Below are positions 1 through 64,000 of a DNA stretch of 64,000 nucleotides, piece after piece (position 1 is the first letter of the stretch; every line of letters begins with the position of its first letter). A program made the position numbers and the translations under genes. The stretch lies in assembly GCA_041651535.1 (NCBI GenBank), contig JBAZIZ010000005.1, positions 26,188 to 90,187 of the forward strand, written 5' to 3'. The notes below the pieces were generated by a model, which saw only the letters and a program-made list of their open reading frames with translations, ran no database searches and was not told the origin of the DNA. The DNA comes from Patescibacteria group bacterium (GTDB lineage: Bacteria; Patescibacteriota; Patescibacteriia; Magasanikbacterales; UBA922).

Positions 1-192
1 CCAAAAAAACCAGAGATAAAAAATTCTTTAGAAGAATTAAATGATAATTACGATTTTAATCGCAATAGACAAGATAATAATTTACATCATGATGATTTTT
101 CTACAAAAGTTCAAACAAAAACTGACAAAGAAAAAGAAGATACTGAAGATTTGGAAATCCCAGCTTTTTTGAGAAAAAAAATGGACATGTAA
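1..192 (+). CDS. ftsZ: FtsZ C-terminal fragment (gene begins upstream of window)
   Basis: The frame is open from base 1 to TAA at 190-192. The tail ...DLEIPAFLRKKMDM matches the conserved FtsZ C-terminal peptide (D-I-P-x-F-L-R-K), preceded by a low-complexity linker. Confidence 0.55.
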   Translation, partial: PKKPEIKNSLEELNDNYDFNRNRQDNNLHHDDFSTKVQTKTDKEKEDTEDLEIPAFLRKKMDM

Positions 193-229
193 TAAAAAAA
201 GTCAAAATTCAAAATTAAAAAGTAAAAAA

Positions 230-256
230 CCTGCATAGAGCGGGTTTTTTATTTTA
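230..256 (+). terminator. Putative intrinsic terminator after ftsZ
   Basis: Short stem cctgc...gcggg (one G.U pair) followed by a T-run at 245-256. Confidence 0.35.
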
Positions 257-269
257 TAAGTTTTTTTTC

Positions 270-728
270 TTGATTATTTATTATTTTAAAAATCTTATTA
301 CATCATTTTTTTTGTTTTTTACTTTTGACCATATTTTGTGCTATAATATAGACAATAAAATTTATACTATGTATTTATTAGTGTTGCAAAGAATATTATT
401 ATCATTTATTTGGGATTTTTTTTATTTCCCTCTTTGGTGGTATAGTTCGGGAACAAAAAAAGCTATAATTTATTGCTATCATTTTTTTGAATGTGGAAAT
501 GAATTTTTAGCCCCATGGATTTGGTTAAAAAATATTTTTGTACCAATGTTTGGACAATATGATTTTCAAGGACGTCTAGTAAGTTTTTTTGTCAGATTTT
601 TTAATGTATTTTTTAGACTACTGGCTTTATTTTTTTGGTTTTGGTTTGTACTTCTTTTATTTATTTTATGGTTTATTTTGCCGATTTTTGTTTTTTTTAT
701 GTTTTATATTTCGGTTTTTAAAAAATAA
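270..728 (+). CDS. Hypothetical Trp/Phe-rich membrane protein
   Basis: 152-aa ORF with several hydrophobic segments. It ends 2 nt before the next ATG. No recognisable motif. Confidence 0.3.
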   Translation: MIIYYFKNLITSFFLFFTFDHILCYNIDNKIYTMYLLVLQRILLSFIWDFFYFPLWWYSSGTKKAIIYCYHFFECGNEFLAPWIWLKNIFVPMFGQYDFQGRLVSFFVRFFNVFFRLLALFFWFWFVLLLFILWFILPIFVFFMFYISVFKK

Positions 729-730
729 TT

Positions 731-3493
731 ATGCAGTTTAAAAGTAATGAAAAATTAAATTTATTAGCTTGCACTGACTGTAATCGTCCAGATAACAAAG
801 ATAGTAAAGTTTGTAAAATTTGTAAGACAAAAAGTCTAGGTCTTTTTTACGATAATAAGTTTTATTTTTTTCCAGTTATTTTTTCTGATTTTCACGTAAA
901 GTTAAAAAAAGCTACTAGAATTTTAAATAAATTTAGATTTATTTTTTCTTTTTTATTTTCTATTTTATTTTTTACTTTATTTTTTTTAGAAATTTACAGA
1001 AATAATTTATTTTTAGAATTATTTTCAGCTGAATTTTGGTTTAGTGAAGACTATGTTTTTCAAGGATTTTTTTGGTTAGCCATATTTTTTGTAATGTATT
1101 TTTGGTACAGACTGATTATGAGAGAAAAAAAGACATATTTTATAAATTATGAAAGAGGAATTGAAAAAAAAGAAGGAATATATAGTAAAACTTTAGAAAA
1201 AGATTTAACTTGGAATGATTTACCTAATTATTCAAAAAAAAATCAAATAAATATTTCTAAATTTTTAACTCCTGATGCTTGGAATGCTTTGCAAAATGCT
1301 TATGAATTGGCTAGAAAATTTAATAGTAGGGAAGTTAATATTGATCATCTTTTTATTAGTCTTTTAGATTTTCCAGCTATTCAAAATATTTTTATTAGAC
1401 TAGGCATTCCAGCTAAAATTTTACAAGCTAGATTTGTTCAGAGATTAAAAAAAGAAAAATACAAAAGTCAAATTCTTTTTAATGAAGATTTAAACCAAAT
1501 TTTATTTCACGGATTTTTTATTTCTAAAGAATTAAAAGATAATCGTTATCGTTTGACAGCTATTTTACTTTCTACAGTACAACAGTCAGAATTTTTACAA
1601 GAAGTCTTGTATGACTTAAAAATTGACAGTGAAAAATTAAAAAATGTAATTGAATGGGTAAGAATTAATGAAAAACTTTGGGAAAATTATCATGAATTTA
1701 GAAAAGCAGCTAGCGGAATAAATAAATATGGCATGGATCGAGCTATGACAGCTGTGGCTACACCTTATTTAAATAATTTTAGTCGTGATATTACAATTGC
1801 TGCTAAATATGGAAATTTAGATGCCTGTGTGGCTAGAGAAAAAGAAATTGAAGAAGTTTTTAGAATTTTAGAAGGCGGAAAAAACAATGTAGTTTTAGTA
1901 GGTGATCGGGGAGTTGGTAAATTAGCTCTTATCCAAGGTATAGTCCAAAAAATGATCAATGGCGATGCACCAAAAAAACTTTTGGATAAAAGATTTGTCC
2001 AAATTTCTACTTCGTCATTGATGGCCGGAACTACAATTGCTGGTGCTCAAGAAAGGATGATCAGAATAATGAATGAAGTTGCCAGAGCTGGAAATATAAT
2101 TTTGTTTATAAAAAATCTTCAAGATTTACTCACTGTTTCTGAAGGACAAAAAGAAGGTTTAGATGTCTCAGAAACTTTGGCAGAATATTTGTCTAGTGGT
2201 AGATTTATTATGTTTGCAACAACGACAAAAGAAGCTTATAACCAGTTTTTGACAAATACAGAAATCGGTTCAGTTTTTAGTAAGGTTGATGTTGAAGAAA
2301 TGAATATTAACCAAGCTATTCAAGTTTTAGAATCTAGAGTTTCTGTGGTTGAGTATAAAAATAGTGTATTTTTTTCTTATGAAGCAGTTGAATCTTGTGT
2401 AAATTTTGCAGATAAATTTTTTTATGATCAAAATTTACCAGAATCAGCTATATCACTTATGATGGAAGTTGCTAGTTATGTAAAAAGTAAACGTGGAAAA
2501 AATCAATTAGTGACAAAAGAAGATGTAGCTATAGTAATCAATGAAAAAACTGGAATTCCGGCTACTACTGTTTCTGAAGATGAAGGACAGAAATTATTAC
2601 GTCTGGAAGAAGAAATGCATAAACGTGTTGTGGGTCAAGATTTGGCTGTTTCTATGATTGCTAATGCTTTGCGTCGTGCTCGAGCTGAAATTAGATCTGT
2701 AAAAAAACCAATTGCCAACTTTTTATTTTTAGGTCCGACTGGAGTAGGAAAAACTGAATTAGCCAAAACTATCGCTGAAGTTTATTTTGGTGGTGAAAAA
2801 CAAATGATCAGAATTGATATGAGTGAGTTTCAAGATAAATCTTCAATTTATCGATTGATTGGTGAGCCAAATGTTCAAGGGACTGGAATTTTAACTGAAG
2901 CAGTCAGACAGAATCCTTTTTCTTTAGTTTTACTTGATGAACTTGAAAAAGCTGATCAAAATGTTTTAAATTTATTTTTACAAGTTTTTGACGACGGACG
3001 TCTTACTGATAGTGTAGGCAGAACAATAGATTTTACAAATACAATTATTATTGCGACTTCAAACGCTGGTTCTAGTTTTGTTCAAGATCAAGTTTCTAAA
3101 GGAATTGATTTAGAATCAGTTCGTGATATTTTATTAAAAAGTGAATTAAAAAATTATTATAAGCCAGAATTTTTAAATCGTTTTGACGGAGTTATTTTAT
3201 TTAAGGCTTTAAATAAAGAAGAAATAAAAATTATTGCCAGTTTAATGTTAAAAAGAGTTGCAAAAGATCTAGAAAAACGAGGTATAGAATTAAAAGTTGA
3301 AAATAGTGCTTTAAATTATTTAGCTGAAATTGGTTTTGATCCAGAATTTGGGGCTAGACCAATGCGACGAGCTATCCAAGATAAAGTTGAAAATAAATTA
3401 GCTGAAATAATTTTGAAAGGTGCTTTAAAAAGAAGAGATATTATTGTTTTAGGAGAAAATTGTGAGATAGAAATAAAATCAGCAAATAAATAA
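731..3493 (+). CDS. Clp/Hsp100-family AAA+ ATPase (ClpC/ClpA-like) with an N-terminal zinc-ribbon plus two TM helices and a degenerate D1 domain
   Basis: Clp_N-like repeats around aa 180-330. D1 P-loop reads GDRGVGKL (T/S replaced by L) and the D1 Walker B reads FIKNLQ (DE lost). D2 is canonical: GPTGVGKTELAK, LLDELEKA, sensor GARPMRRAI. The N-terminal about 150 aa has CTDCN...CKICK and two hydrophobic helices. Confidence 0.85.
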   Translation: MQFKSNEKLNLLACTDCNRPDNKDSKVCKICKTKSLGLFYDNKFYFFPVIFSDFHVKLKKATRILNKFRFIFSFLFSILFFTLFFLEIYRNNLFLELFSAEFWFSEDYVFQGFFWLAIFFVMYFWYRLIMREKKTYFINYERGIEKKEGIYSKTLEKDLTWNDLPNYSKKNQINISKFLTPDAWNALQNAYELARKFNSREVNIDHLFISLLDFPAIQNIFIRLGIPAKILQARFVQRLKKEKYKSQILFNEDLNQILFHGFFISKELKDNRYRLTAILLSTVQQSEFLQEVLYDLKIDSEKLKNVIEWVRINEKLWENYHEFRKAASGINKYGMDRAMTAVATPYLNNFSRDITIAAKYGNLDACVAREKEIEEVFRILEGGKNNVVLVGDRGVGKLALIQGIVQKMINGDAPKKLLDKRFVQISTSSLMAGTTIAGAQERMIRIMNEVARAGNIILFIKNLQDLLTVSEGQKEGLDVSETLAEYLSSGRFIMFATTTKEAYNQFLTNTEIGSVFSKVDVEEMNINQAIQVLESRVSVVEYKNSVFFSYEAVESCVNFADKFFYDQNLPESAISLMMEVASYVKSKRGKNQLVTKEDVAIVINEKTGIPATTVSEDEGQKLLRLEEEMHKRVVGQDLAVSMIANALRRARAEIRSVKKPIANFLFLGPTGVGKTELAKTIAEVYFGGEKQMIRIDMSEFQDKSSIYRLIGEPNVQGTGILTEAVRQNPFSLVLLDELEKADQNVLNLFLQVFDDGRLTDSVGRTIDFTNTIIIATSNAGSSFVQDQVSKGIDLESVRDILLKSELKNYYKPEFLNRFDGVILFKALNKEEIKIIASLMLKRVAKDLEKRGIELKVENSALNYLAEIGFDPEFGARPMRRAIQDKVENKLAEIILKGALKRRDIIVLGENCEIEIKSANK

Positions 3494-3494
3494 T

Positions 3495-4571
3495 ATGTTT
3501 TTAGCTTATTTTTTATTTAGTTTTTTATTAAGTTGTATCACAACTTTTTTTGTGATTGTTTTGATGAGAAAAATGGCTATTTTTGATAAAGCAAAAAAAC
3601 AAAGTAGAAAAATTCATAAAAAAAATATCCCTCTTGGTGGTGGTTTAGCAATTTTTATTTCTGTGTTTTTACTTATTTTTTCATTGCTTTTAAGTAAAAG
3701 TCATTTTTTTTACATTGATATATTGCCAAGACAAATTTTAGGATTATTTATTGGTTCAATTATAATTATGATTGGTGGTTTTTTGGATGATAAATATGAT
3801 TTGCGACCACGATATCAAATTTTGTTTCCAATTTTAGCGAGTTTATCAATAATTTTTTTTGGTATCGGACCACATTTTATAACTAATCCTTTTGGTTTAG
3901 GAACTATAGATTTGAGTCGTTTTACTTTTAAAATATTTAATTTCGGTAATTTTGTACTTTTAGCTGATTTGTTAGTTTTTGTATGGTTAATGCTTATGAT
4001 GTACGCTACAAAATTTTTAGATGGTTTAGATGGTTTAGCTTCTGGAGTTTCTTTTATTGGTTCAATTGTTATCTTTTTTTTGTCATTGCAAGATAAATGG
4101 TATCAGCCAGATGTGGCCATGCTTGCAATTATTTTTGCTGGAGCTTGTCTGGGTTTTTTGTTATGGAATTGGTCCCCAGCAAAAATTTTTTTAGGTGAAG
4201 GTGGAAGTATTTTTTTGGGATTTTTCTTAGGAGTTTTAGCAATAATTTCTGGTGGCAAAATAGCAACAACTATGTTAGTTATGGCAATACCAATTTTAGA
4301 TATTTTTAGAGTTATTATTATCAGATGGAAAAAAGGACAAGCAATTTATAAAGGAGATAACGAACATATTCATCATAAATTATTAAAAATTGGTTTTAGT
4401 CAAAAACAAACAGTCTTAATTTTATTTTTTTTCAGTTTTTTGTGTGGCATGGGAGCACTATTTTTTCAAACTGGTGGTAAAGTTTTAACTTTTATATTTT
4501 TATCCATTGTGATGTTAATGATATTATTTTTTTCTTCTGTTAAAAATAAAAAATATGAGTTTAAAAAATAA
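3495..4571 (+). CDS. Polyprenyl-phosphate sugar-1-phosphate transferase, glycosyltransferase family 4 (MraY/WecA-like)
   Basis: Multi-pass membrane protein with DDKYDLRPRYQ and FLDGLDGLASG motifs characteristic of the MraY/WecA family. 358 aa. Confidence 0.75.
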   Translation: MFLAYFLFSFLLSCITTFFVIVLMRKMAIFDKAKKQSRKIHKKNIPLGGGLAIFISVFLLIFSLLLSKSHFFYIDILPRQILGLFIGSIIIMIGGFLDDKYDLRPRYQILFPILASLSIIFFGIGPHFITNPFGLGTIDLSRFTFKIFNFGNFVLLADLLVFVWLMLMMYATKFLDGLDGLASGVSFIGSIVIFFLSLQDKWYQPDVAMLAIIFAGACLGFLLWNWSPAKIFLGEGGSIFLGFFLGVLAIISGGKIATTMLVMAIPILDIFRVIIIRWKKGQAIYKGDNEHIHHKLLKIGFSQKQTVLILFFFSFLCGMGALFFQTGGKVLTFIFLSIVMLMILFFSSVKNKKYEFKK

Positions 4572-5016
4572 TAAACAAAAAATTTATTTGCTTGTATTTA
4601 TATTTTTTTTATTTTTTGCTTTTTTTTGGCAAAGATTTTATTTTCAAAAAATTGAAATCAATCTAGCTAATCAAGAATTAAAAGTTTTAGTAGCTAAAAG
4701 TATTTACCAACAAAAAAAAGGTTTGGGTGGTAGAAAAGAAATGAAAAATTTTGATGCCATGCTTTTTCCTTATAATTCTTTAGCTAGACATGGAATAGTC
4801 ATGCGAGATATGAATTTTGCGATTGATATTATCTGGCTAAAAAATACTGAAATAGTTGATATGGCACCACATGTTGATCCAGAACCAGGCGTAGATGAAG
4901 CAAAATTACATATTTATTACCCAAGAACAGTTGCAAATATGGTTTTGGAACTCCCAGCTGGTTTTATAGAACAAAATCAGTTAAAAATAGGTGATAAAAT
5001 TTTGATTGTGGAGTAA
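4555..5016 (+). CDS. DUF192-family protein (secreted or membrane-anchored)
   Basis: N-terminal hydrophobic segment. The central region MLFPYNS...MRDMNFAIDIIWL...ELPAGFIE resembles DUF192 (COG1430). It overlaps the upstream gene by 17 nt. Confidence 0.45.
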   Translation: MSLKNNKQKIYLLVFIFFLFFAFFWQRFYFQKIEINLANQELKVLVAKSIYQQKKGLGGRKEMKNFDAMLFPYNSLARHGIVMRDMNFAIDIIWLKNTEIVDMAPHVDPEPGVDEAKLHIYYPRTVANMVLELPAGFIEQNQLKIGDKILIVE

Positions 5017-5088
5017 AAACTTGACTTTTTAGTGATGATAAGATAAAATAGAGCTGTTTCCCATTAATTTAATAATAATCATTTAAAT

Positions 5089-5403
5089 ATGTTCGCAGTC
5101 ATTGAAACAGGCGGTAAACAATATTTGGTCAAAAAAGGCGACAAAATAAAAATAGAAAAATTAAACGCCGAAGTTGATTCGGAAGTAAGTTTTGACAAAG
5201 TTTTGCTTACTAGCGAAGAAGACGGAAAAAATACTAAAATTGGAACTCCTTATTTAGTAGGAACACAAGTTGTTGCTAAAGTTTTGGAAAATTCACGTAG
5301 TAAAAAAATTAGAGTGATCAAATACAAAAGAAAAGTTAGATACAAAAGAGCTAATGGTCATCGCCAACATTATACAAAAGTTTTGATAGAAAATATAAAA
5401 TAA
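5089..5403 (+). CDS. rplU: 50S ribosomal protein L21
   Basis: MFAVIETGGKQYLVKKGDKIKIEKL... is the typical L21 N-terminus. 104 aa with a basic C-terminus. Confidence 0.9.
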   Translation: MFAVIETGGKQYLVKKGDKIKIEKLNAEVDSEVSFDKVLLTSEEDGKNTKIGTPYLVGTQVVAKVLENSRSKKIRVIKYKRKVRYKRANGHRQHYTKVLIENIK

Positions 5404-5458
5404 TCCGCACTAAGCGGGTTTTTTATTTATTAAAAAATCCACTTATTTGAGTGGATTT
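5404..5458. terminator. Bidirectional terminator pair between rplU and the convergent gene
   Basis: Hairpin ccgcactaagcggg plus T-run (5404-5426), and hairpin atccacttatttgagtggat (5437-5456) flanked by A/T runs. Confidence 0.5.
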
Positions 5459-5475
5459 TATTTTAAAATAGTTTA

Positions 5476-7233
5476 TTAATTTTTTAGTATTAAATTTTCG
5501 TTTACTTTTTTTATTTCTTTTTCTATAAAAGTATCAACAGCTGCCAAAGAATTATTTTTTAAAATAAGTAAATTTTTGGTTTCTTCTATATTTTTTGGAG
5601 TAAAAGCAACTTCAAAATAAACACCAACTTTTTCATGAGGATTTAAAGCTGTTGTTTCCCAATGAATATTATTATTTTTTTCATTAAAAATTATATTGTT
5701 TCCTTTGCTCACACTAGTTTTGCCAGTAAAAGAAATGTTAGCTGATAAATTTGTATCTAAAATTAAATTTTTTATACGACTACTGCCATTTTCAATTTCA
5801 AGAAAAACCCAATATTTGCTTTCTTTGTTAATTTCTGGTGGATTTGGTCCACGTCCGATTTGGTCTCCTTCGTTTGTGTAATATTTTAAACTTTGGTCAA
5901 AAATAATATTTGTGCCTATTTTAACTTCAGAAGTTTGACTATCAATTTCAAAAATATCCAAACTATTTTCAACTTCAGATTTAATTACCGGAGTTAAAAC
6001 TAATTTTATGTCAGTTCCTTGTGGATAAGTTAAAATTGGTAAGATAATTTCAATATTTTTTTCTTCGTTTTGAACCAATTTATTTATAATATTAATTTTT
6101 AAATTTTTATTGTTATAAGTAGCAATAGAATTTAAGTCTTTTATTTTATTACTATCAATTAAGGTTGTATCAATCGGAATATTTATTTCTAGGTTTTTTA
6201 AATCAGTGTCACCAGAATTTTTTAAATTTAAGTTTAATTTTAAATTTTCAGCTGGAGAAACTGAATTGATATTGTTTTGCCAATTGCTAGTTAAAATTAA
6301 GTCTGGATGTAAAATCACAAAATTATGAGAGATAGTATTTTGTTTTATTACTGTTTGATTAATTTCTAAACTAGGTGTGATAGAATAATTTATTTGCTTT
6401 GACTCAAAAGAATTTTTTAATTTTAAAATTACGGAAAATAATTGTTCTGTTTGTGGTTTAAGTTCGGAAATTTTTATAGTTGGCTCACCATAAATTACTG
6501 AAAAATTTTCATTTTCTAAATTGATTTCTATGTTATTTAAAATTAATTCACCATCATTTTTTATTTTCAATTTGATCGGAGTACTACCGTAGTCTAGGAT
6601 ATTATTATTAGCAATAATTTCAGTTTGTAATACTGAACCACGTGGTATAGTGATAAGTGGAATATATTTTTCTTCAATTCTAGATTTGTCTTCTTGTTTA
6701 TAAACCAATTTAGCATGAATAAAGTGGTGTTCGTCAGGAGTGCCGTAAAACCAACCAGAAATCATCACTGAACCACATTCACCAGCTTTGATATCTAACA
6801 AAGAGAATTCATTAGTTTTTTTATCAAAATTTTCTGGCAAAGTTTTATCAAGCATAAAACCTTGAGGTAATTCAATTTTTAAAATTGAATCTTCCATTTT
6901 TACCGTACTTTCATTTTTATAACTAATTTTGTAAGTGATATAATCACCACTTTTAATTTTTGTATTTGGTTGTTCAATATTTATGTAAACTAAATCAGTA
7001 ATTGTTGGGTCATAAGTCCACCAAAAAATTGTGGTAAATCCAATAAAAAAAATACTAATTAAAAGACATAAATCAAAAATAAAAAGTTTTTTGGCATGAA
7101 CATAATTTAGATGATAAACTTTTTTATAATGTTTTTCTGCTAAATGAATAGGGTAGATAATTGTAGCCAAAAACCATTTTAGAGGTGAATGACGTAAATG
7201 ATGCAGAGTAAAATAAGTTTCAAAAAATTTCAT
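5476..7233 (-). CDS. Hypothetical membrane-anchored protein with a large beta-rich extracytoplasmic region
   Basis: 585-aa ORF. N-terminal TM helix (FIFDLCLLISIFFIGFTTIFWW), then a long Asn/Ile/Lys-rich region. No recognised catalytic motif. Confidence 0.5.
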   Translation of the reverse strand: MKFFETYFTLHHLRHSPLKWFLATIIYPIHLAEKHYKKVYHLNYVHAKKLFIFDLCLLISIFFIGFTTIFWWTYDPTITDLVYINIEQPNTKIKSGDYITYKISYKNESTVKMEDSILKIELPQGFMLDKTLPENFDKKTNEFSLLDIKAGECGSVMISGWFYGTPDEHHFIHAKLVYKQEDKSRIEEKYIPLITIPRGSVLQTEIIANNNILDYGSTPIKLKIKNDGELILNNIEINLENENFSVIYGEPTIKISELKPQTEQLFSVILKLKNSFESKQINYSITPSLEINQTVIKQNTISHNFVILHPDLILTSNWQNNINSVSPAENLKLNLNLKNSGDTDLKNLEINIPIDTTLIDSNKIKDLNSIATYNNKNLKINIINKLVQNEEKNIEIILPILTYPQGTDIKLVLTPVIKSEVENSLDIFEIDSQTSEVKIGTNIIFDQSLKYYTNEGDQIGRGPNPPEINKESKYWVFLEIENGSSRIKNLILDTNLSANISFTGKTSVSKGNNIIFNEKNNNIHWETTALNPHEKVGVYFEVAFTPKNIEETKNLLILKNNSLAAVDTFIEKEIKKVNENLILKN

Positions 7234-7315
7234 ATTTAAGTATTAAAACTAGTTATAGTATATAGAAAAAACCATAAAAATTCAATTTATTTTTAAAATT
7301 TTAGTAAAAAAATAT

Positions 7316-7344
7316 TTGACAAAGATAAAAAAATTTATTATTAT
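7316..7344 (+). promoter_or_regulatory. Sigma-70-like promoter (TTGACA-17-TATTAT) with AGGAGG RBS for the gene at 7386
   Basis: ttgaca at 7316-7321, a 17-nt spacer, tattat at 7339-7344. aggagg at 7375-7380 lies 5 nt before the ATG at 7386. Confidence 0.5.
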
Positions 7345-7385
7345 GTTTGGCAAATTGCCCTTTTTATTTTTTTTAGGAGGAAAAA

Positions 7386-7823
7386 ATGTACAAGTTGAAA
7401 AGTGTTTTTTATGTTTTAGGTTGGATTGCTGGAATCGCAGCTGTGATTTCGGCGGGCATGACAGCTTATTTGGCTGTTGAGAGTCCAAGTATACCTTTTT
7501 ATAGGTATGCTGTGGATCCAATTGCAGGTTCGTTGGTTTTTATGTTTTTTGTTTGGAGGATAAAGAAATCTTGGAGAAAGATTCTTCTCCTTAAAATAAA
7601 GGACTTGTCGGTCGTGATTTTTTTGCCGATAATGTCTCTTGGATTTCTTTACGGGATTATAACTCATAAAGGAATTCTTGTGAGTTTACAGACTGGGCTT
7701 ATTTGGATCTGTTGGCTTGTATTTGTTTTTTTTGTGTTGTTTGTTGCACTTTTGATTGTTTTGGCGGCAATAACAACCAAAGAATATAACAAGCAGAGGA
7801 GGAAATCCTACTCGGCGGATTAA
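7386..7823 (+). CDS. Hypothetical multi-pass membrane protein
   Basis: 145 aa with four hydrophobic helices. It has a strong promoter and RBS upstream. Confidence 0.55.
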   Translation: MYKLKSVFYVLGWIAGIAAVISAGMTAYLAVESPSIPFYRYAVDPIAGSLVFMFFVWRIKKSWRKILLLKIKDLSVVIFLPIMSLGFLYGIITHKGILVSLQTGLIWICWLVFVFFVLFVALLIVLAAITTKEYNKQRRKSYSAD

Positions 7824-7856
7824 AAAATAAGAGAGCCACTTTATTACCGGAACCCT

Positions 7857-9017
7857 GTGTTCCGGTTGTTTTTTTATACAGAAAATGTTAAGATAAACAA
7901 AAATATGAATAAAAATATTTTTTCATTTTTAATATTTATTTTTTTAATTTGTTTAATATTTTTAAGCGGATTTTTTGTCCGTAAATATTTTTTTCTTACA
8001 AAAAATGATTTGGTAAAAAATGATAAATTAATTCCTTTAAATATAAATAAAGCTGATTTTTTAAATAAAAAAAATGATAAGGTTTTTGCCTATCCTCAGA
8101 AAAAATTTTCTTTGTTTATTGCTGGTGATATTATGCTTGATCGGAGTGTGCAAGAAAAAATTACTAGTAGCGGAAAAGGGGATTATTCTTTTCCTTTTGC
8201 CTTTATCAATGAAGATTTAAAAACATACAATATTAAACTCGCAAATTTGGAAGGTCCTATTACTGATTTCAAATCCATTGCTGAACCAAATAAACCAATT
8301 TTTACCTTTTCAACGCAGTTTTTACCGATATTATCAGAAAATTTTGATTTGTTTAATTTGGCAAATAATCATACTTATAATTTTGGTTTTAATGGTCTTT
8401 TGCAGACTCGTGATTATTTATCTAAAAATAATCTAAATTATTTTGGAGACCCAAATAATGAACAGCAAAATCTTTCTTTTGTGATAAAACAAAATGATTT
8501 GAAAATTGGGGTTATTTCTTATAATGATTTAATTGATTTTGATTTTAATATTGTTTTGGATGAAATTGAAAAAATAAAATCAGATCAAGTTAATTTTATA
8601 ATTGTTTTTCCGCATTGGGGGACAGAATATGTTTATCGTCCAAATAGTAAACAAATTGAAGAAGCTCATTTACTGATTGATGCTGGGGCTGATTTGATTG
8701 TCGGTGGTCATCCACATGTGATTCAATCAATTGAAAAATACAAAGAAAAATTTATTTTTTATAGTTTAGGAAATTTTGTTTTTGATCAATATTTTGCTGA
8801 TGACACTATGACAGGTTTGACTTTAGTTTTAAATTTTTGGCAGGAAAAAAATGAAATAAAAAATGAGATTGAAATTAAACCAATAAAAATAAATAAAGAT
8901 TGTCAGGTGTTTTTTGCTGATCAAATTCAAAATGAAGAGACTTTAAAATTTTTGATAGACAATTCAGATATTGATATTATTTTACAAAATCAAATTTTGT
9001 CAGGAATTTTAAAATAA
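7857..9017 (+). CDS. CapA/PgsA-like metallophosphatase (poly-gamma-glutamate synthesis family)
   Basis: N-terminal signal or TM segment, GDIMLDRSV, ANNHTYNFG and GGHPHVIQ motifs of the CapA family. The true start is probably the internal ATG giving MNKNIFSFLIFIF. Confidence 0.6.
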   Translation: MFRLFFYTENVKINKNMNKNIFSFLIFIFLICLIFLSGFFVRKYFFLTKNDLVKNDKLIPLNINKADFLNKKNDKVFAYPQKKFSLFIAGDIMLDRSVQEKITSSGKGDYSFPFAFINEDLKTYNIKLANLEGPITDFKSIAEPNKPIFTFSTQFLPILSENFDLFNLANNHTYNFGFNGLLQTRDYLSKNNLNYFGDPNNEQQNLSFVIKQNDLKIGVISYNDLIDFDFNIVLDEIEKIKSDQVNFIIVFPHWGTEYVYRPNSKQIEEAHLLIDAGADLIVGGHPHVIQSIEKYKEKFIFYSLGNFVFDQYFADDTMTGLTLVLNFWQEKNEIKNEIEIKPIKINKDCQVFFADQIQNEETLKFLIDNSDIDIILQNQILSGILK

Positions 9018-9045
9018 AAAAATTCCGCCAGCCAGCGGATTTTTA
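9017..9045. terminator. Bidirectional intrinsic terminator
   Basis: ttccgccagccagcggattttt hairpin with flanking A and T runs between convergent genes. Confidence 0.5.
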
Positions 9046-9390
9046 TTTATTTTTTTCTTTATTACCCAGACTTTTTTTGCTAGGGGAATATAATGTATTT
9101 TTTATTTTCCATTTATCTACATATTGACCTATACCAAATTGGTCAGATTTATTTTTTACAGTTGTCTTTTTTTGTGACCATTTAACTAAACTTTCAAAGT
9201 TTATTTTGTATCTATCAGCAACTACAACATAAGTTAAATCTTGATTTTTTATAGCACGACGAATAGTCTGTGGATTTACACCAAATAATCTAGCAGCTTC
9301 AGATATTGAAACTCGTATTATTTCTTTTTTTTCTTCACTTTTATTATCAATATTTTTTTGATTGTCGGTTTGGTTTATGTTTAGTTCCAT
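9043..9390 (-). CDS. Small HTH DNA-binding protein (HTH_17/excisionase-like fold)
   Basis: ISEAARLFGVNPQTIRRAIKNQDL is a helix-turn-helix segment. Acidic N-terminus, basic C-terminus. Confidence 0.5.
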   Translation of the reverse strand: MELNINQTDNQKNIDNKSEEKKEIIRVSISEAARLFGVNPQTIRRAIKNQDLTYVVVADRYKINFESLVKWSQKKTTVKNKSDQFGIGQYVDKWKIKNTLYSPSKKSLGNKEKNK

Positions 9391-9842
9391 AAAACTTTTT
9401 ACACAAGAAACATACCATAAAAATATCTGTTTGTCAAGATAAAAATATTTTTTTGTCTACAATACTCTATACAAAAATCATAAAAAAGGTTTAATTTATC
9501 TTTAAAATAATGGTTTTTGTATACAATAGTCTATACAAATTATAATTTAAGATTTATGATTTTAGAATTTTTATTATTAAAAAATTAGTTTTTTAGAATA
9601 TTAATTTAAAATTTAGACTAATAATTATTATATATAAAATTATTAAGAAAAACTATTCTGAAATCTTAATTCTTAATTCTAAAATTGTTTGTGGATAAGT
9701 TTTTGAAAAAAAAGAAATAATGTGTTATTATTTTTTGTAATAAAAGGGGCAAATCTAAAGCAATTTAGATTCACAAATAAAGGCTATACAGTAGAGTGTG
9801 CATTAAAAGTGTAACACTTTTTTAATTTATACGTCTTCTATT

Positions 9843-10418
9843 ATGAAAGCAATTTCTAAATACAAAGAAAAGATACTACTACATAAAGTGAGAGAAAACG
9901 GAGATACACAAGCTTTCGCAGAACTTTATGATCTTTACATTGAAAAAATATATCGCTTCGTATTTTTGAAAGTATCAAATAAAGAAGAAGCAGAAGATAT
10001 AACAAGTGAAGTTTTTTTAAAGGTTTGGAATTATTTAATAAGTGAAAATGCTTCACAAAAAAAAATAAAAAGTTTCAGTGGACTTATTTATTCAATAGCC
10101 AGAAATTTAGTGATTGATTTTTATAGAAAAAAAATAAATAAAAACGAATGTCTGATAGAAAAAATAGAAGAGATGAATCCAGAAGAATTAGTTGGAGAAA
10201 ATAAAATTGAAAATACTTTGGATTTGAAATATGACATAAATAAAGTAATGATTGCGATTCGTGAATTAAAAAAAGAATATCAAGAATTACTTTTATTAAA
10301 ATATATTGAAGAATTATCAGTGATAGAAATTTCTGAAATAACTGGTAAAGGACAAACTAACATTAGAGTTACTTTACATCGAGCTTTAAAAATTTTAAAA
10401 AAAGAATTGGAAAAATAA
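9843..10418 (+). CDS. ECF-family RNA polymerase sigma factor (sigma-24 type)
   Basis: Region 2 AFAELYDLYIEKIYRFVFLKVSNKEEAEDITSEVFLKVW and region 4 ELSVIEISEITGKGQTNIRVTLHRALKILKKEL. Confidence 0.8.
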   Translation: MKAISKYKEKILLHKVRENGDTQAFAELYDLYIEKIYRFVFLKVSNKEEAEDITSEVFLKVWNYLISENASQKKIKSFSGLIYSIARNLVIDFYRKKINKNECLIEKIEEMNPEELVGENKIENTLDLKYDINKVMIAIRELKKEYQELLLLKYIEELSVIEISEITGKGQTNIRVTLHRALKILKKELEK

Positions 10419-10430
10419 AATTGTTTTTTT

Positions 10431-11735
10431 ATGCGAGAACTTAAAAGACAACTTAAAATGATGAAACAAATAAAAAACGGAATAAATCCCGATTCTTTTT
10501 GGATGCAAAAAAATAAAGAAGATCTTTTAAATAGAATTGCTAATACAAATGTTGGAAATGAGAAAAAAATTGAAGTTTATGGAAAAAATTTAAGTTTAAT
10601 AATGAAATTTGAAAGAAATATTGAAGCCTTTATTCCACATAATTTCAAAAATGGTTTTAAACCAGCATTAATTGTATTTTTAGCTTTATTTTTTACTAGT
10701 GGTGGTTGGATAGCTAGTGCTTATGCTGAACCAGGAGATATGCTCTGGAGTACAAAAGTAGCTTTAAATAATGTTGTAGAAAAAAGTCAAATTGCTTTAG
10801 CTAATGAAGATGATGAAGCAGAATTACATCTAAAATTTGCTACTAAAAAAGCTGATGTAATCAAACAAGTTTCAGAAAAAACTGAAGTAGAAAAAGAAGA
10901 CAAAGCTAAAATTATAAAAGATACAAAAGATAAAATGAAAGAAAATTTAAATAGTGCAAATGAAAGTTTGAAAAAGATTTCGCCAGAAAAGGCTGGAGAA
11001 ATGGTAAAAGAAGTAAGTTTAAAAACAACCGAAATAACTAATTCTGTAAAAGCTTCTGCAGAAAAAATAGCTGAATCAGACATTGATTTAGCAAAAGATT
11101 TAGATGAAACTGCAAACGAAACTCAAAAAACAAGTTTGGAAATGGTAGAGGTCGTTTTACAAAAAAAAGTTGATGCTAATAATGAAATAACTGAAGAAGA
11201 AAAAAATATAGTTAGTGAACATATCGCAAACATAGTAACAAATTTAGAAACACATATTGATTCTTTAAAAACAGAAAAAGAAAAACAAGAAACTGAATTA
11301 AACAATATTAACCAATCAACCAGTACTTTAAATATAAATTCAAATATAGGAAATTCATTAAATAATTCAGTGACCACTGGTACTATAAATATTTCTGCTA
11401 ATAATAATATTGTAACTGGCACTTTAAATTTAAATGCCAATAGTACCACAATCAATTTAACTACCAGTACTATTTTAAATGCAGAAAAAATAATTGAAGT
11501 AAAAAATATTTTAGATCAGACAAGACAAGAATTAGAAAAAGGAAAAGATGAAGCAACAAATTTAATACAAGATGATGTCCTTGGAGCAATTCAAAAAACA
11601 AAACAAATAACTAATGTAGCAAAAGAAGCAGAAATAAAAATAGATATTATAGTAAAAAATACAGCGACAGAAACAGTTCAAACAAATATTGTTAGTAGTA
11701 CTGAAGCAATAAAAACTGAAGAAATTAAAAATTAA
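10431..11735 (+). CDS. Putative single-pass anti-sigma factor or membrane protein cotranscribed with the ECF sigma
   Basis: It starts 13 nt after the sigma gene. Cytoplasmic N-terminus of about 75 aa, TM helix (LIVFLALFFTSGGWIASAYA), then coiled-coil and Asn/Thr-rich low-complexity repeats. Confidence 0.45.
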   Translation: MRELKRQLKMMKQIKNGINPDSFWMQKNKEDLLNRIANTNVGNEKKIEVYGKNLSLIMKFERNIEAFIPHNFKNGFKPALIVFLALFFTSGGWIASAYAEPGDMLWSTKVALNNVVEKSQIALANEDDEAELHLKFATKKADVIKQVSEKTEVEKEDKAKIIKDTKDKMKENLNSANESLKKISPEKAGEMVKEVSLKTTEITNSVKASAEKIAESDIDLAKDLDETANETQKTSLEMVEVVLQKKVDANNEITEEEKNIVSEHIANIVTNLETHIDSLKTEKEKQETELNNINQSTSTLNINSNIGNSLNNSVTTGTINISANNNIVTGTLNLNANSTTINLTTSTILNAEKIIEVKNILDQTRQELEKGKDEATNLIQDDVLGAIQKTKQITNVAKEAEIKIDIIVKNTATETVQTNIVSSTEAIKTEEIKN

Positions 11736-11759
11736 AAATCAAAAAGCGTTCTTTAAAGA

Positions 11760-12065
11760 TTTATTTATTCAAGCCTAAAATTACTGTGTGGCCAGGGGGA
11801 AGTTTGTTTGTTTATTAAAACAAAAAAACTTTTTCCAATGCCATACAGTAAGCCTGTTTTTTAACACAGGCCACCTGTCTATCAAAAATAGACTGTTTGG
11901 TGAAAGGGCAATCACTTATGGATTGTAATGTTTAAACATTCTTTTCATAAGGACCCCACTAGACAAGAAAGGTCGTGACTCAATCTTGAGTCGTCAGTGG
12001 TAATTTATAAAGTTTATTGTTACGACCTAAAAAATAGCGCGCGTAACAATAAAAAAGGTTTAATT
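11760..12065 (+). promoter_or_regulatory. Structured, relatively GC-rich leader upstream of the large surface-protein gene
   Basis: Hairpins gactcaa-tc-ttgagtc and ttgttacg...cgtaacaa, and inverted segments ctgtgtggcc / ggccacctgt. Composition is distinct from flanking AT-rich DNA. Confidence 0.4.
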
Positions 12066-12070
12066 AATTT

Positions 12071-15000
12071 ATGAACGATGTATTAAAATTCGGTAAAAAA
12101 TTATTTACCTTTTCTGTTGTCGCTTTGACAATCGCTTGGAGCATGGGTCTTGCTACTCTTGTACCAACAGTTGTAAAAGCTGAAGAATGTCCAGCTTTAG
12201 AAGCTGGAGATTTGTACAAAGTTCCAGGAAGCAATTCAGTTTATTACTTGAATTCTGAAATGGAATCAATGTACTTCCCAACAGAAGAAGTATTCAATTC
12301 ATGGGGATTTAGTTTTTCTGATGTAAAAACTATCCCAAACACTTGTTTCGACATGTACGAACAAGCTACACCTGCTGGTTTAAATTTCCGCCCTGGTTCA
12401 CGTCTTGTTAAAAGAGTAGAATCACCTACGGTTTATGCCGTATTGCCTGGAAATACTAGAGCAGCTATCGGAAGCGAAGCTGTTGCCAAAGCTCTATATG
12501 GTGAAAACTGGGCTAAATTGGTAAGAGATCTTCCTGGTGTATTTATGTCAAATTTCTTGAGTACTGGTGCAGCACTTGATGAATCAGTACCTCATAACGG
12601 ACAATTCGTAAAAGAAACCGGTTCAGACAAAGTTTACTTTGCTATGGACGGTAAATTATACGAAGTTGACGGTGACGTAACTGCTGATGTTAGAACAGTT
12701 TCTGCTACTGTACTAAGTAAATTAGACAAGAGCACTGAAACAGTAACTTTAGCTTCAACAATGGAAGACCCAGCACAATTGGGTGAAACTTCAGGTGACA
12801 CAACTACAGTAGTAGGTGGTGATTTAGCTGTATCTTTATCAGCTAATAGTCCTGAAGCTGCTACAGTACCTATCAATATCGACAATGTAGAATTTGCAAA
12901 AGTTATCTTCAAAGCTTTAGATGAAGATGTAGTTGTAAACTCTATCAAAATTGGTCGTAGAGGTTTAGGTTCTGATTCAGATTTTGCTTCTGTAACTCTT
13001 TATGATGAAAATAATGTAAAATTGGGTAATACCAAAACATCTTGGACATCAGATGGTTACATGAACTACAATATTTCTGGTGGTTGGACAATCCCTGCTG
13101 GAAAATCAAAAACTCTTACAATCACTGCAAAATTGGATACAGCAGGAACATACAATGCTCTTGGTGTTGAAGATGTAACAACAAAAGGTAGTGATGTAAA
13201 TGGATTACCTGTTTATGGTAACAAAATGAACGGTGTTAATGTAACCGTTGGACAAGTTACTATTACAGATGAAGGTACTCCAGCTACAAAGAAAATCGGT
13301 GAAACAGATGTAAAATTAGCTAAATTTAAATTAGCTATGTCTCCAACAGAAGATGCAGAATTATACTCTGTAACATTGAAAAACAGAGGTACAGCTAGTG
13401 ATGGCGACATTGCTAATATGTACTTAATGGTTGGCGCAACAGAATTAGCTGCTGACGCTACAATGGAATCTGATTATGTAACATTCGTTTTAGAAGAACC
13501 ATATTTGATTGAAAAATCAAAAAATGAAACTTTCACAGTTTATGGTGATATCGTAAACGGAGACGGTAATACAGTTGAATTCACATTAAAAGATACAACC
13601 GATTTAAAAATGATTGGTGAAAGCTATAATTCTCAAGTTACAGTTGTAAATACAGATTACAATGACGCTGGAGACGGTTCTGTTATCACTATGGATGGAG
13701 CTGAATTAAATATCAGTTTCTCAAGTACAGCTATTGATACAATGGATGATCAAACAGATGTAGAATTTGGTACTTTAACTTTAAGTGCTGGAAGTACAGA
13801 TGTAAACATCACTTCATTGGTAATGTCAATGGTTGAAGTAAATGGTGATGGAAGTGCTGCAAATAACTGGGATATTGATGAATTAGAAATCGTTGATACA
13901 AAAACAGGCGCAGCTTATTCTGGAACAATGACATTGGGTGATTTGCCTGATGACACTTCAGCAGATGCTGATGCAGAAACTTGGACTTTTGATGATGAAA
14001 TCTATTTAGAAGCTGGAAAAACTTATACATTCACTGTTCGTGGTGATGTTCCAGCTAATGTAGGTAATGGTGATGAATATTATTTAACCATGACCGTTAA
14101 TACAACAAATTTACAAGCTGAAACACAACCTGAAGGTGATACTGTTGATAATTTCTCAATCGGATCATTCACAGGTAAAAAAGTTACTGTTAAAACTCCT
14201 TCTTTGAAAGTAAGATCAACCAACTTGTCTAGCATTGATGTAGTAGAAGACCAAGAAAACGTAGTAGTTTTCGAAGGTACAATGGAAGCTGTTGCTGGTG
14301 ATGTAAGAGTAGAAAGAGCAATCTTCCGTGCTACAACAACAAATGCTTATTTTGACACAGATAACTGGTCTGAAATAGGTCTTTATGTAAATGGTACAAA
14401 AGAACAACTTCTTACTAACTCTCAATTAGATGAAGGTTCAATCGATTTTGATACTGTTGATTTCACTGTTACAAAAGGTAGCAAAGTTACCTTTAAAGTA
14501 ATGGGTAAAATCGCTTCTACTGCTGATGATACAAACAAAGATACAAAAATTGAATTGTATTCTATGACAGTAAAAGATGATGATAATGATACAGTTACAG
14601 CTACAAATAGTGCTGGTACAGAAATTGATGAAAACAACGTAATTTCTACAGCTAGAACAGTTTCAGTTAGAACTACAGGTATTTTGTATGTTCAAATGAG
14701 AAACAACGATACTGGCTTTAATAAAGACAGAATCGTATTAGCTGGTTCAGAATCAACAGTTGGTAAATTAAGAATAAGAGCTGATTACGAAGATATTAAA
14801 ATCGAAGATTTAGTTCTTACAAATGCTAATGCTACTTCAAATGATTCAGTAGAATCAGTATGCTTATTAGAAGGTACTACAGAAGTAGCTTGTACAACTT
14901 TAGATGGTTCAACAGCTACCTTTACAGACTTGAATAAAGTTATAACAAAAGGTACACATGATTGGACAATCAAAGTTAAATTCAACAATATCGGTAAAGA

Positions 15001-15790
15001 TTATACCGGTGATACTCATGATTCAGTTGCATTCAAAGTTGCTAACACTGGAGTTACTGCTCGTGGTGTAGACAGCGGAGATGCATTAGCTTATGCTAAT
15101 GACGGAGCTTCTGCTGGAGAAATCGTATTTGACTTAGGTCTTAACGATACATTCGGTGAAGCAGGTGATACTGAAACAGCAAGTTCAAAAGCTTTCTATT
15201 TATCAGCTTCAAGATTATCAGCAGTTTCTACTGTAAGTTCTTACGGTGGTGAAACAGTTGATACAGCTATCAGCGCTGAAGGTCAATATACAGCTATGAT
15301 TATTTCTGTAACTGCAGAAAATAATACAAATACTGATTTAAACGGTAATGCTGTAAAAACTCTTTTAGATGCTATTAGATTAGATGTTGCTAAAAATGCA
15401 AGTACAACATTCTCTGGTGCTACAATCAAGAGAATCAATGGTGCTGTAGCAGCAAAAGCTTTGACAGTTTCAGATTCTGGCGCAACAGCCACATTAGTAA
15501 CTTCAAGTTTGTCTACTGTTTTAGGCGATGATGCAAAAATCAACGCTGGTGAAACAGCTTACTATGTAGTAAAGGTAACCGTAAATGGTTTATCTACAGC
15601 TACAAACGTAGTAAACTGGTTCCAAGTAAACATGGATGATTTGAAAGGTGCTGGTACTGGTGCTGATGCCGACAATAACATCGATTGGTATGATGGTTAT
15701 AACGGCGTAAGCAACACAGTATTTAATGGTTTATTGCTTGATACAGAAACTATTACTGGTACAAAATTATCAGCTCCAAAGAATAACTAG
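12071..15790 (+). CDS. Large secreted Thr/Asp/Gly/Val-rich cell-surface protein (S-layer-like or adhesin-like); probably highly expressed
   Basis: Signal peptide MNDVLKFGKKLFTFSVVALTIAWSMGLATLVPTVVKAEE. 1239 aa, acidic, beta-rich and repetitive. Codon usage (GCT/GGT/GAC/ACA bias, higher GC) differs from neighbouring genes. Confidence 0.7.
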   Translation: MNDVLKFGKKLFTFSVVALTIAWSMGLATLVPTVVKAEECPALEAGDLYKVPGSNSVYYLNSEMESMYFPTEEVFNSWGFSFSDVKTIPNTCFDMYEQATPAGLNFRPGSRLVKRVESPTVYAVLPGNTRAAIGSEAVAKALYGENWAKLVRDLPGVFMSNFLSTGAALDESVPHNGQFVKETGSDKVYFAMDGKLYEVDGDVTADVRTVSATVLSKLDKSTETVTLASTMEDPAQLGETSGDTTTVVGGDLAVSLSANSPEAATVPINIDNVEFAKVIFKALDEDVVVNSIKIGRRGLGSDSDFASVTLYDENNVKLGNTKTSWTSDGYMNYNISGGWTIPAGKSKTLTITAKLDTAGTYNALGVEDVTTKGSDVNGLPVYGNKMNGVNVTVGQVTITDEGTPATKKIGETDVKLAKFKLAMSPTEDAELYSVTLKNRGTASDGDIANMYLMVGATELAADATMESDYVTFVLEEPYLIEKSKNETFTVYGDIVNGDGNTVEFTLKDTTDLKMIGESYNSQVTVVNTDYNDAGDGSVITMDGAELNISFSSTAIDTMDDQTDVEFGTLTLSAGSTDVNITSLVMSMVEVNGDGSAANNWDIDELEIVDTKTGAAYSGTMTLGDLPDDTSADADAETWTFDDEIYLEAGKTYTFTVRGDVPANVGNGDEYYLTMTVNTTNLQAETQPEGDTVDNFSIGSFTGKKVTVKTPSLKVRSTNLSSIDVVEDQENVVVFEGTMEAVAGDVRVERAIFRATTTNAYFDTDNWSEIGLYVNGTKEQLLTNSQLDEGSIDFDTVDFTVTKGSKVTFKVMGKIASTADDTNKDTKIELYSMTVKDDDNDTVTATNSAGTEIDENNVISTARTVSVRTTGILYVQMRNNDTGFNKDRIVLAGSESTVGKLRIRADYEDIKIEDLVLTNANATSNDSVESVCLLEGTTEVACTTLDGSTATFTDLNKVITKGTHDWTIKVKFNNIGKDYTGDTHDSVAFKVANTGVTARGVDSGDALAYANDGASAGEIVFDLGLNDTFGEAGDTETASSKAFYLSASRLSAVSTVSSYGGETVDTAISAEGQYTAMIISVTAENNTNTDLNGNAVKTLLDAIRLDVAKNASTTFSGATIKRINGAVAAKALTVSDSGATATLVTSSLSTVLGDDAKINAGETAYYVVKVTVNGLSTATNVVNWFQVNMDDLKGAGTGADADNNIDWYDGYNGVSNTVFNGLLLDTETITGTKLSAPKNN

Positions 15791-15811
15791 TTTATTCTCT
15801 TGAGTAAAAAT

Positions 15812-15870
15812 AGTTCTTATCTTAAAAATAAGAACAGATAAAACCAAGACCCGCTTTTAGCGGGTTTTTG
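15812..15870 (+). terminator. Tandem terminator hairpins after the surface-protein gene
   Basis: gttcttatcttaaaaataagaac hairpin, then agacccgcttttagcgggttttt hairpin with a T-run. Confidence 0.55.
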
Positions 15871-16033
15871 GTTGTTTAAAAAATAAAACCAAACTGACAA
15901 ATTTAAATAAACTAAAAAAAATATTAACAATCACTTTTGTCAACGAATTACCTAACATCTATAGGAATTACAAAATGACAAAATGTATGTGGAGTTTTTT
16001 AAAGACGTTTAAAAATAATTGAACAAAAAGATT

Positions 16034-16262
16034 AAACAGACAGACTAAAAAACAATTGCACTCTCACTTTGTCATCCCGACTAAGTCGGGATCCCTTAAA
16101 TAGTGAATTACCGCTATTGGAGACGAAGGATCCCTTAGACAATGAATTATCACTAAACACTTTTAATTCAATAATAAGTGGATTAAAAAGTCTAAGGGAT
16201 TCTTCACCTCCGACGTCACGTCGGAGGACTCAGAATGACAAAAAAGTAAGTTTTGACTATTT
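16034..16262. repeat. MITE-like inverted-repeat element (TTTGTCAT...ATCCCTTA // TAAGGGAT...ATGACAAA family), locus 1a
   Basis: Left arm ctttgtcat-cccgactaagtcggg-atcccttaaatagtgaattaccgcta (16066-16116). Inverted partner ctaagggattcttcacctccgacgtcacgtcggaggactcagaatgacaaaaaag (16190-16248). Internal palindromic hairpins. Confidence 0.6.
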
Positions 16263-16337
16263 TAATTTGTTAATTTTTTAGTGTTTAATTTTTGTTTTAA
16301 ATTTATTTTTAAAATAAAAAAACATCCTGATAAGTTT

Positions 16338-16512
16338 AAACAGACTAAAAAACAATCACACTCTCACTTTGTCATCCCGACTAAGTCGGGATCCCTTAAA
16401 TAGTGAATTACCGCTAATCATTTTAAAAATATTCAAACCTACACTTTGTCATGTTGAACCGAACGAAGTGAGAGTGAAGCATCCCTTAGACAATGAACTA
16501 TCGCTAATTATT
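16338..16512. repeat. Direct repeat copies of the same element family, locus 1b
   Basis: A 79-nt near-identical copy of 16034-16116 at 16338-16416. A second direct variant ctttgtcat-gttgaaccgaacgaagtgagagtgaagc-atcccttagacaatgaactatcgcta at 16443-16506. Confidence 0.6.
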
Positions 16513-16627
16513 TTTTAAACACTCAACAAAACATTTTCTTAAACAAACATTCAAAAAATATATTTATTGACTTTAATCATTTTTTTAGCTATAATTATCT
16601 AAATTTAGAAATAAAAAAAATTTTAGT

Positions 16628-18064
16628 ATGCAAAAACAAACAAAAATTCTCTGCACGCTTGGACCTTCCACTGAAAGTTTTGAAATTATAGAAAAATTAG
16701 TTAAATCAGGGATGAATGTTGCTCGACTGAATTTTTCTCATGGTACACATGAAAACCATAAAAAATTACTTGATACTGTTAGAGAAGTGGAAAAAAAGAC
16801 TGGTGAAACTGTGACAGTTTTACAAGATTTACAAGGACCAAAAATAAGAATTGGAAAATTGCCAGATGAAGGAATTGAATTAAAAGCTGGTGAAGAATAT
16901 CTTTTTTCTACTGATTTGAATAATAAAAAAGCTATCCCAATTGGTTTTGAAAGATTGCATGAATTTGTTTCTGTTGATGATGTTTTACTTATGGATGATG
17001 GAAAATTAGAAGTAAAAGTTTTGGAAGTTAATGGTAAAGATATAAAAACAAAAGCAGTTTTAAATGGAATTTTAAAATCAAACAAAGGAATAAATTTACC
17101 AAAAACTGATTTTTCCGAATTAGAAGTTTTGACAGCAAAAGATAAAGAAGACATTGTATTTGGCGTAAGAGAAAGAGTTGATATGATTGCAATTTCTTTT
17201 GTTATGAAAGCTAAAGATATTTTGGATCTAAAATTTTATATAAAAGAAATAGAAAAAAAATTAGGTATTACAGATTTACCAGAAATAAAAATAATTGCTA
17301 AAATAGAAAAACCAGAAGCAGTAAAAAATATTGATGAAATATTAGATGTGGTGGATGCTATTATGATTGCGAGAGGTGATTTGGGTGTAGAAATTCCAGC
17401 CGAAGATGTACCAATAGTTCAAAAAGAACTTATCAGCCGAGCTTTACATCATGCAAAACCAGTTATTGTTGCAACTCAGATGCTTGATTCTATGAGTGAA
17501 CGCCCACGTCCAACTAGAGCAGAAGTTTCTGATGTTTCTAACGCTGTTTTGGACGACACTGATGCTGTTATGCTTTCTAATGAAACTTCTACAGGAAAAT
17601 ATCCAGTTGAAGCTGTAGAAACAATGACAAAAATAATTTGTCGTGCAGAAAAATCACATCGAGAAGATTTGCCATTACAAGAACCAACTAATAAAACTCA
17701 CAAAATAGACGATACAATCAGTGGTTTATCAAAAATGGTTGCTCAAAAAGTTAATGCTAAATTAATTTTAGCTGCTTCTATATCTGGAGAAACCGCTAGA
17801 CTTATCAGTCGTTATCGTCCATCATTTCCAATTGTTGTGGCTACAAGTACTGATAGAGTAAAGAGACAATTAAATTTAGTTTGGGGAGTAAAACCTTTTA
17901 TTTTGGAACCATGCGATTCTATAGAAGAATTAGTAGAAAAATCAGTTGTAGAATTAAAAAGAAAAAAAATGGTAACTAGCGGAGATAAAATAATAGTAGT
18001 TGCTGGTGAACCTGTCGGAGAAGCTGGAAATGTAAATTTACTTGAAGTTAGAGAAATAGAATAA
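16628..18064 (+). CDS. pyk: Pyruvate kinase
   Basis: KILCTLGPSTES, MNVARLNFSHGTHENH, and the C-terminal allosteric domain. 478 aa. Confidence 0.9.
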   Translation: MQKQTKILCTLGPSTESFEIIEKLVKSGMNVARLNFSHGTHENHKKLLDTVREVEKKTGETVTVLQDLQGPKIRIGKLPDEGIELKAGEEYLFSTDLNNKKAIPIGFERLHEFVSVDDVLLMDDGKLEVKVLEVNGKDIKTKAVLNGILKSNKGINLPKTDFSELEVLTAKDKEDIVFGVRERVDMIAISFVMKAKDILDLKFYIKEIEKKLGITDLPEIKIIAKIEKPEAVKNIDEILDVVDAIMIARGDLGVEIPAEDVPIVQKELISRALHHAKPVIVATQMLDSMSERPRPTRAEVSDVSNAVLDDTDAVMLSNETSTGKYPVEAVETMTKIICRAEKSHREDLPLQEPTNKTHKIDDTISGLSKMVAQKVNAKLILAASISGETARLISRYRPSFPIVVATSTDRVKRQLNLVWGVKPFILEPCDSIEELVEKSVVELKRKKMVTSGDKIIVVAGEPVGEAGNVNLLEVREIE

Positions 18065-18065
18065 A

Positions 18066-18100
18066 ATATCAATTTAAAAATCCGTTTTAATAAAGCGGAT
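18066..18100 (+). terminator. Intrinsic terminator after pyk
   Basis: atccgttttaataaagcggat hairpin followed by a T-run. Confidence 0.5.
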
Positions 18101-18158
18101 TTTGTTTTTTTGAAGATTTTTTATAAAAAGTATTAAACACTTTAATTTTTTTGGTATT

Positions 18159-18359
18159 TTGTGTTATAATATAAATATAAATTTTATCCAAAAAAATATG
18201 GGCGATAAATTTTTGCGACATTTAATTTCATTAATAGTTTTAGTAATTTTAATTATTGTTTGGACAGCAGGTTATTTTGCTGGTGTCCGTTCTTGGTGGC
18301 CGTTAATTTTCGGTTTTGTTATTTTGTATCCTTTGATTTTTAAATTGATTGACGTCTAA
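18159..18359 (+). CDS. Small hypothetical membrane protein
   Basis: 66 aa with two hydrophobic helices. It overlaps the next ORF by 11 nt. Confidence 0.35.
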   Translation: MCYNININFIQKNMGDKFLRHLISLIVLVILIIVWTAGYFAGVRSWWPLIFGFVILYPLIFKLIDV

Positions 18360-19782
18360 ATTTATGAATTGGTTAAATTATGCAATTCAATTTTTAAATA
18401 TTTTTTTAAATCAATCTTCAACAGAAATAGTTAAAGAAATTTTTGCGATTTTTGGTTGGATAGTTTTGGTTTGGTTTTTGTTTTTTGCTGGAATTGAACT
18501 TTATACTGATTATGTAAAAGATAAAAAGAATAAAAATTGGAAAAATATAGTTTTAGCTATAGATATTCCACAGTTAAATTTACAAACTCCAAAAGCTGTA
18601 GAACAGATTTTTTCAAATTTATCCGGAGCTTTTGATAAACCAGATTTGATTGGTAAATTTCGTGAAGGTTATAAACAAAAATGGTTTAGTTTAGAAATTG
18701 TGAGTATAGAAGGTTATATTCAATTTGTGATTTGGACTGAAGAAACTTATCGAGATTTAGTAGAAGCTTCAATTTATGCACAATATCCAGAAGCAGAAAT
18801 TACTGAAGTTGAAGATTATGTAGATTATATTCCAAGTGTTTATCCAAATAATGAATATGATATTTGGATGGCTGACTTTTCTTTAGCAGAAAACTCTGCT
18901 TTTCCAATTCGTTGTTATGATGAATTTGTTTACAATATTACAAAAGAAGATGTTTTGAAAGATCCAATGAGTTCTTTTTTGGAATCTTTTGCTAGAATAG
19001 GTCATGGTGAACAGATGTGGTTTCAGATTTTGATTCAGCCTATAGACAATTCTTGGAAAGAAGGAGTTATTGAAAAAATCAAAGATATAATTGGTGAGAA
19101 AAAAGCAAAAAAAAGTCTCTTGTCTGATTCTAAAATTGTTCAAGAAATTGGGTCAAGTTTATCAGAAATCAAAAGACAAATTTTTGGTTTTGGATTTGAT
19201 GACGCATCTTCTAGTTCTGATAACGGGCCAAAAAATAATTTACAGTTTTTAACTCCTGGTCAAAGAAAATTAGTTGAATCAATGGAAAGAAAAATTGAAA
19301 AAATTGGTTTTAAAACAAAAATGCGAGCTGCTTATATAGCAAGAAAGGAAATTTTTAATCCAGATCGTGGAGTAAAATCTTTAGTTGGTGCTATCAATCA
19401 ATTTAATAATCCAAGTTCAAATTCATTAGTTGTCCAAAGTACAACAATTGATCGAGACCCAAAAAAATCTGCAATTAAAAAAACAGATTTCTTTAAAGCT
19501 TATAAAAAAAGAAAAATTGGTTTTGCGGCTAATCCATTTATTTTAAATATAGAAGAATTAGCTTCAGTTTGGCATTTCCCAATGTCAAATGTTAGGGCAC
19601 CACTTTTACAAAAATCTAGCAACAAAATGGCCGAACCTCCAGCAGGTTTGCCTATTGATTATTTATCAGATAATTTGATTTCTGATTATACAGCTGAAAA
19701 TAAAGAAATAAAAAATACAGAAGAAGAAACAGTAAAAAATTCTTATAAAACAGATACTGGCGAAACAATTAATTTTGAATAA
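18349..19782 (+). CDS. Hypothetical protein with N-terminal TM segment
   Basis: 477-aa ORF with coding-like composition. N-terminal helices, no motif I can place. Confidence 0.5.
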   Translation: MTSKFMNWLNYAIQFLNIFLNQSSTEIVKEIFAIFGWIVLVWFLFFAGIELYTDYVKDKKNKNWKNIVLAIDIPQLNLQTPKAVEQIFSNLSGAFDKPDLIGKFREGYKQKWFSLEIVSIEGYIQFVIWTEETYRDLVEASIYAQYPEAEITEVEDYVDYIPSVYPNNEYDIWMADFSLAENSAFPIRCYDEFVYNITKEDVLKDPMSSFLESFARIGHGEQMWFQILIQPIDNSWKEGVIEKIKDIIGEKKAKKSLLSDSKIVQEIGSSLSEIKRQIFGFGFDDASSSSDNGPKNNLQFLTPGQRKLVESMERKIEKIGFKTKMRAAYIARKEIFNPDRGVKSLVGAINQFNNPSSNSLVVQSTTIDRDPKKSAIKKTDFFKAYKKRKIGFAANPFILNIEELASVWHFPMSNVRAPLLQKSSNKMAEPPAGLPIDYLSDNLISDYTAENKEIKNTEEETVKNSYKTDTGETINFE

Positions 19783-19787
19783 ATAGT

Positions 19788-20717
19788 ATGGATTTGTTTG
19801 CCAAATATAAATCAAGAATTTTTTTGGCTCCAATGGTTGATCTGACTGACAGCCCTTTTTGTTTTATTTGCAGAAAAGTTGCTGGTAAAAATTTTGTAAT
19901 TTTTCGTGAAATGCTTAGTGCTGAAGCTATTGCACGTCGCAATGAAAAAACATTAAAAAAATGTGGATATCAAAAAATTGAAAGACCAATAATTCATCAA
20001 ATTTTTGGTTCTAATCCAAAAACTTTAGTCACAGCTGCAAAAATTATTGTTAATGAATTTGGAACTGACGGTATAGATATCAATATGGGTTGTCCAGTAC
20101 CAAAAATAACAAAAAAAAATAAAGCCGGTGCTTCTTTGATGAAAGATCCAAAATTAGCTGGAGAACTTATAAAAAAATTAAAAGAAGCAAATTTAGGAGT
20201 TCCAATAAGTGTTAAAACTAGACTTGGTTGGTCAGATAAAAATGAAATATTAAATTTTGGAAAAGAATTACAAAAAGCAGGAGTTGATTTTTTGTCAGTG
20301 CATGGACGAACAAAATCGCAAGCATATAGTGGAAAAGCTGATTGGGAAATGATTAAAAAAATAAAAGAAGAATTAGTAATTCCAATAATTGCCAATGGCG
20401 ATATAAAAAATAAAGAAGATATAAAAAAATGTTTTGATATTACAAAAGCAGACGGAGTGATGATCGGTAGAGGAGCACTTGGTAATCCGTGGATTTTTTC
20501 TGATAAAGATAAAACTTTAAAAGAAATAAAAAAGATTGTTTTATTACATGCTAAGAAACATCAAAAATTTTATGGTAAAGAAAATGGTTTGAAAACTTTT
20601 CGTAAACATTTACTTTTTTATTTTAAAGGAATAAACAATATAAAAGAAATAAAATTAGAATTAGTAAAAGTCGAAAATATTAAACAATTAAAAAAAGTTT
20701 TAAAGAAAATAAATTAA
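19788..20717 (+). CDS. dus: tRNA-dihydrouridine synthase
   Basis: LAPMVDLTDSPFCFICRK, GIDINMGCPVPKI and the TIM-barrel Dus family pattern. 309 aa. Confidence 0.85.
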   Translation: MDLFAKYKSRIFLAPMVDLTDSPFCFICRKVAGKNFVIFREMLSAEAIARRNEKTLKKCGYQKIERPIIHQIFGSNPKTLVTAAKIIVNEFGTDGIDINMGCPVPKITKKNKAGASLMKDPKLAGELIKKLKEANLGVPISVKTRLGWSDKNEILNFGKELQKAGVDFLSVHGRTKSQAYSGKADWEMIKKIKEELVIPIIANGDIKNKEDIKKCFDITKADGVMIGRGALGNPWIFSDKDKTLKEIKKIVLLHAKKHQKFYGKENGLKTFRKHLLFYFKGINNIKEIKLELVKVENIKQLKKVLKKIN

Positions 20718-20856
20718 TTTTAGAATTATGATCTATGATCTATGATTTTAGATTTTTTAAATATATTTTTGTTTTTTTATTTAAAATCAAAGTTAATAAA
20801 ATAATTGACAAAATAGTTATTTTATGTTACATTAGATCATTAGTTCTTTACAAAAA

Positions 20857-20958
20857 TCTCCAAAAAATTTATATACAAAACTTTCATTTAGATAAATAAA
20901 ATTATTTGTTTAAATGAAGGTTTTGTGGATTTAATTATTTTTTTTGTTGGAGATTAAA
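20857..20958 (+). promoter_or_regulatory. Conserved cis-regulatory leader, copy A (second copy at 32922-33026)
   Basis: About 100 nt, nearly identical to the region upstream of 33027. Internal inverted repeat aaactttcatttaga-N18-tttaaatgaaggttt. The 5' ctccaaaaaa is complementary to tttttgttggag just before the ATG, so it could sequester the GGAG RBS. Confidence 0.45.
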
Positions 20959-21123
20959 ATGAAAGAAATTAAAAAACATCTTTCCAAATTTGTATTGAGT
21001 TATTTATGGGCCACAGTAAGTGTGTGCCCTTTGACTTTGATGGTAGTGTATTCGGAACTTTTGTCAGTTACGAATTTAATCGGGTTCTTGTATTTTATTT
21101 TTTTATTTTTTTTGTTCCATTAA
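20959..21123 (+). CDS. Small hydrophobic peptide ORF downstream of leader copy A
   Basis: The ATG is 8 nt after GGAG in the same arrangement as the gene at 33027. 54 aa, MKEIKKHLSKFVLSYLWATVSVCPL.... It is below the ORF-track length cut-off. Confidence 0.3.
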   Translation: MKEIKKHLSKFVLSYLWATVSVCPLTLMVVYSELLSVTNLIGFLYFIFLFFLFH

Positions 21124-21419
21124 TAATGGATTTGAAATTACGGGAAGATGATCTCGCTATGAAGTATTTAAAGTCATCATACTTTTGGTACTTATTCGGG
21201 ATGTGTCCAACTTTTTATTTGGGAAATTGGCTCGTAATTTCCATTAATAGAAGGATAACAGAAGAAATTTTCTTTTCTTCTTTCCTATTCGTATTATTTT
21301 TTTTGGTCAGTAAAGTTCCTTTTTATTTAAAAATTTTTGAAATAAAGCAGGGGGAGTTTACTATCGTAAAATACGATAGCATGGGTAATCCGATGATTAC
21401 CCAAAGGACTAAACTTTGA
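21006..21419 (+). CDS. Hypothetical ORF; doubtful; overlaps the small ORF in another frame
   Basis: 137-aa ORF. Its 3' part contains hairpins (tatcgtaaaatacgata, gggtaatccgatgattaccc), suggesting an RNA structure rather than coding sequence. Confidence 0.2.
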   Translation: MGHSKCVPFDFDGSVFGTFVSYEFNRVLVFYFFIFFVPLIMDLKLREDDLAMKYLKSSYFWYLFGMCPTFYLGNWLVISINRRITEEIFFSSFLFVLFFLVSKVPFYLKIFEIKQGEFTIVKYDSMGNPMITQRTKL

Positions 21420-21424
21420 TATGT

Positions 21425-21455
21425 TATCTTTTTTTGAGCCGGCTCACGTCGGCTC
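21425..21455. terminator. Intrinsic terminator
   Basis: gagccggctcacgtcggctc hairpin followed by a T-run. Confidence 0.45.
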
Positions 21456-21664
21456 TTTTTTATTTAAAAATTTTTTAAAAACAAAAAACTCCCTTATAAG
21501 GAGTTTAATTTTTTATAAACAGAATTCTAAAATCTAGCTATGTCTGTCGACAGGCAGGAATCAAAAATCTTAAATAAAAAAATAACCTTGTTCAGGTTAT
21601 TTTTTACTTTTTCCTTTTAAAATTAGACTTTTAACTAATAAAAAAAACTCCTTAGGCGTTTTTT

Positions 21665-23218
21665 TTATTTTGCGTATTCTATAACTCTAGTTTCACGAAT
21701 AACATTTACTTTAATTTCACCAGGATATTGTAATTCATTTTCAATTTTTCTAGCAATATCTTTAGCTAAATTATATGCTTCGTAATCATCAACTTCTTCT
21801 GGTTTGACAAAAATTCTAACTTCACGACCTGCTTGAATTGCATAAACTTTGTCAATTCCTGGAAAATCTTTTGCAGTTGCTTCTAATTCTTCTAATCTAG
21901 TAACATATTGTTCATAAGTATCACGTCTAGCTCCAACTCGAGAACTAGAAATCGCATCAGCTGCTTTTACTATTTGAGTAATAAGTGATTCAGGTTTATC
22001 TTCGTGGTGTTCTAAAGCTGCTTTTACTATTTCTTCTGCTAAACCATATTTTTTTAAAATTGTAGCTCCGATTTCAGGATGAGAACCTTGAGTTTCTTGG
22101 TCTACTGATTTTCCAATATCATGGAAAAAACCAGCTTTTTTTGCCAAGTTTGGATCTATTCCTAACTCTTCGGCCATAAGTGCTGATAATTGAGCAACTT
22201 CAATTGAATGATTTAAAATATTTTGGCCATAGCTAGTTCGATATTTTAATCTACCAACAATAGAAACCAATTTTGGATCAATACCAGCAATACCAAGTTT
22301 ATATAAAGATTCTTCGCCAGCTTGTTTTATATCAACAGCTAATTCTTTTTTTGCTTCTTCAATAAATTCTTCTATTCTAGCTGGTTGGATTCTACCATCT
22401 TTAATCAATTTTTCTAAAGCAATTTGAACTACACGACGACGAATAGGGGAAAAACCTGAAATTAAAATAATGTCTGGTGTATCATCAATGATAAGTTCAC
22501 ATCCAGTCATTTTTTCTATAGTTTTTATATTGCGTCCATCTTTACCAATAATTCTACCTTTCATTTCGTCATTTGGTAAACTCACTGCAGTTGAAGTAGT
22601 TTCGCTAGAATGGTCAGCTGCGCATCTTTGGATTGAGTTTAAAATAATTTCTTTAGCCTTTTGTTCGTATTTTTCACTGTGGCTTTTTTCAATTTTTTGA
22701 ATGCGACCATAAAGTTCCTCAGCTGATTCTTCTTCAACAACTTTGATAATTTCATCTTTTGCTTCTGCTTTTGAATAACCTGAAACTGATTCTAATTTTT
22801 TTTCGGTTTGAATTTTTAAATCATCAATCTTGGCTTTGATGGCATGAATTTCATCAGCTTTTTTTTGTAAAGCGGTTTTTCTTTCTTCAATCTCCATTAA
22901 TTTTTGATCAAACATAGCTTCTCTTTTTTCCAAACGAGATTGTGTATTTTGAATTTCATGTCGTCTTTCGTTTTCTTCTTTTTTTGCTTGGTCTATGATT
23001 TTTATAGCTTGTTCTTTAGCTTGTAAAAGCAATTCTTTTTCTTTGTTTTTTGCTTCCACAATCATTTTTTCGGCTTTTGCTTCAACCGAATTGGCTTTAG
23101 CTTGACCGACTTGTTTACGAATAAAATATCCCAGTCCTATGCCTAATCCAAGTCCGGCTAAGGCTGAAAATAATATAAATAATTCTGACATATAAATAAA
23201 AAAACTCATAACTATCAA
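21665..23218 (-). CDS. rny: Ribonuclease Y
   Basis: N-terminal TM helix, coiled-coil, KH domain (GRIIGKDGRNIKTIEKMTG) and HD domain (FFHDIGK). 517 aa. Confidence 0.9.
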   Translation of the reverse strand: MIVMSFFIYMSELFILFSALAGLGLGIGLGYFIRKQVGQAKANSVEAKAEKMIVEAKNKEKELLLQAKEQAIKIIDQAKKEENERRHEIQNTQSRLEKREAMFDQKLMEIEERKTALQKKADEIHAIKAKIDDLKIQTEKKLESVSGYSKAEAKDEIIKVVEEESAEELYGRIQKIEKSHSEKYEQKAKEIILNSIQRCAADHSSETTSTAVSLPNDEMKGRIIGKDGRNIKTIEKMTGCELIIDDTPDIILISGFSPIRRRVVQIALEKLIKDGRIQPARIEEFIEEAKKELAVDIKQAGEESLYKLGIAGIDPKLVSIVGRLKYRTSYGQNILNHSIEVAQLSALMAEELGIDPNLAKKAGFFHDIGKSVDQETQGSHPEIGATILKKYGLAEEIVKAALEHHEDKPESLITQIVKAADAISSSRVGARRDTYEQYVTRLEELEATAKDFPGIDKVYAIQAGREVRIFVKPEEVDDYEAYNLAKDIARKIENELQYPGEIKVNVIRETRVIEYAK

Positions 23219-23543
23219 AGTTTGAGTCTAAGTTATCAAAAAATAATTAGTAAAAATTTTCCCTATTTTAAAAAACAAAAAAGTAAGCTTAACTCAGCTC
23301 TATCTTTGTTTTTTTGTCTAAAATAAGGGATTTTTTCATAAAAATAAGATTTTTTACTATTTATTTTATTTCATTCTTAAACTAACTTTACTGATAGTAT
23401 TTTTAATTAAATCTAAAAACATCTTATCAAAAAAAATGTTTTTTGTCAATTATGCCATTTTTTAGCCATTTTTTAATTATGTTTTTTTACTTTTTATTGT
23501 TTTTATTTTATAATATGTTAATTACTTTAAAATAAAAATATAT

Positions 23544-25364
23544 ATGAAAAATAAAGAACTAAAAAATATTGCTAAACTTTTGCGATATTATATTTTATCT
23601 TCTACAACTGTAGCTGGTTCTGGACACCCAACTTCATCTTTGTCAGCTGTAGAAATTATGACAGCTTTGTTTTTTAATGGTTTTTTTAAAACTGATTTAA
23701 ATGATCCAAGTAATAAAAATAATGATCGACTAGTTTTTTCCAAAGGACATGCTGCACCTTTACTTTATTCTTTGTATACAGTTTTGGGAGTTTTATCCGA
23801 AAAAGAACTTTTAACTTTACGAAAATTTGATTCAAAATTAGAAGGTCATCCTACAATGAATTTTAAATATACAGAAGCAGCTACTGGATCTCTTGGCCAA
23901 GGATTATCAATCGGAGTCGGCACAGCTTTAAATGCAAAAATTGATAGTTTAAATTATAAAACTTATGTTTTATTAGGAGACAGCGAAATTGCGGAAGGTT
24001 CAGTTTGGGAAGCTGTCCAATTAGCTAGTTATTATAAATTGAATAATTTGGTTGCTATAATAGATATCAATAGTTTAGGACAAAGAGGCAAAACAATGTT
24101 AGCTTATGATTTAAAAACTTACAAAAAAAGATTCAAAAGTTTTGGTTGGAAAACTTTTATTGTTGATGGTAAAAATATTTGTCAATTAAAAAAAGTTTTT
24201 GCGCGTGCCACTAAAGAAAAGAATAAACCAGTTTGTATTTTAGCTAAAACTAAAAAAGGACAGGGAATTAGTTTTTTGGAAAATAAAGAAAATTGGCATG
24301 GAAAAACTTTAAATGAAAATGAACTTAAATCAGCTTTAAAAGAACTTGGGGTTATAAATAAAAATATAAAATATACAATAAAAAATCCAGATTTTTTTTC
24401 TCCAGCCAAAAAAGAAAAAAAACGTTTTGATTTAAAAATATATAAAATCGGAGAAAAAATTTCACCACGACAAGCCTATGGTTATGAATTGATAAATTTG
24501 TTTCAAGCTCACCCAGATTTTTTGGTTTTAGATGCTGAAACAGGTAATTCAACTTGTGCAAAAGTTTTTGCTGAAGCTTACCCACAAAATTTTTTTGAAA
24601 TGTTTATAGCTGAACAAAATATGGTCGGCACTGCTTTAGGTCTGTCTAGTCGTGGCAAAAAAGTTTTTGCTTCTACTTTTTCTGCTTTTTTAACTAGAGC
24701 TTTTGACCAAATTCGAATGGCGGCCTACTCCAAAGCAAATATCAGTTTTGTTGGTTCACACGCTGGAGTTTCAATTGGTCCTGATGGTGTTTCTCAAATG
24801 GGATTAGAAGATATTGCTATGTTTAGAACAATTTTTAATTCAGTAATTTTTTATCCAGCCGACGCTGTCAGTTTGGGAAAAATTTTGAAATTGATGATTG
24901 ATTATTCAAATATTTCTTATTTACGCACAACCAGACAAGATTTACCTGTAATTTATGATTATGATGAAGAATTCAAAATTGGTGGTTCAAAAATTTTGCG
25001 TTCAAATAAAAAAGATACTGTGTCTTTAGTTGGTGCTGGAATAACTTTGCATGAGTGTCTTAAAGCTTATGAAATTTTAAAAGAAAAGAAAATTTATGCT
25101 AGAGTAATTGATTTGTATTCAATAAAACCGTTAGATATAGAAACTTTAAAAACAGCTTTAAAAGAAACAAAAAAAATAATTGTAGTTGAAGATCATTATA
25201 AACAAGGTGGAATTTATGAAGCGATTTGTACAGAACTTGCAAATGAAAAAGGGGAGATAATAAGTTTAGCTGTAAATAAAATGCCACATTCTGGAACGTC
25301 GGAAGAATTATTGAATTATGAAGAGATAAATGCAGAGAATATTGTTGATAAAGTAAAAAGTTAA
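23544..25364 (+). CDS. tkt: Transketolase (single-chain, short form)
   Basis: GSGHPTSSLSAVEIM, GSLGQGLSIGVG (ThDP motif), and the C-terminal pyrimidine-binding domain. 606 aa. Confidence 0.85.
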   Translation: MKNKELKNIAKLLRYYILSSTTVAGSGHPTSSLSAVEIMTALFFNGFFKTDLNDPSNKNNDRLVFSKGHAAPLLYSLYTVLGVLSEKELLTLRKFDSKLEGHPTMNFKYTEAATGSLGQGLSIGVGTALNAKIDSLNYKTYVLLGDSEIAEGSVWEAVQLASYYKLNNLVAIIDINSLGQRGKTMLAYDLKTYKKRFKSFGWKTFIVDGKNICQLKKVFARATKEKNKPVCILAKTKKGQGISFLENKENWHGKTLNENELKSALKELGVINKNIKYTIKNPDFFSPAKKEKKRFDLKIYKIGEKISPRQAYGYELINLFQAHPDFLVLDAETGNSTCAKVFAEAYPQNFFEMFIAEQNMVGTALGLSSRGKKVFASTFSAFLTRAFDQIRMAAYSKANISFVGSHAGVSIGPDGVSQMGLEDIAMFRTIFNSVIFYPADAVSLGKILKLMIDYSNISYLRTTRQDLPVIYDYDEEFKIGGSKILRSNKKDTVSLVGAGITLHECLKAYEILKEKKIYARVIDLYSIKPLDIETLKTALKETKKIIVVEDHYKQGGIYEAICTELANEKGEIISLAVNKMPHSGTSEELLNYEEINAENIVDKVKS

Positions 25365-25365
25365 A

Positions 25366-25390
25366 AGTAAACCTGCCTGCCGGCAGGCAG
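25366..25390. terminator. GC-rich perfect palindrome after tkt
   Basis: cctgcctgccggcaggcagg is a 10-bp-arm perfect palindrome directly after the stop codon. Confidence 0.45.
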
Positions 25391-25472
25391 GAAGTCAAAA
25401 GATTTCGTTAAATAAGACAGTCTGAGATATGGCTGTTTTTATTTAAGATTTATGATTTTAGATTTAAGAGTT

Positions 25473-26020
25473 AAAACAAATTTTAAACAATGAATAAACA
25501 CTGGGAAATTTAACAAATTAAAATAAACAAAACTTACTCTTTTGTCATTTCGTAGCGAAGCGGAGAAATCCCTTAGACTTCTTAAAACATTATATTTTGT
25601 TTTAAAGAAAAATTAGTGGCAACTCACTGTTTAAGGGATGTTTCACCCTCACTTCGTTCGGTTCAACATGACAAAAGTGGTTGTGAATTTGTTTTTTAGC
25701 TAGGATATTTGTTTATGATTGGTTTATTTTATAAAACAAATTTTAAACAATGAATAAACACTGGGAAATTTAACAAATTAAAATAAACAAAACTTACCCT
25801 TTTGTCATTTCGTAGCGAAGCGGAGAAATCCCTTAGACTTCTTAAAACATTATATTTTGTTTTAAAGAAAAATTAGTGGCAACTCACTGTTTAAGGGATG
25901 TTTCACCCTCACTTCGTTCGGTTCAACATGACAAAAGTGGTTGTGAATTTGTTTTTTAGCTAGGATATTTGTTTATGATTGGTTTATTTTATAAAACAAA
26001 TTTTAAACAATGAATAAACA
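25473..26020. repeat. Tandem 260-bp repeat (2 full units plus a 28-bp partial), each unit carrying a MITE-like element
   Basis: Units 25473-25732 and 25733-25992 are near-identical. Each contains ttttgtcat-ttcgtagcgaagcggagaa-atcccttagac ... gtttaagggat-gtttcaccctcacttcgttcggttcaac-atgacaaaag (25540-25677 and 25800-25937). Confidence 0.8.
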
Positions 26021-26121
26021 CAAAAAGAATAGTAAATTAAAGTAGATAAAATTTATTTTTTCCTTTTTAATTTTTATTTTTGAATTTGTAAAGTTATCCA
26101 CTTTTTTTATTTTTGAATTAT

Positions 26122-26150
26122 TTGACACTTTTTTCTGTTCATGTTATATT
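26122..26150 (+). promoter_or_regulatory. Sigma-70-like promoter of the hrcA operon (TTGACA-17-TATATT)
   Basis: ttgaca at 26122-26127, a 17-nt spacer, tatatt at 26145-26150. It overlaps the CIRCE-like operator. Confidence 0.5.
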
Positions 26151-26175
26151 ATCACTCGTAAGTATAGAGTGATAA
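26149..26175 (+). promoter_or_regulatory. CIRCE-like HrcA operator (TTATCACTC-N9-GAGTGATAA)
   Basis: Perfect 9-bp inverted repeat with a 9-nt spacer, one position off the canonical TTAGCACTC-N9-GAGTGCTAA. It sits immediately upstream of hrcA. Confidence 0.65.
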
Positions 26176-26180
26176 AACAT

Positions 26181-26858
26181 ATGAATAATCGTCAAGATAA
26201 AATTTTACAGTTTATCATAGAAAATTATATTAAAGATGCTGAACCAGTTGGTTCAAAATTTTTGATATCTAATTTTGATTTGGAAATAGGTGAAGCCACT
26301 GCTAGAAATGAAATGCGTTCTTTGGAAGAACAAGGTTTTTTGTCGCATCCACACACTTCATCAGGTAGAATTCCAACTGAAACTGGTTATAAATATTATA
26401 TAAACAATTTAATGAAACCAAAGAAAATTTCCACTCGTGATAGTGAAGATATAATAAAAATTTTAGCAGAAAAAGATGAAGAAAATAGATTAAAACTTTT
26501 AGGCAAAATTTTAGCAGAAAAAACTGGTTTGGCTGTGATAGTTAATATCAAAAAAGATTTTATTTATTATACTGGACTTTCTAATTTATTTTCTCAGCCA
26601 GAATTTAGAGATTATAATTTAACGATTAATGTTTCAGGAATTTTTGATCGTTGTGAACATCGAATTTGTGATTTGAATAATAAAATGAAGACCAAAGAAA
26701 TCCAATGTTTTCTAGGAAAAGAAAATCCTTTGGATGCTACTTGTTCACTTTTTGGTTTAAAAATTTCTGACCATAAAATAATCACTGTTTTAAGTCCACT
26801 GCGTACTGATTATAAAAAAGTATTTTCTTATTTCAATTATTTAAAAGAATTATTTTAA
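26181..26858 (+). CDS. hrcA: Heat-inducible transcription repressor HrcA (short form)
   Basis: MNNRQDKILQFIIENYIKDAEPVGSKFL winged-helix N-terminus. The start is set at the ATG after the operator; the ORF-track start 26169 overlaps CIRCE. Confidence 0.75.
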   Translation: MNNRQDKILQFIIENYIKDAEPVGSKFLISNFDLEIGEATARNEMRSLEEQGFLSHPHTSSGRIPTETGYKYYINNLMKPKKISTRDSEDIIKILAEKDEENRLKLLGKILAEKTGLAVIVNIKKDFIYYTGLSNLFSQPEFRDYNLTINVSGIFDRCEHRICDLNNKMKTKEIQCFLGKENPLDATCSLFGLKISDHKIITVLSPLRTDYKKVFSYFNYLKELF

Positions 26859-26864
26859 TTTTAT

Positions 26865-27377
26865 ATGACAGAAGAACAAATAAAACCAAAAACAAAAATA
26901 CGGCAAATAAAAATTTCAGAAACCGAATTGGATAAATTAAAAAATGAAACAGCTGAATATAAAAGTGGCTGGCAAAGAGCTCGAGCAGACTATGAAAATC
27001 TTTTAAGAGAAACTGAAATAAAAAGAAAAGAATATTTAGATTGGAGTCGAGCACAAATTTTGGAAGAATTTATTCCAATATATGATAATTTTAAAAAAGC
27101 TTTTAGTGTAGAATTTGGGGAAATCGATCAAAAAACAGAAAATTGGAAAAAAGGAATAGAATATATTATGAAGCAGTTTCGTTCAGTCTTAGCTAATAAT
27201 AATATTGAAGAAATAAAAACTGTGGGAGAAAAATTTGATGCTAATTTGCATGAAGCAGTTTCAGAAGAAGAAGGACAAAATGGTGAAGAGAGTGGAATAA
27301 TTTTAAAAGAAATTGAAGCTGGGTATCTCATGAATGGAAAAATTATAAAAGTAGCCAAAGTAATAACATCTAAATAA
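26865..27377 (+). CDS. grpE: Nucleotide exchange factor GrpE
   Basis: GWQRARADYENLLRETE and the C-terminal beta domain. 170 aa. Confidence 0.85.
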   Translation: MTEEQIKPKTKIRQIKISETELDKLKNETAEYKSGWQRARADYENLLRETEIKRKEYLDWSRAQILEEFIPIYDNFKKAFSVEFGEIDQKTENWKKGIEYIMKQFRSVLANNNIEEIKTVGEKFDANLHEAVSEEEGQNGEESGIILKEIEAGYLMNGKIIKVAKVITSK

Positions 27378-27401
27378 AAATAAATTTTAATTTTAAAATA
27401 T

Positions 27402-27830
27402 ATGTCAATTATAAAATATAATAATGCGCCTAATCCTTTTCAAGAAATGGAAGAATTAATGAAAGATTTTCCATTAATGAAAGAAAATCATTTATTAAAA
27501 TCTTTTGTCCCAGCAATGGATATCTACGAAACAGAAAAAGATGTAATAGTAGAAGCTCCTTTGGCAGGTGTAAAAATTGAAGATATTGAAGTAAGTATTG
27601 AAAAAGGAATTTTATCAATTCAAGGACAAAATAAAAAAGAACATGAAATTGATGAAAAAAATTATTATCGTAAAGAAATTAGAAGTGGATCATTTTTTAG
27701 ACAAATTACTTTGCCAACTCCAGTTGTTGAAGAAAAAATTAATGCTGAATTTGAAAATGGAATTTTAAAAATCACTTGTCCAAAAAAAGAAAAAACTACT
27801 GCTAAAAAAATAAGCATTAAAATAAAGTAA
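27402..27830 (+). CDS. Hsp20/alpha-crystallin small heat-shock protein
   Basis: FVPAMDIYETEKDVIVEAPLAGVKIEDIEV...ENGILKITCPK alpha-crystallin domain pattern. Confidence 0.8.
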   Translation: MSIIKYNNAPNPFQEMEELMKDFPLMKENHLLKSFVPAMDIYETEKDVIVEAPLAGVKIEDIEVSIEKGILSIQGQNKKEHEIDEKNYYRKEIRSGSFFRQITLPTPVVEEKINAEFENGILKITCPKKEKTTAKKISIKIK

Positions 27831-28040
27831 AAAGCAAAAAGGAAAAAGTCAAAAATTTTCAATAAGAATGGATAAAATATAAAATTTGTTTATCTAAAAA
27901 AACAAAGTTTATATAAAAAACTTTCTTTAAAAAATGACTTTAGACTTTTGACTTTTGACTTATAACATTTAAATCAAAATAAACACAGCAAATTACAAAA
28001 ATTTACTAAAAAAATTTAATCATTAATTAATATAAAAATT

Positions 28041-29954
28041 ATGTCAAAAATATTAGGTATAGATCTTGGAACTACAAACAGTTGTATGGCAATTGTTGAA
28101 GGTGGCCAAGTAAAAGTTTTGGAAAATAAAGAAGGAAACAGAACAACTCCTTCAATGATTGCTAATACAAAAATTGGCGAAATTTTAGTTGGTCAATTAG
28201 CAAAAAGACAAGCAATTACCAATCCAAAAAATACTCTTTATTCAATAAAAAGATTGATCGGTAGAAGACCAAATGATCAAGAAGTTGCTGAAATGAAAAA
28301 ACATTCTCCTTTTGAAATCGTAGCTGAAGGCGAAAAAATAAAAGTAAAAATGGGAGAAAAAACTTATAGCCCACAAGAAATTTCTGCAATGATACTTAGA
28401 AAATTAAAAGAAGATGCAGAAGCTAAATTGGGTGAAAAAATAACTGAAGCTGTGATTACAGTTCCAGCATATTTTGATGATTCTCAAAGACAAGCTACTA
28501 AAGATGCTGGACAAATTGCAGGTTTAGAAGTAAAACGTATTATTAACGAACCAACAGCAGCAGCTTTTGCTTATGGTTTTGACAAGAAAAAAGATCAACA
28601 AATAGCAGTTTATGATTTAGGTGGTGGTACTTTTGATATTTCTATTTTGGAAATTACTCATGATAACGAAGAAAATAATTCTACAGTTGAAGTAAAATCT
28701 ACTAATGGTAATACTTATCTTGGTGGTGATGATTTTGATCAAAAAATTATTGAATGGATTTTAGCAGAATTTAAAAAACAAGAAGGAACTGACTTGGGGA
28801 CAGATCCTTTAGCTTTGCAAAGAGTAAAAGATGCAGCTGAAAAAGCAAAAATTGAACTTTCAAGTACTCCAGAAACAGAAATCAATGAACCGTTTATCAC
28901 TGCTGGAGCTGAAGGTCCAAAACATTTAAATTTAAAATTAAATCGCGCTAAATTAGAAGAATTAGTTGGTGATTTAGTAGAAAAAACTTTGATTCCAGTT
29001 CAAAAAGCTTTAGATGATGCTGGATTTAAAAAAGAAGATATTGATGAAGTAGTTTTGGTTGGTGGTATGACTCGTATGCCTTTAGTTCAAAAGAAAGTTG
29101 AAGAATTTTTTGGTAAAAAACCAAATTCAAGTGTTAACCCAGACGAAGTTGTGGCTGCTGGTGCAGCTATCCAAGCTGGACAACTTCAAGGTGATCTTGG
29201 AAAAGATATATTACTTTTGGATGTAACACCACTTTCACTTGGACTTGAAACTTTAGGCGGTGTATCGACTAAAATTATTGAACGAAATACTACAATTCCA
29301 ACCAGTAAATCACAAGTATTTTCTACAGCAGCTGATAATCAACCAGGAGTAGAAATTCATGTTTTACAAGGTGAAAGAGAAATGGCTGCTGATAATAAAT
29401 CTTTAGGAAGATTTATGCTTGAAGGAATTCCACCAGCACCACGTGGTGTTCCACAAGTTGAAGTTACTTTTGATATTGATGCAAATGGTATTTTAAATGT
29501 TAAAGCTGTTGATAAAGCTACTAATAAAGCACAATCAATTAGAATAGAAGCTTCTTCTGGATTAAGTAAAGAAGAAATTGAAAAAATGAAAAAAGATGCT
29601 GAAGCTAATGCCGAAGTTGATAAAAAGAAAAGAGAATTGATTGATATAAAAAATACAGCTGAAACTCTTGCGTACACTTCAGAAAAAATGTTAAAAGAAG
29701 TAGAAGAAAAGAAAATTGAAATTACTGCTGATGAAAAGAAAAAAGTTGAAGATGGAATAAAAAATTTAAAAGAAATTTTAAAAGGAGATGATCTTGAAGC
29801 TATAAAAAAAGCTAGTGAAGAACTTTCTCGTGATGCCCAAGTTGTTGGCCAAAAAATGTATAAAACTAATTCTGATAATAAAACAGCAGAATCACAAGCT
29901 GAAGATAACAAAAAAAATGATGGTGAATCAGTTGAAGGAGAAGTTGTAAAATAA
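28041..29954 (+). CDS. dnaK: Chaperone DnaK (Hsp70)
   Basis: [41 protein letters not shown]. 637 aa. Confidence 0.95.
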
Positions 29955-30051
29955 AAATTATTTCAATAAAGTTAAGGATAAGTTTTTTTAGACTTGTCCT
30001 TAATCATTATTAAAATATTCTTGCTTAATTAGCAGGTTAAAATAAAAAAAT

Positions 30052-30366
30052 ATGGAAGAGAAATCCTCTCCAAATATCTTGGAAAATAATAATAAAATTC
30101 AAATAAAAGCTAAAGATGAAATATTACATGGTAATTATGCAAATGCACTTCAAATTCAATATTCGCAAGAAGAATTTATTTTGGATTTTTTAACAATGTT
30201 TTCTCCAATGGCAAATCTAAATAACAGAATTATAACTTGTCCAATGCATTATAAAAAAATGATTAAAGCAATGGAAGAAAGTTTAAAAAAATATGAAAAT
30301 AAATTTGGTGTAATAAAAAATTCTGGCAATGATGTAGAAACTATAAATGGTTTTCCAATAAAATAA
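30052..30366 (+). CDS. Small conserved protein between dnaK and dnaJ (DUF3467-like)
   Basis: ILHGNYANALQIQYSQEEFILDFLTMFSP resembles DUF3467. Confidence 0.35.
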   Translation: MEEKSSPNILENNNKIQIKAKDEILHGNYANALQIQYSQEEFILDFLTMFSPMANLNNRIITCPMHYKKMIKAMEESLKKYENKFGVIKNSGNDVETINGFPIK

Positions 30367-30374
30367 TTTAATTT

Positions 30375-31484
30375 ATGTCAAAAGATTATTATAAGATTTT
30401 AGGTGTAGAAAAAAATTCTTCGGAAGAAGAAATTAAAAAAGCTTTTCGTAAATTAGCTCATAAATATCATCCTGATAAACAAGGTGGCGATGAAAAAAAA
30501 TTTAAAGAGATAAATGAAGCTTATCAAGTTTTAGGTAATGCGGAAAAAAGAAAAAAATATGATCAGTTTGGAGCTGACTTTGATAAACAAGGCGGTTTTG
30601 GTGGTGGAATGAATTGGGAAGATTTTATGCGTAGTGCTCGTGGTGGAGCTGGTGGATTTGAAAATATGAATTTTGGTGGTGTAGATTTGGGTGATATTTT
30701 TGGTGATATTTTTTCAGGTTTTGGGGGAGGTTCTTCGACAAGAGGTCGCCGTCAAAAAATAGGAAATGATGTTCAAGTTGATATTGAAATTTCTTTTCGT
30801 GAAGCTATTTTTGGGGTTGAAAAAGAAATTAGACTTATGAAAAATAATCCTTGTGAAGTTTGTCATGGTACAGGGGCAGAACCAAATTCTAAAATGAAAA
30901 AATGTCCAACTTGTAATGGTCAAGGAAAAGTTCGACAAGTTAGCCAAAGTTTTTTTGGTGCTATAGAACAAATAGTAATTTGTAGTGCTTGTCATGGTAA
31001 AGGAGAAATTCCAGAAAAAATGTGTCATCATTGCGGTGGTGATGGTATGGTTCGCAGTGAATCAAAATATAAAATAAAAATTCCAGCTGGAATTAGTGAT
31101 GGCGAAGCAATTCGTTTAAAAGAAAAAGGAGAAAGTGCTGGTGTTGGCAGTTTAATTGGAGATTTGTATGTACGAATACATGTTGAAACGGAAAAAGGTT
31201 TTGAAAGAGTAGATGATGATATTTATACTGAAATAAAAATTTCTTATCCCCAAGCAGTTTTGGGAGACACAGTAGAAATCAATACTTTAGATGGAATTAA
31301 AAAATTAGTAATTCCTGCTGGAACAGTTTCACAACAAAAATTTAAGATTAAAGGACTTGGCTCTTTTCATCTTCATTCTAGTGGACGTGGTGATCAATAT
31401 GTAAAAGTGATTATTGATGTACCAAAAAAAGTTGATAGAAAAACAAAAAAATTATTAGAAGAGTTACAAGAAATTTTAAAATAA
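30375..31484 (+). CDS. dnaJ: Chaperone DnaJ
   Basis: J-domain HPD motif (KYHPDKQ), Gly-rich linker, four CxxCxGxG zinc-finger repeats, C-terminal domain. Confidence 0.9.
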   Translation: MSKDYYKILGVEKNSSEEEIKKAFRKLAHKYHPDKQGGDEKKFKEINEAYQVLGNAEKRKKYDQFGADFDKQGGFGGGMNWEDFMRSARGGAGGFENMNFGGVDLGDIFGDIFSGFGGGSSTRGRRQKIGNDVQVDIEISFREAIFGVEKEIRLMKNNPCEVCHGTGAEPNSKMKKCPTCNGQGKVRQVSQSFFGAIEQIVICSACHGKGEIPEKMCHHCGGDGMVRSESKYKIKIPAGISDGEAIRLKEKGESAGVGSLIGDLYVRIHVETEKGFERVDDDIYTEIKISYPQAVLGDTVEINTLDGIKKLVIPAGTVSQQKFKIKGLGSFHLHSSGRGDQYVKVIIDVPKKVDRKTKKLLEELQEILK

Positions 31485-31488
31485 TTTT

Positions 31489-31851
31489 ATGTTTATCTTT
31501 GAAAATATAATTGAAGATAAAGGAAGTAAATATAGTGTTTCTGGTTTAGAAGTTAAAAGTGTTGAAGAAGTAAATGAATTTTTAAAAAAATTAAAACAAA
31601 ATAAGAAATATAGAAAAGCGACTCATAATACTTTTGCTTATAGAATTAAAAAAGATAATAAAATTATTGAAGTAAAAAATGATGACGGCGAAAGTGGAGC
31701 GGGGAATATTGTTTTAGAAATTTTAAGAAATAATAATGTAGAAAATTTAATTATTTGTGTGACTAGATGGTTTGGTGGTAAAAAACTTGGTGGTGATAGA
31801 TTTAGACATGTCAAAGATGCGACGATTTATTTTTTGGAGAAATATAAATAA
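31489..31851 (+). CDS. IMPACT/YigZ family N-terminal domain protein (UPF0029)
   Basis: IEDKGSKYSVSG...ATHNTFAYRI...DDGESGAGNIVLEIL...ICVTRWFGGKKLGG matches the YigZ/IMPACT N-domain. Confidence 0.7.
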   Translation: MFIFENIIEDKGSKYSVSGLEVKSVEEVNEFLKKLKQNKKYRKATHNTFAYRIKKDNKIIEVKNDDGESGAGNIVLEILRNNNVENLIICVTRWFGGKKLGGDRFRHVKDATIYFLEKYK

Positions 31852-31968
31852 GTTGAAAGCTTAATGTCTAAAGTCTTTTACTAAAAAGCAATCTGAAATA
31901 TGATTGTTTTTTTAATTAGATAAACAAATTGAGGAAATATTTTTTTCTTTAAAACAAATCTCCGTTCA

Positions 31969-32126
31969 TTTTGTCATACCGTAGCCCCGACGTATCGTCG
32001 GGGCGAAGGTATCCCTTAAATAGCGAATTATTACTATTTTTTCTTTAAAACAAAATATAATGTTTTTAAGATGTCTAAGGGATTTCTCCATCCCGACTTA
32101 TCGTCGGGATTACGAAATGACAAAAG
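31969..32126. repeat. MITE-like inverted-repeat element, locus 3
   Basis: ttttgtcat-accgtagccccgacgtatcgtcggggcgaaggt-atcccttaaatagcgaatta...tctaagggat-ttctccatcccgacttatcgtcgggattacgaa-atgacaaaag. Same termini and architecture as 25540-25677. Confidence 0.7.
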
Positions 32127-32240
32127 TTTATGTTAATTGTTTTTTAAGTTTATATAAATTCATCAGTCTGTTCTTATTTCCTAAAATAGTTTTTAAAAAG
32201 ATTTTGAATTTTTAATTTGTTTTTGTTATAATAAAAATGT

Positions 32241-32750
32241 ATGGATTTTATAAACTTATTTCCAAATATCGATTTATTTATTATAGTATTATTTTTTATA
32301 ATATTATTTTTACATCTGATATTTATTAAAAAATCAAAATTGTTTATTGATTTTATTTCAGTTTATACAAGTTTTTTATTTGTTGTTATTTTACCACTGT
32401 TAGATCATAGAATTAGAGATTTTGTTTTTTCTAATATTTATATCAGAGTTATTTTATTTGGATTATTTTTTGTTTTGATTCATATACTCTTAAATCATAG
32501 TAATATCAAAGAATTTTCAGCTAGAGTAAGTCCAAGTGATTTTTCTACTTCATTTGCTTACAGATTTTCTATTACAGCATTGTTTTTTACAATCGCTTTA
32601 TTATTTTTGCCTGATGAAATAAAAAATAATTTTGGTCAGATAATAAATATTTTATTTACAAATTTTATAGCGCTTCTAATTTGGTTTTGTTTGCCACTTT
32701 TGTTTATCTTTGCATATAGATTTAAGACTAGGAGAGGGTGGATCGAGTAA
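32241..32750 (+). CDS. Hypothetical multi-pass membrane protein
   Basis: 169 aa with about 5 hydrophobic helices. Confidence 0.5.
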   Translation: MDFINLFPNIDLFIIVLFFIILFLHLIFIKKSKLFIDFISVYTSFLFVVILPLLDHRIRDFVFSNIYIRVILFGLFFVLIHILLNHSNIKEFSARVSPSDFSTSFAYRFSITALFFTIALLFLPDEIKNNFGQIINILFTNFIALLIWFCLPLLFIFAYRFKTRRGWIE

Positions 32751-32921
32751 TTTAGGATTTTAGATTTAAGAATTTAGAATAAAATAGTCTGGGATAGGGC
32801 TGTTTTTTTGTTAAAATTTAGCTAAAATAAGGGAAAAAGGTGATTAAAAGCTTGACAAAGTGATAAAAATGTGATATTATGGTTTGTTATTTAAAATAAT
32901 AACAAAAGTTCTTTAAAAAAA

Positions 32922-33026
32922 ACTCCAAAAAAGTTTATACACAAAACTTTCGTTTAGATAAATAAAATTATTTGTTTAAATGAAGGTTTTGAGTTTACTT
33001 TATTATTTTTTAGTTTGGAGATTAAA
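32922..33026 (+). promoter_or_regulatory. Conserved cis-regulatory leader, copy B
   Basis: actccaaaaaagtttatacacaaaactttcgtttagataaataaaattatttgtttaaatgaaggttttg...tttggagattaaaatg, nearly identical to 20857-20958. Confidence 0.45.
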
Positions 33027-33413
33027 ATGAAATTATTGACAACAGAAGAAATTAAGAAAGAATTCATGTCCTTTAAAGGGACAAAACTCAGAATTTTCTG
33101 GGGACAAGAGCACGGTCATTTACCTTGTTCACAGATATCTGAAGAAGGTTCTGTCAAGTTTTATATACTTGGCAAAGGAAAGGTAATGATTGAATGCCGT
33201 GTTGGCGATGAAATTACCTGGACAAAACCCCATAATCTTTCGGAAGAAGAAATGGAAATGCTCGAGGAGCGTTTTCATGAAGATTATCCAGAAGGTTGGG
33301 AAAAGTCAGCTGATGATTGGACTAAAATTGCCAATGAGTGCCACGAGCAATTGCTTTATGGCAAATGGCTTGACGATGGTCTGGAAAACTGGTATGCCAA
33401 TCATCCGGTATAA
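33027..33413 (+). CDS. Hypothetical cytoplasmic protein (acidic, Trp-rich C-terminus)
   Basis: The ATG follows GGAG by 8 nt; the ORF-track TTG start at 33015 is less likely. 128 aa. Slightly higher GC than neighbours. Confidence 0.5.
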   Translation: MKLLTTEEIKKEFMSFKGTKLRIFWGQEHGHLPCSQISEEGSVKFYILGKGKVMIECRVGDEITWTKPHNLSEEEMEMLEERFHEDYPEGWEKSADDWTKIANECHEQLLYGKWLDDGLENWYANHPV

Positions 33414-33565
33414 TATAAAAAAAAGTCCCGTCACTTTCTAGTGATAATGGTTTTTTCTCTGCTGAACATTCTGTTCGGCGGGAAAAACCAACTTTTTTAC
33501 AGGTCGGCAGCAATGTCGACCTTTTATTTTACAAAAAAACTCGCCTTATAGTGAGTTTGTTTTTT

Positions 33566-33643
33566 TTAAAGTTCCTCCTCCTAATAGGAGGAGGTCAGGA
33601 GGAGGTTATTTAAAAAAAATTTTTTAAAAAATAACCCCACCCT
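33566..33643. repeat. GGAGG/CCTCC-rich palindromic element, copy 1
   Basis: aaagttcctcctcctaataggaggaggtcaggaggaggttatttaaaaaaaattttttaaaaaataaccccaccct, with two nested hairpins. It lies between convergent genes. Confidence 0.6.
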
Positions 33644-33697
33644 AACCCCTGCCTATCGGCAGACAGGCTCCCCTAATAGGGGAGGGAAATCTTAAAT

Positions 33698-34099
33698 CTA
33701 AATTCTGGAATCTAAAATCTTATTTACTTCAGCATCTGCCTCTTTATTTCCTTCACGATAAGTGTGTTTTATATTTACTTTTTTAAATTTTTGCATCAAA
33801 TTATAAGCTTCGATAAAAAGTTTTTGTAGAGTCGGTTCTTTTACTTTCCAGCGTCTATTTAATTGTTCACAAACAAGTTTACTATCCACAAAAATTTCTA
33901 GTTCATCAGCTTTTAATTCTAAAGCTTTTTTAAGACTGGAAATAAGAGCAGAATATTCAGCAAAATTATTTGTCTGTTTTCCTAAATATTCTCCGTAATT
34001 AGCTAAAGTTTTTCCTGTTTCATTTTTAATTACGATTCCGGTTGCGGCTGGACCAGGATTTCCTCTGGCACCACCGTCGGTAAAGATTATTAATTTCAT
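33698..34099 (-). CDS. rnhA: Ribonuclease HI
   Basis: IFTDGGARGNPGPAATGIVI...FAEYSALI...HTYREGNKEAD with the DEDD catalytic pattern. 133 aa. Confidence 0.85.
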   Translation of the reverse strand: MKLIIFTDGGARGNPGPAATGIVIKNETGKTLANYGEYLGKQTNNFAEYSALISSLKKALELKADELEIFVDSKLVCEQLNRRWKVKEPTLQKLFIEAYNLMQKFKKVNIKHTYREGNKEADAEVNKILDSRI

Positions 34100-34157
34100 A
34101 TAAGTATAGTTGATAATTAAATTTTTTTAAAATATTTTTTATAATTTGTTTGTTTAT

Positions 34158-35930
34158 TTAGATATTCGACTTCTTAAGATCAATTATTGTATGTTGAATT
34201 TCTTTATTACCGTTCCAAACATTTTTATCAATTTCAAAAACAATATCAATTTTATCACCAACTTTTATATTTCCACACCAATTTGTTTTGTCATTTTTTT
34301 CATTACATAAATTCCAGCCAATAAATTTTTTTATTTTGCCATCTTTTCTTAGCATCATTTTTAAATGTTTACTGTCTTTGCCGACTCCCTGAAAACTAAA
34401 AATTTCTAGATTTTTTGCTAAAAATTTTGGTTTTTCATTATCTTTGCCAAAAGGTTTAAATTTTTCTAATAAAGTAAATAAATGAGCATCAATTTCATTG
34501 ATGTCAATTTCCATATCAATATTTAAAACCGGAGACATATCAAGTCCAACTGTTTTTTCTTGATATTTTTTTAGCATTTTTTGTTCAAAATCAACTAGAT
34601 TATCTTTTGTTTTTAAACTAAAACCACAAGCCATTGGGTGTCCACCAAATTTAGTAAATAATTCATTCATTTCTTGTAAAGATTCAATAATATTAAATCC
34701 ATCAATACTTCTACCTGAACCAGTTATTTCGCCATCATTTTCTGCCATGACAATAGTCGGTTTATAATATTTTTCTTTGATTTTACTAGCAATTAAACCA
34801 ACTATCCCTGTTGACCATTTTTGTCCAAGAAAAAAAATTATATCTTTGTTTTTTTGTTTTTTTTCTATATCTTTGATAACTTGATTAACTAATTCGTCAG
34901 TCAATTTTTGTCTTTCTAAATTATTTTGGTCAAGTTCAAAAGCCAAATCAACAGCTTCCGTAGCTTTTTTGGTAACAAGTAAATTATAAGCAACATTAGC
35001 ATGATTCATCCGACCAGCCGCATTTAAGCGTGGTGCAATCTGGAAACTAATCATTTCTGATGTTATCTCTTGTTTTTTTGTTCCATCTTCTTCTGCTAAT
35101 CGTGATTCTAATAAAAGTTTTTGTAGTCCAACTCTTTTTGTTCTATTTAAAATTATCATGCCAAATTGAGTCAGAGTTCGAGATTCGTTTAAAAGTGGAA
35201 CCATGTCAGCAATTGTACCGATAGCTACTAAATCCAAAAGCCATTTTTCAAAATATTCATGACTGTTCCCGTCATTAAGTTTATTATTTTTTTGTTCTTT
35301 GTGTGTTTTGAGAAGTCCTTGGGCAAGTTTAAAAGCAGTGGCGCAACCAGCAATATCTTTGCTTTTAAATTTTTTTTCCAGTTTGGCATGAATTATTGCA
35401 TAGGCATTAGGAATTTTTTCTGGAATTTCATGATGGTCAGTAATAATAACATTAATATTTTTTTCATTTGCTAATTCAATTTCTGTAAAATTACTAATTC
35501 CGCAATCGCAAGTAATAATTAAGTTTGTTTTTTCATTAGAAAGATTTTCAATAGTTTTTAAATTTAATCCATAACCTTCAGTTTCACGATGGGGGATATA
35601 AATATCCAAATTTTCAGCACCAATATTTTTTAAAGTCAAAAAAAGTATAGCTGAGGAAGTAACACCGTCAGCATCATAATCTCCATGAATTATTATTTTT
35701 TCTTTTTTTTCTATAGCTGTAAAAATTCTTTTACAAGCTTTTTTCATGTCTGAAAAAATAAAAGGATCTTGAACATGTTTTTCGTAATCTGGATTTAAAA
35801 ATTCCCCAATTGTTTCTTTGGTAAAAATTTTTCTATGAAAAAGTAGATTAGCCACAATAATGGGCAAATCTTTGTTTTCTTCTAAAAAAGTTTTAGGAGC
35901 TTCGGGCAAGACTTTCCAGATTTTTTGCAT
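34158..35930 (-). CDS. recJ: Single-stranded-DNA-specific exonuclease RecJ
   Basis: DHH motifs IIIHGDYDADGVTSSAIL, ITCDCGIS, ITDHHE, and the DHHA1 region. 590 aa. Confidence 0.85.
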   Translation of the reverse strand: MQKIWKVLPEAPKTFLEENKDLPIIVANLLFHRKIFTKETIGEFLNPDYEKHVQDPFIFSDMKKACKRIFTAIEKKEKIIIHGDYDADGVTSSAILFLTLKNIGAENLDIYIPHRETEGYGLNLKTIENLSNEKTNLIITCDCGISNFTEIELANEKNINVIITDHHEIPEKIPNAYAIIHAKLEKKFKSKDIAGCATAFKLAQGLLKTHKEQKNNKLNDGNSHEYFEKWLLDLVAIGTIADMVPLLNESRTLTQFGMIILNRTKRVGLQKLLLESRLAEEDGTKKQEITSEMISFQIAPRLNAAGRMNHANVAYNLLVTKKATEAVDLAFELDQNNLERQKLTDELVNQVIKDIEKKQKNKDIIFFLGQKWSTGIVGLIASKIKEKYYKPTIVMAENDGEITGSGRSIDGFNIIESLQEMNELFTKFGGHPMACGFSLKTKDNLVDFEQKMLKKYQEKTVGLDMSPVLNIDMEIDINEIDAHLFTLLEKFKPFGKDNEKPKFLAKNLEIFSFQGVGKDSKHLKMMLRKDGKIKKFIGWNLCNEKNDKTNWCGNIKVGDKIDIVFEIDKNVWNGNKEIQHTIIDLKKSNI

Positions 35931-36068
35931 AACAATTCATTTTGACTTTTAATAAAATAAAGGCAAAATGGTAAAAAATAACATAGCAAAAACCCCAATG
36001 AAAGTAATGATTGTCCAAAGGATTTTCATTTTTTTTGATCCGTACATATAAAATAATAAAATTATTGT

Positions 36069-37850
36069 TTATCTTTTTAAAACTGCTAAATAAGCTTCGG
36101 AAGGAATATCTACTTTTCCTTTGCCTAAAGAAAGCATTTTCTTTTTTCCTTTCTTTTGTTTTTCTAACAATTTTCTTTTTCTAGTAACATCTCCACCATA
36201 TAATTTAGCAGTAACATCTTTTCGAAGAGCTGATAATCTTTCGGCAGCAATTACTTTTCCTCCGATTGCTGCTTGAATTTTTATCATAAATTGTTGTTTT
36301 GGCAAAGTTTCTTTTAAAGAATTAACAATTTTTTTCCCGATACGAAAAGCTTCATCACGCCACACTAGAGTAGCTAGAGCTTCTACTGCTTCTTCAGCAA
36401 TTAAAATATCCATTTTTACGACATCTGATTTACGATATTCTTTATATTCATAATTAAGTGAAGCATAACCACTAGTAACTGTTTTTAATTTGTCATAAAA
36501 ATCAGTGATAAGAGAAGCTAATGGCATTTCATAATGAAGCATCGCACGTTGTCCAGCTCCGGTACTTAAATATTCAGTATTTTTGTATAATCCTTTTCGT
36601 TCAGCCACTAATCCCATTACATTACCAATAAAAATTTCTGGAGTAATAATATCCACATTCATCCATGGTTCCTCAATCATTTCAATATATTGAGTTTCTG
36701 GTAAACTTTGTGGACTTTTGACAATAATTTTTTCTCGATTTGTTTTATAAACATGATAAGCTACACTAGGAACAGTTGCGATAATATGTAAACCAAATTC
36801 TCTGACTAATCTTTCTTGAAAAATTTCTAAATGAAGCATTCCTAAAAAACCACAACGAAAACCAAAACCTAAAGCTTGGGATTGCTCTGGTTCGTAAAAT
36901 AAAGCAGAATCATTTAATTTTAACTTATCCATGGCATCACGAAGTGCATTGTAATCATCACCTTCTTGAGGAAAAATTCCAGCAAAAACCATTGGCTTAA
37001 CTTCTCGATAACCTGATAAAGGAGTGTCGCTAGGATTTTCTTTATGAGTTATTGTATCACCAACTTTGACATCACCAAGTTCTTTTAATCCTGTAACTAC
37101 ATAACCAACTTGTCCATTTTCTAGTTTTGGATCAGAAATCATTTCTGGAGAATAATGTCCTAAATCTAAAATTTCTGCTTCGGTTTTTGTACCCATGAAA
37201 TAAATTTTGTCACCTTTTTTTAATTCACCATCAAAAACTCTAACCGAAGCAACTACACCACGGTAATCATCATAAAAAGAATCAAAAATCATTGCTCGAG
37301 TTTTAGCATCTTTATTTATTTTTGGTTCAGGTACAAGTTCTATAACTTTGTCTAAAATTTTATCAATGTTTTCTCCAGTTTTTGCTGAACAACTAAGAAT
37401 TTCTTCTTTTTTACAACCAAGCAAATTGATAATTTCTTCGCTTACTTTTTCAATTTCGGCATTTGGTAAATCAATTTTGTTTAAAACTGGAATAATTGTT
37501 AAGTCTTGTTCTAAAGCTAAATATAAATTACCAATTGTTTGAGCTTGGACACCTTGTGTTGCGTCAACCAAAAGTATAGCGCCTTCTACTGCAGCGAGTG
37601 AGCGAGACACTTCGTAAGTAAAATCAACATGTCCCGGAGTATCAATTAAATTTAAAATACAGTCTTTATATTTCATTCTGACTGGTTGTAATTTTATAGT
37701 GATACCACGTTCTTGTTCAATATCCATTTGGTCTAAAAGTTGAGAACGCATTTTTCTTTTTTCAACAGTATTTGTAATTTCAAGAAATCTATCAGCCAAA
37801 GTTGATTTTCCGTGATCAATGTGAGCGATGATACAAAAATTTCTAATCAT
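36069..37850 (-). CDS. lepA: Translation elongation factor 4 (LepA)
   Basis: IRNFCIIAHIDHGKSTLADR, DTPGHVDF, and the LepA C-terminal domain. 593 aa. Confidence 0.95.
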   Translation of the reverse strand: MIRNFCIIAHIDHGKSTLADRFLEITNTVEKRKMRSQLLDQMDIEQERGITIKLQPVRMKYKDCILNLIDTPGHVDFTYEVSRSLAAVEGAILLVDATQGVQAQTIGNLYLALEQDLTIIPVLNKIDLPNAEIEKVSEEIINLLGCKKEEILSCSAKTGENIDKILDKVIELVPEPKINKDAKTRAMIFDSFYDDYRGVVASVRVFDGELKKGDKIYFMGTKTEAEILDLGHYSPEMISDPKLENGQVGYVVTGLKELGDVKVGDTITHKENPSDTPLSGYREVKPMVFAGIFPQEGDDYNALRDAMDKLKLNDSALFYEPEQSQALGFGFRCGFLGMLHLEIFQERLVREFGLHIIATVPSVAYHVYKTNREKIIVKSPQSLPETQYIEMIEEPWMNVDIITPEIFIGNVMGLVAERKGLYKNTEYLSTGAGQRAMLHYEMPLASLITDFYDKLKTVTSGYASLNYEYKEYRKSDVVKMDILIAEEAVEALATLVWRDEAFRIGKKIVNSLKETLPKQQFMIKIQAAIGGKVIAAERLSALRKDVTAKLYGGDVTRKRKLLEKQKKGKKKMLSLGKGKVDIPSEAYLAVLKR

Positions 37851-37998
37851 ATTTTTTTAATTTTATTTGTCTATAATATCAAAAAAAAATGTTTTTAGCA
37901 AGAAAATGAAAAGCGAGTAAATGAGTAGGGTTAGTAAACGGGTAAGAAATTTTAGAATTTAAAAAACCTCGCATATACTCAGCGGGGTTTTTGTTTTC

Positions 37999-38065
37999 TT
38001 TAAAGTTCCTCCTCCTAGTAGGAGGAGGACAGGAGGAGGTTATTATTTAAAATAACCCCACCCTT
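37999..38065. repeat. GGAGG/CCTCC-rich palindromic element, copy 2
   Basis: tttaaagttcctcctcctagtaggaggaggacaggaggaggttattatttaaaataaccccaccct, near-identical to 33566-33643. Confidence 0.6.
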
Positions 38066-38126
38066 TTTAATAAGGAAAATTTTTTTAATTTATTAAGCTT
38101 ACAAACTTATCTACTTACTCGCTTAT

Positions 38127-39047
38127 TTAAAACCACTTTCGTCTTTTGAGTATTAAAATAAGAGAAATAATAAAAGTTGCTAAGAGAAAAAAGAAAAACC
38201 AAACCATTTTTGGATTATCAGCGTGAGGTAAACCATCAATATTCATACCATAAATTCCAGATAATAAAGTCAAAGGAAGCAAAGCTACAGAAATTACAGT
38301 TAGAGCGCCAATAACTCTATTTGTTTTTTGGTTAATTATTGATTCCACGGTAAGATGTAAGCCATCGATTGTTTCTTTGAAAGTATCAACTATAACCCAA
38401 GTTTTGTCTAAATTATCTTTGATATCGTCAAAATAAAGACTAAGAGATTCATCAAGAAAATCTTTTCGGATATGAGATAGAGTTGCAATAATATATCTTT
38501 GAGGGTCAATTATTCTTAAAGAATTTAAAACATTACGTCGATGAATAGCTAATTCTTGAATAATTCTCAAATCTTGTTCTCCAGAAAAAATTTCATTTTC
38601 TACACTACTAATTTGTTTACCAAGATTATTTAAAATCTGACGACTTTGACTAAATAAAGATTCTAAAAGTTTATAAAGTAAATAACCAGAATTTTTGCTC
38701 ATCCAATTTTCTTTAGTTTTTTTATTATTCATACAACGATAAAAGAAATTTTTTATTTCTTTGTTTTTGCCGTGTTGAATAGTTACTAAATAATTTTCTC
38801 CAATAAAAAAATCAACTTCATGGGGGCTAATTTTTTTTCCGTGATGACGCCAATTTAAAAAATGTAAAATTAAAAAAACATAATTTTTATAAACGTCTAA
38901 TTTTGGGATCTGGCTTTCTGATTTTATGTCATCTAAATCTAAATGATGAAATTTATAATTTTTCTTTAAAAAATTTATAGATTCTTCATTTATAGAACTA
39001 ATATTAACCCAAGTCAATTGTCCATATTTTATTTCTTTGATAGACAT
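38127..39047 (-). CDS. corA: CorA-family magnesium/cobalt transporter
   Basis: Two C-terminal TM helices with the YGMNIDGLP (GMN) signature. 306 aa. Confidence 0.8.
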   Translation of the reverse strand: MSIKEIKYGQLTWVNISSINEESINFLKKNYKFHHLDLDDIKSESQIPKLDVYKNYVFLILHFLNWRHHGKKISPHEVDFFIGENYLVTIQHGKNKEIKNFFYRCMNNKKTKENWMSKNSGYLLYKLLESLFSQSRQILNNLGKQISSVENEIFSGEQDLRIIQELAIHRRNVLNSLRIIDPQRYIIATLSHIRKDFLDESLSLYFDDIKDNLDKTWVIVDTFKETIDGLHLTVESIINQKTNRVIGALTVISVALLPLTLLSGIYGMNIDGLPHADNPKMVWFFFFLLATFIISLILILKRRKWF

Positions 39048-39061
39048 ATTTTAAAATTATT

Positions 39062-39742
39062 TTATAAATCAACACTTATTGAGACGAAATCTGTAAAATT
39101 AGTAGTGGCATCATCATCTGAATAAAAAATTCCTTCTATTTCAGCTTCTTTTTGACTGAAAATAAAACTTTTTATATTATCACGTTGTATTTCATTTTTT
39201 ATTTGAAAATCTTTTTTTCTTAATTCGTTTTTGTAATAATCAAAAATAAAACTTTGTTTAGCTGGTAAATTTTTCCATTCAATAATATAAGTATCTTTGT
39301 GATCCATGATTGGTTTAAATAAAAATCTTTTAAATTTATCCCATTTAGTAAGTTTTGCTAAATCTTCTTTATTTTTTATATCTTCAATTGGAATAAATTT
39401 GTATTCTTTGTCAAAATAAATTACAAAAGGGGATAAAACTAATTTTGGAATATAAGCAATTCTTTCAGCTTTTTTGCTTTTTTCTTGCCCAGGAGTATAA
39501 GTAATTGATTCTAAACTATCTATATCGTAAAGTGGTATTTGTTTTATAAAAACATCAGGTAAATCTTTTAATTCTCTAGAACGAGGACCAGCTGTAAATT
39601 TTAAAATTGTTAAAGAAACAATGAAAAGAAAAACAAAAAAAATGAAACTAGTAAAACAAGCGTGTTTGACGCAAGATCTTTTTTTGTTTAATTCTTCGAT
39701 TGGTGGTTCTTTTATTTCTATTTTGTCTATTTCTTGACGCAT
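39062..39742 (-). CDS. Hypothetical membrane-anchored protein
   Basis: 226 aa with one N-terminal TM helix. Confidence 0.45.
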   Translation of the reverse strand: MRQEIDKIEIKEPPIEELNKKRSCVKHACFTSFIFFVFLFIVSLTILKFTAGPRSRELKDLPDVFIKQIPLYDIDSLESITYTPGQEKSKKAERIAYIPKLVLSPFVIYFDKEYKFIPIEDIKNKEDLAKLTKWDKFKRFLFKPIMDHKDTYIIEWKNLPAKQSFIFDYYKNELRKKDFQIKNEIQRDNIKSFIFSQKEAEIEGIFYSDDDATTNFTDFVSISVDL

Positions 39743-40024
39743 AATATATTTGAGTTTATTATAGCACAGTTGTCTTATTATTTCAAAATAGTTTTTAGTA
39801 AGAATTTATTTTACATTTCAAGATAGTTTATTTTATATTGAGTCTAAAGTCTAAAGCCAAAAAATAATTTTAGATTTCTGATTTTAGATTTAAGATTTAA
39901 CAATTAATTCATAAATCAAAAATCTAAAATCGAGAATAACCAGACTTTTGACTTATTGTAATATCTGCTATAATAAAATAATTAGATTAAGTATTTATTT
40001 TAATAAAATAATTAATTATATTTT

Positions 40025-41377
40025 ATGAAAATTAAATTTTGTGGAGCGGATAAAGAAGTGACCGGATCTTGCCATTTGTTAGAAACTAATAATAAAAAAA
40101 TTTTGATAGATTGTGGCATGTTTCAAGGCACTGATTTTAGTGAAGGAAAAAATTTTGATCATTTTCCATTTGATCCAAAACAAATAGATTTTGTTTTATT
40201 AACTCATGCTCATCTAGATCATTGTGGGCGTATACCAAAATTAGTCAAAGAAGGTTTTTCAGGAAAAATATATACGACAAAAGCAAGTAAAGAATTAGCA
40301 CCACTTATTTGGAAAGACGCTTATAATATCATGAAATATGATAATAAAAAATTTTCTTATCCGATTTTGTATGATTTAACTGATATAAAAAATGCAAAAA
40401 GTCTTTTGACTGGTATTGATTATGATAAAAAAATAAAATTAGCACCAGATTTGGAAATAGAATTTCAAGATGCTGGACACATTTTTGGTTCAGCTTTTGT
40501 TTCTATTTTTACAGAAAATAAAAAAATTGTTTTTTCCGGAGATATTGGAAATGAAAATGTGCCTATCATAAAAGAGACAGAAAAATTAATTGAAGCTGAT
40601 TATTTAGTTTGCGAATCAACTTATGGTGATAGATTTCATGAAAAAAGTGAAGAAAGAAAAGATATAATTTTACGTTTGATAAAAGATGGAGTACAAAAAG
40701 GTGGTACAATTATGATCCCAGCTTTTTCTTTGGAAAGAACCCAAGAATTTTTGTATGAATTAAATCGTTTATCTGAACATGAAAAAACTTTACCAAAAAT
40801 TCCAATTTATTTAGACAGCCCTTTATCGATTGATGCGACAAAAGTTTATAATAAATATCCAGAATATTATGATGAAGAAGCAAAAAAACTTCATATGATC
40901 GGCGATGATTTTTTACATTTTCCAAATTTAGAATTGACTTACACCAAAAGAGATTCAAAAAAAATAAACAAAATTAAAGGACCAAAAATGGTCATTGCTG
41001 GAGCTGGTATGATGAATGGTGGAAGAATTTTGCATCATGCCGCACGTTATCTTTCAGATCCAAATTCAACTTTAATCATTGTTGGTTATCAAGCGCAGGG
41101 AACTTTAGGTAGAAAACTTTACGAAGGAGAAAAAGAAGTAAATGTCATGCACCAAAAAATAGAAGTAAAATGTCAAATTCAAGCGATCGGAGCTCTATCA
41201 GCTCATGGTGATCAAAATAAAATTTTAAATTGGATTGGTAATTCAAAAAATAGTTTACAGACAATATTCTTTGTTCACGGTGAAGACAAAGCATTAACAA
41301 CTTTGGCTGAAAAAACAACTAAAGATTTTAAAATAAAAACAATAATACCAAGCGAAGGCGAAGAATTTGAAATTTAA
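40025..41377 (+). CDS. MBL-fold beta-CASP ribonuclease (RNase J/CPSF-like)
   Basis: HAHLDHCGRIP (HxHxDH), the beta-CASP region, C-terminal His motif SAHGDQ. 450 aa. Confidence 0.65.
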   Translation: MKIKFCGADKEVTGSCHLLETNNKKILIDCGMFQGTDFSEGKNFDHFPFDPKQIDFVLLTHAHLDHCGRIPKLVKEGFSGKIYTTKASKELAPLIWKDAYNIMKYDNKKFSYPILYDLTDIKNAKSLLTGIDYDKKIKLAPDLEIEFQDAGHIFGSAFVSIFTENKKIVFSGDIGNENVPIIKETEKLIEADYLVCESTYGDRFHEKSEERKDIILRLIKDGVQKGGTIMIPAFSLERTQEFLYELNRLSEHEKTLPKIPIYLDSPLSIDATKVYNKYPEYYDEEAKKLHMIGDDFLHFPNLELTYTKRDSKKINKIKGPKMVIAGAGMMNGGRILHHAARYLSDPNSTLIIVGYQAQGTLGRKLYEGEKEVNVMHQKIEVKCQIQAIGALSAHGDQNKILNWIGNSKNSLQTIFFVHGEDKALTTLAEKTTKDFKIKTIIPSEGEEFEI

Positions 41378-41414
41378 AAATAAAAAAACAGCTTAATTAA
41401 AAGTTGTTTTTTTG

Positions 41415-41488
41415 TGTCAGGGGGGAGAATCGAACTCCCGACCTCCGGGTTATGAATCCGACGCTCTAACCGTCTGAGCTACCCTGAC
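41415..41488 (-). tRNA. tRNA-Met/fMet/Ile2 (anticodon CAT)
   Basis: The reverse complement gives a cloverleaf: acceptor gtcaggg/ccctgac, anticodon loop tcATAac (CAT), T-loop ttcgatt. 74 nt. Confidence 0.8.
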
Positions 41489-41505
41489 TTTTTTCGATTT
41501 TTTTG

Positions 41506-41577
41506 TACCGCCACGGGGAATCGAACCCCGATTACCAGGATGAGAACCTGGCGTCCTAGCCGTTAGACGATGGCGGC
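41506..41577 (-). tRNA. tRNA-Glu (anticodon CTC)
   Basis: The reverse complement is gccgccatcgtctaacggctaggacgccaggttCTCatcctggtaatcggggttcgattccccgtggcggta. 72 nt. Confidence 0.75.
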
Positions 41578-41770
41578 GTCTGAACGCGGTTTTATTGTGT
41601 TAAAATTATATACTTTTTTTTTGCTAATGTCAATAAATAAATTAAAAATCAAAAATGTAAAATTAAAAATATGTATTTTTTAGAAGCGTCATTTTTTGAA
41701 TTTTTCATTTTGAATTTTTCGTTGATTGTGGTATTATTATAATAAGAAAAGTTTAAAATTAAATAAAATT

Positions 41771-42775
41771 ATGAAAACAATAAAAAAATTTTTTGATGAA
41801 GCTATAAAGAAAAAAGCTTCAGACATACTTTTAGCAGCTGGTGAAAAACCTTTTTTGCGAATCGAAGGTGATTTGGTAGCGATAGATGATAAAGAATTAA
41901 ATAAAAAAGATTTAGAATTAGAACTTTTTTCTATTTTAAATGCTGAACAAAAAAAGAAATTTCAAGAAAATTTGGAATTAGATTTTGCTTATGAACATAA
42001 TAAAAATCGTTTCCGAGTAAATTTTCATTATCAAGAAGGTGGAATTGCTATGTCTGGTCGTTTGATTCCACAAGAAATTCCAACTCCAGAAGATATAAGA
42101 CTTGAAGAAAATTTATTAGAATTAGTAAATTTGGAAAGTGGATTAGTTTTGGTTGTCGGTGCAACTGGAAATGGAAAATCAACAACAATTGCGACTATTT
42201 TAGAAGAAATCAATAAAAATAAAAAAGAACATATTATTACAATTGAAGATCCGATCGAATTTTTGTTTAATAGTAAACAAAGTATGGTAGAACAAAGAGA
42301 AATTGGAATTGACACAAAAAGTTTTGCTGAAGCATTAAAACATGTTTTACGTCAAAATCCAGATATTATTTTTATCGGAGAAATGCGTGATCCAGAAACT
42401 ATTGCGACAGCTCTTACTGCTGCCGAAACTGGTCATTTGGTTTTTTCTACTTTACACACTTTTAATGCCGCGGAAACTATAAAAAGAATCGTGGATGTAT
42501 TTGAAGGACCAAAACAAAAACAAGTTTTATCGCAATTATCTTCAGTTTTGCGAGTTGTTGTTGCTCAAAAATTATTAAAATCAAAATCTGGGAAGCAAGT
42601 TGTCGCCAGAGAAATTTTAGTAAATAATTCAGCTATAGCAAATATGATAAAAGAAAATAATTTATCACAAATTGTTAGTGCTATGCAAACTGGTGCTAAA
42701 GATGGCATGAAGACAATGGATACCTCATTAAAAGAATTAATTAAAAGTGGTGAAATAGATAAAGAGAAAAAATAA
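41771..42775 (+). CDS. pilT: Type IV pilus retraction ATPase PilT
   Basis: Walker A GATGNGKSTT, Asp box IITIEDPIEF, His box. The start is taken at MKTIKK; the ORF track extends to 41726. Confidence 0.8.
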   Translation: MKTIKKFFDEAIKKKASDILLAAGEKPFLRIEGDLVAIDDKELNKKDLELELFSILNAEQKKKFQENLELDFAYEHNKNRFRVNFHYQEGGIAMSGRLIPQEIPTPEDIRLEENLLELVNLESGLVLVVGATGNGKSTTIATILEEINKNKKEHIITIEDPIEFLFNSKQSMVEQREIGIDTKSFAEALKHVLRQNPDIIFIGEMRDPETIATALTAAETGHLVFSTLHTFNAAETIKRIVDVFEGPKQKQVLSQLSSVLRVVVAQKLLKSKSGKQVVAREILVNNSAIANMIKENNLSQIVSAMQTGAKDGMKTMDTSLKELIKSGEIDKEKK

Positions 42776-42782
42776 ATTTTTT

Positions 42783-44552
42783 ATGTATTTGCGGACAAAT
42801 AATCCCGGTAATATAAAAAAATATGCGATTGATCCTCGAATCAGAATTGCTAGTTTGTTTTTTTCTGCTTGTATTTTAATAATAATTGCTAGATTGTTTT
42901 TGCTCATGATTATTGATCACTCTTTTTATTCCTCAGTAGCTTCAGGTAATCAAGAATTATATAAAAAACTTTATCCAAATCGCGGTTCAATTTTTTTACA
43001 ATCTGTAAATAGTGAGATGGTTTATCCTTTAGTAATAAACAAAGAACTTTATAATTTATATTTAAATACCAAAGAAATTTTAGATGATGAAAGTGCCGAA
43101 AAAGTGGCGACAAAATTAGCTGAATTTTTTTCTTATGATGATGAAAAAAAATTAACCATTTATTTAAAAGCTAATAAAAGAACTGATCCTTACGAACCAA
43201 TTGAAAATAAAATTGAAACTGATAAAAAAGAAGAAATTGAAAAAATGGAATTACCTGGAGTACATTTTGTCGAATTGCCAAGTCGTTTTTATCCAGAAAA
43301 TAATTTACTTGCACAAGTAATTGGTTTTTTAGGAAAAGATGATGAAGGAAATGATGTAGGTCATTATGGACTAGAAGGTTATTGGAATAAAGAATTAAGT
43401 GGTAAAGGTGGATTTTTGGAAGGATTAAAAAGTGCCAAAGGTAGTATTATTGCTGGAGCAGAAAAATCTTTTGAACCAGCTGAAGATGGTGTTGATTTAT
43501 ATTTAACAATAGATCGAACTTTACAATCTGAAACCTGTGCAATTTTAAAAAGAAGAATGGAATTATATGAAGCCCAAGCAGCTTCACTGATTATTATGAA
43601 TCCGAAAACTGGGGCAATACTCACCATGTGTTCTTTTCCAGATTTTGATCCAAATAATTATGGAAAAGTTGATTCAGTAGCAGTTTATAATAATTTAAAT
43701 ATTTATGAACCTTATGAACCTGGATCAATTTTTAAACCGATTGCAATGTCCGCAGCTTTAAATGAAGAAATACTTAGTCCTGATTCATATTTTCATGATA
43801 GTGGTTCAGCTGAAGTTGGTTGTACAAAACCAATAAAAAATGCTGATGGCAAATCATATGGCGACCAAACCATGACTGGAGTTTTGGAAAATTCTATTAA
43901 TACTGGCATGGTTTATGTTGTAAATAAATTAGGTAAAGAAAAATTTGTTGATTATATCCAAAAATTTGGTTTTGGTGTAAAAACTGGTTTAGAATTAGAT
44001 ACTGAAAATACTGGGACTTATGAATCTTTACTTAGAAATGATATGACAAAAGTTGATTGTTACACAGCCACAGCTTCTTTTGGTCAAGGAATTACAGCAA
44101 CGCCGATTCAAATGATTAGTGCTTTTGCTGCTATTGCTAATGGGGGAAAACTTATGAAACCATATATTATTGCGAAAAAAGAATATTTTGATGGTAGAAT
44201 TGAAGAAACAAAACCTTTAGTTGTCCGTGATGTTTTAACAAAAAAAACTTCAGCACTTTTGTCAGGAATGTTAGTCAGGGTTATTGATAAAGGACAAGGA
44301 GTTTTGGCAAAAGTAAATGGTTATTATTTAGCAGGAAAAACTGGTACAGCACAAATTGCTGGTCCAAATGGTTATACAGATGAGTATAACCATTCGTTTA
44401 TTGGTTTTGGACCAGTGGACGATCCAAAATTTATTGTGATGATTAGACTTGAAAAACCAAAATTAATTTATTCTTCAACTACAGCTGCACCGACTTTTTC
44501 AGAAATAGCTAATTATATTTTAAAATATTATAAAATACCAAAAAATTATTAA
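42783..44552 (+). CDS. Penicillin-binding protein (class B transpeptidase, FtsI/PBP2-like)
   Basis: N-terminal TM helix. SxxK (GSIFKP), SxN (ENSINTG), KTG (AGKTGTAQ). Confidence 0.85.
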   Translation: MYLRTNNPGNIKKYAIDPRIRIASLFFSACILIIIARLFLLMIIDHSFYSSVASGNQELYKKLYPNRGSIFLQSVNSEMVYPLVINKELYNLYLNTKEILDDESAEKVATKLAEFFSYDDEKKLTIYLKANKRTDPYEPIENKIETDKKEEIEKMELPGVHFVELPSRFYPENNLLAQVIGFLGKDDEGNDVGHYGLEGYWNKELSGKGGFLEGLKSAKGSIIAGAEKSFEPAEDGVDLYLTIDRTLQSETCAILKRRMELYEAQAASLIIMNPKTGAILTMCSFPDFDPNNYGKVDSVAVYNNLNIYEPYEPGSIFKPIAMSAALNEEILSPDSYFHDSGSAEVGCTKPIKNADGKSYGDQTMTGVLENSINTGMVYVVNKLGKEKFVDYIQKFGFGVKTGLELDTENTGTYESLLRNDMTKVDCYTATASFGQGITATPIQMISAFAAIANGGKLMKPYIIAKKEYFDGRIEETKPLVVRDVLTKKTSALLSGMLVRVIDKGQGVLAKVNGYYLAGKTGTAQIAGPNGYTDEYNHSFIGFGPVDDPKFIVMIRLEKPKLIYSSTTAAPTFSEIANYILKYYKIPKNY

Positions 44553-44561
44553 ATAAAAAAT

Positions 44562-45920
44562 ATGAAAGAAGAAACAATTAAAAAAATAAAAAAACAAGCT
44601 GAAAAAGATTTTAGTTATACTATAAATGAAACTGGAGAATATCGTGAATCTTGGCGAATATTTAGAATCATGTCTGAATTTGTAGAAGGTTACCAATTTT
44701 TATCTTCTCTACAAAAAGAAGTAACAATTTTTGGGTCAGCACGATTAGATGAAAATACTAAAGAATACAAAATTGCTCGTGAACTTGGTTATCTGCTTGG
44801 TCGAGATGGTTTTACTGTGATTACTGGCGGTGGTCCTGGAGTGATGGAAGCAGCAAATCGTGGAGCTTATGAAGCTGATGGTAAATCAGTTGGTTTAAAT
44901 ATTCAATTACCATTTGAACAAAGAATAAATCCTTATGTAAAAGAATCGACAGCTTTTTATTATTTTTTTACTAGAAAAGTAATGCTTACTTCACCAGCTA
45001 ATGCTTTTGTTTATTTTCCGGGTGGTTTTGGAACAATGGATGAATTTTTTGAAGTGGTGGATTTGATGGAACTTGGCAAAATGCATCATGCTCCAGTTAT
45101 TTTAGTTGGCAAAGATTTTTGGCAACCGATTTTAGATTTTTTGAAAAAAAATTCAGTTGAAGTTGGTTCAGTAGAAAAAAAATATATTGATAGTTGGCAT
45201 GTTGTAGATAGTGCTACTGAAGCTTATGAATTTATTAAAGATGCAAAAGATTTAACTTATTCATCTTGCGAATTATCACCAAACAGTTTTAGATGTGATC
45301 AACAAAAAACTGATTGGAAAATTTTTAAAATCATGGCTGAATTAGTGGAAGGTTTTGATTTTTTGACTGGACTTATCGAAGATGTAACAGTGCTTGGTAC
45401 AAAAGCGATAAAATCAGATTCACCATATTACAAACAAGCAGAAGAATTTGGTAAAAGATTAGCTGAAGAAAAAATTACTGTGGTTAATGGTGGTGGACCT
45501 GGAATTATGGAAGCAGTTTCCAAAGGAGCTTTTGAAAATGGGGGAGAAACAATTGGTATTAATATGGAAATCGGCACTAAACAACGGGCTAATCCTTATT
45601 TAAAAAAATCAATTGGTTTTAAATTTCCTTTTACTCGTAAAATGATTTTAACCGCACCATCAAAAGCTTTCATTTTTTTTCCTGGAGGTTTTGGAACTCT
45701 TCACCAACTTTATGAAATTTTAACTTTGATTCAGACTGGTAAAATGCAAAAAATTCCAATAATTTTATTTGATCATAAATTTTGGGAACCTCTTCATGCT
45801 CATATCAAGAAAATTTTTGTGCATGAATATGAAACGATTGGGGATCTTGATGATGAGTTATATCAAATCGTAGATGATGTAGAGAGCGCAATAAAAATTA
45901 TTAAAGAATTTAGAAAGTAA
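44562..45920 (+). CDS. Tandem double LOG-family (TIGR00730, Rossmann-fold nucleotide-binding) protein
   Basis: Two complete repeats, each with GGGPG(V/I)MEA and PGGFGT(M/L) motifs: aa about 40-200 and 265-430. Confidence 0.75.
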   Translation: MKEETIKKIKKQAEKDFSYTINETGEYRESWRIFRIMSEFVEGYQFLSSLQKEVTIFGSARLDENTKEYKIARELGYLLGRDGFTVITGGGPGVMEAANRGAYEADGKSVGLNIQLPFEQRINPYVKESTAFYYFFTRKVMLTSPANAFVYFPGGFGTMDEFFEVVDLMELGKMHHAPVILVGKDFWQPILDFLKKNSVEVGSVEKKYIDSWHVVDSATEAYEFIKDAKDLTYSSCELSPNSFRCDQQKTDWKIFKIMAELVEGFDFLTGLIEDVTVLGTKAIKSDSPYYKQAEEFGKRLAEEKITVVNGGGPGIMEAVSKGAFENGGETIGINMEIGTKQRANPYLKKSIGFKFPFTRKMILTAPSKAFIFFPGGFGTLHQLYEILTLIQTGKMQKIPIILFDHKFWEPLHAHIKKIFVHEYETIGDLDDELYQIVDDVESAIKIIKEFRK

Positions 45921-45929
45921 AAATAAATT

Positions 45930-46496
45930 ATGTATTATATTGCTGGTAAAAAGCAGAAGAGAATTACTTTAATAACTTTGTTTGCTGATGATATTCTAGA
46001 AAAAATAAAAAAAATTGTGGCTGATAAAGAAAATTTAATTTGTAAAATTCCTTATGGAATAGATGATGATAATAGAAAACAAATGGATACTTTGCCGTAC
46101 CATTTTACGATTTCTAGTTGGGATAATAAATTTGAAAGACAAGTTGTAGAAATTTTAAAAGAATTAAATTTTTCAAATTTTGTTTTGAAAATTGATAAAG
46201 TAAAAATTATGTCGGGAAAAGAAAACAGCCATATTCTTTATTTTTTTGCAAAAAATGATGATAAATTAAGAAAAATACAAAAAAGTATTTTTGAAAAAAT
46301 TCCTAATGAAAAATATAATCCAGCTAATTTTGAATTTCATATAACTTTGGCTATTGATAAAGATCAAAATAATATTTTGAAATTAAAAGAAAAAATAGAA
46401 AAAAATTTTGAAGCTTTTGAAATTAGAATAGATAAATTGGCTTTATTTTCTATTTATCCTGCTAGAAAAATTTTTGAAAAAGCTTTGAAAGAATAA
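45930..46496 (+). CDS. 2H phosphoesterase superfamily protein (LigT/ThpR-like)
   Basis: Two H-x-T/S-x motifs (HFTIS and HITLA) at the spacing expected for a 2H fold. 188 aa. Confidence 0.5.
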   Translation: MYYIAGKKQKRITLITLFADDILEKIKKIVADKENLICKIPYGIDDDNRKQMDTLPYHFTISSWDNKFERQVVEILKELNFSNFVLKIDKVKIMSGKENSHILYFFAKNDDKLRKIQKSIFEKIPNEKYNPANFEFHITLAIDKDQNNILKLKEKIEKNFEAFEIRIDKLALFSIYPARKIFEKALKE

Positions 46497-46552
46497 TTTT
46501 TTGTTTATTATAGACAAAAATATTTTTTTATTGTATTATACTGTTTAAAAAT

Positions 46553-46639
46553 GGAGAGTTCGCATAGTGGTCGAGTGCGCTGCCTTGGAAAGGCAGTATA
46601 TCCGAAAGGGTATCGAGGGTTCGAATCCCTCATTCTCCG
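46553..46639 (+). tRNA. tRNA-Ser (anticodon GGA), class II
   Basis: Acceptor ggagagt/attctcc, anticodon stem-loop ctgcc-ttGGAaa-ggcag, long variable arm, T-loop ttcgaat. 87 nt. Confidence 0.8.
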
Positions 46640-46853
46640 CGAACGAAGTGAGCGAAAATGAGCGAGCAAATAGTTTTTCTCGCGTAGGGATGAGAACGCC
46701 GGAGTGATGTTTAGCGAGTTTGCTGACGAGCTAAACCGCGAGGTGGTGACTAGCCCGAGGTGGCGGAAGCCACTGAGAGGCGAAGTAGAATCCCTCATTC
46801 TCCGCAAAAATGTTTTTCTTTTTGTTGATAAATAGAATCCTTCATTCCTCGCC
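46623..46853 (+). repeat. Three direct copies of the tRNA-Ser(GGA) 3'-end 18-mer flanking a GC-rich 148-bp insert (att-like scars)
   Basis: gaatccctcattctccgc at 46623-46640 and 46788-46805. Degenerate agaatccttcattcctcgc at 46834-46852. The intervening 46641-46787 is about 55% GC and hairpin-rich. Confidence 0.55.
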
Positions 46854-46865
46854 AAATTTTAATTT

Positions 46866-49412
46866 ATGGAAAATATTTATAAATATAAAGGACTTTCTGA
46901 AAGTGAAGTTCAACAATTGTTAAAAAAAGAGGGCTATAATGAACTTCCTTCTCAAAAAAAACAAAGTTGGTTTTCTATTTTGATTAGTGTTCTGTCTGAA
47001 CCGATGCTTCTTTTATTAGTTGGTAGTGGTGTGATTTATTTGTTCATGGGAGAAGTTAAAGATGCTTTAATGCTTCTTTTGTTTGTTTTTGTGGTGATTG
47101 GTATTACTTTTTTTCAAGAAAGAAAAACAGAAAAAACTCTTGAAGCTTTACGTGATTTATCAAGTCCTCGAGCCTTAGTTATTCGTGATGGTGTACAAAA
47201 AAGAATTGCGGGTAGAGAAGTAGTTCGTGGGGATATTCTTATTATACGTGAAGGAGATCGAGTGCCAGCAGATGCTTTTATCCTTGCTGGTGAAAATTTA
47301 AATGTTGATGAATCACTTTTGACTGGAGAATCTGTGGCAGTCAGAAAATCTATTTGGGATGGAAAGACAGAAAAAATGAGACCAGGTGGGGATGATCTTC
47401 CATTTATATATTCTGGTTCATTGATTATTAGTGGCCATGGTTTGGCACAAGTAAGTCAAATCGGTTCAAAGACTGAGATTGGTAAAATTGGTAAAAGTTT
47501 AGAAGGAATAAAAGACGAGGATACATTATTACACAAAGAAACAGAAAAAATAGTTCGCTACGTTGCTGTCAGTAGTATTATTCTTTGTATTTTTGTAGTA
47601 GTAGTTTATATTTTGATTAAGGGTAGTATTATTGGTGGTTTATTAGCTGGTCTTACTTTGAGTATGGCGATGTTGCCAGAAGAATTTCCTATGGTACTTT
47701 TGATATTTTTAACTCTTGGAGCTTGGAGAATTTCTAAAAAAAAGGTGTTAACAAGACGAGCTGCAGCTATTGAAACATTAGGAGCAGCGACTGTACTTTG
47801 TACTGATAAAACTGGGACATTAACTCAAAACAAAATGGAATTAGCTTGTTTGTACTCAGAAGGTTCTTTTTTTGAATTAAATGATTTAGCTTCAATAGAA
47901 TTACCTGATAAGTTTAAAAAACTTTTAGAATATGGAATTTTAGCTAGTCAAAAAGATCCTTATGATCCAATTGAAAAAGAATTATGTGCAATGGGAAAAA
48001 TATATTTAAAAGAAAATAAGATAGATGATGAAAATTTTTCTTTAAAAAAAGAATATCCGCTCACTAAAGAATTTTTGGCTCTGTCTCGTGTCTGGTCTGT
48101 AAAAAATAAACAAGAATTAGTTATTGCTTCAAAAGGAGCACCAGAAACAATTCTTGATTTATGTCATATTGAAGGCAAAGAAAAAGAAAATATTCTTCAA
48201 AAAGTAAAAGAAATGGCTGACAAAGGTTTGCGAGTTTTAGGATCAGCCGAAGCTGTTTATTATTCAGATAATTTACCAAGCATTCAGCATGATTTTAATT
48301 TTGAATTTGTTGGTTTACTTGGTTTTATTGATCCAATCCGTCCAAATGTTTCTAGTGCAGTTGCAGAAGCTCAAGAAGCTGGCATAAGAGTGATAATGAT
48401 CACTGGAGATTATCCTGGCACAGCACAATTTATTGCTAAAAAAATTGGTTTAAAAAATCCTGATGAATATTTAACTGGAGAAGATTTAAATAAAATTTCT
48501 TTTAAAGAATTAGAAGAAAAAATTAAAACTGTAAATATTTTTGCTAGAGTTTTGCCAGAACAAAAACTTTTGATTGTCAAAGCTCTCAAAGCTACTAAAG
48601 AAATAACAGCCATGACTGGTGATGGAGTAAATGATGCTCCAGCATTGAAAGCTGCTAACATAGGAATTGCTATGGGTGAAAGAGGAACTGATGTTGCGCG
48701 TGAAGCTTCATCTCTTGTTTTATTAAATGATGATTTTTCTTCGATTGTCTCAGCTGTCAGATTGGGACGCAGAATTTATGATAATCTAAAAAGAGCAATG
48801 GGTTATGTTTTAGCTGTACATGTACCTATTGCTGGTATGTCTATTTTACCTTTGGTTTTTGATTTACCGATTGTACTTTTTCCAGCTCATATTGCTTTTT
48901 TGGAATTGATTATTGATCCAGCTTGTTCTACAGTTTTTGAATCAGAAAAAGAAGTAGAGGGTATAATGAAAAAATCACCTAGAAATATTCAGCAGTCAAT
49001 GTTTAATTTCAAAACAGTAGCAATTAATATGTTGCAAGGTTTGACGGTTTTAATAGTTTCTTTTGCTTTGTATTTTTTTATTATAAAATTAGGTCGGGGT
49101 GAAATTGAAGCAAGATCTTTTGCTTTTGCTTCATTAGTTTTATCTAATTTAATGTTAATTGTTACCAATCTTTCTTGGAGTCAAAACTTTTTTCAAATAT
49201 TACGCTCGGCAAATAGAATTTTATTTTCTGTGATTTTTGGAGCAATATTTTGTTTAATAGCTGTTTTGTATGTACCATTTTTGTCTGGTTTATTTCATCT
49301 AGCGCCATTACATCTAAATGATTTTATTTTAATTTTTTTGGCAATGTCGATCAGTTTAGTTTGGTTTGAAATATTAAAAATATTTAATAATAAATATCAT
49401 TATTTAAATTGA
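46866..49412 (+). CDS. Cation-transporting P-type ATPase (type II, Ca2+/Mg2+-like)
   Basis: DKTGTLT phosphorylation site, TGDGVNDAPAL hinge, 10 predicted TM helices. 848 aa. Confidence 0.85.
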   Translation: MENIYKYKGLSESEVQQLLKKEGYNELPSQKKQSWFSILISVLSEPMLLLLVGSGVIYLFMGEVKDALMLLLFVFVVIGITFFQERKTEKTLEALRDLSSPRALVIRDGVQKRIAGREVVRGDILIIREGDRVPADAFILAGENLNVDESLLTGESVAVRKSIWDGKTEKMRPGGDDLPFIYSGSLIISGHGLAQVSQIGSKTEIGKIGKSLEGIKDEDTLLHKETEKIVRYVAVSSIILCIFVVVVYILIKGSIIGGLLAGLTLSMAMLPEEFPMVLLIFLTLGAWRISKKKVLTRRAAAIETLGAATVLCTDKTGTLTQNKMELACLYSEGSFFELNDLASIELPDKFKKLLEYGILASQKDPYDPIEKELCAMGKIYLKENKIDDENFSLKKEYPLTKEFLALSRVWSVKNKQELVIASKGAPETILDLCHIEGKEKENILQKVKEMADKGLRVLGSAEAVYYSDNLPSIQHDFNFEFVGLLGFIDPIRPNVSSAVAEAQEAGIRVIMITGDYPGTAQFIAKKIGLKNPDEYLTGEDLNKISFKELEEKIKTVNIFARVLPEQKLLIVKALKATKEITAMTGDGVNDAPALKAANIGIAMGERGTDVAREASSLVLLNDDFSSIVSAVRLGRRIYDNLKRAMGYVLAVHVPIAGMSILPLVFDLPIVLFPAHIAFLELIIDPACSTVFESEKEVEGIMKKSPRNIQQSMFNFKTVAINMLQGLTVLIVSFALYFFIIKLGRGEIEARSFAFASLVLSNLMLIVTNLSWSQNFFQILRSANRILFSVIFGAIFCLIAVLYVPFLSGLFHLAPLHLNDFILIFLAMSISLVWFEILKIFNNKYHYLN

Positions 49413-49413
49413 T

Positions 49414-49550
49414 AAAATAAATTATGGAGAGCCCCGCCGAGTCGGGGTAAACCCCGTCAAGGCGGGGTAAAGTGGCTGGGCTTATCCCGCCTCGGTGGGT
49501 TGAAGTTGAAAGTGAAAAATTGTTTGTATTTTTAAATAAATTATGGAGAG
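49414..49550 (+). repeat. 17-bp direct repeat (aataaattatggagag) duplicating the tRNA-Ser(CGA) upstream region and 5' end, flanking a GC-rich hairpin-rich 103-bp segment
   Basis: Copies at 49414-49430 and 49534-49550. Between them is ccccgccgagtcggggtaaaccccgtcaaggcggggtaaagtggctgggcttatcccgcctcggtggg, which is not tRNA-like. Confidence 0.5.
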
Positions 49551-49634
49551 ATGTCTGAGTTGGTTGAAAGTACCGCTCTCGAAAAGCGGCAGGGTGAATA
49601 GCCCTCGCGGGTTCGAATCCCGCTCTCTCCGCCA
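49545..49634 (+). tRNA. tRNA-Ser (anticodon CGA), class II, CCA encoded
   Basis: ggagagatgtctgagttggttgaaagtaccgctctCGAaaagcggcagggtgaatagccctcgcgggttcgaatcccgctctctccgcca. Long variable arm, T-loop ttcgaat. Confidence 0.85.
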
Positions 49635-49799
49635 AGACAATTTAGTATCGGTTTGACCCGAATGCCCAGCTTTTGCTGGGTTTTTTCGTTTCTAATCTCT
49701 ACTACTCGACTAAGTGGGATTTTGGAACTAAAAGCAGGATTTTTATATCCTGTTTTTTTGTCCTTTTACTTTACTTTTATGGGTATTTAAGCTATATTT

Positions 49800-49965
49800 T
49801 AAATGCGAAACAGTAATAAATAAACGTGAGGATTAGCCAAATCATATTTTTTGGCATTTTCCTATTTACGTACAGGAACGGACATCCCGACCGAACGTAA
49901 GTAGGATCCTCACGGACACCTTTTACTGTTTCGCAACTAGGTCGGGTGTCCGTTTTTGTTTTATA
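49800..49965 (+). ncRNA. Candidate structured small RNA at the island boundary
   Basis: Nested and interleaved inverted repeats (cgaaacagtaa/ttactgtttcg; cgtgaggat/atcctcacg; ggacatcccgacc/ggtcgggtgtcc) ending in gtttttgtttt. No ORF. Confidence 0.3.
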
Positions 49966-50004
49966 AAACTGATCCCGATAGTACTAATATAATAATTAAA
50001 AACT

Positions 50005-50451
50005 ATGGACTATCAAAAAATCTGGGATAAAACCCTAAGTAAAGGAGAAGAAGTTAAATATAGCTTCTCTATTGGCGATCGGTATATAAAATTTAATCTC
50101 ATAGCCTGGGGCGTTGTAAGCGTATTTTTATTACCAGCTATGGGATTTGGTGTTTTAACTTTTCTCATAGCACTCTTTTATTATAAATTCTATTTAAGAG
50201 TAGCTAATGCTTATGCTTTCACCAACAAAAGAGTGCTGATTCATACAGGCTGGCTTTCTACCCATTCAACTAGTATTGATTATTCTAAAATTACTGATGT
50301 GCATGTTAGAGAGCCATTCTTTGATAAGGTGGTGACTAAGACTGGCGACATTGCTATAAACACAGCTGGTTCTGGCGCTATCGAAGTAATTTTAAGGCAC
50401 ATTGAGAAACCATATGAGATTAAGAAGCAATTAGATGAAATGAAAGATTAA
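50005..50451 (+). CDS. Bacterial PH-domain (bPH_2, YdbS/YdbT-like) membrane protein
   Basis: Two N-terminal TM helices followed by ...FTNKRVLIHTGWLSTHSTSIDYSKITDVHVREPFFDKVV..., typical of bPH_2. Confidence 0.6.
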   Translation: MDYQKIWDKTLSKGEEVKYSFSIGDRYIKFNLIAWGVVSVFLLPAMGFGVLTFLIALFYYKFYLRVANAYAFTNKRVLIHTGWLSTHSTSIDYSKITDVHVREPFFDKVVTKTGDIAINTAGSGAIEVILRHIEKPYEIKKQLDEMKD

Positions 50452-50560
50452 TTTAAAATATTTGTATATACAAAAAGAGCGGGTTGTTTCCGTTCTTTTT
50501 GTTTACAAATCAATGAAAATCTGGTAAAGTTATAGATGTAAAGTTTTATATATTCGTATT

Positions 50561-50776
50561 ATGAACAATAAAAAAAATCAATCAAAAATTGGTGAAAATA
50601 TAAGGAGACTTCGTCTATATAATAAAATGTCACAAGATGGTTTGTCGAAAAAAGCTGATTTGGCTTTTTATACCATTTCAAAAATAGAAGCAGGGTCTAC
50701 CCCTAATCCCACAATCGAAACAGTAAAGAAAATCGCAGACGCTCTCAGTGTTTCGCTTGATGAACTTTTAAAATAA
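50561..50776 (+). CDS. XRE-family HTH protein; likely controller (C) protein of the downstream RM gene
   Basis: IGENIRRLRLYNKMSQDGLSKKADLAFYTISKIEAGSTPNPTIETVKKIADALSVSLDEL. 71 aa. It ends 5 nt before the RM gene. Confidence 0.7.
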   Translation: MNNKKNQSKIGENIRRLRLYNKMSQDGLSKKADLAFYTISKIEAGSTPNPTIETVKKIADALSVSLDELLK

Positions 50777-50781
50777 TCTAT

Positions 50782-53463
50782 ATGAAAAAAGAAGAGGCAA
50801 AAATACAGATAACAAAACTCATTGAAAAGTATCAACGAGTTGTTGAGGCTGGGAAATTAAAAGATTACAACGAGGCCCAAACAAGAAATGAATTCATTGA
50901 GCCTTTTTTTGAATTCCTTGGATGGGACATGAGAAATTTAACTAATGACAATGAGGTTACCACCGAAGAAAATGTATCTGGAGGTAGAGTCGACTTAGCT
51001 TTTAGACTTAATAATATACCAACATTTTTCTTGGAAGCAAAAGCGATGAAGGTTGATTTGGATGAGTGGAAATGGGCAGAACAAGCTATAAATTACAGTT
51101 GGAACAAGAATGTAACTTGGGCGGTTTTAACTGACTTTGAAAGTATAAAAATTTTTAATGCTGAGATGCCACCAAAAAGCATTTCTCAGAATCTTTTTAT
51201 AGAAATAAAATGCCAAGATTATATTAATCGTTTTGATCAAATTTGGCTTTTATCAAAAGAGAGTTTTGAACAGAAACTCTTAGATAGAGAAGCTCAAAAA
51301 TGGGGTAAGCTTACGCAAAGAAAACAGGTTGGAGAAAAACTTTTTGAAGATTTAATGACTTGGCGCATTTTATTGACTAACGATTTCAAAAAACAGAATA
51401 ATTTATCAGGTGAAGAATTGGATGAAGGAGTACAAAGAATTCTTGATCGTCTCATTTTTATACGAACAGCCGAAGATAGAAAAATTGAACCTAATATACT
51501 CATTGGCATTCCTCGAGGTGGAAGATCAGAGCAGTATAAACAATTAATAAAAGTATTTCGTGATTTTGATGATGGTTTTAACTCTAAACTTTTTGCTCCG
51601 CATTATTGTGAGGAATGGAAAATAAGCGACAAGGTGGTTAGTGAAGTTATTAACGGACTTTATGAAACTAAAGATGGTTATCGATATGATTTTTCTGTAA
51701 TTTCCGCAGATGTATTAGGGGGAATTTATGAACAATATTTAAGTTTTGTTCAGGTTCGTAAAGGCGAAGACAAAACAAAATCAAAGAGAAAATCTCAAGG
51801 GATTTATTATACGCCGAAACATGTTGTGGAGTTTATTATAAAGGAAACTTTAGGGGAAGTTTTAAAGAAAACTAAACCAAAAGATTTTTCAAAAATTAGA
51901 ATTTTAGATCCTGCTTGCGGGTCAGGCTCATTTTTAGGAGCTGCATATGATAAGATTTTGGATACACTAACAAAACAAAGTCCGCAAACTTCACTTTTTG
52001 CTAAATTTAACATCTTAAAAGACAATATTTTTGGAGTTGATCTTGATGTTCAGGCTGTTGAAATAGCTCAACTTAATTTATTGTTAAAAGTGTTATCGCA
52101 AAAAACCAAGCTACCAACATTGCAACATAATTTAGCTTCTGGTAATTCACTTGTTTCTGGAGAAAATGAAAAAATCGAACAATATTTTGGTTTAAATTAT
52201 CGAGAACAAAAACCATTTAACTTTGAGCTGGAATTTAATAACGTTTTTGGTCAAGGTGGCTTTGATGTCGTAATAGGAAATCCGCCATATGTAAGAAATC
52301 GTGAATTGCCTGGTAATCTAAAATCTTTTTACGATAATAACTTCGTTACCGCATCTGGCCAATATGATATTTATCAGTTATTTTTTGAAAAGGCTATAAC
52401 GCTACTTAAAGAAAATGGGTATCTTGGTTTTATTACCTCGAATAAATATGCAATTGCTAATTATGGCGAGAAACTTCGGGAATATATTTTAAAGAATTGT
52501 GAAATTATAAAAATTATTGATGTATCCAATGTTGATGTATTTAAGGATGCTGCAACATATCCCTATATAATAATTCTTCAGAAAAAGAAAAAAATAAACA
52601 AAAAACATAAAATAAAAATAAAGAAGGTCGCAGATCTATCGGAATTATCAGACGGAAAATATGAAGAAATTGAACAGGTTGCGTTTGAAAATAATAAAGG
52701 GAAAACGTTTACTTTAAAAACTTTTCCGACTTTTTTTGATAAAATTGAAAAAGTATCAACAAAACTTGGTGAAATTGCAACGATTAAAGAAACTATACAC
52801 ACTGGAAATGTTAGAAACAAATTAATTGTAGATGAAAAAATTGATAATAACTGTAAGAAGTTGCTGGCTGGCAAAGATTGTCATAGATATAGTTTTGAGT
52901 GGCGAGGAAAATATATTCGTTATGATAAAACTTTAATAGATAAAACCAAGGGAGAATACGGCAACCTTTGTGATTCGAAATATTTTGATAATCCAAAGAT
53001 TCTTTTAAGAGAAATTGCTAACAAAATAGAGTGTTGTTTTGATGAAAATAAATATTATACGCTTAATAAAGTTTATGCAGTGTTGTTAAATGAAAATAAT
53101 TATTCATATCTATACTTATTGGCGCTATTAAACTCAAAATTGCTAACATATTATTTTAGAGAAAAGTTCGAAGAGACTCATGTTAGGGGTGGATATTTGC
53201 AATTTAAAAAAGTTTATACATCTCAAATTCCGATAGCCATAATCAATTTCAAAAATAAAGAAGAAAATAATATCTACAACAAACTTGTCAAGTTGTCGGA
53301 GCAGATGGTAAATCTTCATAAGGAGTTGCAATCTGTGGCTGTTAATACCGACAAATATAACTACTTGAAAGTCGAAATAGAAAAAGTTGATAAAGAAATA
53401 GATGAAGTAGTCTATAAGATTTATGGAATTACTGACGACGAGAAACGTGTAATTGAAAAATAA
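50782..53463 (+). CDS. Type IIG restriction-modification enzyme (MmeI-like: N-terminal PD-(D/E)xK nuclease, gamma-class N6-adenine methyltransferase, C-terminal target-recognition domain)
   Basis: Nuclease motif VDLAF...FLEAKAM. MTase motif I ILDPACGSGSFLGAA and motif IV GNPPYV. 893 aa, the size of MmeI-family enzymes. Confidence 0.75.
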   Translation: MKKEEAKIQITKLIEKYQRVVEAGKLKDYNEAQTRNEFIEPFFEFLGWDMRNLTNDNEVTTEENVSGGRVDLAFRLNNIPTFFLEAKAMKVDLDEWKWAEQAINYSWNKNVTWAVLTDFESIKIFNAEMPPKSISQNLFIEIKCQDYINRFDQIWLLSKESFEQKLLDREAQKWGKLTQRKQVGEKLFEDLMTWRILLTNDFKKQNNLSGEELDEGVQRILDRLIFIRTAEDRKIEPNILIGIPRGGRSEQYKQLIKVFRDFDDGFNSKLFAPHYCEEWKISDKVVSEVINGLYETKDGYRYDFSVISADVLGGIYEQYLSFVQVRKGEDKTKSKRKSQGIYYTPKHVVEFIIKETLGEVLKKTKPKDFSKIRILDPACGSGSFLGAAYDKILDTLTKQSPQTSLFAKFNILKDNIFGVDLDVQAVEIAQLNLLLKVLSQKTKLPTLQHNLASGNSLVSGENEKIEQYFGLNYREQKPFNFELEFNNVFGQGGFDVVIGNPPYVRNRELPGNLKSFYDNNFVTASGQYDIYQLFFEKAITLLKENGYLGFITSNKYAIANYGEKLREYILKNCEIIKIIDVSNVDVFKDAATYPYIIILQKKKKINKKHKIKIKKVADLSELSDGKYEEIEQVAFENNKGKTFTLKTFPTFFDKIEKVSTKLGEIATIKETIHTGNVRNKLIVDEKIDNNCKKLLAGKDCHRYSFEWRGKYIRYDKTLIDKTKGEYGNLCDSKYFDNPKILLREIANKIECCFDENKYYTLNKVYAVLLNENNYSYLYLLALLNSKLLTYYFREKFEETHVRGGYLQFKKVYTSQIPIAIINFKNKEENNIYNKLVKLSEQMVNLHKELQSVAVNTDKYNYLKVEIEKVDKEIDEVVYKIYGITDDEKRVIEK

Positions 53464-54350
53464 TGAACATTTTATCTCTTATTGCTAGTGAGTTGAATGG
53501 TAGAGAAATGGCTGTTTTGGTTTGGCTTTTGCTTTTTATTTGTTATGGCGTTTTTCAAAAAAATTTTCGTAGTTCATTTTTAGCTGTTTTAAAATCGTTT
53601 TTTCAAATTAAAATAATTGCCGTTTTCGTAGCAATGTTGTTTTATGTTTCCTTAATTCTGTGGGGCTTATATATTATTAAAATCTGGGATTTATATTTAG
53701 TAAAAGATACTATATTTTGGCTATTTGGTTCAGCCTTTATTCTTCTTTTAAATAGCAATAAAGCTATTCAGAATGATAACCATTTCAAAAATGTTTTAAA
53801 AGACAACATTAGATTAGTGATCTTTCTTGAATTTATTCTCACATTTTACTCCTTTGGTTTTTTAGTTGAAATGATCTTTGTTCCAATAATGTTTATTATT
53901 GTGTCTATGGGTATTTTAGCAGATATTAAAACAGAATATTCACAAATTAAAAAAATTATTGGTTCATTCTTGTCTATAATTACTATACTCCTTATTGTAT
54001 TTTTTGTTTACAAAGTAATTGATGATTATCAAAGCTTCTTATCATTAAATAATTTACGTTCATTTTTCATCCCGTTAATTCTTTCCTTTCTGTTTATGCC
54101 ATTTTTATATTTGTTTGCTGTAGTTATGGCTTATGATGATTTTTTTAGTCGATTAAAATTATTTTTAAGGAGTGACCAGATAATATACCAATATACAAAA
54201 AAACAAGTTATTAGATTATGCTTTTTTAATTTAAGCAAGCTTAATAAATTTTCTAGAAAAAATTCATCGGAGTTACAAAAAATCAAAAATAAGAGTGATG
54301 TAGAAAATATGATTTATCAATTTAAGATCGAATATTCGGATAGAATATAA
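53463..54350 (+). CDS. Hypothetical multi-pass membrane protein translationally coupled to the RM gene
   Basis: ATG overlaps the RM stop by 1 nt. 295 aa with about 6 TM helices. Confidence 0.4.
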   Translation: MNILSLIASELNGREMAVLVWLLLFICYGVFQKNFRSSFLAVLKSFFQIKIIAVFVAMLFYVSLILWGLYIIKIWDLYLVKDTIFWLFGSAFILLLNSNKAIQNDNHFKNVLKDNIRLVIFLEFILTFYSFGFLVEMIFVPIMFIIVSMGILADIKTEYSQIKKIIGSFLSIITILLIVFFVYKVIDDYQSFLSLNNLRSFFIPLILSFLFMPFLYLFAVVMAYDDFFSRLKLFLRSDQIIYQYTKKQVIRLCFFNLSKLNKFSRKNSSELQKIKNKSDVENMIYQFKIEYSDRI

Positions 54351-54372
54351 GATATTGTATAGCATTTAATTT

Positions 54373-55710
54373 TTATTCTTCTAACAGTGTCAACCTCTTT
54401 TCTTTTAGTACAATCCTACTTCTTAAATTAGCCAGCAGTTCTCGTTTCTCAATAGCACTGCCTTCCTTGAGGACATATTTGGCGTAGTCTTTCATATCCA
54501 CATCTTGTCTTTTGGATTTAATCGGCTTCTCGCCGAAGACTATGCCTTGAAATTTATTAAACCTCTCAACTTCCAGCTCTAACTTATTAAGCATACCCAG
54601 TTCGTTAATACTGACCCTATCTATTATCCTCAGCAGTTCAGCAATCAATTCTTCTTCTCTTATGTATTTATTTTTGCAGAATCTGTCTTTGCCCCGTGAG
54701 CATCCATAATAAATATAATGAGCAGTTGTACCGTCTTTTAGTTGTTTGTATTTGCTTTCCGCTGATATACCTGATCCGCAGAGTCCGCAAGTTATTAATT
54801 TAGTGAAGGCAAACTCTTTGCTTTCTCTTTGAATATTATCTCTCTTTAACTGCGCCTTAGCTTTCTCGAATAGTTCTTGAGTAATAATTGGCTTATGCTT
54901 TCCTTGATACCAATTACCACTGCCAGTCGGTCGTTCAAAGACGCCGTAGTAGAAAGTGTTATCTAACACTCTGTATATTCCGCTTAGAGTTAGAGGCTTA
55001 TTACCTCTGGTATAGAAGTTTAATTCATGGGTTAGCCAGTGATATAATCTTCGTCCGCTGTATTTTTCATAAGCAACTTTTTCAAACATCTGTTTAATAA
55101 CAGGCGCTCGTTTAGGATCAATAATCACTTGGCATTTTTTGTCATTGCGGTTTTGGTTTAAGTATCCCAGAGGTGCTACTCCAACCCATAACCCCATTTC
55201 CGCTCTAGTCCTTAATCCTCGTCTAACATTAACGCCCCTGTTGTCGTTTTCTAACTTAGCTTGCGATCCTAGAATCATCAGTAAGAATTTTTCATTAGGG
55301 TTATTAGAAAACTTCTGGCCGTAGGTTCTAATTTCTTTTAACACCCCTTGATCCATTAAATCGACAATAGCGCCAAGGTCGCCAGCGTTTCTACTGATAC
55401 GATCAGGCGCCCAAGTAAGGATGGCATTGAATTTGCCTTGCCTGATGTCGCCGATCAGCTCATTAAAAACCTGGCGTTGACCAGTCTCTTTGGCGCTATG
55501 GGATTCACGCTTAATTTCGACCACATTCAAGTTTTCTTTGACCGCCAAATCCAACATCTCTTTGACTTGGCTGTCTATTGAAAGAACTTGCCGTTCTTCC
55601 GATTCCGTCGACTTTCTGGCATAGAGGCAGTATTTCGGCGGTTCCTCGGGCTTTTGATTTGTTGTTGGAGCTTGTAGCCCGCCCAGCCCCGGGTAATTTA
55701 CGTTTATCAT
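54373..55710 (-). CDS. Large serine recombinase (integrase)
   Basis: Resolvase catalytic domain with YARKSTESEE (nucleophilic Ser), recombinase domain, zinc-ribbon CGLCG...YYGC, coiled-coil C-terminus. 445 aa. Confidence 0.8.
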   Translation of the reverse strand: MINVNYPGLGGLQAPTTNQKPEEPPKYCLYARKSTESEERQVLSIDSQVKEMLDLAVKENLNVVEIKRESHSAKETGQRQVFNELIGDIRQGKFNAILTWAPDRISRNAGDLGAIVDLMDQGVLKEIRTYGQKFSNNPNEKFLLMILGSQAKLENDNRGVNVRRGLRTRAEMGLWVGVAPLGYLNQNRNDKKCQVIIDPKRAPVIKQMFEKVAYEKYSGRRLYHWLTHELNFYTRGNKPLTLSGIYRVLDNTFYYGVFERPTGSGNWYQGKHKPIITQELFEKAKAQLKRDNIQRESKEFAFTKLITCGLCGSGISAESKYKQLKDGTTAHYIYYGCSRGKDRFCKNKYIREEELIAELLRIIDRVSINELGMLNKLELEVERFNKFQGIVFGEKPIKSKRQDVDMKDYAKYVLKEGSAIEKRELLANLRSRIVLKEKRLTLLEE

Positions 55711-55795
55711 ATACTACAATGAATGACGCAAAGAACCCAGGGCGTCTAGACCACTAGCTGTTGGTAACTAAAGCCCTTAAAAGTCTTAAGATTCC

Positions 55796-57298
55796 TTATA
55801 TATAATCCCAATCATATTTATTACCTTGCTGTCCAGTAATTCTAATCGCTCGTCCTTCATTAGGATCTCTACCTATCCTTGCTTCACCGCTTAAGTCATC
55901 AATTACTCCTAATATGGCATAAACAAAGGCATCAGCTAAATCATCATGTTTCTCGGCACCCATGGCTACTATTTGCCTGATTAAAATATCGCTACCTTCT
56001 TTAGGGAAGAGTATAGTGCCATTTTTGATCAAATGAGTAATTGATCTAAGTCTAGCAATCTTACTTAAACCGCCAGGCTTCATTTCCTTTACTGGGATGT
56101 TTTTGCTTTTTAAGTGTTGGGACAAGGCTGTTTGATAATTAACACTCTCAATACATAGTTTAGTCGGACTTGATGATAAAGCATTTGATCTTATCATACA
56201 AGCTTCAACTTGTGCTGGAAAATCTAGCCTTTCGTTTAACATGTCTGGCAACACATATATTCTTCTTGATTCTCCGTACCCATAAACCTTTACAGATACA
56301 AACGCCGTAAAATCGCCTTCTTCAGAAATCGCTAAATCTACTCCAGTCAATATCCTTTTGCAATCTTCGTATCCAGGAATTGAATCATAATAATGTATCC
56401 AGTCTGGTTTAACTACCCAGTCTTCGCCTGGAATTATTTTTAACATAAACTCTCTTTGATAAGCCGCCTCATTGGCGGTTTTCTGGTGTTCTAGTTCTAT
56501 ATCGTCCATACTTCGATATTTACCAGGCCAAATGATTTCTTCATTTTCACCAAGAAGAGGATATTGTTTATATATACCATTCATTTTATTATTTTCAATC
56601 ATTTTTCTAATGCGCATCAGGAGAGAATCTTCATGTAGCAAGTTGCCGACAAATATGAATTGAGCGCCTTTGTCTCCGATAGACATTACTTCGCTCATTA
56701 CCCAGTTAAATGTTTTGTCTCGCATCTCTTGAGTTTTAACTGAATGCAAATCTTCTACATCATCTAGAATTACTAAGTCGGGACGATGAGAACCGTGTTT
56801 CATTCCTCTAATGCTTTGGTCAATCGAGGCGGCAGTGATCCTGGCGTTATATTTAGGAATAACCAAAGAAAAGGAGCGCCATTCGTCACTTTCTTCCTGA
56901 AATGGTCCAAGGTCATTTCTCAATAGCTCATTTCGCTCAAGTTCTTCCTTTATGTTTTTTAGGTGTTGTTTGGCCTGGGGCATTGTTTGTGCGAGTATCA
57001 AGATGAACTTTCTTTGTTTTTTGCCAAGTATCGACCAAATAGGCATTGATGTCGTCATGATCGTACTTTTACCACTACCTCTAAAAGCAACAAATACAGC
57101 CGTTGTCCAATTGTCACGTTCTGTAATATCAAACATTTCATAATGGAAAGGAGCAACCTCATAAGTTACGTGTTGAGCTAAGTAAATAAGAAAAAACCAA
57201 AGATGACTATTTTTAGTTACCTCACGTCGGACAACCCGACGTTTAATAATTTCTGGCGTAATACCTAAAATACTGTTTGTCTTATTTAAAGTGTTCAT
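55796..57298 (-). CDS. Phage terminase large subunit
   Basis: Walker A FRGSGKST, Walker B DLVILDDVED, C-terminal RNase-H-like nuclease region. 500 aa. Confidence 0.7.
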   Translation of the reverse strand: MNTLNKTNSILGITPEIIKRRVVRREVTKNSHLWFFLIYLAQHVTYEVAPFHYEMFDITERDNWTTAVFVAFRGSGKSTIMTTSMPIWSILGKKQRKFILILAQTMPQAKQHLKNIKEELERNELLRNDLGPFQEESDEWRSFSLVIPKYNARITAASIDQSIRGMKHGSHRPDLVILDDVEDLHSVKTQEMRDKTFNWVMSEVMSIGDKGAQFIFVGNLLHEDSLLMRIRKMIENNKMNGIYKQYPLLGENEEIIWPGKYRSMDDIELEHQKTANEAAYQREFMLKIIPGEDWVVKPDWIHYYDSIPGYEDCKRILTGVDLAISEEGDFTAFVSVKVYGYGESRRIYVLPDMLNERLDFPAQVEACMIRSNALSSSPTKLCIESVNYQTALSQHLKSKNIPVKEMKPGGLSKIARLRSITHLIKNGTILFPKEGSDILIRQIVAMGAEKHDDLADAFVYAILGVIDDLSGEARIGRDPNEGRAIRITGQQGNKYDWDYI

Positions 57299-57690
57299 AC
57301 GTTTTCTTTTGGATTGTTTTTAAAGGAAGCCAGCTCAAGAGCTTTTTTAACGAGTTCTTCTTGTTCTGGAGTCAGTTGATCACTGACACTTAGATTGCCA
57401 CTCAGCTCTATCTTATTGGCATAAGCCTTATGATGGTGCTTGAGCCAAAACATTACCGCTGTAATGTTTCTTTCTTTAATAGCTTGGAGTAGTTGACTTT
57501 CGGCAATATCAGTGATTAATCCGCTTCCTTCAGTGACTGCCTCGTCGACTTCGAGAGCAAAGACTGGATCTTCCTTCTTCCAGCGGTACAGCGAGGCTCG
57601 GGATATTCCCGAGCGCTCGCAGGCCAGCTGAATGATTGGAGTTTTACGCAATATCTCCAAAAAGCGCTTTCTGGCTTCTTTGCTAATCAT
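57295..57690 (-). CDS. Phage terminase small subunit (HTH type)
   Basis: HTH GISRASLYRWKKEDPVF followed by ...AVMFWLKHHHKAYANKIEL, typical of P27-type TerS. It overlaps the TerL start by 4 nt. Confidence 0.6.
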   Translation of the reverse strand: MISKEARKRFLEILRKTPIIQLACERSGISRASLYRWKKEDPVFALEVDEAVTEGSGLITDIAESQLLQAIKERNITAVMFWLKHHHKAYANKIELSGNLSVSDQLTPEQEELVKKALELASFKNNPKENV

Positions 57691-57697
57691 ATAAGTC

Positions 57698-59026
57698 CTA
57701 ATTAATTTTTTTAGCTTTAAGCCCAGTTAACTTTTCCCAACGCTTGCGGATTACTTCGGCATAGACAGGAGATTTTTCCATAATAAAACAGCGCCTGCCA
57801 AGTTTAGTTGAGGCGATAAGAGTCGATCCACTACCACCGAACGGCTCAACAACGATATCATTTCTTTTGGTTAAGACTTTGATATATGGAATAAGGATCT
57901 CAATTGGCTTAGTGCCAAAGATAATTCCTTGGCCTGATGATTTCTCATCAGAAGCATTAAACTCAATGAAGTCGGTTGGACAATATTTTTTGCCCTTCTC
58001 ATATGATTCCCAATTAGGCCTACCAGAAGTAGCATAAAGAGCCGCCATAAATTCATTCTGCAGTAGTTCATCGTCTTCTGGCTCATCATTCATCTTGAAA
58101 TCAGGCGTTGATCCTAGCATGGCAAAATCATACTTGTTAAAAAACTTATATTTAGAAGCAAACCCTTGGACTCGGTTAGGTAAATGCCAAATAATGAGAT
58201 TCCGTATCTTCCAGCGCTTAGCTACTTCTGCCCACATGATCGGCAGATTTTTCCAACATTCATATGACAGGATGGAAAAATCTTCTTTAGCAACTTCTTG
58301 GATATTATCCATCCATAGCTCAACAAAGTTATCGGGTAAACTATCAGTTTCTAAGTATTTACGATCACGCTTCAAACCGAAGCCTTCTGTCGGTTGCCCG
58401 TTTTTCTTCTTGCCATGCAAGTAATCCAAAATATATGGTTCATCGGTACAGCACATATCCGCCTTTTCTCCATCCATGAGCTTGAGCACGTCGACTTCAA
58501 TAGTACTATCACCGCACATTAGTCTTGATCCGTTTAGGTCATAGACATCGCCTTTCTGAATCTCAATATTTTTAATATCCAGCTTTTCCAATTCTTTCTT
58601 CAGGTCGAATACTTCAGGAACATCTTCGATATCAAAAATGTCATCCAACTCCTCGGAAGAGAAGCCGACATCTTTAAGGAAGTTTTCATCAAATTTAGCT
58701 AGCAGTTCAAAATCAAAATCACCAGTATTTTTGTTCAGACGGATATTGAGTTCTTTTTCTTTCTCAATATCGGAAATATGAACATAGACGACTGGTACTT
58801 CTTGATAGTTTAGTTCTTTAAGAACTTCCAAGCGGAAGTGTCCACCTATGAGAATATTTTTTCGTTCATCGGCACTATTGGCGATGAGCGGATCTACACA
58901 ACCATATTTCTTAATGGATTCTTTGAGCTGATCCATTTGTTCTTGGCTGTGCTTGCGAGGATTGTATTCGCTCGCTTTCAAGTCCATGATCGGGACTTGG
59001 ACGATTTGCAACGTGTTGCTTGTCAT
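57698..59026 (-). CDS. ParB-like nuclease domain fused to a DNA N4/N6 methyltransferase
   Basis: N-terminal ParB/Srx motif (KASEYNPRKHS...DPLIAN). C-terminal MTase with TDEPY (DPPY-like) and VVEPFGGSGSTLIAS motif I. Confidence 0.7.
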   Translation of the reverse strand: MTSNTLQIVQVPIMDLKASEYNPRKHSQEQMDQLKESIKKYGCVDPLIANSADERKNILIGGHFRLEVLKELNYQEVPVVYVHISDIEKEKELNIRLNKNTGDFDFELLAKFDENFLKDVGFSSEELDDIFDIEDVPEVFDLKKELEKLDIKNIEIQKGDVYDLNGSRLMCGDSTIEVDVLKLMDGEKADMCCTDEPYILDYLHGKKKNGQPTEGFGLKRDRKYLETDSLPDNFVELWMDNIQEVAKEDFSILSYECWKNLPIMWAEVAKRWKIRNLIIWHLPNRVQGFASKYKFFNKYDFAMLGSTPDFKMNDEPEDDELLQNEFMAALYATSGRPNWESYEKGKKYCPTDFIEFNASDEKSSGQGIIFGTKPIEILIPYIKVLTKRNDIVVEPFGGSGSTLIASTKLGRRCFIMEKSPVYAEVIRKRWEKLTGLKAKKIN

Positions 59027-59418
59027 ACATTTTAAAGTTAGTTAATTAGCTTGGCGTTAATAAAAAAGACGCCCGTCTTATCGACTGCGTCTTATACATA
59101 AAAACGTATAGACAAGTTGTTGGTAAAAAATAACCAATAACTTTCAGTCAAAAAGACTAAAACGGACAATAGTGTTTGTCCTGACAGTGGTTATTTTTTT
59201 ATTAGCATTTCGCTAATTGCCAACTTTCAAGAACTATTTTAGCACTTACTGAAATAGCGGTCAAATCTTGGAAGTCGATTTTTTGGCTAAAGTAAGGGGT
59301 AATTTGTCAAGACGGTAAATGATTTTGCTCATTTTTTCTTTATATTTTAGCCATTTTCTATCTTTACATTATGTAAAAAATAGTGTAAAGTAGTGTTAAG
59401 TTAAGATTATTATATTTT

Positions 59419-59610
59419 ATGACCAAAAATAGCAAAGATGAGATAATAACTTTAAGCCAGGCTTGTGAATTATTACACTGCCACCCCAACACTCTGCGCA
59501 AGTGGGATAACAAGGGATTTTTAAAAGCGATAAGGTTCGGCGTGCGTGGTGATAGAAGATATCACAGGGTTGATATCGAAAAATTAATTTTGGAAATGAA
59601 GAATAAATAA
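59419..59610 (+). CDS. Excisionase-like/MerR-type HTH protein (candidate recombination directionality factor)
   Basis: ITLSQACELLHCHPNTLRKWDNKGFLKAIRFGVRGDRRYHRVDIEKL fits the HTH_17/excisionase pattern. Divergent from the recombinase-terminase operon. Confidence 0.5.
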   Translation: MTKNSKDEIITLSQACELLHCHPNTLRKWDNKGFLKAIRFGVRGDRRYHRVDIEKLILEMKNK

Positions 59611-59654
59611 ATGCAATGTTAAAATAATAAGAATGTAGACAGTTAAGTTTTAAT

Positions 59655-60824
59655 ATGCCTCAGATAACAAAAAAACAACTAAGAGAAAAAGTGGTTACTG
59701 TTTTAAAAAAACAGGGATATAAAGTTGGCGACCACGGTTTTTCGTTAAAAGATAATACGAGAGAAACAAAAAGAGATGTTCATTCTTTAGCCAAGAAAGA
59801 AAGAATAATTAAAAGCGAAAAGTTTATTTTGAATAATATTGATTTTATAAGCGCTAATATGGTTAGTGGCGCTGATTTAGACATAGAAAAAATAGAGCCA
59901 AAAATTATTGAAGTTAAAGAAGGTTCAAAATACGAAAAATTATTTCGATGGTGGAATTTGGTTTGGTGGAGCTTGCCCTATGAACACGCCTATGGTCGAC
60001 AGATGAGATTTGTTGTTTGGGACAAATATCATAAAGCGCCAATAGGGTTGATTGGTTTGCAGAGTCCGATTTTAAGTTGGAGCGTAAGAGATGAACATCT
60101 TGGTATAAATAAACAAGATAGGGATTATTGGGTCAATCAGTCTATGAGTGCACAAAGATTGGGAGCTTTACCACCTTATAACTATATTCTCGGCGGTAAA
60201 TTAGTGGCATCGTTAATGACAACGGATATCATTAGAAAGAAATTTGAGAAAAAGTATTCTGGCAAGAAAACTATTTTAAAAAATAGAAAATTACCATCAA
60301 AATTGCTTTTTATAACAACCACAGGAGCATATGGTAAAAGCAGTGTTTATAATAGATTAAAATATAATGGTGATGTTATTTCTAAATTTATTGGTTACAC
60401 TAAAGGTAGTGGCTCCTTTCATATCCCAAATACATTATTTGAAGACTTTATTAAATATTTGAAAAAAAGAAATTACGATGTTAAAAGAGGTTATGGTAGT
60501 GGCCCTTCAAGAAAAATGAGACTTATAAATCAAGCTATGGATTGTTTAGGAATATCAAATGGATCTAATCATGGAATACAGAGAGCTGTTTATTTGTTTC
60601 CGATGGCTAAAAATTTAGAAGATGTGATTCAAAAAGGTAAAAAACCAGCTTGGGTAAACAGGTCAATTAATGAAATAACTGAATACTGGAAAGAACGATG
60701 GATAATGCCAAGAATATCACAAAGAGAAAATTATAAAGATTTTTCCGCTAAACGTTTCATCGATGAAACTCGATTAGAAGTAGAATCTTTCTGTAAAAAT
60801 AAGGGGAAAATAAAGAAAAAATAA
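59655..60824 (+). CDS. Unknown protein, first gene of a coupled operon with NurA-like and HerA-like genes
   Basis: 389 aa. Basic N-terminus, Trp-rich core (FRWWNLVWWSLPYEHAYGRQMRFVVWDKYH). No motif I can assign. Stop is 2 nt before the next ATG. Confidence 0.5.
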   Translation: MPQITKKQLREKVVTVLKKQGYKVGDHGFSLKDNTRETKRDVHSLAKKERIIKSEKFILNNIDFISANMVSGADLDIEKIEPKIIEVKEGSKYEKLFRWWNLVWWSLPYEHAYGRQMRFVVWDKYHKAPIGLIGLQSPILSWSVRDEHLGINKQDRDYWVNQSMSAQRLGALPPYNYILGGKLVASLMTTDIIRKKFEKKYSGKKTILKNRKLPSKLLFITTTGAYGKSSVYNRLKYNGDVISKFIGYTKGSGSFHIPNTLFEDFIKYLKKRNYDVKRGYGSGPSRKMRLINQAMDCLGISNGSNHGIQRAVYLFPMAKNLEDVIQKGKKPAWVNRSINEITEYWKERWIMPRISQRENYKDFSAKRFIDETRLEVESFCKNKGKIKKK

Positions 60825-60825
60825 T

Positions 60826-62034
60826 ATGGACGTTAATAGCCAAGACAAAAAAAATTATGCCTATCTGCCAGATGATTTATTAGTTCAAATACTGGACAAA
60901 GTCCCAGACACTGTTGGAAAGATGAATAGAATGTTTGATACTCAGGATGAGCCAATAAAAGAAGGGATAGAAGATCTAAGACGCAAAAATTTAATTAATA
61001 AATTAACGAGCTTGGATTATTGTTATTCTCTTATTGCTGTAGATGGTAGTAATATTGTAGAAAAAATGACTGGTACTGATATATTGTTGGCTATGGGTGT
61101 TGGCGTTGAAGGATTATCAGAAGACAAAAACACTGAATGGGGAGAAAAAAATAATCAGTATTATAGTTGGCAAACAGTTCTTCCTCACGGAGAGGCAAAT
61201 GCTAGATTAATTCAGGGAATTATGTTTTTGATGGAATCAAGCGTATTGGCTCAATCTAATCATGAAATAAGAATAATGGATGGCAGTCATTTAAATCCAA
61301 TTATCAAAATAAATAGCATGCTTAGTGCCAGTGATGAAAACGCCGGCAAAGAGTATTGTGAAGCTTTAAAGGAATTTTTAAAAGAAAAATATAATAAGAT
61401 TATACCAGACATACCAGACATAGTATCTTCTGCCTTAAATAACGATCATATTATTGCAATGGTAAAATATAGCTCCTCTAGAGATATGCTAGATAGTCAT
61501 CTAAAAGAACACAAGGATATTAGATTGGATGATAAAACATTCTTTTCTTTGGGGCTTAACGAAGATGAATATACTACGCCATTACCTGTTGGGCAAAGTA
61601 AGGATGAGCGGCAGACATGGGGAGATCTTCATATGAGCTGTAACCTTGTTGCAATTGAGGAAAAAGATGCTTTGAATAAAGCGTTGAAGCAGTCATTAGA
61701 CCCTATAAAAACCAGAGACTCCAAGGGTCAAGAGAAAGAGTCTATCATTTATTTCACTTATTATAAACCATATCAAGATGGACCAGCTTACAGAATTGAA
61801 ATAAAAAAAACATTAGCACAAGATAAAGCCAGGCTAGAAAAATATTTACTTAGTATTAAAAAACAAATAATATTTCCAGAAATTAGAGAACCATATCCGC
61901 AATACTTAGTTGATTTAATGGCTAAAAGTATTGCAATGGGATTATTTTCAATACAAGAAGCAATTAGACTATCGCCTGATTTGAAGATAGATAGAGGTAA
62001 ATTTAATTTATTATTTAATTATAGAACTAAATAA
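60826..62034 (+). CDS. NurA-like nuclease-domain protein
   Basis: LDYCYSLIAVDGSNIV places a DGS Asp motif near aa 70, as in the NurA 5'-3' nuclease family. 402 aa. Directly precedes a HerA-like ATPase. Confidence 0.45.
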   Translation: MDVNSQDKKNYAYLPDDLLVQILDKVPDTVGKMNRMFDTQDEPIKEGIEDLRRKNLINKLTSLDYCYSLIAVDGSNIVEKMTGTDILLAMGVGVEGLSEDKNTEWGEKNNQYYSWQTVLPHGEANARLIQGIMFLMESSVLAQSNHEIRIMDGSHLNPIIKINSMLSASDENAGKEYCEALKEFLKEKYNKIIPDIPDIVSSALNNDHIIAMVKYSSSRDMLDSHLKEHKDIRLDDKTFFSLGLNEDEYTTPLPVGQSKDERQTWGDLHMSCNLVAIEEKDALNKALKQSLDPIKTRDSKGQEKESIIYFTYYKPYQDGPAYRIEIKKTLAQDKARLEKYLLSIKKQIIFPEIREPYPQYLVDLMAKSIAMGLFSIQEAIRLSPDLKIDRGKFNLLFNYRTK

Positions 62035-62042
62035 ATAAAAAT

Positions 62043-63878
62043 ATGTCAGAAACAACTAATTCAAAAACTGTCCTTGATGTAATTAATGGCAAGAACGAGC
62101 CAATTGGTATTACTAGTTCTCCTAGTAATACTTTGGATATAGTAATTGATATAACAGAAGCAAAGAAGGCGGAAAGAGCTCTGGGCCAAATGGTTTATGT
62201 TGCTTTGAAAGAAGATGGTAAGGACATTGTTGTTATCGGACAAATTATTTCTATCGAAACTCAAAATAGGTGGCATGAAGATCCGTCTTTTAAGGGCGTT
62301 ATAAAAAGACATGGAAAATTGCCACATTTAAGTGGAACTGCTGATAATAGAATTGCTACTATTAGCGTACAAGCGTGCTATCTGTTAGATAAGAATGATC
62401 CCGAGGGATATATACTCGGTACATCACCTTCTACTGGGGAGAGTGTGCAGAAAATGGATAATGATGTAATGACTGCATTAATGAAAAATCATGAAAAGCA
62501 TATAACCTATATGGGTAAAGTTTATGGGACTGACGTTGATTTACCGTTTTGGTTTAAGCATTTTGATAAAACTAATGGTGATGAATTGGGTGCCGGTGAT
62601 GCGTACCATATAGGCGTGTTTGGTAAAACTGGTTCAGGAAAAACCGTGACGTCAGCTTTTATGCTTCTTGGTTATTTGAAAAATAAAAGCAACTTAAGTA
62701 TTTTAGTTTTAGATCCTCAAAAGCAATTTTATTTAGATGCAGATTGTTTACCCGATAAAGCTAAAATTGAAGACAAAGTTAAAGCCTCGGGCTTTAGTTA
62801 TGAGAGATACAGTATATTAGATGATGTTTGTTTGCCTGGTAATTTATATGAACTTTTTGTCGAGTTATTAGTTAGTAACGGTTTTATAAAGAAAGCTTTT
62901 TATCCGATATATACTGATGAAAAAATTGAAGCTGCAAAGTTGGCAATTTTAGATTATTTAATTGGAAGGAGTAATCATCCAGCATTTTCTTTAAATAATA
63001 TTATTAATGGATCAGGAACTAAGATTGGTCGTCAAGATTTATTAAAAGATATGCTAACTAATTTTTCTTCAGTTGATGAGATTGATGAGACGAAGGGTAG
63101 TAAAACTGTTAAAAAAATAAAATATTCAACTTTTGTAACAAATATTTATGGCACTCCGACAACACAGGAGAGGCTTGTTAATAGAATTAATACAGCCTTA
63201 GGTAGATTTGATAAAGAAACTGATATGATTGAAAGATGGGAGTCTGCCTTGGAAATTTTTTCGACTAAGAAAAAAGACGGAAGTAGTAATAAAGTACAGG
63301 TTGACGATATAGTTGATAAAACTGTAAATAAAAACGGCAATTTTATTGTTCTAGATTTGAGTCCAAAGGATGGTGGGATTGAAAATGAGAATTTACAGGC
63401 TTTATTTGTAAAAATCATTGAATCTTCAATAGTTGAAGCTGGTGCAAAATTATATGCTCAAGGGAAGAAAGCTAATTGTTTGATAGTTATGGATGAGGCT
63501 CACAGATTTATTTCAAAGGAATCTCCTGATTCAAGAATTAAAGAATTGACCAATGAGATTATTGGCTCTGTCAGAACAACCAGAAAATATGGAATTGGTT
63601 ATATGTTTATTACTCAAACTATAGAATCTTTGGATGAAGAAATATTAAGACAAATGAGAATATTTGGTTTTGGTTATGGCTTAACAGCGGGAAGTGAGTT
63701 AAGAAAAATAAGCGAGATAGTTAATAACCCATCAGCTATCCAGTTGTATAAGTCATTTATTGATCCAAGTAGCAATAATAAATTTCCTTTTATGTTTTTT
63801 GGACCGATCTCTCCATTATCATTTACCGGGTCGCCGTTGTTTATGGAAGTTTATAAAGAAATTGCAAAATTTAAATAA
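62043..63878 (+). CDS. HerA/FtsK-superfamily ATPase (DUF87/HerA-like, with N-terminal HAS-barrel-like region)
   Basis: Walker A GVFGKTGSGKT and Walker B CLIVMDEAHRF (hhhhDEAH) at HerA-like spacing. 611 aa. Confidence 0.7.
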   Translation: MSETTNSKTVLDVINGKNEPIGITSSPSNTLDIVIDITEAKKAERALGQMVYVALKEDGKDIVVIGQIISIETQNRWHEDPSFKGVIKRHGKLPHLSGTADNRIATISVQACYLLDKNDPEGYILGTSPSTGESVQKMDNDVMTALMKNHEKHITYMGKVYGTDVDLPFWFKHFDKTNGDELGAGDAYHIGVFGKTGSGKTVTSAFMLLGYLKNKSNLSILVLDPQKQFYLDADCLPDKAKIEDKVKASGFSYERYSILDDVCLPGNLYELFVELLVSNGFIKKAFYPIYTDEKIEAAKLAILDYLIGRSNHPAFSLNNIINGSGTKIGRQDLLKDMLTNFSSVDEIDETKGSKTVKKIKYSTFVTNIYGTPTTQERLVNRINTALGRFDKETDMIERWESALEIFSTKKKDGSSNKVQVDDIVDKTVNKNGNFIVLDLSPKDGGIENENLQALFVKIIESSIVEAGAKLYAQGKKANCLIVMDEAHRFISKESPDSRIKELTNEIIGSVRTTRKYGIGYMFITQTIESLDEEILRQMRIFGFGYGLTAGSELRKISEIVNNPSAIQLYKSFIDPSSNNKFPFMFFGPISPLSFTGSPLFMEVYKEIAKFK

Positions 63879-63885
63879 CTATTTA

Positions 63886-64000
63886 TGGGGACTGAAATGG
63901 GCGTTAAAGAATATCAACAATATTGTAAAGACAAACTTTTGAGTTTATATGATTCAGTTGATGTTGAATGGAATCCATTTAAAAAATTTAATGTAGGCAA
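63886..64000 (+). CDS. Hypothetical protein, 5' fragment (continues beyond window); likely fourth gene of the same operon
   Basis: ATG 8 nt after the HerA-like stop. MGTEMGVKEYQQYCKDKLLSLYDSVDVEWNPFKKFNVGK... Confidence 0.3.

Follow-up and report, generated by a model that had tools for sequence, protein, structure and literature searches.

TdpA and TdpB (TdpAB) form the restriction part of a phosphorothioate-based system of three genes, the third encoding the modifier TdpC. In the TdpAB complex (PDB 8wet) TdpA is HerA-like and TdpB is NurA-like. The mechanism of HerA-NurA machines has been described (PMC3326311, PMC5715905, PMC9960219), and the operons of the SIR2-HerA and DUF4297-HerA systems are compact and mobile and pair a HerA hexamer with an effector enzyme (PMC11291478, PMC11472057). 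Type I Druantia is also mobile and patchily distributed; its operon opens with full-length DruA (DUF4338, GNAT fold) and includes a YprA-type DruE of 1,800–2,100 aa. The operon described here lies at the right end of a window of 64,000 nucleotides, the whole stretch of Patescibacteria DNA that was analysed, and encodes DruA, NurA and HerA family proteins in succession. The conserved unit consists of these three genes, hereafter the trio, which turns up as a whole in about 100 unrelated bacterial genomes. The DruA-NurA-HerA combination was not found in the literature searched, mostly papers outside subscription, and an earlier description is possible. The same literature contains no experimental phenotype for the trio and no functional study of DruA. 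The features of the locus are as follows.

49545–49634: tRNA-Ser(cga), Rfam match
54373–59026, minus strand: island backbone with large serine recombinase, TerL, TerS-like protein and ParB_N+N6_N4 methyltransferase (PHROGs)
59419–59610, plus strand: HTH protein of the MerR/excisionase type, 63 aa (HTH_17, 1.5e-9)
59655–60824, plus strand: DruA-family protein (DUF4338), core gene 1, 389 aa (PF14236)
60826–62034, plus strand: NurA-family nuclease (RNase H-like), core gene 2, 402 aa (PF09376)
62043–63878, plus strand: HerA/FtsK-superfamily ATPase, core gene 3, 611 aa (DUF87)
63885–64000, plus strand: 5' end, inside the window, of a gene for a 193-aa protein (no match in Pfam, PHROG or PADLOC)

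The open reading frames of 63, 389, 402 and 611 aa are found on the plus strand where the preliminary description placed them, and the motifs quoted there (IAVDGS, GVFGKTGSGKT and LIVMDEAH) all occur in the translations. The tight coupling that it reported is confirmed by gaps of 1 nt between DruA and NurA and 8 nt between NurA and HerA, the former having been given as 2 nt. The further gene said to be interrupted by the window end starts at 63885, 6 nt after HerA. Past the window end come two more genes, one for a 499-aa Cas4-like/DUF2779 protein and one for a 225-aa protein. The terminase/serine-recombinase operon is present on the opposite strand, where TerL (phrog_38, 4.6e-77) is accompanied by the TerS-like protein, the ParB-methyltransferase and the large serine recombinase. 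This block adjoins the trio, in agreement with the mobile-island setting proposed earlier. The higher GC attributed to the region is confirmed only in part: the recombinase/terminase block has 36–39%, and the trio ~32% over a background of 25–31%. A promoter and terminator scan across the operon gave no result above shuffled sequence, an Rfam search of 49–64 kb of the window returned nothing beyond the tRNA, and no att-type repeats were found between tRNA-Ser(cga) and the right flank as far as the contig end in loci L001–L003.

The 389-aa protein, in which no motif had previously been placed, is a full-length DruA/DUF4338 protein, the hallmark of type I Druantia. Residues 34–325 match positions 2–295 of the 297-position PF14236 profile (5.3e-66, 223 bits, cut-off 27), and residues 6–374 match the PADLOC DruA1 model at 1.7e-96. 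Homologues of this protein carry the annotation-pipeline label 'Druantia anti-phage system protein DruA'. The protein displays a GNAT alpha/beta fold, with a GNAT-fold core flanked by an N-terminal alpha/beta domain and a C-terminal helical domain, and a two-helix insertion at beta6/beta7. The beta4-alpha3 segment, LGALPPYNYILGGKLVA, contains the invariant residues G170, P173, P174, Y175 and K182 with a Gly-Gly opening the helix, and departs from the canonical acyl-CoA pyrophosphate-binding motif Q/R-x-x-G-x-G/A. A weak sequence match to SAMD9 in the PDB (E 0.005) is taken as noise. Phage Mu Mom is a GNAT enzyme; with Gly-tRNA as donor it glycylates adenine of dsDNA (PMC13219725). A sequence relationship that includes the Mom active-site constellation R111/S124/D149/R151 was taken as the criterion for a Mom-like DNA-modifying enzyme; hhalign of DruA against Mu Mom gives a probability of 0.6%, and the two proteins have the fold alone in common.

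The 402-aa protein is a NurA-like nuclease, as previously suggested: it matches PF09376 at 2.4e-10 (40.8 bits, cut-off 21) and its predicted structure displays the RNase H-like NurA fold. The confidence of this model is low (pLDDT 61.5), which makes fine structural claims on NurA unsafe. Residues D73 (IAVDG), E137 (LME), D152 (MDG) and D363 (VDLMAK) are invariant among 15 NurA sequences from different phyla and, by analogy with known motifs, are the predicted catalytic acidic positions (D-E-D-D/H). NurA matches neither the PDB, by sequence or profile, nor any PADLOC v2 model. The assignment of the 611-aa protein as a HerA-like ATPase is likewise upheld, through matches to Pfam DUF87 (1.8e-10) and to the PADLOC HerA models (best 2e-11). 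Its Walker A motif (G194-K-T-G-S-G-K200-T) and Walker B residues D484-E485 belong to the GKTGSGKT and MDEAH segments that are invariant, including K200, D484 and E485, across 24 HerA sequences. HerA profile alignments to the PDB begin at about residue 125 and identify TdpA (9.5e-8), the DUF4297-partner HerA (8wiv, 3.6e-7) and, both at 1.4e-5, the SIR2-partner HerA (8xau) and Sulfolobus HerA. Structural and sequence comparisons place HerA-based defence systems and TdpAB near the top of the matches. No N-terminal HAS-barrel, the domain that docks the partner of HerA, was detected by Pfam at E≤0.1.

The trio resembles type I Druantia in that full-length DruA opens the operon. The DruA of the window aligns end to end with DruA from a druABCDE operon, shares 30–36% identity over ~94% of its length with DruA of canonical Druantia operons, and has in common with it the invariant residues GRxxR...D, RD, LGAxPPY...K, GxSxxYxRL, H and GxG. 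In contrast, HerA, a ring ATPase, and NurA are present instead of DruB, DruC, DruD and the YprA-type DruE. No match to DruB-E (P. putida pKF715A queries, phmmer) was found among all ORFs of ~120 trio loci, and the window operon contains no large helicase. The trio is therefore not type I Druantia, as DruB, DruC, DruD and the DruE helicase (DUF1998/YprA-type) are lacking. The archaeal and Deinococcus HerA-NurA proteins are remote by sequence (no PDB match for NurA, about 1e-5 for HerA), and the trio differs from this lineage-wide housekeeping pair by its obligatory DruA and by being mobile and rare. It differs from the TdpAB system in its third gene, which encodes a GNAT-fold DruA and not a DndC-like sulfur-transfer enzyme, and from SIR2-HerA and DUF4297-HerA in that the partners of HerA are NurA and DruA. 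Neither a SIR2 nor a DUF4297 domain was found in the operon, as already recognized in the preliminary description. Assignment to MADS (mad1-8) was rejected, since the matches were generic only (HTH to mad1, 1e-9; HerA to mad8, 1.6e-13) and DruA and NurA match no mad model.

A set of 96 non-redundant loci, drawn from over 12 phyla, was assembled, and linkage was counted over assessable loci only. The complete trio is seen in 76 loci, in the order DruA-NurA-HerA in 65 and NurA-HerA-DruA in 11, the latter from cyanobacteria. The distance matrices of the three proteins are correlated (Mantel p=0.001), most strongly for NurA-HerA (0.93) and also for DruA-NurA (0.78) and DruA-HerA (0.73), DruA being the fastest-diverging member. 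The distribution of the trio is sparse and uneven: a scan of 185,579 species with one representative genome each recovered 31 loci, and only 406 of 1.84 billion representatives matched at E≤1e-3. Carriers include Patescibacteria and isolates of Microcystis (such as M. ichthyoblabe FBCC-A1114), Cylindrospermum (such as FACHB-282) and Aphanizomenon. NurA is 62–77% identical among Patescibacteria, Acidobacteriota, Omnitrophota, Alpha- and Gammaproteobacteria, Bacteroidota and Firmicutes. Identity of ~65% across phyla indicates recent horizontal transfer and disfavours vertical housekeeping descent; such conservation is also unusually high for a defence system, which counts against a defence reading.

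The composition of the unit could be read more narrowly or more broadly. The DruA label on homologues of the 389-aa protein and the lack of DruB-E would fit a relic of type I Druantia, orphaned or degenerate and reduced to DruA, that came to lie by chance beside an unrelated NurA-HerA pair. This has practically no likelihood and is refuted by the co-occurrence statistics: DruA was found in all 83 loci that could be assessed for it and HerA in 87 of 88, the linkage outlasts the permutation of gene order, the trio genes overlap or touch at their start and stop codons, and their products diverge in step. Conversely, the HTH gene, the trio and the downstream genes are co-directional, separated from DruA onwards by gaps of 1, 8, 6 and 4 nt with no plus-strand terminator-like sites in between, as expected of a single system of four or more genes, the composition put forward in the preliminary description. 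This larger system is very improbable and is largely refuted by the comparative data. When the neighbours in the window were compared by phmmer with ~120 trio loci, the HTH, 193-aa, DUF2779 and 225-aa genes were found beside the trio in none of ~94 other lineages, the near-identical element L044 excepted. Homologues of the 193-aa gene elsewhere are stand-alone genes, and in L044 the HTH gene is set apart from DruA by a type III R-M system, stacked immediately upstream of DruA in the same cargo slot. A conserved fourth gene was also sought among 118 flanking ORFs, which gave 158 Pfam families, each in ≤3 loci. The 193-aa, DUF2779 and 225-aa genes are adjacent cargo outside the unit, and the HTH gene, likewise outside the three-gene unit, is probably a backbone gene of the island that stands where the cargo slot begins.

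The trio is an autonomous, horizontally mobile cassette that probably acts as an anti-phage or anti-plasmid DNA-destroying system related to Druantia, and the earlier designation as an uncharacterised defence or DNA-processing system was a reasonable reading. A function for the mobile element itself, in replication, partition, packaging or maintenance (addiction, inter-element competition) and not in host immunity, is rather unlikely. It is favoured by the many elements that pump DNA with HerA/FtsK ATPases and by the company of the serine recombinase and TerL/TerS/ParB-methyltransferase block in the window, L041, L044 and L094, the backbone of the window island recurring in rearranged form beside the trio in L041/L079, L044 and L094. 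However, no element genes accompany the trio in L005, L006 and L040, and its settings elsewhere are quite different, such as a tyrosine-integrase/relaxase element (L042) and cyanobacterial chromosomes. The cargo slot in which the trio sits accommodates type III R-M genes in L044, the sister element, and a nuclease partner is unexpected for a packaging or partition motor. A packaging module, or a 402-aa protein lacking the NurA fold, had been named from the outset as grounds against defence, and both checks turn out in favour of the defence reading; the related loci show no link to capsid or packaging genes, and no relatives of the trio were found in 2.9 M viral contigs by IMG/VR pattern scan or, for NurA, in the 50,697 phage genomes of INPHARED, on which grounds a phage origin was also rejected. 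One distant DruA match occurs in phages, in Pelagibacter phage Mosig. Another rival is a DNA-repair module: bacterial HerA-NurA would resect DNA ends when double-strand breaks are repaired, and DruA would be an acetyltransferase with an accessory part. The NurA fold and the HerA family match the archaeal/Deinococcus repair complex (PMC9960219), and some trio loci lie amid housekeeping or metabolic genes with other defence genes absent nearby (L006, L040), which also counts against the defence reading. Nevertheless, such a role is unlikely. The inspected neighbourhoods contain no repair genes, and Mre11/Rad50, the linked genes of the archaeal-type HerA-NurA repair operon, are absent both from the Pfam-annotated neighbourhoods and from the recurrent families of the 118 flanking ORFs. 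The rare, patchy distribution and the recent horizontal transfer indicated by cross-phylum identity argue in the same direction, and the obligatory partner DruA is the marker of a known defence system. In addition, the trio often adjoins recombinases, R-M or toxin-antitoxin genes: large serine recombinases lie ≤10 kb from it in 11 unique loci, and other neighbours across loci include tyrosine integrases, MobC/relaxase, PemK, PIN-MazE, AbiEii, Shedu and MmeI-type IIG R-M. In L004, L010, L081 and L104 genes for SNF2-PLD and an MmeI-type methyltransferase show translational coupling to the trio.

In the proposed DNA-destroying cassette, homology suggests that HerA would form a hexameric ATP-driven dsDNA translocase on which a NurA dimer would dock, so that DNA threaded through the ring would be cut or resected, as modelled on the archaeal/Deinococcus HerA-NurA machines and the TdpAB complex. 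NurA-HerA would thereby hold the place that DruBCDE, with the helicase DruE, occupies in type I Druantia. DruA would be the third obligatory subunit and may provide control or self/non-self discrimination, either through acylation of nucleic acid or protein or through the sensing of an invader cue. More tentatively, DruA might be a GNAT directed at nucleic acids, where it would set or recognize a mark of the acyl type that serves as the self/non-self cue for a HerA-NurA DNA shredder. If so, the trio would be a compact three-gene R-M-like system based neither on methylation nor on phosphorothioation, the same logic would explain the role of DruA within type I Druantia, and in some lineages an SNF2-PLD helicase and an MmeI-type methyltransferase would join the trio in a super-system of five genes, similar to DISARM or Druantia.

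As PADLOC v2 has no model matching NurA, annotation would probably report an orphan DruA at this locus. The trio, in which DruA is strictly coupled to HerA-NurA, a far simpler motor-nuclease pair of well-understood structure, offers a minimal three-gene setting in which DruA can be tested as modifier, sensor or regulator, and it is experimentally approachable because isolates of Microcystis, Cylindrospermum and Aphanizomenon carry it. The locus also shows that DruA is a portable module, able to work alongside one translocase/nuclease effector or another, and the repertoire of HerA-based defence, with its SIR2, DUF4297 and TdpB partners, would gain a true NurA partner.

Four complete, co-directional ORFs lie at the end of the window, followed by a fifth that is cut by the window end and continues in L001, the locus extending beyond it. 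The features are as follows:

54373–59026, minus strand: backbone beside the trio, comprising a large serine recombinase, TerL, a TerS-like protein and a ParB_N/N6_N4 methyltransferase
59419–59610, plus strand: HTH protein, complete ORF
59655–60824, plus strand: DruA, 389 aa, complete ORF
60826–62034, plus strand: NurA, 402 aa, complete ORF
62043–63878, plus strand: HerA, 611 aa, complete ORF
63885–64000, plus strand: start of the 193-aa protein gene, continuing at L001 11843–12424
L001 12429–13928, beyond the window end: 499-aa protein whose N-terminal half is Cas4-like (four cysteines, 'YEIKG') and is fused to DUF2779 ('LDYET', exonuclease-like)

The three large genes are separated by only 1 nt and 8 nt, and every motif quoted in the preliminary description was found in the ORFs. 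The window is positioned near the 3' end of the 93-kb metagenomic contig ERZ27247363 k141_1926505, and an identical copy of the 193-aa product has been deposited from a Patescibacteria MAG.

Sequence places the 611-aa protein among the HerA/FtsK-type ATPases: it matches DUF87, displays Walker A and Walker B motifs that are invariant among the relatives compared, and its PDB matches include TdpA, the HerA partners of DUF4297 and SIR2, and Sulfolobus HerA. The structure model of NurA was of low confidence. The resemblance of DruA to Mom, the chemistry of which is described in PMC13219725, is at the fold level only, with an hhalign probability of 0.6%. DruA matches phrog_19197 (5e-10), and its sole match in the phage-genome collection is a DUF4338 protein of Pelagibacter phage Mosig (MT647606.1, 14496–15233), 26% identical to the window protein. 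DruA residues 29–128 also weakly match human SAMD9 residues 480–575 (E 0.005) over a Trp-rich helix, which is probably noise.

Loci encoding NurA relatives were gathered from one-genome-per-species contigs (31 loci), metagenomes (80 loci) and exact look-ups, and removal of duplicates left 96 lineages. ORFs were called mechanically, and the locus scans were seeded with peptide patterns, thus favouring the main clade. DruA was found in 83 of the 83 loci with enough sequence to judge and HerA in 87 of 88, the lone exception being L032 of the cyanobacterium Argonema antarcticum, where HerA and DruA are merged in a single 545-aa ORF (9181–10815), apparently a pseudogene or the product of a deletion. 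The complete trio, seen in 76 loci, is ordered DruA-NurA-HerA in 65 and NurA-HerA-DruA in 11, all cyanobacterial; thus its linkage survives rearrangement. Pairwise distances are correlated for NurA-HerA (0.93), DruA-NurA (0.78) and DruA-HerA (0.73; Mantel p=0.001), DruA being the most divergent of the three proteins. The 118 flanking ORFs, in contrast, were spread over 158 Pfam families, of which none occurred in more than three loci. The window HTH, 193-aa, DUF2779 and 225-aa genes recur with the trio only in the nearly identical sister element L044, and homologues of the 193-aa protein elsewhere are stand-alone genes. The strict linkage of the trio and the non-recurring flanking genes therefore reduce the system, previously described as four or more genes, to a core of three.

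The 193-aa protein has no Pfam, PHROG or PADLOC match but shows a PD-(D/E)xK-like pattern, 'RLDIAV ... CVEIENK'. Its family is small (67 clusters), with homologues occurring alone in other islands, and it may be a single-gene nuclease. The 499-aa protein and the 225-aa protein of no assigned function that follows it may form a separate nuclease module.

Around the trio lie the kinds of genes usual in mobile defence islands. In 11 lineages its neighbours include large serine recombinases, and tyrosine integrases, MmeI-type IIG methyltransferases, a MobC/relaxase element with PemK (L042), toxin-antitoxin-type genes (PIN-MazE in L005, AbiEii in L043) and Shedu (L041, L018) are also found nearby. 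In four lineages (L004 2533–8849; L010 415–6838; L081 2–5012; L104 2261–8832) DruA is directly preceded by, and translationally coupled to, genes for a DrmD-like SNF2-PLD helicase and an MmeI/Eco57I-type methyltransferase. The resulting array of five genes recalls DISARM, except that HerA-NurA replaces the big helicase. The window backbone recurs in Patescibacteria-type contigs (L041 13036–18835; L044 3–3972; L094 15533–19203; L125 1–2535), accompanied by variable defence-like cargo and with no capsid genes in view, and may represent a family of satellite-like integrative elements. In L044, whose NurA is 91% identical to that of the window, a type III R-M system absent from the window (4697–8822; Mod 604 aa, Res 769 aa) is placed exactly between the HTH gene and DruA with gaps of 3 nt and 1 nt; this slot therefore acts as a cargo hotspot stacking defence modules. 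In L006 and L040 the trio is a simple insertion among housekeeping genes, a setting that argues for a self-sufficient trio and against a function in element replication or packaging.

At the left end of the window island, 6 kb from the trio, positions 50562–53463 comprise a small Xre-type HTH ORF and, immediately downstream, the gene for an 893-aa MmeI-like type IIG restriction-modification enzyme (PADLOC 1e-136), a layout that looks like a controller-protein arrangement. A GC-rich element of ~90 nt (49425–49515, plus strand) lies just upstream of tRNA-Ser(cga) (49545–49634), with which it has the 5' flank and initial bases in common: AAATAAATTATGGAGAG occurs both at 49417–49433 and at 49535–49551. 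The element, unmatched in Rfam, folds with an energy of -43 kcal/mol (z = -3.3); it may be a structured RNA or have been left behind by integration at the tRNA gene.

Carriers of the trio include Patescibacteria, Saccharibacteria, Omnitrophota, Acidobacteriota, Alpha-, Gamma- and Deltaproteobacteria, Bacteroidota, Ignavibacteriales, Firmicutes, Nitrospirales, Bdellovibrionales, Brocadiales, Anaerolineae and about ten cyanobacteria. NurA identity across most carrier phyla is 62–77%, implying recent horizontal spread. The NurA family is small, its profile matching 406 of 1.84 billion representative proteins at E<=1e-3 and 38 at E<=1e-30. Apart from the distant Mosig match of DruA, searches of 2.9 million viral contigs and 50,697 phage genomes turned up no relative.

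The cassette shares DruA with type I Druantia, but DruB-E are absent from the trio loci searched and this identity was thus rejected. Similarly, an archaeal repair operon was rejected because Mre11/Rad50 are absent and the cassette is mobile; SIR2-HerA, DUF4297-HerA and MADS were rejected as well. No PADLOC v2.0.0 model matched NurA of the trio, and no description of DruA or DUF4338 with NurA-HerA was found by full-text searching, whose coverage leaves out most subscription journals. The cassette is best regarded as a candidate HerA-based, Druantia-related defence system.

By homology, HerA would be a hexameric dsDNA translocase carrying a NurA dimer that cuts the DNA fed through the ring (PMC3326311, PMC5715905, PMC9960219). 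HerA rings organising an effector are known in defence (PMC11291478, PMC11472057, PMC11514289), and TdpAB is a solved HerA-like/NurA-like pair. Based on these likenesses, we propose a model in which HerA-NurA would be the DNA-degrading effector and DruA an obligatory control subunit, which might act by self-DNA marking, protein acylation or invader sensing. In type I Druantia the machinery is centred on DruE, and NurA-HerA would in effect stand in for it. Two distant NurA-HerA pairs occur without DruA:

L128 4499–11874, Rhizobium leguminosarum plasmid: pair with 387-aa and 399-aa uncharacterised proteins and a GHKL-type ATPase
L127 4710–10271, haloarchaeal Natribaculum plasmid: pair with an HFX_2341-like protein and DUF7692

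These other partners suggest that the effector is modular and that its third component can be exchanged, and the cassette offers a minimal system for working out DruA.
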